Shown piece by piece: positions 1 through 64,000 of a stretch of 64,000 nt of DNA. Position 1 is the first letter of the stretch. Each line of letters begins with the position of its first letter. Under the pieces are notes generated by a model. It was not told the DNA's origin, did no database searches, and worked only from the letters and a program-made list of their open reading frames with translations. The DNA is taken from the NCBI GenBank assembly GCA_040954595.2, contig CM082584.2, forward strand, positions 7,583,919 through 7,647,918, written 5' to 3'. The DNA comes from Balanoglossus misakiensis. Its lineage: Eukaryota; Animalia; Hemichordata. Made by a program: the position numbers and the translations under genes.

Positions 1-283
1 ATCATAGTCTGGTTTGGAGAAATGTCTTGTGTGTTGCCAGAGCAACTGACATCTTGGGTTGTCAGTCTGTCTTGAATTATTCATAAGACAGTGTAGGAGA
101 TGTCGGTGTAATATGATATACCGACTCCGTCAATATTCCTCGAGCCAACGTCTTTATGATTGATTTTAATTAATGTTGTGTGGGAATAATTGTCCCATTA
201 TTTTCAAGGTCATTTTCAGTACCAAGGTCAAGGTCTTCTTCTTGTCTCTCTTCTTTCTCTCCACACATTTCTACCACCCTCAG

Positions 284-322
284 TCTAGCAATACTGGACG
301 TAAAATTCATTCAGAGGTTGAC
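284..322 (+). other. Candidate 39-nt cassette exon of MAST
   Basis: Long pyrimidine tract plus CAG at 281-283 and donor AC|GTAAGC. Length is a multiple of 3 and open in the phase needed to join exon 1544. Confidence 0.35.
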
Positions 323-1283
323 GTAAGCATGATTTTTTGGAGCGGAATTTCTCCACTTTTGTCTCTGAACATCTCTTGTTTGTTTGTGTCTCTCTAAAAC
401 TTTTTCAAAATGTTTTTAACACCTTTGCTGTCTGACATGCATGCGTAGCAAGATTCGACAGTTTCAAGTCGTGTCCTTTCAAGACCTAAACTTCTCACTC
501 GACTAATTCAACCATTTCCTTTTTTTGCTGCATGTTCTTTCTTTGGATATCATAAGTATTTGTGATCGTGTTTTTAAAAAAAAGACATTCTTTTTATTCA
601 GTTTCACAGTGTGTTTTATAAGGCATGATTTCTTCATATTGCAGTTGATGGTGTTCACACAAAATGGCTGCAAGTGCAAAAAATACACACATTTTTTTTT
701 ATCATTCCAAGCCTACACCTGAGTACGAAAAATTTAGATTCTGCAAGGATCTTTGTGAAAGGAATGGTTATATTATGAAGGATGCTGGTTACACGTATAA
801 GATAATTTGAATTTTTTAAACTTTGGTGCACTCAATTGTCTGTGAGTGGCATATGGCAATTATTCAACATGTTAACAGTTCATGAAAGCGTGAACCAATC
901 ACACCTTTCTTAAAATAGAAAAATACAACATTGGAAGGGTGCAAACTACTAGTTTGTCGTTCTGTCTGCTCACTTCCTGTGAAACTTGCACGACAGAAAA
1001 ACGGACACCATCACCCCTCAGATTTATATCATGTTCATTCATGTCAAGTTGTCGAAAATATTCATGAATGTCCACATTTACAGACCAGCCAGTTTGGATC
1101 AGTTCATTATTTCTTTTAACGCGACAAGAAATATTCGAATCAGCGGTGAGGAAAATGCAACATGTGCGGTGGCACATTGTACATATTGATGTTTTCTATC
1201 ACAGATCATGTTTTCTATGGCCTTGTACACTCGGCCACAGAAAACTGCCACCAAGGTTACTATGTGCCCTGCTTCTATCAGAT

Positions 1284-1376
1284 TTAACCCTTTCACCACC
1301 ATGGTTTGGTCCAAATCCATTGTATTCCCTGGTAAAACTGGACCTCTAAAGAGGGAACTGGGGGTGAAAGGGTTAG
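1284..1376. mobile_element. 85-bp piggyBac-type MITE (TTAA-CCCTTTCA...TGAAAGGG-TTAA family)
   Basis: Terminal inverted repeats with CCC/GGG ends flanked by TTAA/TTAG. Homologous copies occur elsewhere in the window. Confidence 0.8.
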
Positions 1377-1543
1377 CTCTGTTTTGTAACACACCGCTGA
1401 CGTGATGTGTTCCAGAGACAGTCCTGGCATTTTTTTTGGTATGAATAATATGGCCAGCGCTGTCAAATTCACATTTTTCTGCAAAGTGATGGCAAGCTTG
1501 AGCTCAGTTGTCTTGACCATGGATCTTTTATTTTCATTTTTAG

Positions 1544-10528
<8,985 letters not shown>

Positions 10529-13181
10529 ACACCTTCAGATTTACTGTTAGCGCAAAAAGGATAACGGGGTCAACTTCAGCCTTCACCCTTCCCTGCACTT
10601 GAAAGCGATGTGGGAACGTACGGAATCTGCTGCACTTCGAGGACTTGAACTGCAAACTTTGCACAAGGAAATTATAACCTTTCTTAATAACAATACAGAG
10701 CTGCACTGCCAAACACAAAATGCATTTTGCTGTTTTCCAAAGAACAATATTACAGTTAAAGCAGTCATTGGGTGTGTGCTTAATGCAGAGGTATTTACTG
10801 CGTTGGCAGCAGTGATCTTACGGAGATGAAAACAAAAACTTTCTGAATGACGTTTTAGAAATATTTATTGACCCAAATGCCAGTTTCAGAGGTGTGTCCT
10901 GTGGAAAATATGAAGTGTGGTTATTTGAAAGAAGGAAGAAAGTCATCATGCTCTCTGTCAGATGCAATATGTTACACATCTTGTTGGGATTTCTGTATTG
11001 GTGTTTCACTGGCTGAGATCCACCCCATATCGTATATCTGTATAAAACATTTACAAGTTTGTAAAAAAAGATAAAAAAAGTAAGAAAAAAAAATTGAAAA
11101 AAAAGTATGGCTGTTTAAGAGACTACTTTTGATGAGATTTCTAGAAATATGTGTACTAAATATAACTAATATATTATTCTTCTTGAGAAAAGTTCATGTA
11201 AGCTGTGTTGCCATGGAATCCATTGTCGTCAAAAACCGCTGGAGTGGTGTCAACATCAACTTGGGGATGTATGATGTGAGAGAGACCGTTTGCAAGCAAA
11301 ACTGACTTTTTTATAATTACATAGTGTCCTGTGAGATTTACTGTGAAAATCACTGCAGGGTGGGTTTTGGGGGACGCTGGGTTTGGCAGATCCTTGTAGG
11401 GTTGGTTGGGGGGGAGGGGGTGTTGGTTTCTACATATCCTCGCAGGGTCGGTCAGGGATGGGTGCTGGATTCTACAAAACTTGCCCTTCTGAAATGAGCA
11501 CCTTTGATGATTTATAACTGACATCTGTCACGGACGCACATCTCGTGGCAAGTTTGTGTTTTTCTAGGCTTCCTCGCTCATCTCTGCGATATTTGTCCTC
11601 AGTGCTGTCTCTGTCTCAGATATTCTGTGAGGTTCAGTGAAAAAGAATGTGCTTGCAACGTAACAAGGTGTAGAAATAAAAAAATGTCAAATTATCACAA
11701 AAATTAAATTAAGCCCTGCAAGCTACACATATTGGGATCACTCTTTAGTTTCATGAATGGATTGTTAGGATAAGGATTTGCACAATTGCTGTAGATGTTG
11801 GGGGAAGCAAAGGCAGTGTCTTTCCTTGCAACCGTGTGTCATTGCAAGGTTTCCTAACAGCAGCAGAAATGGAGAAGAGAATGGCACCAGTCAATAGTTA
11901 CCACCTTTAGAGCTACACAGCATGAAAACATTCCATTTGTAAATAAATCCAATTTTTCTTTTTTGCTACTTGCCACACTTCGCATACAGTTCTGTAAATT
12001 TACGCACTGCACACATGCACACATACATACATACACACACTACAAAATTCCTGTGGTTGCCATGACGCAATACTGCACGAACAAAGGGGGATTATACCAT
12101 TAAAAGTTGGGGGAGTGTAGTGTGAGTATACTTTCTCCCATGTCTGCATTGTAAATGGACGCACACAAGTTTGTTTTTTTTGTAAATTTGTAAAACTTTA
12201 TTGCTGATAATTCTCAACATTAGTGCATTTACATATTGCCAAAGAGTTGGTCACGCTTCTGTCATTTTTTTTGCGTACAGAGTTATTTTTTTTTCTTGGA
12301 AGGTGAAGTGCCCAAAAGTTTCAGTGATCCCGTCAAACCATTGTCCATTTTAGGAGAAATGAAACTTGGCTAATGACATTTCCGAGACAGGAACCGGTGT
12401 ATTTGCCAGTGTCAAGTAATTATGCAAATATTAACAAAACAATTTGCATAATACTTCAATGAACATAAGTATATATGCAAATTGTCAGAAAACTATTTGC
12501 ATAATACATGAACATTCAAATGATATGTAACTATATGTAAACATTCATGCAAATTACATGAATATTCATGTGTACAAATTCTCTGATTAGCCTACAATCT
12601 GAGGATTGGCCATGCATCATAGATGTCATTTCATAATGCCTAGATGAGTAAAACATTGCTGACAAAAAAGTTTTACATAGCAAATGAAAATTGAGCACTG
12701 TTTGTATGAGAAAGTGTAGTTAAGTTTGAACAGAAATGGTTTGGAACATGTTTTGTTTCTCCACTTCTAGGCACATGATGAGTGTTTTCCAGTGTTTTTT
12801 TTACACTATTTGGGTGAGAACGTAGCAGTTAACATGCGAAAGTGCTGGTTTAAAATTTGCATAAAAAAGTTACACATAGCTGTCTTTCCCATGTTTATAT
12901 ACTGTGTGAAACTGTGAGCCGTGTTATTGGGACAGAGTACATCTAGCAGAAATCCTGTTTTCTTGTGGGAAGTTTTCTGCTGGAAAGTTTGCCTACCTGT
13001 CTTATGTCAAAGCGAGAAATGTAAATGTGATTTGCCTGGTGTGAAGGAAAGACAGAAGAACGTGTGAAAACAAAAGCATCATGGATTGTGAACTTTGAGG
13101 GCAGACTGATCCATGGAAAATGTAGTTCGGGAATGTGACCTAACAAATATAAATGTACATTTGTTTAAGATATCTTTTGCT

Positions 13182-13187
13182 AATAAA
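13182..13187 (+). terminator. Probable MAST polyadenylation signal (3' UTR about 2.7 kb)
   Basis: AATAAA followed by a GU-rich tract (ctttgtgtgctgtgtt), shortly before the DIMT1 promoter. Confidence 0.55.
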
Positions 13188-13529
13188 ATGTCAGTATTTG
13201 CAGTATAAATCTTTGTGTGCTGTGTTATTATATTAAGTGAATTACATGTAATATTACAGGAGCTATACGTTGTTCTCCAAGTGTGTGCTTGCCCGGTCTG
13301 GTGACCTCAAGTGACCCAGTGACCTGACCCGTTTTACACGTACGTGAGTACAGTTCCGCCATCAAAAGGTGTAACATACCGTATATCTTACATATTTCCC
13401 CCAACATCGTATTTTATTTAAAAATCAAGAATGTTATGCCCCATGCCATATGACTGACAGGCGGAGCTGGTGGGCAGGAAGGAAGCCAGCACAAGGATTG
13501 AAGCGCCCTCATAGAATGACCTCTGCCCT

Positions 13530-13540
13530 CCGCCATCTTG
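13530..13540. promoter_or_regulatory. YY1-type motif in the DIMT1 promoter
   Basis: CCGCCATCTTG about 170 bp upstream of the DIMT1 ATG. Confidence 0.4.
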
Positions 13541-13707
13541 TTTGGTAATCGTCAACAGACGCACGTGTAAACTGAGTAGTGTCAGCAGTTTGGAAGTTGT
13601 TGCCTTATTATATTGGATATATATTGGCCAGCCTGACGAAATAGTGTCCTAGCTCATGGTGTGGTGGTCAACTTTCTCCCTAGACTTCTTCAAACGGTTG
13701 ATAAATT

Positions 13708-20799
<7,092 letters not shown>

Positions 20800-23083
20800 A
20801 TGGATTCCGGAAAGATCGCTTTTGGAAAGAAGCAAACCCTATAAGTCTCCCTTTCCCAGGAAAGAGATGATTATTGACTTTCTAAGCCCCGGATGTTGCG
20901 ACCACGTCAAGCCAATGAAGAGGACAGACCCTGACCTCCATTACAGCCACTGAATAACTTACTCAGTCTATTTTAATTTATTTCTTCGAGAAACGCATAT
21001 ATTACTAGTAATAAATGGATCAATTGTATATGATTTAACTTGACTTCCTATTTATTCAGTTTTATGTTGTGAAAGTTTGATTTGAACACAGTCCCACAGT
21101 CTGTGAAAAACTACTGCTGTCATTGGAAATTTTTTTTAATCAAACGTTTTTCACCCCCAGTGTGATGTAATAATGGCACATCCCATTTTGTATTTGGACA
21201 TCGGGTGTACCATGCATACCGTTTAGAGGGGTGGTCACATGTTTTTTTTTTTTTAATGGTTAACTAAATCTAGCCAAAAGTTGTGTTTCAAAGACTTACG
21301 AGTTGTTCTGGAATGCAATGATACATGACACAATTCACACCAGGATTTTATTTTTTCAATATCACAAATGTTTACTTCTATTTAACTGAAAGATGTACCT
21401 ACTACAAAAGACAAGAATATTACATTTCTACCTCAACTACTGTATAATTTAAAAAAGGAAAAAAAAAAGACATCTCTCAACTCAAATGACAAAATTTCAA
21501 AATATTGTTATGTATGTACAAGTACTGTGGTTGCAGTTGCAAAATTTGTCTCTGTACAACAAAATTCATTGCAATGGCAATGACGATATTTGGAGGGGGG
21601 TTGCTCTCACAGAAAACACAATTGTGGAAAACATTGTTAACCTTTTCACCCCCCAGGACCACTTGCTTTGCCGCGATCCCTACGCTTGGTGCCCAGGGCT
21701 CGCGGAATTCGAAGGAAGGAGAGTGACGTGTGGGCAAGGAAGGTTTCAATGTTTACACCACTCGAGTTTAAATTTACAATTATCAAAAAACCCGGGGAGG
21801 AAAAAATCTGAAGTCACTTGGTTTGGAGACCAAATATACAATGTAGGAATTAGAAGTATTGTCAAAAATATTGCTAAAAGCATTAAGCTCCGAAAATACA
21901 AAAATTTGTTTCAAATGTTGTGAAAACGCTAAAGCTTCTAAAGTACAACTACATACGCCTGATCCTACTGTGTTGTTCAACTACCGGGTAAACACAAAGC
22001 AAAACTGAACTGGCTCAAAAAAAAAAATGTTTCAGTGTACCGCAGACTTTCACAAAGTAAAACTTAAACAAGAAAGCTGATTTTCTAATCTACTGACAGT
22101 AGCACATTCTGCCAAGATTTCTCAAAACACAAGCTGACTGACGCCAACTTTATTGCATACTTCACTGCTTTTTATTTTTTCCCCTCCTTTTTTCTTATCA
22201 AACAACACAGATGACTTGGCCAATTTCAGTTCTATGGTTCCTGTGTTCATTGCACAGTGCTTTGATTCTTGTTTATATATGTACATATTACAGCTACTGC
22301 TATGGCTTGCAACAACCATATATTACAGTATTCACTTGAGACTACGGGGCCATATATACATAATACACTCGTTGGACAAACAAAAGAAAGTCTAATTTTT
22401 TGTATATTTTCTCTGTCTCACTCTGTCCACTCGTCTTGCCCAATTCGAGATTTAACGTCAGGATGCAATTTCATTTTGGAAACTTGCAACATTTCTTGAG
22501 CAGTAATACGCAAAAATAACTATCACTATGAAAGCTTGACATTCCAAAAAAAAAAACCCTCCACACCACCAGATATAGTTACTAATCATTGTTCGCAGTT
22601 CTAAAATGCAAAGCTGCCAGACTGATTAATGTATTCTGTAGTGAAGTTGAAGAAACCGTCATTGGCCTGTACAGTTCTGTGATAAAAATCAAAATTTTTA
22701 TTATCACGAAATTGTGAACAATTCTCACTTTACTACTTTGTATATGTAGTTCATTCATGATTTTTTCTTTATTTTTACAACTTTTTCCCCTCCAAGGAGA
22801 TGTTTGTGGTACTCTATCTTATTAGATGCATGAAGGCAATTGTTAACTCACAATATACACAGTATTTCACAATTTCAGAGCTTATTTTCCACTGTCTATG
22901 CAGCTCTGATTCCGTCCTAAGTACTTTCATTGAAAAATATACATACGGTCTTTGGAAGAAAAAAAAACATATATATTCCGGACCTCAAAGTAGAAGACCC
23001 AGGCACTTGAAGCATCATTTTTGCACGTTCATAGTTTTTACAACATTGTTATAAACAACACAAGGCCAAGTTTCAACCAGTAT

Positions 23084-23208
23084 GGCTTTGCTCAATCTGA
23101 TTAAAATCAGATGTAGGGAACGGCGACCTGGTTTTTTATTATGCTGTGGACAGCATAAAACCACGTCGCCGTTCCCTACATCTGATTTCAATCGGATTGG
23201 GCTTTGCT
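23084..23208. mobile_element. Foldback MITE (107 bp) with 9-bp target-site duplication, Mutator-like
   Basis: Element 23093-23199 is almost wholly palindromic (caatctgattaaaatcagatgtagggaacggcgac ... gtcgccgttccctacatctgatttcaatcggattg). It is flanked by GGCTTTGCT at 23084-23092 and 23200-23208. Confidence 0.8.
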
Positions 23209-23230
23209 CAGCATGTTTGTTTTTCTACTT

Positions 23231-23323
23231 TTAGCCCTGTCACCCCCAGTTTCGTCTATCGAGGTCCAACTTTATCATAGAAAACAATGGATTTGGTCCA
23301 AACCATGGTGGTCAGAGGGTTAA
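23231..23323. mobile_element. piggyBac-type MITE copy (reverse orientation)
   Basis: Shares atggatttggtccaaaccatggtgg and the ...agggTTAA end with the 1284 copy. Confidence 0.75.
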
Positions 23324-25323
23324 ACTCAAAGTGAAGGTCGGTGTGTCCAGTAGTCCATATTCTTACAAACGTGCTCAAAACTAGTACAAAACATTAATAT
23401 TATTTTTTTTTGGTTTGGAAAATTTGAATTTTGATAGCAAACCCTAAATTTAGTTTCTGCCACCTGAACAGTGTGCTGGGGCATACACCGGGATTTTTTT
23501 CCATCGTTTCTGTACTGTCTGTCGAGTCGCACACAACCAAGCAAATGCAGTACTATGAAAAAGCGTGGCACAAGTTAGACCAAACACATGTAGTACGAGC
23601 TTCTCTGTCGACGTTCCTCGATAATTCCTCGCTAAATAGGTCCAATATTAAATTTTTCGATTTATTCAGTATGCTAATCAAAGGCTCAGAGTACTCAAAA
23701 GACAAACGAACAAACCTGACAAAAGTAATTTCTGAAGCATGTACATGTACGCTTACTTGATTATTCTGGTTTGCACCTTTGACGTAAAATATCAAAAAAA
23801 AATCTCAAGCAGTGCTATAACCCCGGTTTAAAACAGTCCATCAGGACAAATGTTCTAAATTCTATGAAAAATGGCTTTATTAATATTCAACATGATGAAA
23901 AGGAATTAGGTAACATATTAAACACAAGTCATACTAGTATGAACCATTTGTGAGAAAGATCATTGAACTGAAAATAACATTTGGGCCAAATGGATAAGGT
24001 AGTGGTGGTTCTATTTCTCAAGAAGTTTGCCCAAGAGTGGTTTCAATTGTCCAGGACTTCGCAGAAGTAGTACGTACACAAACCCTGCCCTCTTTAAGCA
24101 CTTGAAAGAATTACAATCGCCAAGCTGAGTAATACACAGTGTAATCAGATTTCATATTTGTGTAAGAAGTGTTACCCTTGGCACGGCAACTAGTGTGTGG
24201 AAACTCCACGTTTCTGCCAACCTTTGCCTATCCTTCAGCAGTTAACCCACACCTTTTTTTATTTCACAAGAAAGGATCCTTTGCCTGTAGAATGTCTGTT
24301 GTTTCATTTCTGACCAGTCAATGGTCAACATTTCTGGAAATGCTACACATGTAGGTCCCTGATAGACATCATGGTGTCCATGTTTTGTGGCCACGATGAA
24401 CAGTCAATTTGAATAACAAAGACTGTTCCTGATCATCTCAAAACCTGATTTTAAATTATTTATTTTTTTTGCATAATTTTTGCTGTAGCTAAATCAATTT
24501 GTAAACATCTTTTTGCCCTTATGGGAACTTTCGAAACTCTACCTCTTGTACTTATTATTATAGTCTCATTACACCATCTAAAAAATGATGCTGCATAATA
24601 GTGTGTGAAAGCTTGTAAGAAAAAAAACAAAGACTGGAGAATTTTGGACTTGTAACAATATGGAACAGCTTTCCTTTGAAAACAATCCATTGTAGAAAAA
24701 AAATAGAAACTCCAAAACCCTGGTGAATATCAAACGACAGAAGTAAATCAAGGGTTTGTAGAGTTTTGCTAGAAAACGTGACATTAGAATAAAAATTTAA
24801 ACAAAAAACGCTCACTCATGTTAGTGTGAACTGAAGTCAGAAGGAACGTACCCAAAATGAGACAAGACCGCTAGTCATTAAACCACAATTGTATACCTGA
24901 TTTACAAAACAATACAAACTTGCCAATATCCTCTAGACAAGTTGACTTCTATTATATATATATATATATGTATATATATACACAACACTTAGACAATGAG
25001 TTGATCACCGACCTTGTGCCCTTTTCTCATTTATAACCTGATTTAACAAAAAGCCTCTGAAAAAAAAACACTTTTTTTAAAAAAATGACTTCACTGCACA
25101 ACAATGCAGTGAGCCAGTCGATACATTGCGCAGCACATTTTTGAAAAACAGTTTTGTTTTCCTATTCATTCAACCATGAAAAATAAAATATTGGCATGAA
25201 AATATATGTATAAATCCCAGAAAAACAGGATTTTTTTCTTCTGTCTCTTTTTTTCTTAAAATATACATGTGGAACTAAATCTTGGGACATTCTCTATACA
25301 GCTCTCTCTCTGTTGAGGTTTCA

Positions 25324-29188
<3,865 letters not shown>

Positions 29189-29700
29189 TTTGAATGAGTA
29201 TTATGGGTACGAAAATTAGGTTCAGAGGTCCCGGATGTAATTTACATGCAGCACTTACGTCACTTTTTAAATACTGGCTTTTTGATTGGGTAACTTCGTG
29301 CCGAGGATTACTTGAACTAATTTCAAGTTATTCTTCGACTGTGTCAAGCATGATTGCTATAATGAACTCAGAGATTCTTTCCGTAAATGAGCACACTGTC
29401 GGATACAATATAATTTATATAAATGTCCATATCACTGGCAAACCTCAAAGGACCTGTGCTATGACCTAAAAATCCTGACCAATCAGAGCTTGTATTTCTT
29501 ACACCGACTCCAACATGCAAATTTACATAGCAACACCAACACGGCGGTATAGCATAGTAGTTTGAATATATCCTGTTTACAGTGCATGTGAAGATTGCAT
29601 AGAGATATTCGCTCATCGAAACTTGATGGTTATGACCGATTTGTGCCATTGATTTCGGCAAATACGTGTGTCAACGGGTAAAAGCAAAGCGTAAGTATGA
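29189..29700. promoter_or_regulatory. Bidirectional MIER/DNAI4 promoter region
   Basis: The two genes diverge from here. CCAAT near 29479, octamer ATGCAAAT at 29515-29522 overlapping an X-box-like ATTTACATAGCAAC (29521-29534), and a probable DNAI4 5'UTR exon donor at 29690|GTAAGT. Confidence 0.55.
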
Positions 29701-30203
29701 TTTATCTTGTTTGATCGAAGTCTCTGTATGTCCCCACTATACTGACACAGTCATGGTGACATACACAGTGACACTGCACAGTACCCCCCCCCCCATCGCT
29801 GAATCGGAAACGTACCAATAATGACAGTATTGATTATTGTTGATATAGTTGCGCATTTTACTCTACAGAATTTAACGAATGCAGTATAAAACTGTGATAA
29901 CTACTCGATTACAGCAACAGTCGACCCCACCCCCGCCCCAGCCGTAGTACAACCCCATGACACCACAGGGGAAGTACATGTTGGCAGTGCTCAATCAGTC
30001 AGTTCACACTTAAAATCACAAACTATTATTTTGTTAATATAATTTACAAAGTATGAAAAGTGTTGACAATTATAAGTATCAGTCTTATAATCCCATTCTT
30101 GGTTTAACAATAATAGAGTTTACAGCTTAATTAATACACAAACCAGAATTTTTAATTTACACTGAAATGTGTCATATGTCATTACATGTTCTGATTAGTC
30201 GAT

Positions 30204-30369
30204 TACAGAAACCTCTCTAATCAGAACACCTCTCTAACAATTTTTTCAAGATAAAAGTTATAATTTGAATAGAATGTTACCTGCGCATTAAAGACACAAC
30301 TCTTAAGTCACAGTTTGAAAAGGTGATTTCTGCTCCCAAAGGTGCCCTCAATAGACAGGTTTCACTGTA
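30204..30369. mobile_element. Tc1/mariner-pogo-like MITE remnant
   Basis: TA-cagaaacctctcta ... tagacaggtttcactg-TA. Related cagtgaaacctgtc ends also occur near 4186 and 33878. Confidence 0.5.
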
Positions 30370-30419
30370 TTTCAATGTCCAAGTATTAATGTTGACGTTT
30401 CACTTAATATATTTGAAGC

Positions 30420-33400
30420 ATGGCTCAAAGAATCGGTGCAAGCAACAAAGGCAGCAAGACCAGCACACTGCAAACAACAAGTCAGACCAGAGCTAAAGAC
30501 AAGCAGACAACGTTTGCAGCATCCAGAACAACAGTTGCCACTTCGTCCAGCCAAAGAAGTGGAGGCAGACTCGATAAAGACCAACACAAACTCGCTGCCT
30601 CCAAACACCATGGTGTTGTTGTAAGTTTTTGAGTAGTTTGTCAACTATCATTGTAACACTGCTTGTGACTGAAAATGATCGCTAATGATTATAAATGGAT
30701 AAGAAAGTGCCAACTATGGGGATCATTTGAGTTTGAAACCACTGTGACTCTAGGACAGTTCTTTATAGAAAGAGAGAGAGAGAGAAAGAAAGAGAGTATA
30801 AAAGTCATGCAAAGTTTATTTATTCCAAAAATATATATCCACATCCTATAAAAATTGACGGTTTTGTCTAATTGATGTGCTGCACAGGTACTAGATGAAA
30901 TGGGCAATGATGTGACCCCTCTCAGCTTGCTACACATCGACCCCAGTGCTGTACGCCCCAACCAAAGCAAGATCTTCGGCCATACTGGTGCAGATTCCAC
31001 GGCAGGAACAGTAAGTGTTTCTTAGCAATATGCAAATCTGCCCTTACTATACATTGACTTGTATTATCCCTGAAATTGGAAGCTTGTCTATCACAGCTGT
31101 ATTTTTGTAACTTGCTGGGCCTGTATACCGTACAATTCAATTCACTTGTACTACCTTTTTATTCAACTAATGTTTATTATCCTACATTTGGAATTTTGTC
31201 ACTTGGGCTACTGTTCTATTTTGTTCAGCTCTCACTATAAGTAATGTTACTTCATTTGCAGCCAACAGACCTGATGTCCCAGGCGTCCATATACCAGACA
31301 GGCAATGCAAGCTTTGCTGGTCCTTTCACCAGGTCAGTCAGTCGATAGTTCACACTTTCTTCTCTATGCTTTGTTTCAAAGTCCAAAAGGTGCACTGCAT
31401 GTCTCTGATAACTCTTGATTCTCTGCCAGGCTGGTTTGTAATTTCAAATTCATACGTATAATCCTACCCCTTTTTATCACCATGGTTTGATCCAAGCCCA
31501 TTCTTTTATATGGTAAATTTGGACCTCTTTAGAGGGAATGGGGGGGGGGGGGGGGCGTGGGAGGTTGAAAGAGTTAATGCTCACTTAAGGCATTGACTTC
31601 ACCCAAACATAACCCCACATACTGATACTTATCGGTTTTGCTCTGCCAACTTTTGCAGATCGGTGTTTGGAAGTACCTCCCAATCTGGACGCTCCACTCC
31701 GGAGTCCATGTCGGATGAGATAGCTGAGCCTGGTGCCGCTACGGATATATCCACAGGATTAGACAGTAAGATAATGTGCTATACATGTATATATAGTGTT
31801 TAGACTATTGTCACTGGGAATAATATGGGGGGAAAAACAGGAATTTTAATCTTGATTTATATAGGAGCAGAGATGCAGGCAAAAGTATTGAAAACAAAAA
31901 AGTAGCGCACTATGTTCATCTTGATCATTTTTTTATGTATAAATCTGTCGAGGAGAGAGAGAGAGCAATTTAAGCATGGTAGCCACCACTCTATTGAGAA
32001 GACAATAGAAATTAATTAACATAACAATTGGTTATGTTGTTATGCAAATTAGTCACCACAGAGAACACTGTTACACCTTTCTTTCTGTGTCTCTGCACAT
32101 CAGATATTCAACACAGGCGCGAGGAAGTGAAAGAAGAGCTGTCGGAGGAAAGTCTCAACAAATTAGTCGACATCAATTTGGAGGAAACGGAGACCATCTG
32201 GTTGCTGGACTTGACCGACACGTGTGTGTCAGCCGAGAGTGACGAAGCCGCCGGCATCAGAGAAAGAATAGACAAATACAAAGAGGTGAGATGTCGTGCT
32301 GTGGATATTGCTCGCTGTAAATTATTTTGGGACCAATTTTGACGGCTTGTGTTGTGGTCCAATATGTTGTTATATTATAATGATATGTCTGGCTGTGCCA
32401 CAGCTAGATTTCACAGCAAGGGCTAATGTGGCGAAATTTGTGGTGTAAATGTAAAATTATGTCTCCTACATACATTTGTAGCTGTAGTTCACACACACGG
32501 GCTACAATGTATCTTTGGTCCAGGGCCATGTAACTTACGGTAGACTGTGTTTTCATAGTCCGTACGGTCAAATTATTTCTACCTCAGGGCCCAAGTTTTC
32601 TTGTAGACCCTGGTTTCAGCCAATCTGATGGCTTCATGCAGAGAACAATCGGCATTCAGTTTGACTGAAAAAGTGATTTATTTTTTGCCCTTCCAATATT
32701 CATGCACTTCGATTCTGAATTCTTCTGCAGTTAATCAAGAGTCGGGTCGGCAATGACCGATACGCAGAGCGAGGAATGCAAACGTTCAATGAGGCTCCCA
32801 AACAGAAGGAAGTCCAGACAACAAGGATAACACTAACGGTAAATATTTTTTTTTTAATTTTCACATATGATCTTGTTTGAACACTTCTGATTTTCAAATG
32901 ATGTAATCGTTTTGGGCTTTTCTCCAGAGCAAGCATATATGAATTTTTCTCCCTTTTTTCCTCCTTATTAAAACAGGATACAGGTGTCATGGCAACCAAT
33001 TGGGATATGTATGATACCTATGAGCAAATGGCAGCTGAAACAAAAGAAAAAGGTAAAATTGTCAGATTGTAAAAGTATATCTTTGACAGTTTAGGGGGAA
33101 ATTTTCTTGATAATAATAGGTTTCTTCTTTATTTTTTTAACCTAAAATATGAAACAGTTATTGCAAATCTAATTATATGTCAAAAAATGGCATAAAAACA
33201 ACCGGACCAGACCACCAAAATAACTCATATAGATACAGCAAATATGAGTAAGTCTAAAAATCAGCCAATGCACATTAAGCCATATGTTAGAATTGTCCAA
33301 TTACAGGTTCTGTTGTAAGAACCCTGACAACATGTCCAGAAATCAACCAATCAGCCGTCTTGTTTTGCAGACGCGGCGGCAGAGGAAGAGGACGAGGTAC

Positions 33401-36400
33401 CACTGAGTAGGCCAGGCAGTGGCAAGACCGTTGGCAGTGGTAGTGGCGCTGGCGAGGTCGAAAAGAAAGTCACTGGCTCGCGCACGAGCAGCCACAGGCC
33501 AGGTGAGGGATATTTTCAAGTCACAGGTAACCCCACAGCTTGCACCGGACTTGTCGTACAAGATGCCGGTAGAAATCAAGTTGGTCTAATCTTAATGCCT
33601 AAAGTGTGTTCATTTTGTGTTCTTTCACAGAGAGTAGGTCCAGCATGATGTCGGCCTCCATTGCGGAATCGGAAAGCACAGCTATAGTGGGTCTGTCTGG
33701 CAGGGAGACGGCCTCAGCGACGGACGTCAGTGCAGCTGTCGATGACAGCGTTCTCAAGGTGGGTACAGGTCCAACTGGGAATTGTCACTCAGAAATAAAG
33801 CATCAAAAAGAGGAATTGAACACACAGTTGTTTTCATCTTTTTTTCTCAATATCAAACAGTCAACCAGTGTTTAATGCAGTGAAACCTGTCTAAACCGAA
33901 CGCCAAAGGGACTGAAGAAATTGTTTTCGGTTTACAGAGGTTTTTGGTTCGTAGTGGTTCTTTTAACATTAAACTGCCGTCTTGCCTTTAACCTGTCAGT
34001 GATTTTTTTCTCTTTCTTTTTTTTTATCTGAAGTCTGAAACCCTCAAACAAGATCTGTTTGTAATGGAGAGGGTAGTAACGCACAACATCTACCAACCCA
34101 AACAAGCAGCGTACAGACATCTGCCAATATTGCCTGGTAAGTCGAGACTGATAGCATCACAACACAAATCTTCGGTGCTCCGGAGTTTAACAGGTAGTTC
34201 TGAGCTGTCACTGACTTATTGGGAACTAAACCAGGATCCAAATTTTGTGAAAAAATTTCAGATATCGATAAAGAAGTGAGCGAAGAAGAAGGCGCGGGTC
34301 AGGTGATTGCGCAGTTGGGACCCAACATCGACCGACTCTGGGCGTACAAATGCAGCGTCACCAAAGGAAGGAACGTCAGCTGTATGTCCTGGAATAAAGC
34401 CAACACGGTGAGCGGTTTTAACCCCTTTTCATCACCTTGGTTCAGTCCAAGCCCATTGTTTTTCTGTGGAGGTTGGACCTCGAAAGAGAGAACTGGAGGT
34501 GAAAGGTTTATTTAAAGGGACTCTGGTGTGACTTTGTTGTTGCTATTTTTTGTTTCATCTGAGAAGGCAGTTTTCAAGCAAAACAGCTGTGAAAGAATAC
34601 AGTCATTTTGTTCATACTGGACATGAACTTTGTAATTTGAACTCCAAATACAGACGTGGAATAAAAAAGTGACGTTTTTATTTTGTGTTTGTTTTTCAAA
34701 TGTAGGATCTATTGGCTGTTGGATACGGACAGTTTGGCTTCAGTGAGCAAAAAGGCGGCGTAGCCTGCTGTTGGTCGCTGAAAAATCCCGAGGTAGGTTA
34801 ATTTCGGTGGGAGTAAGACTTTGTCATTTCTCTGGTGGAATAAATTGTCAGAGTTGCTGTGATTTGGCCATGGCTGCACAAACATGACACACACAGCCAA
34901 CTGAACATGCCTAGATAGCAGTACATGTTATGAAATAAAACAGGACAGGATTCTAACACATACATGGTGTAGTTTGTCTGAAAACAATTTTGCTTTGAAC
35001 ATCAGTTACATGAGGAATCTGTTTCTGGAAAGAGGTAATTGATATTAAGTATAATTGACTCGACATATTTTTTTTTATCTACAGTTTCCAGAGCGTGTGT
35101 ATCACACAGAGACTGGGGTCACTGCCATGGACTTCTCCGCAACCAATCCAAACTTGCTTGCTGTGAGTATCAGTCACCAGCAGTCATGTAGTTATGTGTG
35201 TGTGTTTTTAGCAGTTTACAAAATACGTACTTCTCTGAATCCGTTCTCAGCAGTCATTAATTACTGCAGTTTTCAGACGACTTGATATTAACGCTTTAGA
35301 AAGACTCAACATATCTCACACTGTCCCATTTCCAAAAATTTTCTAAAATCTTGGTTACAGGTTGGTCTATACGATGGTACAGTGGCGATTTACAATGTCA
35401 GGAACACCAGCAATGAACCGGTACTGGACAGTTTGTAAGTATGACGTTTTGACGCTGTTCACATACTTCAGAAATAACAAACAAACATGGTTTTCGCAAA
35501 GTGATCTTTTAAATTCAGCCGTGTGTATAAAGTGAACCTGACCACTGCCATTGGCACCCAGCTGAGTCAGAAATGGCTAGGCTGTGGTGTTGATGTTGCA
35601 GTGGAATAGGGTCACTCACTCTGAGCCAAATCTGGCCACAGAGGGCTCATCTACCGGTAGTCAAAAAAATGTGTATACACATCGAGATGACAGTGTACGT
35701 TTGTGAGTGACCGTGAGTTTGAAATTGGTGTTTCTTTTGCATATAATTCTTGTTGCAAAAACTGTCTCCTTTCTGTGGGAAAATGTGCATGTTTGTATAG
35801 TTTGATTTATTTATGCTTGGCATCTTCAGAACTAAACGGGCTTGAGCAGCTTCTGCAATAAATTGCGTGTCTTTCTTGCCATATTCCATTACTGTTTATT
35901 ATGTATACCGTATGCAGCCAGCTGTCTGTGATGTGTTTATGTGTACAAGTTGAACAACCCCCATATTTCCCATGTACATGTCTATGTTGTAATCGTGTGT
36001 ATTTTGGAGTTCTGCGTTTATGTACAAACCACTCCCTTGATTACAAAACGTGGCGTGTAACACACAAAGTTTGAGGTGGAAAACACACCATTGCAAAGTG
36101 TGAGCCCACCAGTGCATTTCAGAAGCCATTTTGACCATGTTCAGTTTTACAGAAAATTGCATGAAAATAAATTTGAAAATCACTTGGATGTATTGAAAAT
36201 TTCCAGTGGATACAATACACTCCTTATCTGCCAGGACTGTTCAATTCAAATCTATCTTTGTGATTTGTTGCTTGCCAGGTGTGCCCTAAGCTTCTATGCA
36301 AATACAAGAAGAAATCAATTCTTTTTGCCTGGGCAGCAAATTGCAACCACGCTGTGGCCAATCGTCTTCTTGTGATGTTATCCCCCAAAAATATAATGCA

Positions 36401-39400
36401 ACTCTTCCCATTTTGTTATCACTTTTTTTTATGACTGTCGCTTTTTTTTTGCCACTGCTTTAAAGAGGAGAGATAAGACCCACGGGGCAGTAAGTACCGT
36501 AACTCCCATCATGATTCACACCAAGAGTGATTCTTCTGTGTTTGTCTGTTTTTAACCGTAGAATCCCTTTTTTACCCTCTCACTGTGGTCTGTCACCAAG
36601 ACCGGATATCTCACCGTGTGGTTTAATATTATTGTAATATGTCATTGTCATAATGTGTGTGGTTCATTGACATTTCACTGTCTGGTTATTATAGATCTGT
36701 CTTTCTTTTTTACTTTCTTTCTTTCTTTGTATTGTGTGACTGATAAGTGATCACATCCAAAAAATTAAATTAATTCTGACCGAGAATCTCAGTTGCCTGG
36801 TTTACAACTTCAGTGGTGGAGGGGAGTTAGGTAAAATTGCTTAAAAACTTGATGTCAAATAATTATTTTTACAAAGATGTTACTTTGTAAAAAGATTTTC
36901 ATTTCACTTTCCAAAAGATGACAAGGACTTAAAGTTCTGATTGAAATTTTCCAGAACAGAGTGTGAGGATAGGTATAATACTATCCACCATACTCACCCC
37001 CCACCCTAAAAAAATTACAAAAAAAAAACACCTCAACATTTTTTGCCATCCCCATTCACCCAAATTCTTGGTCCCAATCCCATTATTTCTAACACTGTGG
37101 TTGATCCCACATGTGGGTAAAAGAAGGGGGGTTAAAGGGTTAAGGACTGGTTCATTTGTTTGCAATCATACCCAATGTTGTTTTGATTTCTTCCTCCAAG
37201 TTCCAAGCGTACACTCACATTTCACTGACTCCTATGTCTAGCTGTGGTAATCCATGTAGAAATAGTCATTCTGTGTGCTTGTTGTACTGTAGAGAATCAC
37301 AGAGTTTTACTGAGTAATCACCCCCGCAAATCATTTCTTTATTATTTACAGTGAAATTTATCTCCAGAGCTACACATGTATATCACTTTAATGTAATACT
37401 TTGTGTGTAGCTTTAGGTAAATTTCACTGTTTTTGATGTCCGTTTCTGCAATTTTGTGGTGTGTTTATACAGAGACACTTTTTTTCACCCTTTCACCCCA
37501 TTTCCGTGCAAGTGGGTTCAACCCTGCCGTTTATTGAAATCAGTGGGGTTGAACCACTACGAGGTCATGGGAGTGAAAGGGTCGCGACAAGCCGAAACGT
37601 GTGCACCTTTCTAGTGTGAAATTTATTTTTTGCGTTATTTAATAACATCGGATGAAAAACTACTGTCCCATATCAAGAAAATTGTATTGAGCAATTCACT
37701 TTGGTGTAGACTTACATTTGGCGCAAGATTTCGATCCATTGACCAACTCAGTACCTTGATTTCGACACAATTGTGTGGGAAAACAACATATTGATTGTTA
37801 GGGCCAATATACAGGTATGCCACTGTAGATATCAATGTACCGTAACACTAGTAATTATACTCACTTTGCATGCTTCTGTATTAAATGCAAATTTCTTCTG
37901 CAAATCTCCACCCTAGTCTCTCGGGCAATATTGTAAAAAAACAAAAAACAGAATGGTAATTGTGGTAGTGGACTCACATGTACATCACCATTCTCTACAC
38001 CGAGACTAGCGTGGATCCTTTCAACCTAGCTGAGGAGTCTCACCGATTCTCTGCTATGTCAGCAGACCCTGGTCGGGCTCCTTAGCTAGGTTGAAATCAT
38101 CCAGGCTGGTCTCTGCTTGGAGAAGGGGGTTGTCATCACCGTTCTCCACACAGAGACAAGCTTGGATACTTTCAACCTAGCTGAGGAGTCTGACCAATTC
38201 TCTGCTATGTCAGCAGACCCTGGTCAGGCTCCTTAGCTAGGTTGAAATCATCCATGCTAGTCCCTGCTAGGAGAATGGTTCAATCACGGGCGAGAGATTT
38301 CCTATTTTAATTTTGCCCTGTCACTACGCGTCTTGGCACACAGCGAGAGTAACGGCAAACACTCGGCGCCCGTGTGGCAGTTGAAGTGGATCGAAAAAGA
38401 CCGGGGATCCAGCGAGGAGAAAGGAGAGGTTCTGGTGTCTATCTCGTCCGACGGCAGAGTCACACAGTGGATGATACGGAAAGGATTTGAATGTTCAGGT
38501 AAAAATTGGAAAAACATCACTTTTCCCCCCCAAAAAACACAGTCCAATAAGAATAGATTTATACAGCTGGCCAGTGAGTATTCACACTCACAATGTAAAC
38601 AAGTTTCAGTAATTGAAGAAGTACAAGTTTTCTAATCATTGGTTTTAATTTACTTCATTCACTCAAAAGATCTGATGAAATTGAAACGAGTTTCCACCAA
38701 ACAAGGCAAGAAAGGACAGGAGACGCAGAAGAAAACTGAAGCCTTCATCTCAAGACAGGCTCCGGGAATGTGCTTTGATTTCAACGCCAAAGATCCCAAC
38801 ATGTAAGTCAGGTCATCTCAAAGTGTGCTTCTTGGAGATCGAATGGCCACTTATGGATCTTAAAAAAACACTTATGATGTCTGTAATTTATAGCATTATA
38901 CAGTAGAGGCTTGAAGACAGTTTACATTTTCAAATGCACCCATTAGTTGTGATAGAAACACTTTTTCATGGCATACACTATTTAACACCAGATGTTGCGT
39001 TTATACGTATTTTGTAGCTTGTTTTAAAAAACAAACAAACATTTAAAAGTAAATTAATAATTGAGTATGCATAAAAACATTGACGTTGGATCAATTTGAA
39101 TGCAACTGATCTTTTTTTTTTCTCCTTCTACAGTTACCTGGCTGGAACAGAGGAAGGACACATTCACAAATGTTCATGTTCTTACAATGAACAGTATCTA
39201 GATAGTTACTTTGGACACACGGTGAGTTAACTTGCAATCGTATAGCACTGACTCTGCACTGAGAATGTGTGTTGTATCGCCTGTTTCCTGTGTGCTTTTG
39301 AACTTGACTGCAAGTTAATACAAATGTATATGCAACAGATAAATCAGCAAAAAGGTTGATGGATGCAGGGTTCTCCCCATGGTCTGCGCTGGTCGGGCTG

Positions 39401-42400
39401 AACCCTTGGTGGGCATCAGCAACTGTCCCTCACGGTTGTCCTGGTTTCGATATTGCAGGGGCCGGTGTACAAGGTGCAGTGGTCGCCGTTCCTGCCAGAC
39501 ATCTTCCTCAGTTGCAGCGCCGATTGGAGCATTAGGCTGTGGTGTCAAGACCAGTTGCAGCCACTCATCAACTTCCATTCGTCCACTGTGAGTATTGTCC
39601 TGTCCCCCCAATGGGGGAAGTCCCAGAATGGGGAATGATGGATTGGGTATGGTATGCGTGTTGAAATTTCTAGAAATCCTCAACTTGATTCAGAGCTTTT
39701 AAAATGTGTTATCAAAGAGGGCACACTGGTTATGAAGTTCCAGTAACAATGTCTGTCTATTTTTTCTTCTCATCCTGCAGAAATCGGTCATGGACATCTG
39801 TTGGTCTCCCAAATCCGCCACGGTGTTCGGTTGCGTCAACGAGGGCGCTGTCGAGATCTGGGACCTCAATGTCAACACGTGAGTTTACACTAGAGCAAAC
39901 GCTGCCATCAGTGGTGAAAAATTTGCAAGGAAAACATATTACCGTTAAAGTCATTTTATAAGACGCACCTTTTTTGAGTGACAGTGTGTGCCGAAAAGGG
40001 GGTGCGACTTATAATACCAATGTTCTGTTGTATTCATTTCCTTCAAATCTCCTTCCAAACAAGTCTTTCAAAGAAGGGGTGCGACTTATAATACGGCTGC
40101 GACTTATAAAGTGACTTTAACGGTACTTCTCCTGTCTCTAGTCTATGCTGTGGCAGACGCACCGTAGACTTGGAAAATTGTCTGTGTGGTTTCATCACCC
40201 TTTTGAAGTGATACTCGCTAAATGATTTCATCGCCATTAGCGGCAAAATTTCAAATGCACTCAACGCGAAAAAACTAATGTTCCTTTGCTTCTACATGTA
40301 TAGATTTAATTTTGTTACCTGGGTTCAGAAACGGCATAGATAGAGTCAGGATCAAGTAACCTGTATAACCATTGATATTTTATCTCTGGTGGCACGGTGG
40401 GTTTTAAACCACCAGCCATTGATTTGCATTCAAGGTCAGCTCCAACTGACCGGATGAGTGCATGCAGTGGCTATCCTGTACACACAGTCAGTGTTATCTG
40501 ACATGCTGTAATTATCGCTCTTGTGTAAATCACTTGTGGGCTTGATGGATGTTAAAGTCACTTAAATATGGCATATATATAATAGCGATATATAAATTTA
40601 CATACTCTAAAAGTAAAAAAATATATATATCAATGATATATAAAATTTGAATTCTCTAAAATATAAGTGAAACAAATTGTATGTGAAGTTTGACATAATT
40701 TGTTCAGATTCAAACAGTTCTTCTGATTTTCTGAACATTTCTAGTTTATTATTCCTAGAAATCGTATTGGTAGAAATGTCACCGAGGTTTGACTTGTCAC
40801 TCGTATCTGTGGCTGATCCATGTTTTAGTTTTCATTAACCTTGATGTGTACGTTTGCTACAGTTTAGATCCAATACTATTCAGTGTTCCGACACCCGGAG
40901 TTAAGTACAGCAGCATTACATTTGCCCTGAATTCGGACGTAAGTATTTAGCCAAGCAGTGAACACTCCGCTCCACACACACACACACGCATACATGTTCA
41001 CCTACTTTTCACGCAGTGGTACAATCCGACATGCGGGGAACAAAAGATTGGATCGTACCACGCAGTGAAATAGGTGGGCCGTAAAGCTTGTTTGTGAAAC
41101 GCATCGTCATGTTCATCGATTTCTTTTGCCGTAGTTTGGACCCCATAATATCAGTGCCACCACCGCTCGAGCAAAAACTGACCACCTTCATGTTTAGCAA
41201 GTGCTCGGACGTAAGTACGACTCAGCTGTGCATGACCACGTGATCTGTAGACGTGTAACGAGGGTTGGCTGTATTTAATTTAATCGGACTGTCGTTCTTT
41301 CTCTCAGAATAACCCAGTTTTAATCAAATTGGTTTCACTGTACCTCACTGTGTACACACTAAGCTAACTTGTAATCTGGAACACATGCTTGCAATCGCCA
41401 TTACAGACACAGACAGTTTAATTTATTTTTAAATGTGTATACATGTACCTCAGGTTTTTTTTTGTCAGGGTCCGTGGTTCACCGTGATCGTGAATCAGCT
41501 TTCCAAACCTGTAGATAAAAAGTTGCTGGTCCATAGCTCAGTGTTTTGAAATTTGGAGCATCTGAATCGAGTAATTACCCCCCTCCCCCTCCTCCAAATG
41601 TAGTTGTCAATGTTGCGGGGTTTCCGTTGGGGTTTGACCTGTCAATCAAAGGTCATGCCATCTCCCCTCTAATTTAAATGCGAGAAAAAACAAAAACACC
41701 ATGGTTGAAAATATGAACTGCGCATGACAATCACCATAGCTCTGCAGGGCGAAAAGCCTGCTGCTGTAGATATAACAAGCCAGTCACAACCAAGCAGGTT
41801 TGTGGTCGCTAAACCCCCCCCCCCCCCCCCCACCCTGACTACCCTCATTCATCAAAAGACGCATTCAAAAATGGTATTAGCATGCTTGTGGGTTTAAAGC
41901 TAAACTTTAACCTTCACAATTTTTTTTTTCCCTCACGGGCTTGGTGTGTTTAATACTGGAGATTCAAGGATCAGTTTAACATTGGCAATGGGACTAATGT
42001 TGACTATTAATGGCTCTCATAACATCGATTCGTGTTGACATAGAACACAGAAACAGCTAACACGGTTTTTTTTATAAAAATGTATTCGCTTGGCATAGTA
42101 CAGACATCAGTGACAAAGGTTCATCTGCCTGGCAAAATAGTGAGGGATAGTCAATTTCATATCATATCTTCCAGGAAAAAAAAATAGCTTAAATGAACCA
42201 TAGCAAATAATCCTTGCTTAACCTTCGACCTGTTATTATTACGATGTCAAAGGTCGCAGGGAAGCACGTTGAAAAATTATTCAAATCACAGATGTCTGTA
42301 CATTGGGGTCAAGGTTCTACAAATTGAAAGCATATTTTGTAATCTTTCACTGTCAAAACATGAACAGTTCCAAAAAAAAGATTCACGTTTGCGGGCTGCC

Positions 42401-43679
42401 TGGTCATGTAGGGAAGCAAGTGACTCCAGTTCACCATTTATTCTCATGGTCAACTGAAGCGAATTCGTAGTTCTAAAAACGCCAAATGGCTGACAGTGGG
42501 ATTTCTTGATCTGAGTGTCCAGTCGTGACTGTCATTCGGATACAACTTCATACGGGAACTTTATTGTACGTGTTCTGGCAGTGAAAAAATTACACTGAGA
42601 CTCTGCCAGACATGGGCAGCAGCTTTCATTATTTATCCAGTCACCCACCTCACCACCCCCGGTGTGCAGGTTAAAAAAAAACACGTCAATGAAGGCAGCA
42701 GGACTAAACCGAAATGTGACATTGGCAGGGTTTTGAAGCAAGTCACCTTTCCCATGCTTTGTGCTTGATGCAACCGCGGCCACACGTCACCACGATAGCT
42801 ATGTGCTTGAATGATGTAACCCAGGCTATGTTAACACGGTGGTCTTCACAGCTGCTAGCTGCACAGCACATTCGGATGTTACTGACGCTGAGAAATGAGT
42901 GTCAAGGCCGCAAAATCCCTGTTCCTGAAAACAGTGACAAGAAATACTCTTTTCTTGTATCTTCCATTTTTTTTTCTCATTCTTTACTGCGTTTTTGTCG
43001 ACAGTGTGTGTTGGTCGGTGACAGTGAAGGACAAGTGGCCGTCTTCCAGCTCAGATGTATGCCATCTGTTGCAGAAAATCAGGTAATTCACCGGAGGTCT
43101 AGTGATCCAGTGCCTGTGACATCAATCAGACATTTGCAATCGGCCAGATCTCAGCTTACCTGTGGTCAAAAATTGCTGTCTTTGTAGTGTCAAGGCATTG
43201 CACTTTTTTCACATTTTCTTTTTCTGTCACAAAGTTTCAGAATGACCAAGTATCGCTTAAGCTTATGAACTTTCATTTCTTAACCCTTTCAACCATAGTT
43301 CCCTCTTTAGAGGGCCAACATTACCATAGAAAATAATGGGTTTGGACTGAACTGTGGTGGTGAAAGGGTTAAACATGGCAAAAATCGGCCATCTTGGAAT
43401 TGTCAACCATGAGATTTTCAACACTCACCTAGGTAGCAAAACCCTATTTAAGGTAGTAAGAATTCTGCCTGTTCCACAGTCCACACTGCACAGATCAGTT
43501 TTAAAAATTTGCACAGGCAAGCATGCCAAACCTCAAGCCTGCATTGCCGGAATGCATTCGATATCTGCAAGTTCACACAAAGTTTGGAAATATTTCTGTG
43601 TTAAAATTTTGTACAGGTTGAGTTGCTACAGAAGATTGTCGAGCAGAACTCTATGATCAACAATACCAAGAAGAAGTAA
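30420..43679 (+). CDS. DNAI4: Dynein axonemal intermediate chain 4 (WDR78), about 811 aa, 22 coding exons
   Basis: Exons 30420-30620, 30888-31010, 31262-31332, 31659-31765, 32104-32285, 32731-32838, 32977-33052, 33371-33502, 33631-33758, 34034-34136, 34262-34407, 34706-34792, 35085-35162, 35361-35434, 38344-38498, 38670-38802, 39134-39221, 39459-39587, 39781-39878, 40863-40938 (or 41135-41210), 43005-43082, 43617-43679 (2436 nt). Motifs: LEETETIWLLD, MERVVTHNIYQPKQ, DLLAVGYG, CCWSLKNPEFPER, SISSDGRVTQW, YLAGTEEGHIHKCSCSYNEQYL, FLSCSADWSIRLW. Confidence 0.95.
31464..31577. mobile_element. piggyBac-type MITE copy (diverged, with poly-G expansion)
   Basis: caccatggtttgatccaagcccatt ... ggacctctttagaggga ... 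gaaagagTTAA. Confidence 0.65.
34418..34511. mobile_element. piggyBac-type MITE copy
   Basis: TTAAccccttttcatcacc ... ggacctcgaaagagagaactggaggtgaaagg, starting about 11 nt after a DNAI4 donor site. Confidence 0.7.
36466..36489 (+). other. Candidate 24-nt microexon in DNAI4 intron 14
   Basis: T-rich tract, TGC, TAAAG acceptor and CA|GTAAGT donor. Inserts in frame (L-GEIRPTG-H). Confidence 0.5.
37983..38280. repeat. Two tandem copies of a ~150-bp palindromic (MITE-like) unit
   Basis: Units at about 37983-38132 and 38134-38280, each with arms ttcaacctagctgaggag ... ctccttagctaggttgaa. A short relative lies near 45415-45461. Confidence 0.8.
39940..40125. mobile_element. TcMar (Tc2-like) MITE with TA target duplication
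   Basis: TA-ccgttaaagtcattttataagacgcacc ... ctgcgacttataaagtgactttaacgg-TA, with internal gtgcgacttata subrepeats. Confidence 0.7.
40387..40473 (-). mobile_element. Degenerate tRNA-derived SINE-like segment
   Basis: Minus strand reads ...ggtcagttgg...gaatgcaa...ggtggtttaaaaccc...gccacca, with A-box-like and B-box-like motifs and a CCA-like end. It does not fold as an intact tRNA. Confidence 0.3.
41135..41210 (+). CDS. DNAI4: Alternative (duplicated, likely mutually exclusive) exon 20b of DNAI4
   Basis: 76 nt, same length and phases as exon 40863-40938. Encodes LDPIISVPPPLEQKLTTFMFSKCSD versus LDPILFSVPTPGVKYSSITFALNSD. Both end TCGGAC|GTAAGT. Confidence 0.8.
43280..43372. mobile_element. 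piggyBac-type MITE copy nested in an older repeat
   Basis: TTAA-ccctttcaacc ... ggtgaaaggg-TTAA. The flanks match the uninterrupted repeat at about 3587-3720. Confidence 0.85.
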
Positions 43680-45210
43680 ACATGGAGACGGAAGTCGGCG
43701 GCCATCTTGAAACTCTCATACCCGATGGCTCCGATGAGAGTGGTGCCGAAAAGCAAATAACTCAAAAAAAAAAAAATTACAAAAAATTGTTTTTGGAGCA
43801 ACTTGTTGATTCCAACTACACATTGTTTGTTCACAAACAATAGACATATTTCCGGCAAAATTTGTTTCTTTACGAACCCGATACATAATCGGTCTAATTA
43901 ATTTTAAGTGGTGTATATATTATGTTTGCCATTTCATGTACAGCACTTGTGGTTTTGAGCCCTTCTCGAAGTTAATCCGGTTTTTGTTGTAGATGTGTAC
44001 AGTTTCAGCAGGTGACAGAGATGCGGAAACACTCCTGGGACCTGCTGGAAGTTTTCCGGGAATTTTCTTGAATGTTGTCTTTTCCTTAACATTTGTGTAA
44101 GATTTTTTATAAAATGATAGAAATGTAGAAAACTCAGTGACAACATTATCACTGGTACAGTTTAAACACGGTGTTTTATTGTATATTCCCCGCTACAAGT
44201 GAAGTATATTGTAAATATCTTGTAATATTATGAAGATATGTAAACATGTAAGAAAAGACCATTTAAAAAAAAATATTTTTATTAAGTAATTTTTAATCTA
44301 ATTATGACTCATTGTATTAAGACTGTTTACATGAATTGGATATAAATATGTTTCCTTTTCAAAAAGTGTATAGTGGCTTTTGATCTTGTGTCAATGTTAC
44401 AGGTTGGTCTTTGTATTTAAATGCAGCAATTCCTGTTTTAAAATTGTTTCCTATGTTACTGTGCGTTCAACCACAAAAATTTTAAATTTGGCAATGACAA
44501 ATGTTGAAACGACCATGAACTGTTACATTTGGCCTATCACAAAACTCAGCACTAAAATTAGCAACAGAATGACCAATAACACTTCTTTTTAAATGAAGTT
44601 AACAGTTAATATTGTCTGTGAATTTTTTAATGTAAAAAAGTTATGTACAGACCTAAGACTGTCCTGAGGAATACAAAATTGATTTTTTATATAAAAAAAA
44701 AGGAAGTAACATTTTCAAGAATTTTATACAATGAAATGTTCAGTAATCACTTGATCTGATGCGGCTTTCCCAACATTAATATCGAACAAACCAACTACTT
44801 AAAATGTTATGGGGACCTAACATGACACTGATATGGGTAAAAAAAGCCCATTTCAGGACAGAAAAGGCCACAGTAACTGTAGTTTTTTTCATTCATTGGA
44901 ATGCAATTTGTCGGTAAAGTTCGATAAAAAACAGTCTGCTTAAACTTCTCATAATCTATTCCAGTTTGTTGAGTGCCAGTCATGAAAATTACAGGGAAAA
45001 TTGTTTCATTGTAACAAACAACAAAAATCAGACTATGCATTAATTTCAAATCACATTAAAAAGAAAACATGGTGGCCATGCACCAAACCTAAGATTCTGA
45101 TTATCTACATTAATAGCGAAGGAGTCTACATGTCAAGGTTTTTCATATATAAAAACTTCACCGTCCTGTCCCAACCCAACCCTACTCAAAACTGCCTTCA
45201 CAGTGCTTCG

Positions 45211-46195
45211 TTAGCGTTTGATGGCTTCATCGTAGGTTGGAAGATCCATATCCACAGTTGATGGTGGAGGGTTCTGAACAGCTCCACCGGTCGTTGCCAC
45301 GCCTTCATTATCGGTAACACCAAACCTAAAGAGCAAACAGCATGAAAAGATTATCAAAGGCAGTGTGTGTGCTCTCCATTCTCCGTACATAGATTGCAGT
45401 GCGTAGATAATTCTAACCTAGCTAGGGGGTCTGGTGCAGCCAGTCCCCTTAGCCTAGGTTAGCTACAATTGACTTTCAAAATTCTTACCCTGCCACCGGG
45501 GGCGCTGTTGGAGCTGTAAATGGCTGTGAAGACTGTTCAGCAGGGGTTGTATACTGCGAAGGAGGATATTGTCCTGGTTGCTGTGGATACGGCTGTGGTG
45601 GGTACTGCCCTGGTTGCTGTGGATACGGCTGTGGTGGGTACTGCCCTGGTTGCTGTGGATACGGCTGTGGAGGGTACTGCCCTGGTTGCTGTGGAAACGC
45701 CTGTGGAGGGTACTGCCCTGGTTGCTGTGGAAACGCCTGTGGAGGGTATGGAGCAACTCCTGGCTGACCGGGTGGTGGTGGTGGTACCGCGCCAACTCCG
45801 ATTGTGGTTGACACCGGTGCCGGATGGCCCCCCACGACGACAGCATTCCCTGCACTTTGCTGGCTGCGGCAACACATGACAATGCCGACAACGCACAAAA
45901 CCACGCCAATCATAAGGATCATCGGCCCGAGAGCGAGCATTGGCATTCCGATGCTAACACCACTGGCCGTAATGCCGATTCCTACGAAGATCAGAAAAAA
46001 TGCAAACATCAAGCTGAACATGGCGCATTTAGCTCTGTTCGCCACCACGATTCCTGACCCCGCGCCGACGCCCGCACCACGGCGTCCATGGTGACGGGCG
46101 CGATGATGGTGGCGTATCATGTGGTGGTGATGAGCTCGATGATGGTGTCCACGATGAGCGCGGTGACCATGACGTCCTCTTTCTCCCTGTCCCAT
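45211..46195 (-). CDS. Uncharacterised membrane protein (about 273 aa): His/Arg-rich N-terminus, two TM helices, Pro/Gln/Tyr tandem repeats, C-terminal LPxY motif
   Basis: Exons 46195-45489 and 45325-45211 (822 nt), ending ...DMDLPTYDEAIKR*. 5'UTR acceptor near 46222, upstream donors near 46867/46888, TATA-like TATATA near 46934-46939. Confidence 0.8.
45570..45750 (-). repeat. Coding 30-bp tandem repeat (YPPQxx-PQQPGQ, about 5-6 units)
   Basis: Repeated gggtactgccctggttgctgtggatacggctgtgg units on the + strand. Confidence 0.9.
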
Positions 46196-47780
46196 TTATG
46201 CTCTTGGCTATTCTTTGAAGTCTGAAAAATTGAAAGTACGACCATTCACAGATAAAACATAGCTGGAAAGATGTGGCAAATGTCACTGTAAACGTTGCTG
46301 AAATTGTCTACTGTGTTTCATTAATATTTTATTCAAACGTAACTACAGCCCAAATTAGATCCAGATTTTAAATAAAAATATAATTTAGCTTTATAAATTT
46401 CAGCTTGTAATAACTTTCCAGAAACATCCACACTGTAATTCGCTAATACCGCACCTTCGCGAACTGGAAAGTCCAGACTGTTCGGTACAGTCGTATGAGG
46501 GCGCTCCGTTCCTCCACCACGAACAGCCAGGGCGTTAACCTGCAGACAAATGGATACACGCTAAAGGCTTGTTTATACCCATTTACAAATGGCCGTCCAT
46601 TTTCATGTCGCTACTGCCACACGGCGTGGGCCTGTGGGCCCACGGCGCCTGCACAACCTGGTCCAAGTCCCGATCAGTTTGGCCCGTTGCTAACCCCCGT
46701 CCCGACCACAGGTCGGTGCGACCTGTGGTCCCGACCATACTGACGGGAGACCCATGTGTGTGTGTGTGTGTGTGGGGGGGGGGGGGTGATACTACCACCG
46801 AAATCACAAATGTTGTCTTCGAACTCGTTAAGCTTATAGTCTAGAATCTAGGCGTCGTGATACTTACAGATCTGGGTCTTGTTCTTACGTGAGTTCGTTA
46901 CCCGAAATTTCCCAGACGATAGCTTCTACACTGTATATAGGGGCCTATTCGAGGTCTAGCTTGTCGGCGTACTCATTGACAGTGGAACAGAATGACCTTC
47001 AGCTCATAGGCACGTCACGCCCCAGAGGCAGAAGGTCATGAAGGTCGCGGTCCCATACAGTGGTGCCCACTTCCGGGAAAGCTGCTTGGAATTTTAATTA
47101 TACGCTTTTAATGACGTCAAAATGACCAATAGGCGTCAGTTTGCAATTTCTATATAAAGTAAACCCAAATTTCGTAGCAGAATGTAATAATTTTGGGCTT
47201 ATTTCCATGTCCTTCAATTAATACTCTTATATTGAAAACAAAATCTCGGTTGCGCTGAAATTTGAAAATGCCCCCGACTAGTTCAATGCGAATTAACTGT
47301 GCAGCACAATGACGATTTGGTCCGTAGATCTTCCGAATATCGACTGGCCTCACAATAGTTATAATGTGCCCGATGTGGGACGAACTAAACCGTAACGTCA
47401 AATAAAAGTAGATGATGTATTACTCTTTGAAGTTTTCATGAAATATTTTAAAAGGTTGACAAGAAAATACAACAGGTTACAGAGATTACTTGTGGTAGAA
47501 AACGCCGTCAGTTCTATAATTTTATTCCGTCACATTTGAGCTTGACTGCGCAGGATATTCAGCTCCAAGACATTTTTTATTAAAATTATAGCACTTTTAT
47601 GAAAGTGAACTCGACTTTGGGGTGGGGCTCCATCATACGTCTGTACGAAACATGAAAAATAGCCAAAGATTTCAAACATACATTTGCATATCTCTTGCCG
47701 GTCATTCCCCCAGACATTGAACGCCAGGTGCATATACTATTATATGGTGAAAGGTCGTAGAGGTGACGTAGGTAGGGAAA

Positions 47781-50700
47781 ATGGCCAGGAAGGAACGTGA
47801 ACAACCCGACGCTATGCCAGCGTTAAATCTTCCCGAGAAGTTTATCGAAGACGGCGTGGTTTTCCCCGGTTACATCAGGAAAGACCTAAAAGAATCCATC
47901 GAAAAGTTTGAGTGTAGGGACGACGACGTGTACGTTGTGACCTATCCAAAATCAGGTGAGTTGTTTTTGGTAGCGCATGTCCAGAGTTGGACGGGCCGGA
48001 ATAGGTTGAACCCCGACCCCACGTTCTAAAGATTATGCTGGACGGCCACGGTGGTCGTAATTTTTTTGATGAACGTAGTCCACATTCTCGTGCAAAGGAT
48101 AAATAGGCCCAACCCGTTTGAGGAAAATCTTCAAGATTTCAGTGTAACCTTGTAGTGACATGAATAATAGTTTCTCAGTCGTCTATAAATGTAGGTCATT
48201 CATGAGTATGTATTGTCAAGGGATCAAGGGTAAAGGTTATATACTAGTATAGGGATAGAGATCTCGTGTCATAGTTATTATCTTATGGAATGGGATTTTT
48301 AAGCGTGAGCTGACAAGAAAATACAACAGGTTACAGAGATTACTTGTGGTAGAAAACGCCGCCAGTTCTATAATCTTATTCCGTCGCATTTGAGCTTGAC
48401 TGCGGCAGGATATTAAGCTCCAAGATTTAAAGATACCATTGATGTTAAAATTATAGTATTTTTTATGAAAATCACACTCGACTTTGGGGTGGGGTCCATC
48501 ATACGTCTGTACGATACATGTAAAATAGCCAAAGATTTCAAACGTACATTTGCATATATCTCGTTGCCGGTCATTCCCCCAGACATTGAACGCCAGGTGT
48601 ATATACTAGTACATGTATATGGTGAAAGGTCGCAGACGTGGCGTAGGTAGTTATCCAGTGACCTACATGGTATAGACCCTCACACCAGTGGTTATATAAG
48701 CAGCTCTTAGGGCTTTAATTGGCGGGTACGAAGGTCCAGAGACCTCAAGCCTACACTTTGAATGCATTGGAAAGAAACTGACGAATGGATAAGGTATTCA
48801 GCAAAACTTTCCAGAAGAACTGGGTGAATAATAAATATTTGGTGTATTTTATTTCAGGCACAACCTGGGCCATTGAGATGGTGTCGCTTGTTCTCAACAA
48901 TGCCAACACTGAATACAACTTGAGTTTGGACCAGATGGCCAGAGTACCTGTACTGGAATTGCGCGTGGGCTTCGTACAAAGGTATGCATGCGCAATTAAC
49001 CCCTTTGTTAACCCAAACAAACAAACAAGATTCTTTTTGCATAGAAAACAGACGCAAGATGTTGGCTGTACGTCTGCAGACGTGGGTTCAACACACACGT
49101 ACCATTGTATCCTGACAGGTTGAGGTCATTCGTCGTGTTTATTTATCCAATATTCATGATATTGTCACGGATTCTGCCGCAACGCGTACGGGAACGGATG
49201 TGGTTTTACGTTTCAAGTGTGCTGTCTTCGGACGGGATGGCATTCCTGAATTCGATTTCGTCACCTCGCGTCATTAAGTCTCATCTACCGCGCCAGTTTT
49301 TCCCGAAGAAAGCGCTGAAGAAAAAATGCAAGGTGAGAATCGCGCTTGTTCGACTGAGATGCAGTCGCATTTTATTTTATACACCCAAACTCTGCTGGAC
49401 AAAACCACGTCGGTTTAAAGTTTGACGACTTTTTTGCCGAGTCATTGAGAAATGCTTGGAAGAAAGTTGCAGTACAAAGGAAGAAATTTCCCTCGACGTT
49501 TGCAAGTGGGCTATAGCTGTAGACGAGCAAGATGAATTTTGCCGAGGGGAAGAGACCTAGTTATAGTTTGTCTACATTCGACTGCTGTACTAGTATAGCT
49601 ATAGGCAGCTTGTTGTATTAGAATTTAGGAATGTCGTCGATCGCGTAGCCGGCTATTCCCACTTTGGATGTTCTAATATTGGATTGTTCTCGTCTCACAG
49701 ATTGTCTACGTTATAAGGAATCCAAAGGATACAATCGTGTCTTACTACTACTTCCACAAAAACAATTATTATCATGGATACTTTGACGGCACTTGGTCCA
49801 CATTCTTCAAAGCCTACCTCGATAAACAAGGTAGGCCTGTATATGTATCTGTTCGACTGCGCCTAAAGATTTTTCGATGAATGAAACCATACTTTCAGTA
49901 CACCATAAGAAATACATATGAAATTATTGGCATCATCTACGCACGTAAGGAATTCCCATAAGGTTCGCATACGGGCGAGCGCTATTCTTTGTAAATATAT
50001 GTGTTCGTGTTTGTCTTTGACGCAGTTCCTTATGGAGATTGGTTCGACCATGTATTAGGATGGTGGGAACACAGCGCAGATGAAAATGCATGTTTCCTGA
50101 AGTACGAGGAAATGAAAAAGGTAGTGCAAAGGTCTCACTCTCTCATGGACTTATGGCCAATTAAAGGCATATGGTTACCTATGCAAATATAACCACTGTT
50201 ACCATTGAAAGTTCATACATATCCAATCAGAGATGGTCAGCGCGCCACCACACGGTCATTCGAACACTTGCATAAGCCCATGTGATCTTATGAAAGCATA
50301 TGAAATTTAGAGGTGCCTGTACCTTCCCTTGAAGAATACAACTAAGACGCCTGTATCCTTCCCCAGAATCCCAGAGATGCTGTAAAGAAGTTGTGTACAT
50401 TCTTTGAGAAGACCTTATCGGAAGAGGAGACCCAAAAGATTCTTGAACATTGCAGTTTCCAGAACATGAAGAAAAACCCAACGGTAAACATGGACACCCA
50501 CAGACTAATCTTTGATTTGAAGAAGGGCGCGTTTATAAGGAAAGGTAATGGCGTGAGCTGTCACTGTTTATGTTAGCATATTTTAACGATCAGATACTCG
50601 AATCTTCTTATAACTTTCATAGCCAACCGGTGACACAATTGACTAAATGTGCGCACACCACGATACTGGTGTGCACGTTCTCTGAACGGGAGGCTGTATA

Positions 50701-50899
50701 CACGGATGCGACACATGGTTATTACAGCCCGTTTGGTCGACCGAATACATGTTCTGAAGAATTACTTGAAAATGTATCTTCTTTTATTTTAGGCGTTGTT
50801 GGCGATTGGGAGAACCACTTCACAGTTGCTGAGAATGCGGCGTTCGAGGAATTGTATGCCAAGAAGATGAAGGGTTCGGGACTCGCTCTTGAATGGTGA
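47781..50899 (+). CDS. Cytosolic-type sulfotransferase (SULT family), about 340 aa, 7 exons
   Basis: Exons 47781-47955, 48858-48981, 49119-49332, 49701-49830, 50026-50120, 50367-50544, 50793-50899 (1023 nt). 5'-PSB motif TYPKSGTTW, catalytic KSHLP, 3'-PB motif RNPKDTIVSYY, YGDWFDHV, YEEMK, RKGVVGDWENHFTVAEN. Confidence 0.95.
48311..48650 (+). repeat. Direct-repeat copy of the SULT promoter/5'UTR (47457-47775) inside SULT intron 1
   Basis: Both copies begin tgacaagaaaatacaacaggttacagagattacttgtggtagaaaacgcc and end ...cgtaggtag. They align closely with small indels. Confidence 0.9.
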
Positions 50900-51945
50900 C
50901 GTCAATAGACGATTTTCCACCCACTGCGAGATCTCGCGAGACTTACCGTAGCAACGGGTTGTTCAGCCAAGTGGTGCAAATCATGTCCATAGGCCATGTG
51001 TTTGTCCTGCATCAGGATGTCCTCTTGATCTCATTTAGTCTGCCTACCCACGCGATATCTTGCAATTGAGTTCTGAAAATGGTCAATCCCCCCGTCAAAT
51101 CACTACAGGTAGGCCTACATGCATATGCATAAGAATATCAAATGAAGCCAAATGGAATATACTTAATTTAGCCTTACGTAATATTTGTTGATTAGTCAAA
51201 GATGCATATGCCAAGCATCAAATCAGTACCACACACGCCTTATTTAAGAACATGTACAGACACATAACTTAGGCCTAAAACGCAGCAAAGTGGTTTTATA
51301 AGCAAATTTTAATAGTAAATGTAATCGATAAGGACACTTTTAAGTAGAAGAGATTGCCAACTCTATTGAATCCACAAAAATATAGTTTCAAATTTGAAAA
51401 AATATACATGAAGCTTCTCTTGGTCCTTGAACTCGAGATGGCGGTCTAACAGTCAAGTTAAATTTACGTCGGACTCGTTACATTATTAATAACGATTAAT
51501 AAGATAAGGAATTAAGGCACCCTAACAAGAAAAATGAGTCCACAATAATGATCTATCTCGTCTGCGGCCTCTGGTGTCTTCCGCGGTTGCAGGTTGGTTT
51601 CATTCTGAAAATAAAATAAAAACTAAGGTTAGCTAAAAGAGACAATAATGGACCTGAGTTGAAATATGCGTGTCAAGTGAACGTTTGTTTTTCAAACTTT
51701 GATAAAGAGTTGTTTTGTTCGCGATATCCTTGTCATGTACGTTCAAAATTATGATTCAGAAGTAGTCGACCATTGAATTGAACATGTTTTGATTAGGCCC
51801 AGCTGATGTAGAAGGATAATTTAAGTAAAATCCAAAATGTATGGTTACAAAATGGTATTTGGATAGCGTCATCGTGTAGAAGAGGGAGGAAAGTTGAATA
51901 GTAGGCCAATGACAAGGGGAATGTACTCTGGACTGACTTAGGATC

Positions 51946-52041
51946 TTATCCTTTTCACCACTATAGTTCAGTCCAAATCCATTGTTTTCTATGGTATTGG
52001 TTGAACCTCTATATAGAGGTAACCGGGTTTGAAAGGGTTAA
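51946..52041. mobile_element. piggyBac-type MITE copy
   Basis: ccttttcaccactatagttcagtccaaatccattgtt ... tgaaagggTTAA. Confidence 0.7.
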
Positions 52042-52082
52042 GGATAATGTAGAAGACATCGTATGTCTTTTTATGTACATAC

Positions 52083-55000
52083 CTATGCATACTCGCATAC
52101 ATAGTTGATTTCCAAGTACTTTTGAACACCGGGGCAAGGGTCACCGAAGATGCCATTGGAAGCAGCAATGTCGCAGGTGTCTTCTTCATCACACACCAGA
52201 GATATGAACTCGAAGCTGTCGTCGGTTCCACAGTTGGTGACAGAGCTCCATCCGCACACGTCGGTTGCCGTTCGACCGTAGTTTGAGGAGACGGTTCTTA
52301 TTTTGCCACCGGGGCATGAGAGCGTGGCGGTCTGGCCTTCACACGCAACAACTTGGCCGCCTGAAAGTGAGACGGAACGGACGGTGTTAGGCACACAGTA
52401 AATTGGCCACGCGACCACTATAGTATAAAATAGTAGGTCAATGGTAGAACACGGAGATTTCATGGATCATTGTAATGACACAAATGTTCCCTTGCCACAG
52501 CGTCATTCATTAGCCTGGTTTATGTGCAACAGGCTTCCAGAATGCCTAGTAGAGCAAGCAGGGAGGGGAAAAAACGCGGTACGTTGATGAACCCTTGCTA
52601 GCTCAGTTACCTTAATCATGATGATCTATACTTACCGCTGCCACTGTCCGGCAACTTGTCAAGGCACCTGTAGTAGACATCCAAGTACTTCTGAGTTCCG
52701 GGGCAGGGATCGCCGAAGACGTTGTACGAAGAAGCGACGCTGCAGGTCTCCTTGTCCTTGCAGCGGCTGGACACGACGCCGAGACTGCTTTCTGCCCTGC
52801 AGTCGGTGACCGACCCTTGTCCGCAGACCTCCCTTTCCGTGCGTCCAAAGTTGGCAGACACGACTTTTATCCGGCCGTCGGGGCATGACAGCGTGGCCGT
52901 CTGGTGTTCGCATGCGCGAACGTGTTCACCTGAAATGAGATGGGTGGTACATTAGCAGCATTCTGACGTAATTGCAGCGTAGTGTGCGGCATTCAAGAAC
53001 AGGGTGACCGATACAAGCCATCAAACATATACCAACGTTATATTTAATGAATTAACTTCTGCGAACATGATTGTTGGGAATAACAGCCAAGTCATTTATA
53101 CTAGTGTCAATATAATTTATTCATGTTGCAAGCGCGGAAGATGAAGGCATATCTAGCCAAAAGTCATTTCCTTGAAAATAATAAGTACCTACCACACACA
53201 CTAACATCTTGAACCATTTCGGGTTTTACTGGAGTGATGTCATAACTCCATGAGACAATGTCTCCACGTGTTGAGCCAGTGCATTCCGTTGCTAGGACGC
53301 TGATTTCTTCTGGGGCGAGAACCCTGGCCCACATGTTCAGGAAGGCCAGAGATCCGGTCACGTACATCCACTTGTATTTCCCAATTTGGAATTTGCCGCC
53401 CGCGGGAAGCTGGTAGCCGTCTGCCAGGCCTGCCCCATCTCCTATCTCTTCGCCATCCACATAGACACGCCAAACGCCCCCACTCGACGCCCAGGAAACG
53501 CAGGTGTGGCGCCAAGTGTCGTCGTCGACCCGGCTCTCGAATCGCGACATTTGCCCGTTGACTTCCAGTTCGCAGTCTGTCGCAAAGGCAAGGCGATACG
53601 CCGACCCGTCACTGTAGGAGAACCACCCGCCTCCATTGTGCGTCGTCTTCGACCAGAAGCAAGCGGTCAAGGCAGACATGAGCGGCATTGCGTTCATAGT
53701 ATTCATTTCCGTCGAACCATCGAATGCAACTAACTTTCCTTCATATCCAGATGGCTGCTCACCTGCAAGACAGAAACAGAAAAAAACAGAGAGTGAGAGA
53801 GTAACTGAGTGAGTGAGTGAGTGGCTGGCAAAACGAGAGGCAAGACGTTTTTATAATATTTAGTTTTAAAAAAATCGATTAGCTGAGAAAATCATGTTTA
53901 TCAACATTTTATTAGCTAAATATATTGAAACGATCGGATTGGCTACTGCAATCACCACCACCGCCATCACCACCAATTAATAAGGCCAAGTAACTCACCA
54001 CAAACTTCCTTGTCAGTTAAAAACTCTTCAGCCAGTGGCACGAGGTCGGTGTCCCAGGCAACAAGAGGACTACTGCTAGCAATTTGACCCTCGCATTCGG
54101 TTGCAAGGAAAGCAACATCAGCGTCTGGAAGAACGTCACCCCAGAAGTTGAACATGGTTATCGACCCCGAAATCGCCCACCATTTCCCCTTCCCCACACT
54201 CAGTCGACCGCCCGCTGACAGCGTGTAGCCTGTACCCACGCCGAGGCCGTTGCCGACCCGGACGCCATCTTGGAAGGCCTGCCACTCGCCATTGGTCGAT
54301 GCCCAGGTGACGCATGCGTGGTGCCAGTAGTCGTTGAGTATCCAGGCGTTGAATCCTGAGCTGCCGCCGTCTATCTCCAGTCCGAGTTTCGGCCACACAG
54401 CCATGACGTAGGTGCCGCGCGAGTGATAGGTCAACCATCCACCCGAGTTGTGCGCCCCTTTCATCCAAAAGCATGCGCTGAATGCCGTCATGCTTGGCAT
54501 TATGGGAACGGCATCCATGACTTTGTTGTCACCGACATTGGCAACTTTTCCCGCCAGACTGGGAGCTCGTGGTTCTGAAAACAAAGAAAAGTAAATGATG
54601 ATGAACAAAATAGCGTTAAACCACCCACTCTGTATCTGTTACGAACTTTCACAGACGTAATTTACGACCCTCTCCCCATTTGCCCAGCCCGTCCCTTGAA
54701 TTACTGCCCCCAAATATGTTTGGTTTCCCAAGATGACAAGGACGCATAAATCGCGGTTAAACTTACCACACACATTAACGTCTTGAATCTTGTCGGAGCT
54801 TACTGATGTAATGTCAGAATTCCACGACACAAGGTTTCCAAGTGTAGACCCAACGCAGTCACTTCCAAAGTTGACCATTTCTTCTGAGGTGAGAACTCTG
54901 TCCCACATATTGAGAAATGCCAACGACCCGGTCGCATACCACCACTTGTTCTTTCCAATCTGGAACTTCCCGCCAGCGGGCAATTGGTAACCAGTCGCCA

Positions 55001-58000
55001 GGCCCGACCCTGCACCAATCATGACGTCGTCAACCGTCACCTGCCAAGCGCCCTCGCTCGACGACCACGAAACGCAGGAGTGGTGCCAAAAGCCAGTGTT
55101 GATGTCATTCTCAAAGCTCGACGTTTGGGCGTTGATTTCTAGTTCACAGTCTGTCGTATAGGCAAGGTGGTACGCCGCGCCGTCACTGTAGGAGAACCAC
55201 CCACCCGAGTTGTGCGTCGTCTTCGACCAGAAACAAGCCGTCATGGCAGAGATTGGTGGCATCGTATTCGTGGTAGACATTTCAGTGGAGCCGTCCAAGA
55301 GAACGGATTTGTCTGCAAACTCTGTCGGTCGTTCAGCTGTAAAGCAAAAAAAGAAGAATATTGTGCATCGTGAGTGCCAGTTTTATTTTGCCAGTACCAA
55401 TTATTTAGCCGGTAGAACACATGCGATAGTTCACGATATGCTTTATATCAGAGTCCATGAACAAGCATGCAAATGCAGACACTGGGTCAGTAATAGGCCT
55501 ACTAAGTGTGGTTATTCAACGCCAGAAGGTCCATAGCAATACATAACAATGAGCACCACTGTCAGGTATTTGGATATACACTGTAGATGGAGTTGACCCT
55601 GATTCTCAAACAACATCTGGTTTATAGGGTTTCAATTTTTTTATCATGCGTTACCGTTATTTCATCGGGACAAAAAAACTCACCACAGACATGGTCTTCG
55701 CTCAAAAACTCTGCGGCCAGCGGTACAAGGTCGGAGTCCCAAGATACCACATTCCCGGGGAAGTTTCCGTTACAGTCGGCCGTCAGCGCGGTGACCTCGT
55801 CGTTCGGCAGAACTCTGTCCCAGAAGTTGAACATGGTCAGCGACGCAGCAATGGCCCACTGCTTCCCCTTCCCGACGCTCAGCAGCCCGCCGGGTGGGAA
55901 CTCGTAGCCGGTGGCCAAGTCCAGACCGTTTCCGATTTTGACACCGTCCATGAACACCTGCCACTCTCCGCTGCTCGACTGCCACGTGATGCACACGTGA
56001 CGCCAGTAGCCGTCGAGAACCCAGGCGTCGAATCCCGAGCCTTTGCCGTCGATCTCCATCTCCAGTTTGGGCCACACCGCCATGACGTACGTCCCGCGCG
56101 AGGAGTACGTGAACCACCCGCCGGAGTTGTGCGTTCCTCTGGCCCAGAGGCAGCCGCTGAATTCAGTCAGTCTCGGTACCGTGGATACAGCGTCCAGGAT
56201 TTTGTTGTCGCCGACGTGGGCAATCCTCCCGCGAAGACCGGACTTTCGTGGCTCTGAAACCATTCAATAGAAACGAAATGTCAGATTGTGAACAGAGTAG
56301 ATTTACACTGAAACATCGCCCACGTTAAAGTAAAAGTCGACACGCCATTTAAACGGAACAATTTGGACATGTCACGATGATTATACACCAGCCAGATCAG
56401 GACATCACTTCTTGGTACATGTATATTGGAAATTTTGTTGCAAAGATCAGACGGGGGCATTCTGATGTCCCGTATAAACCTGCCGCATTGATTAACTACC
56501 ACAGAAATTTTTGCTTCTAAAGATTACAACTCACCACAGGTATCTGAAGGGAATACAGGATGATGGTTTGGTATCTGGCTCTGCACACTAAATTCTCTCA
56601 TGCTCCAAGAGACAACATCGCCCTCTGTCGATCCCGTGCAGTCGCTGGCCAGAGACAGCACCTCGCCGGCCGTCAGTACTCGACTCCAAATGTTGAAATT
56701 GGTGATGTCGGCTTCTATGCCGAGGCTCCACGGGTGCCCGGCGTTGTTCTGCCCGCGCCCCAGACTCAGCAGTCCGCTGCTCGGAATGACGTGACCTTTG
56801 GCCAGGCCGACCCCCGACGAAATGAGAACGCCGTCTCTGAAGAACTGCCAGGCGCCGTTGCCGCTGCTCCAGGTGACGGTGATCGAGTGCCAGGCGCCGT
56901 CGTTCATCGCGAAGACGCTCGACGCTGGTCCCGCAGTGCCGTGGACGTACAGCGCCATGTTGTTGAGGTTTCTGACGGCCAATTCGTCGCCTGTCGCATT
57001 CGTTGAGTAGGAAAATAGGGAATCTACGTGCCCCCCTGTTACACGAATCCATACGCTGACGGTCACGTCGGTCAATTGTACTTTTAAGGGTTCGATTAGT
57101 AAAACAGCAACAGATTTATTGGCGGCGACCATTTGACCGTTGAGGGTAGCTCTCTTTATTTCTGTAAAGCGATTAAAAAAACCAAATAATCAAATATTAG
57201 GAAAGTTACACGACTGATATGATTAATCTTTTTTCCCAGTTCTGTTAAATGTTGAAATGACACCACCGAAATTCGCCACGACGCTATCTGGCAAACAAAC
57301 TTAACGGTGCCGTTGAAGACAAGTTTGATTGAGTTCCATACAAGAAATGATATGAATATACGTCAATAGTCTCATCGACGATGAAAAACAAACAAACAAA
57401 CAATCAAACAAATGGACATTGCAGTTCTTACCGCGTTGGCAAATAAATCCGCGATGATTATCACAGCTGGCGTCATCAAACGTGAAATCTTTCGATCTGA
57501 AATGTGAAAAAAATTGGTATTACAACACCGATCATCGAGAACAACACGCCCGCCCGTTTGCCCTGCATGCTTGCATTTGTAGATCTGACATCGAGAAAGT
57601 TTCCCTATTCCCTATATACGACCCAATCGCTTCCCCCATCGTGTAAACGACCGTCTCTTCAACCATGTTAAAATAAGTTTCTTTATCAACTGATAACGAT
57701 TAAAATTTATACAATGGCCCTGTTTCCTATGAACTGGACTGATGGAAACAATCGATGGTCAGTACATTCCTTATGCACATCCCTAGACTAGCCCAGTAGT
57801 CGCTTGGGGAATTTTAAATCTCAATACTATTTGTGTTTTCGGTGTTTTTTTGTCTTAATAAATAATTGCAATACTTTTTGCGCGCATGCTTGCCTTAAGC
57901 GTGTTTTTGGTAGTGAGGCGAGTTTCGACTTTGGGACTGAGCTTGTGGTTTCGGGTATAGCGTCGACCAAGCTATGGGCCTACGCGTTCCCTACACATAA

Positions 58001-61000
58001 TGAAGCCCATAGACTTGGAGCAAGTCTAGCACAGCCCCAAAAGACTCACCTGAGCATGAGACACTCCTGGTTTCCCCCGTGGTTGTTTGGCTCGCCAGAA
58101 TCCCAGTTGAAGTACTCCATTTCTTCCCCGTTGACTGTCTGCCAGACGTTTCTCCCTTTGGGATAGCGTCTGCCGTCGAAGTGGAACGACGGGTGGTTGT
58201 CCAGACCCAGGCTCTTCAAATACCCGACTAAGTATTCGTGCGTCTCGCGGTTCAGTATCTTCGCCAGGGACATGCCGTGACCGTGGCAAATTTCCTTGGC
58301 TGTCTCCATGTCCGTCTTCATTATGAACGGTGTGTACGCAAAATCGCTGGGAGGGCGCCCTGTAACACGAAAGTAGCAGATGTTTTTCGGTCGGTCAGCA
58401 GACTACATTTTCCAGGTCATTTTTTACTGGTGCGAGGTAGTTTAAGTTTATCACCGACGCAGATATTTAAAAACAACTGAAAACGTCTTGAAATGGCTTT
58501 TGTCTAAATCCATAACTACTAGTAATTTTACTATACTTACCGTATCCGTTTTCTTGGTGGCAATTCTCTTCATCTACGCAAACGCACTTTCTACTAATGC
58601 ATCTCTGGGGGGAGAAAACAACACAAATGATTTTTATGTTGCTATGTTTTCAAAACAGTGATTTGATCCAGTTGGCGGCATATTTTTGATTGTCTGTTAT
58701 TAAATGATACTAAAACATACAGAGGGGCAAAATTCGACTTTCAGGTAATAATAACACGTTATACATAATCGCTAAAGCGTTGCATACCTTTCCCGGGCCA
58801 CATGCGGTCCCTTCCAAGGACCAATCCCAGAATGGACAAGTACCGTCGTCAAAACCACAATACATGAGACATTCGGCTCCCTCTTTGTAGTTCTGCAGAA
58901 ATTGTCAAAGAAAGTATTTTTCTTTTGCGTTAGGTGTTGGAAATTCGCCGGTGCGCGCGTGTGTGCATGCCAAACGTGCGAATTTTGTACAAGAAAGCCA
59001 AAACGACAACCTCCAAATATGCAAATTACGGCATGACACGTAAACACGTTTCTGTTCGTGTACGCCGGTTCCCATGCACTCATTACCTGCACCAGTTGCG
59101 TTTTCCAGGGGCACTCTCCGTAGCTGTGCGTAAGGCCGATGGCTTTGCATTGCTGGTCGGGCGGGAAAACTTGCCCTGCCAAGACACGCTTGCCTTCGAA
59201 TCCCGGCCAGGGCCATGTCGTCACCTCGCTCGGTTTATCAAGAACGCATCGGGGAGGATCGCTGGAACATATACAAGCGTTTAGAAAGATTCAGTCATTT
59301 CCCAAAATAATGTGTGCGTACTGTGTATACGAGTATTTTGAGATCACCGCACATGAGCGCTGGTTCGCTGTCGCTGTGAAAGACACCCCCCTGTCCAAAG
59401 AAACAACGGGCCTTTATCATTTGCGTTGAACGTAAATAGAGCATACTAGTACTTTGCCATACCACGGCACGATATACCATATACAGCACATATACCGGTA
59501 ACTATGTCTTTGGATATATAAGTAAATTGGTGTGAACGATTTCACCGTGATTTGGAACGGCCTTCACACGAGTTTACAACACAAATTACCTGAAGTAATT
59601 TCGAAGCTCTTCTCGGTTACATTGCGTTACTTTTATAAACCCGCCAGACATGTATCCAAGCTCTGTTGATCCGGGACATTTTTCAGAATCGTGATTCATA
59701 CCAAGCCTGCGAAAAGATAAAAACAACAAAACAAATTAATAGAATACTCGTGGTGATATTATACACATTTTCTTAAAACATGTTTAGATTTGATAAGACA
59801 CCTGAATATGTCACGCATCATAGACTTACGAGTGTCCTATTTCGTGGCCCAAGCACCTCACTGCTTTGTAGGTTGGACAGAGGGCGGCACCCCCGCACAT
59901 TGCTGCTATTTGACCAAGCCCGCCAACATCGTCGTTATCCCACTTTGTGCTGCAAGGAAGGAAGGTATAAACAATAAGTAAATATTGCAAATTTCATAAT
60001 GGGTTATTGATTCAAATAAACTGCTTCCAGTCCAGGTTCTGAACATAAGCTTTCGACTGGGATTATCACCATCACCATCGGCAAAAACGCATACCAGATG
60101 TTTATAGCAACAACAACAACAATGGGTTTTTAGTGACCCAAGAGTGTTACTTACTCAGTAAAAAAGAACGAATAGTCGAAGTGCAGAGGACTGTTCTCGT
60201 CGTCCACATTGATCTTCCTGGCCCACTGCGTGAAAAGGCTCAGTCGATCGTATACGTCTGGCGCAACGTCCAGGAAAGGTTGACACTGCAGATGGAACGG
60301 GAAAGACGTGAATAAGTACAAGATAAGTGATCAGCATAACGAAATTAGCATATTCCTCTTTACACCGTACAGCTGCGTTTCCACAGCGATGAATCCGCAT
60401 GCCCTCGTCCCCTTGTCTGAAGAACGGCTCGAATCAAGTCAGAAAAACCAATCATCGTGCAATTGTGACAAAACGGTGGGGGGGGGGATCAAATTTGAAT
60501 CGTGGGGAGATATTTACCGTGTCTTGGTCGACGAGGATGAGTCGCACCAGTCGGAGGTTCAGGTCAATCTCTTCCATGGACGGATGTTTGTAAGTTGTCG
60601 CAACCTGTTGTACACAGACAATGAAGCATTTAGCAAGCTCTTTGACAACATACAGACCACTTTGACTGTCACACCGCGCCATTCGTCTCGAACAGAAAGT
60701 TCATCAAACAGAGGCCATGACCCAGAGCAAACTTAACAGCGTGTTGGGGCAGTTAGCATTATTTAAACTATTTTGTACCCGTCTCACATTCTAACAATTG
60801 TAATGCGCCCTCAACCCCAGCTCCATAATACACCCATCTTACCAGGTTCATCATAGCCAATGTGAGCGGCACGGTGTCGTTCCCCCACTTCTCCATAGCG
60901 GCTTTGTCGAGGGCGACCATCACTTCCGGGTAAAGTGGCTGCGTCACACGCTTCGGTTCGCCGTCTCGAAGTGTGCCGCTGGATGAAGCTTTCTTGACCG

Positions 61001-62718
61001 CGACGCCTGGTAGAACGAATAATGCCATGTAAGTTGAGTGGAATTAAATCCGACGGGAATAATTGTAAATTGCCCCGGGCAAAGTAAGCGTATCCTAGTC
61101 CATTATTTTTCATCAGAATAAGCACACGCGTCAAATATGTTTAGTAAGTAGACTTAGTCTGAACTTTAAAAGTTTGTGTCATAATTGTCATCGTCATCAT
61201 CATCATCACCATCATCATCATCATCGTCATCGTCATCATCATCGTCATCATCATCACCATCGAACTAACCTGCAGGTGGCGACAGGCTCTTAAACACTGA
61301 CGCGTCAAAGTTGTCGTCAAGCTTGAAAGCTATGTGAGGTGTCTCGCCATTATCCGTGCTGCGGACGGAACGCACTGAACGCCTATGCTCTTCTCGGATT
61401 GGTTGCAGAAAAAGGGTGTAGTCACCAATAAGCCAACCACGCTGTAAGCGAAAATAGCGAGTATTGATTATGGCTAAATTAGGGAGTGTCGATCGTATTA
61501 GTAGATAAATATATAGGGAGTGTCGATCATAGCTTAAATAGCCGAAATAGGGCGTGTCGGACATAACTAACGAGGACACGAGGTAATGCTTCTTTGGGCC
61601 AATCCCAATCATTGTAACGGCGAAATAGAGCCATAAAGAAGTGAATTCTTGTAAGTAACTGACAAGCTCTGTGGTTGGCCACTGGAGCACGTCACTTCAT
61701 ATGTGGCCCAATTAACGTCATGAATAGTCGTATTTACCACGTCATTGCCGTCACAGGCTTTCAACGCCACGAGCGAACTTTCGACGTCCGGCAGGTAGCC
61801 GCTGAGAAAGCACGTCTTATCCTGGTCCACTGGAAACGCATCCCAACGTATGCCGCCGTCGCCGCAGTACTCAACGAATGGCGCGTCGAAAAAATCTGAC
61901 GATGAATAAAGAAAATGTTCAAATATAAATTTCAGTGGTGGGCTTGGTAGTTCAAAACAAAGTCGATGAAATAGAATTGTAGTCTTCAGACGTAATCGCT
62001 GAAAGCATGCGAGTTTAATACTAATGCAAATTCGGAGTCAGTGTGCGGAAGGGGAGTGCATGGTGATTATTGTCCCATGCTGAAGAAAACAGCATAGGCC
62101 TGTACACAATAATGCTCAAGCCTTACCTCCACTACGCTTCAAACGGAGATTGAATGTGTCGCCGAACGCTTCAATTGTCATGTGACTTGACTCCGACTCG
62201 TCCAACACGCCGTCTCTTCTCCATCGGTGACTGGTTCTCGGGTAAACGATGTCGTATTTCGTGGGAACTTGGATGGGAAGAGAGAAAAAGTCGTGTGTTA
62301 TACTCAACTAACAGACGATTCCTTGGCGTTGTCGGTATTTAACGAAACAGTAAATACGAATTAGACGATTGCTTACGTTGAGGACAAAAATGTTGTATTG
62401 TTCTTACCAGAGCTGTGACCACTCCGTTCTGCGTATTCCTTAACAACGTGATTTGGAAGTATCTGTAAAAAAAGGACAAAAGGAGCATACATGGTGATTT
62501 TTCGGCTACTCTGTGACGAGCACTGGTATTACAAATCATCATTTGGTTTACTGCGGAACACAGCAATAAGTACATCATAAGTCACGAGGCTGAAAAATAC
62601 GGCAGGCATCGCCTTGCGAGAGAGCGGATCCACGAACAGACAATTTGGCCTGAAACTTTACCTGCGATTCGGTCAGTTGTATCGCCAGCAAGACGAGTAA
62701 GCCCAACGGGAACACCAT
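52083..62718 (-). CDS. Secreted mosaic ADAMTS-like M12B metalloprotease: signal peptide, prodomain, Zn protease, disintegrin-like Cys-rich domain, C-type lectin, 5 pentraxin-like domains, 2 SUEL lectin domains (about 1,801 aa, 22 exons)
   Basis: Exons 62718-62662, 62462-62408, 62267-62127, 61895-61738, 61441-61270, 61006-60843, 60604-60518, 60285-60155, 59949-59830, 59706-59590, 59261-59087, 58892-58788, 58604-58541, 58359-58050, 57496-57432, 57161-56535, 56253-55684, 55336-54767, 54574-53999, 53762-53193, 52929-52636, 52360-52083. They sum to 5406 nt and stay open throughout. Motifs: HEIGHSLGMNHD with Met-turn GYMS; GQVFPPDQQC and EGTACGPGKRC; WDSGEPNNHGGNQEC; HxCV[ST]W; ANFGR/SNYGR and FGDPCPGxQKYL. 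Confidence 0.9.
61188..61261. repeat. Imperfect (CAT/CGT/CAC)n microsatellite
   Basis: Intronic trinucleotide run next to the donor at 61269. Confidence 0.9.
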
Positions 62719-62774
62719 CTTCCCCCAAACTTTTCCCCCGGACTCAAGTGAGCCTCTTTGCTCCAGGTAGGCTG

Positions 62775-62782
62775 TATATATA
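62775..62782 (-). promoter_or_regulatory. TATA box of the mosaic protease gene
   Basis: TATATATA about 60 bp upstream of the ATG at 62718. Confidence 0.55.
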
Positions 62783-64000
62783 GCCAAGTGTTGAATAGCT
62801 CCACAGGTGACAAACGACAAGTTTTGAATGGTTCCATGGGTGACGTGCGATCGATGCAAATTATCCGGCGCAGTCATTGACGTTGTTAATTGCGACAGTG
62901 CGTTGAAATGCTAAAACTGAATTTCGGAGGGAGATTTCATTTCAAAACAACATGTGAAAAAAATCCCTGGGGAACATTGTTATGTAAATTTTCTATTCAC
63001 AAGCCATTGTTCTAATTACATGTATTATTCAATCACACACTTTAGTAATTCTCAAACTGTCCATTTTGACATACCAATCTTCGGCCGCGTTCCCATTGGC
63101 CAAATTCAAACTGTAACTCATTCTCGCACATCTGGAGAAATTTTGGCGCCGCATTTGTGGCATTTTTACTTAGCATATATAATTATAGACATTCCGAGGA
63201 CAAACGAAGGCTCATTATTATCGTTGATGAGTCCGTGGTAAGCTTACTATAGTGTCTTTTCATGGTATTCGACTCAAAAGTTAATTTGATTCACAAGTCA
63301 CCCTGTCGACGATGGGAGGCTCAATATCGTCGATTTAGATGTAAGCTTCTCTTTTCATGTGTTAATGTTACCGCTTGTTACGTACTACAGGCGAGAATAC
63401 ACTGCATAAACTGTGTGTGTTTATGTTTCCAAAGCTTTCAAACTCCGATGTGTAGAATAGCTTGCAAAATACTTTAGTTTTGCAACTCCTTTGCAAAGGG
63501 ACCGATGGTCTTGAGATGCAATAAACAATACTATTGGTGGTGGAGGCCCATTACCGTTGATTCTCTCTCGTTAGCTTAATTAATTAACGGGCCACTGATG
63601 ATCGCTGATTTCAAGTCAGCCAGCCAGTGAACCAATCACATTTACAATAGCCATTCAAGACGAAGTCATTGTTAACAGTGATTGATTGTCTCGGTTGTTT
63701 TGCGCTGTCTTCTTCAAGATTACTTTCTGACATTATTTCCAAAGTAATGCCAAACAAAGTTGCTGAAAGCTGGCCACAAATTCTGATCTCGGCAAGAGCT
63801 TGCTGTGTACAATGTGACGTCAATTTGTTTATTTATTTGTACAGCTTTGAATTATATGACATATGTCCATAAATACTGCCACAAAACACGTATTTAGATA
63901 CGGCGTATGTTGGCCTGACCTGATTTTAGGTAAATGACGTCAATTTGAACTGGGTCACCTCCGACTCAACCCAGGAGTCTCAGGTCATCATGCTCAGTCT

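What the first reader, a model, noticed from the sequence alone, without database searches (positions are those of the whole stretch)
52083..62718. Lectin-armed ADAMTS-like protease: catalytic head fused to eight glycan/pattern-recognition modules of three different folds
Seen in sequence: one continuous 22-exon frame encodes a signal peptide, an M12B-type prodomain, an intact metzincin site (HEIGHSLGMNHD plus Met-turn), and an ADAMTS-type disintegrin-like domain. It continues with one C-type lectin, five pentraxin-like domains and two SUEL domains, with no TM segment. Established: canonical ADAMTS proteases follow the disintegrin-like domain with a TSP1 repeat, a Cys-rich domain and a spacer; none of these is present here. 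C-type lectins, pentraxins and SUEL/rhamnose-binding lectins are each innate-immune or egg-coat glycan sensors. Inference: this is a secreted 'recognise-and-cut' effector that targets proteolysis to glycosylated surfaces such as microbes, mucus or egg coat. I do not recognise the architecture from any named family, but I cannot search to confirm it is new.
Basis: partly seen in the sequence, partly recalled or inferred. Interest (0 to 1): 0.88.

Follow-up and report, generated by a model that had tools for sequence, protein, structure and literature searches.

The report
Lectin-tailed ADAMTS-type proteases of acorn worms
This gene, likely from an acorn worm, is predicted to splice into a secreted zinc protease whose usual matrix-binding tail is replaced by a chain of lectin-type domains; unnamed relatives in three acorn worm species share the protease head (five of six also the lectin-plus-pentraxin core), so it is a small undescribed protease family that likely docks on sugar-coated surfaces before cutting.

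Summary
Observation confirmed: 22 minus-strand exons, 21 of 21 introns GT-AG, one 1801-aa frame: signal peptide, M12B prodomain, intact HEIGHSLGMNHD and Met-turn, ADAMTS-type disintegrin-like domain, 1 C-type lectin, 5 pentraxin (PTX), 2 SUEL; no TSP1 repeat, no transmembrane helix. It is not a one-off: six unnamed database proteins from Ptychodera, Saccoglossus and Glandiceps share the head (28-55% identity), five also the lectin and PTX, with varied tails (kringle, PAN). That supports one gene through PTX5; the SUEL join is only inferred. The 'eight glycan sensors' reading is overstated: the C-type lectin keeps EPN and SUEL2 keeps 6 of 6 sugar residues, but SUEL1 keeps 4 of 6 and all five PTX domains lack the pentraxin calcium site. 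It is not a canonical ADAMTS; TSP-less heads (MIG-17, Sona) and lectin-tailed astacins are known. No paper on the family was found in five searches, and the scan had not noted it before. Side finding: all four Ptychodera paralogues lack the 'invariant' Met-turn methionine. Verdict: new variant of a known kind; target, tissue and activity untested. Interest 0.5.

The parts
62775..62782 (-). TATA-like box about 60 nt upstream of the ATG
   Evidence: sequence; function inferred
62662..62718 (-). Exon 1, aa 1-19, predicted signal peptide
   Evidence: highest hydropathy window 1.62
62408..62462 (-). Exon 2, prodomain start
   Evidence: aligned to relatives
62127..62267 (-). Exon 3, M12B prodomain
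   Evidence: Pfam PF01562 E 0.023, below cut-off; 50% to P0156
61738..61895 (-). Exon 4, prodomain with C95, C113, C132
   Evidence: 70% to P0156
61270..61441 (-). Exon 5, prodomain with furin-type RSVR-SVR site (158-164)
60843..61006 (-). Exon 6, end of prodomain (dibasic KR 214-215) and start of catalytic domain (E222, D228, likely calcium ligands)
60518..60604 (-). Exon 7, catalytic domain
   Evidence: 79% to P0156
60155..60285 (-). Exon 8, catalytic domain (C279, HFDY)
59830..59949 (-). Exon 9, catalytic domain; HEIGH at 59846-59832
59590..59706 (-). Exon 10, third zinc His367 (59693-59691) and Met-turn M381 (59651-59649)
59087..59261 (-). Exon 11, end of catalytic domain (C406, D409) and start of ADAMTS-type disintegrin-like domain
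58788..58892 (-). Exon 12, disintegrin-like domain
   Evidence: ADAMTS_CR_2 in relatives
58541..58604 (-). Exon 13, end of disintegrin-like domain
   Evidence: four Cys conserved in 5 of 6 relatives, the sixth model ends earlier
58050..58359 (-). Exon 14, C-type lectin part 1, EPN 605-607
   Evidence: Pfam PF00059 7e-8; mannose-binding protein C among PDB hits
57432..57496 (-). Exon 15, C-type lectin part 2, FDD 625-627 at the WND position
56535..57161 (-). Exon 16, PTX1; calcium loop degenerate
55684..56253 (-). Exon 17, PTX2 (type A); calcium loop deleted
54767..55336 (-). Exon 18, PTX3 (type B); calcium loop deleted; pentraxin fold predicted
53999..54574 (-). Exon 19, PTX4 (type A, duplicate of PTX2)
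   Evidence: 60% aa, 73% DNA
53193..53762 (-). Exon 20, PTX5 (type B, duplicate of PTX3)
   Evidence: 74% DNA; tree
52636..52929 (-). Exon 21, SUEL1; 4 of 6 CSL3 primary-site residues
52083..52360 (-). Exon 22, SUEL2; 6 of 6 CSL3 primary-site residues; stop codon
51308..51313 (-). First polyadenylation-type hexamer after the stop (about 770 nt downstream)
   Evidence: use inferred

Best explanation
The locus is predicted to encode one secreted, likely active ADAMTS-type zinc protease of an unnamed acorn worm family, in which a lectin tail replaces the thrombospondin-based ancillary domain and likely tethers the enzyme to glycoprotein-coated surfaces (most likely mucus or mucus-trapped microbes) where it would cut nearby protein backbones. 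Steps: (1) secretion as a zymogen (signal peptide, prodomain, no membrane anchor: seen in sequence); (2) activation by a convertase at RSVR-SVR 158-164 or KR 214-215 (inferred); (3) docking through the calcium-dependent C-type lectin (EPN, mannose/GlcNAc/fucose type by recalled rule) next to the head and SUEL2 (rhamnose/galactose type) at the far end (motifs shown, binding inferred); (4) the five PTX domains, lacking the calcium site, act as a rigid extension arm and possibly as calcium-independent binders through new Lys/Trp loops (inferred, weakest step); (5) cleavage by the HExxH...H/Met-turn site (residues shown, activity untested). The tail grew by exon shuffling: an ancestral PTX1-PTX2 pair became PTX1-A-B-A-B and two SUEL exons were added.
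For: One frame, 21 of 21 canonical introns; donors and acceptors of introns 13, 15, 20 rank in the top 1.4% of sampled GT/AG sites. Same head in six database proteins of three acorn worm species, five with lectin and PTX in one chain. P0016 aligns in one piece over residues 68-1039. PTX1 groups with relatives' first PTX (SH-aLRT 92) and PTX2-5 with the second PTX of three Ptychodera paralogues (99) (quick tree). Catalytic residues intact. EPN kept in 4 of 5 relatives while the rest of the tail turns over. SUEL2 6 of 6 residues. ADAMTS ancillary domains set localisation and substrate choice (PMC4448532, passages). Acorn worm pharynx secretes abundant mucins and glycoproteins (PMC4729200, passages). 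Fast divergence (43-55% head identity among close relatives), three paralogues on a contig of the same length with two near-adjacent accessions fit a surface or defence role.
Against: All five PTX domains lack the calcium ligands of CRP and SUEL1 keeps only 4 of 6 residues, so at most two or three of eight modules have a recognisable sugar site. Four of five tailed relatives carry two kringles, which are protein binders by recalled knowledge. No relative has SUEL domains (0 of 6). The Glandiceps relative is annotated as head-only (513 aa). Intron 20 holds a read-through stop after 9 codons and two polyadenylation-type hexamers. Nothing in the sequence identifies tissue or substrate.
Confidence: 0.5

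Rival explanations
1. A tissue-remodelling matrix protease that works like MIG-17 or Sona; the tail is a set of protein or glycosaminoglycan exosites (laminin-G-like use of PTX) acting on the animal's own matrix in development, metamorphosis or regeneration.
For: Head is ADAMTS-type; nearest Atlas clusters are reprolysin/ADAMTS_CR_2 proteins of 237-331 aa with no TSP_1 among their listed families; PTX domains lack the pattern-recognition calcium site and have Lys/Trp loops; kringles in relatives.
Against: Tail turnover and paralogue duplication are faster than expected (recalled) for a developmental matrix enzyme; EPN and SUEL2 sugar sites are kept.
Confidence: 0.27
2. The 22-exon model is not the main product: the locus yields a shorter protein (head only, or ending after PTX5) and the SUEL exons are skipped or belong to a separate small lectin gene.
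For: P0156 ends exactly at the position of the exon 12 donor; 0 of 6 relatives carry SUEL; intron 20 has an early read-through stop and AATAAA/ATTAAA hexamers; exons 16-21 are all phase 1-1 and can be skipped in frame.
Against: Intron 13 is 181 nt with no polyadenylation hexamer; five relatives join head, lectin and PTX; intron 20 and 21 splice sites are strong (top 0.0-2.9%); exon 21 has no own signal peptide and only 263 nt precede it.
Confidence: 0.12
3. A fertilisation or hatching enzyme aimed at the egg coat by its SUEL and C-type lectin domains.
For: SUEL domains resemble egg rhamnose-binding lectins (best PDB hits 5h4s and CSL3); fast divergence.
Against: SUEL is absent from all six relatives, so it is not the family's defining function; SUEL domains are common in many non-egg proteins.
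Confidence: 0.07
4. A lectin carrier whose protease head is weak or inactive, as the family is relaxing its active site.
For: Met-turn Met absent from the aligned column in 5 of 6 relatives; one has Gly to Thr in the zinc motif; Met to His destabilised protease C (PMC1266349, passages).
Against: This gene keeps all three His, Glu, Gly, Asp and Met; catalytic Glu and three His are kept in 7 of 7; MMP-2 tolerates Met replacement (same paper).
Confidence: 0.04

Closest known systems
Canonical ADAMTS (ADAMTS-1, -4, -5, -13)
   Same: Signal, prodomain, HExxHxxGxxHD, Met at +14, disintegrin-like domain; best solved relatives over catalytic plus disintegrin-like span (E 3e-14 for P0156; 1e-22 for the family profile); secreted, no membrane segment.
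   Different: No central TSP1 repeat, Cys-rich domain or spacer; 7 catalytic-domain Cys in a different pattern; tail is lectin/PTX/SUEL.
TSP-less ADAMTS-like proteases: C. elegans MIG-17, Drosophila Sona; tick salivary metalloproteases
   Same: Sona is described with four domains (pro, protease, disintegrin-like, cysteine-rich) and as closest to MIG-17 (PMC4989167, passages); short reprolysin clusters, mostly arthropod, are the nearest Atlas hits (0.95-0.92).
   Different: They have no lectin or PTX tail; common descent with the acorn worm family was not tested.
Multidomain astacins (M12A) with CLEC, PTX, kringle, PAN tails
   Same: Secreted metzincin fused to the same kinds of module (PMC9848320, figure legend).
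   Different: Different catalytic family; the legend lists the domains, the exact orders are in a figure I could not see.
PAPP-A (pappalysin)
   Same: Metzincin carrying a laminin-G/pentraxin-like domain (Foldseek hit of the PTX3 model to PAPP-A, E 4e-7).
   Different: M43 family, single N-terminal module (recalled), different tail.
Snake venom P-III metalloproteinases with C-type lectin-like chains (RVV-X type; recalled)
   Same: M12B protease guided by a C-type lectin-like exosite.
   Different: Lectin chains are separate genes attached by disulfide (recalled); true disintegrin domain; only weak catalytic-domain matches (E 3e-7 or worse). The database name given to P0156 is a best-hit label and misleads.
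Unnamed acorn worm proteins XP_070538200, XP_070537454, XP_070538197, XP_070579976, XP_077869472, XP_077977467
   Same: Same head; five also C-type lectin and PTX in the same order.
   Different: Four have two kringles before PTX1; one adds PAN and a second lectin; none has five PTX or SUEL; four lack the Met-turn Met altogether.

Membership tests
Metzincin / M12B reprolysin | HExxHxxGxxHD zinc motif | tested here: met
   H357-E358-H361-G364-H367-D368
Metzincin / M12B reprolysin | Met-turn 14-20 residues after third His | tested here: met
   M381 at +14 (criterion PMC4448532)
Metzincin / M12B reprolysin | Reprolysin profile match | tested here: met
   Indirect: PF01421 above cut-off in P0009, P0016, P0043, which match the gene's catalytic domain at E 7e-70 to 3e-19; single short exons gave no hit
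Metzincin / M12B reprolysin | Zinc-dependent proteolysis | not testable with these tools
   needs assay
ADAMTS | Signal peptide, prodomain with convertase site, no transmembrane segment | tested here: met
ADAMTS | ADAMTS-type disintegrin-like domain after the catalytic domain | tested here: met
   alignments of P0156 to ADAMTS-5 and -1 run through it; ADAMTS_CR_2 in P0016 and P0155
ADAMTS | Central TSP1 repeat | tested here: not met
   no Pfam hit, no motif in protein or introns, intron 13 only 181 nt
ADAMTS | Cys-rich domain and spacer | tested here: not met
   lectin follows directly
ADAMTS | Placement inside the ADAMTS clade in a tree | not tested
   no ADAMTS sequences were fetched as usable records
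ADAM / snake venom metalloproteinase | True disintegrin domain; EGF and membrane segment (ADAM) | tested here: not met
   matches confined to the catalytic domain; no membrane segment
MIG-17/Sona-type TSP-less ADAMTS-like | ADAMTS head without TSP repeats | tested here: met
MIG-17/Sona-type TSP-less ADAMTS-like | Common ancestry with MIG-17/Sona | not tested
   Atlas look-alike only
Pentraxin pattern-recognition domain | Pentraxin fold | tested here: met
   PTX3 model pLDDT 92.6, best Foldseek hits pentraxins, TM 0.75-0.80; Pfam for all five
Pentraxin pattern-recognition domain | Two-calcium site (CRP Asp60, Asn61, Glu138, Asp140, Glu147, Gln150) | tested here: not met
   PTX1 GRGQN for GQEQD; PTX2-5 nine-residue deletion; ligands from PMC12173917; mapping of CRP numbers onto the neuronal pentraxin alignment is recalled
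Sugar-binding C-type lectin | EPN or QPD plus WND-type calcium site 2 | tested here: inconclusive
   EPN-N..E present, FDD in place of WND; motif rule recalled
SUEL / rhamnose-binding lectin | Eight Cys and CSL3 primary-site residues Glu7, Tyr27, Asn74, Asp79, Gly83, Lys86 (SUEL2) | tested here: met
   6 of 6
SUEL / rhamnose-binding lectin | Same residues (SUEL1) | tested here: inconclusive
   4 of 6; Tyr to Phe, Asn to Tyr

The most novel reading that the evidence does not exclude
Acorn worms have their own family of modular 'recognise-and-cut' ADAMTS-type proteases: a fixed protease plus mannose-type lectin core carries an exon-shuffled, lineage-specific recognition tail, so that pattern recognition and proteolysis sit in one chain. 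In this member, pentraxin folds have traded the calcium site for Lys/Trp loops that bind a new ligand class (such as sialylated or sulfated mucus glycans), a prodomain-to-catalytic disulfide (C95-C279) keeps the prodomain attached after processing, and the Ptychodera paralogues are natural active metzincins without the Met-turn methionine.
Probability: 0.2. Interest if true: 0.78.

Novelty: new variant of a known kind. Interest (0 to 1): 0.5.

Why it matters
It shows the ADAMTS head-plus-ancillary design rebuilt with a wholly different, glycan-oriented ancillary tail in the sister lineage of echinoderms, kept since the split of Saccoglossus and Ptychodera (about 370 million years, PMC4729200). 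If the tail does direct cutting, it is an animal counterpart of lectin-guided proteases and a handle on how mucus-feeding deuterostomes manage mucus and microbes. The family also offers natural tests of two textbook constants: the Met-turn methionine (absent in four paralogues that keep His-Glu-His-His) and the pentraxin calcium site.

Tried and rejected
No whole genome is held, so paralogues in this genome and synteny could not be examined. No RNA holder was listed for 53000-62800; this says nothing about expression. Word-based search with exon 17 among longer proteins: 0 of 1056 candidates scored. PDB sequence search with exon 11 alone: no hit. Structure prediction of the head (P0156, 7-row alignment) failed, pLDDT 31, and was not used; the disulfide pattern and lectin position are therefore unmodelled. 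The careful PTX tree did not finish; the quick tree is cited, with a long-branch warning for PTX1 with P0043. Hidden TSP1 or kringle exons: rejected (no motif in introns; kringle tblastn best E 0.13). P0156 as this very gene: rejected (53% identity). 'Snake venom-like' label: rejected. Earlier scan notes: nothing on this protein in four look-ups. Paper searches for the family and the two text supplements of PMC4729200 (two of four listed files held) found no description; one search returned nothing.
Full report
Observation. I defined exon borders from the minus-strand sequence and spliced them in a script. Twenty-two exons from 62718 to 52083 give 5406 nt and 1801 residues with a single terminal stop; 21 of 21 introns are GT-AG and 123-553 nt. 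Coding GC is 0.55 against 0.29-0.46 in introns. Pfam on 20 of 22 exons finds one C-type lectin, five pentraxin/laminin-G3 and two SUEL domains, and a sub-threshold M12B propeptide; the small catalytic exons give no hit singly. No TSP1 motif occurs in the protein or introns and no membrane-length hydrophobic stretch follows the signal peptide.

Relatives. A profile of PTX2-5 searched against 1.84 billion representatives gave 2345 hits at E 0.001; I examined the best 150. Three of the 150 carry the same head: P0009 and P0016 from Ptychodera flava and P0043 from Saccoglossus kowalevskii, all 'uncharacterized'. Word-based searches added P0154 and P0155 (P. flava) and P0156 (Glandiceps talaboti); the sixth hit, P0157, matches only 4% of the query and is unrelated. 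Architectures: P0009, P0154, P0155 head-lectin-2 kringle-2 PTX (P0155 is a model that starts inside the catalytic domain); P0043 head-lectin-2 kringle-PTX-PAN-lectin; P0016 head-lectin-2 PTX; P0156 head only, ending at the position of our exon 12 donor. Head identities to the gene are 55, 51, 49, 48, 43 and 28%. The window is therefore likely an acorn worm other than these three species; two earlier scan notes on the same genome guessed the same. These searches are not sensitive: one search did not return canonical ADAMTS, so absence outside hemichordates is weakly shown.

One gene or two. Single BLASTP alignments cross the protease-lectin junction with P0154, P0009, P0043 and P0155, and P0016 aligns in one piece over residues 68-1039, from prodomain to the end of PTX2. 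In a quick tree of 72 PTX domains from 24 chosen proteins (of 300 domains extracted), PTX1 groups with the relatives' first PTX (SH-aLRT 92) and PTX2-5 with the second PTX of three Ptychodera paralogues (99); PTX2 pairs with PTX4 (99) and PTX3 with PTX5 (98), matching 73% and 74% DNA identity with no similarity extending through the introns. The tail thus grew from a PTX1-PTX2 pair by duplication of an A-B unit. I put one transcript through exon 20 at about 0.93. The SUEL exons are less secure (about 0.8): 0 of 6 relatives have them, and intron 20 has a read-through stop after nine codons and two polyadenylation-type hexamers; against that, both splice sites are strong, phases match, and only 263 nt separate the exons.

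What the head is. With P0156 as stand-in, the ten best PDB matches are ADAMTS-5, -1, -13 and -4 (E 3e-14 to 4e-10), the best three running through the disintegrin-like domain; snake venom enzymes and ADAMs match the catalytic domain only (E 3e-7 or worse). The family profile agrees. The gene has the ADAMTS consensus HEXXHXBGXXHD and a Met at +14, inside the 14-20 range given in PMC4448532 (passages). That review defines ADAMTS by a central TSP1 repeat, Cys-rich domain and spacer, which are absent, so this works like an ADAMTS head but is not a canonical member. TSP-less heads are known: Sona has four domains and is closest to MIG-17 (PMC4989167, passages), and the nearest Atlas clusters are short, mostly arthropod reprolysins. 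A fold prediction of the head failed.

What the tail can bind. The C-type lectin has EPN-N..E and FDD at the WND position; EPN is kept in 4 of 5 relatives and mannose-binding protein C is among the PDB hits; the EPN-mannose rule is recalled. SUEL2 keeps all six primary-site residues listed for CSL3 in PMC3269628 (passages); SUEL1 keeps four. The PTX domains fold as pentraxins (PTX3 model pLDDT 92.6; best Foldseek hits Limulus SAP-like and neuronal pentraxins) but lack the calcium site: PTX1 reads GRGQN where neuronal pentraxins read GQEQD, and PTX2-5 delete nine residues of that loop and replace it by Lys- and Trp-rich motifs (GKGKQW, GKNKWW, GKGKWW, GKYKWM) (CRP ligands from PMC12173917, passage). 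So two, perhaps three, of the eight modules have a recognisable sugar site.

Mechanism. Most likely (0.5): a secreted zymogen is processed at a basic site, docks by its lectin and SUEL2 on glycoprotein-coated surfaces, and cuts proteins there, the PTX chain serving as arm and possibly as a calcium-independent binder. Mucus or trapped microbes are the favoured target because acorn worms feed and protect themselves with abundant mucins (PMC4729200, passages) and the family shows fast divergence, duplication and tail turnover. Every functional step is inferred. Rivals: own-matrix remodelling (0.27), shorter or split products (0.12), egg-coat enzyme (0.07), inactive head (0.04).

Two side findings. 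First, the Met-turn column reads Met in 2 of 7 sequences (this gene, P0156), His in P0009 and P0154, Gln in P0155, Pro in P0016 and Val in P0043; the four Ptychodera proteins have no Met within 25 residues of the third His, while P0043 has one at +18 that could serve. All seven keep three His and the Glu. The Met is called invariant in metzincins, with Met-to-His unstable in protease C but Leu or Ser tolerated in MMP-2 (PMC1266349, passages). These are predicted proteins, not checked against reads. Second, 5 of 6 complete heads have three prodomain and seven catalytic-domain Cys; P0016 has two and eight and lacks both C95 and C279. This single joint loss hints at a C95-C279 bond that would hold the prodomain after processing; a cysteine-switch role for C95 is the alternative.

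Novelty. Five searches of the held library for this architecture or family and a term search of two held supplements of PMC4729200 found no description; PMC10381214 (passages) counts echinoderm ADAMTS genes without lectin-tailed forms. The library lacks most subscription papers, and two listed supplement files were not held. Metzincins with C-type lectin, PTX, kringle and PAN tails are known among astacins (PMC9848320, figure legend; the figure itself not seen), and PAPP-A has a related module. PMC11266112 was read as passages for the Met-turn in inactive ADAMs. The principle is therefore known; the M12B version, its acorn worm family and this five-PTX, two-SUEL member appear undescribed. Verdict: new variant of a known kind, interest 0.5.

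Noticed in passing
P0009, P0154, P0155, P0016 (Ptychodera flava), P0043 (Saccoglossus); column of window 59651-59649: Four Ptychodera paralogues keep His-Glu-His-His but have no Met-turn methionine (His, His, Gln, Pro); the Saccoglossus protein has Val there with a Met four residues later.
   Followed up: partly
window 61895-61738 (C95) and 60285-60283 (C279): An extra prodomain Cys and an extra catalytic-domain Cys are both present in 5 of 6 complete heads and both absent in P0016: possible prodomain-catalytic disulfide.
   Followed up: partly
P0156 (XP_077977467, Glandiceps talaboti): Annotated as snake-venom-like and ends three residues past the equivalent of the exon 12 donor; likely a truncated model of a longer lectin-tailed gene, or a real head-only form.
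   Followed up: partly
P0001-P0030, P0041, P0045 (one search hits): Acorn worms and lancelets hold many unnamed tandem-pentraxin mosaics (up to 9 PTX; with F5/8, WSC, fibrinogen C, lectin, SUEL, peroxidase), a large pool of shuffled PTX exons.
   Followed up: no
window 61270-61180, minus strand (intron 5): A GAT/GAC/GGT trinucleotide repeat of about 90 nt directly after the exon 5 donor.
   Followed up: no
window 47772-50899, plus strand: Spliced sulfotransferase gene (Sulfotransfer_1 E 7e-15 on one exon) convergent with the protease gene.
   Followed up: partly
window 17303-17866, minus strand: Short collagen repeat plus C1q domain: a secreted C1q-type protein 34 kb downstream.
   Followed up: partly
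window 2999-10528, plus strand: Exons resembling a MAST-type Ser/Thr kinase with PDZ domain (PDZ_6 E 1e-7; family name by recall).
   Followed up: partly
window 38261-43187, plus strand: WD40 exons resembling an axonemal dynein intermediate chain (weak WD40 hit; identity by recall).
   Followed up: no
window 45485-46195, minus strand: 236-codon frame with two hydrophobic segments, a Cys cluster and a tandem PGQYPPQ-type repeat tail; no Pfam hit.
   Followed up: partly
window 25324-26010, minus strand: 228-codon frame with a long His run, likely an exon of a transcription regulator; no Pfam hit.
   Followed up: partly
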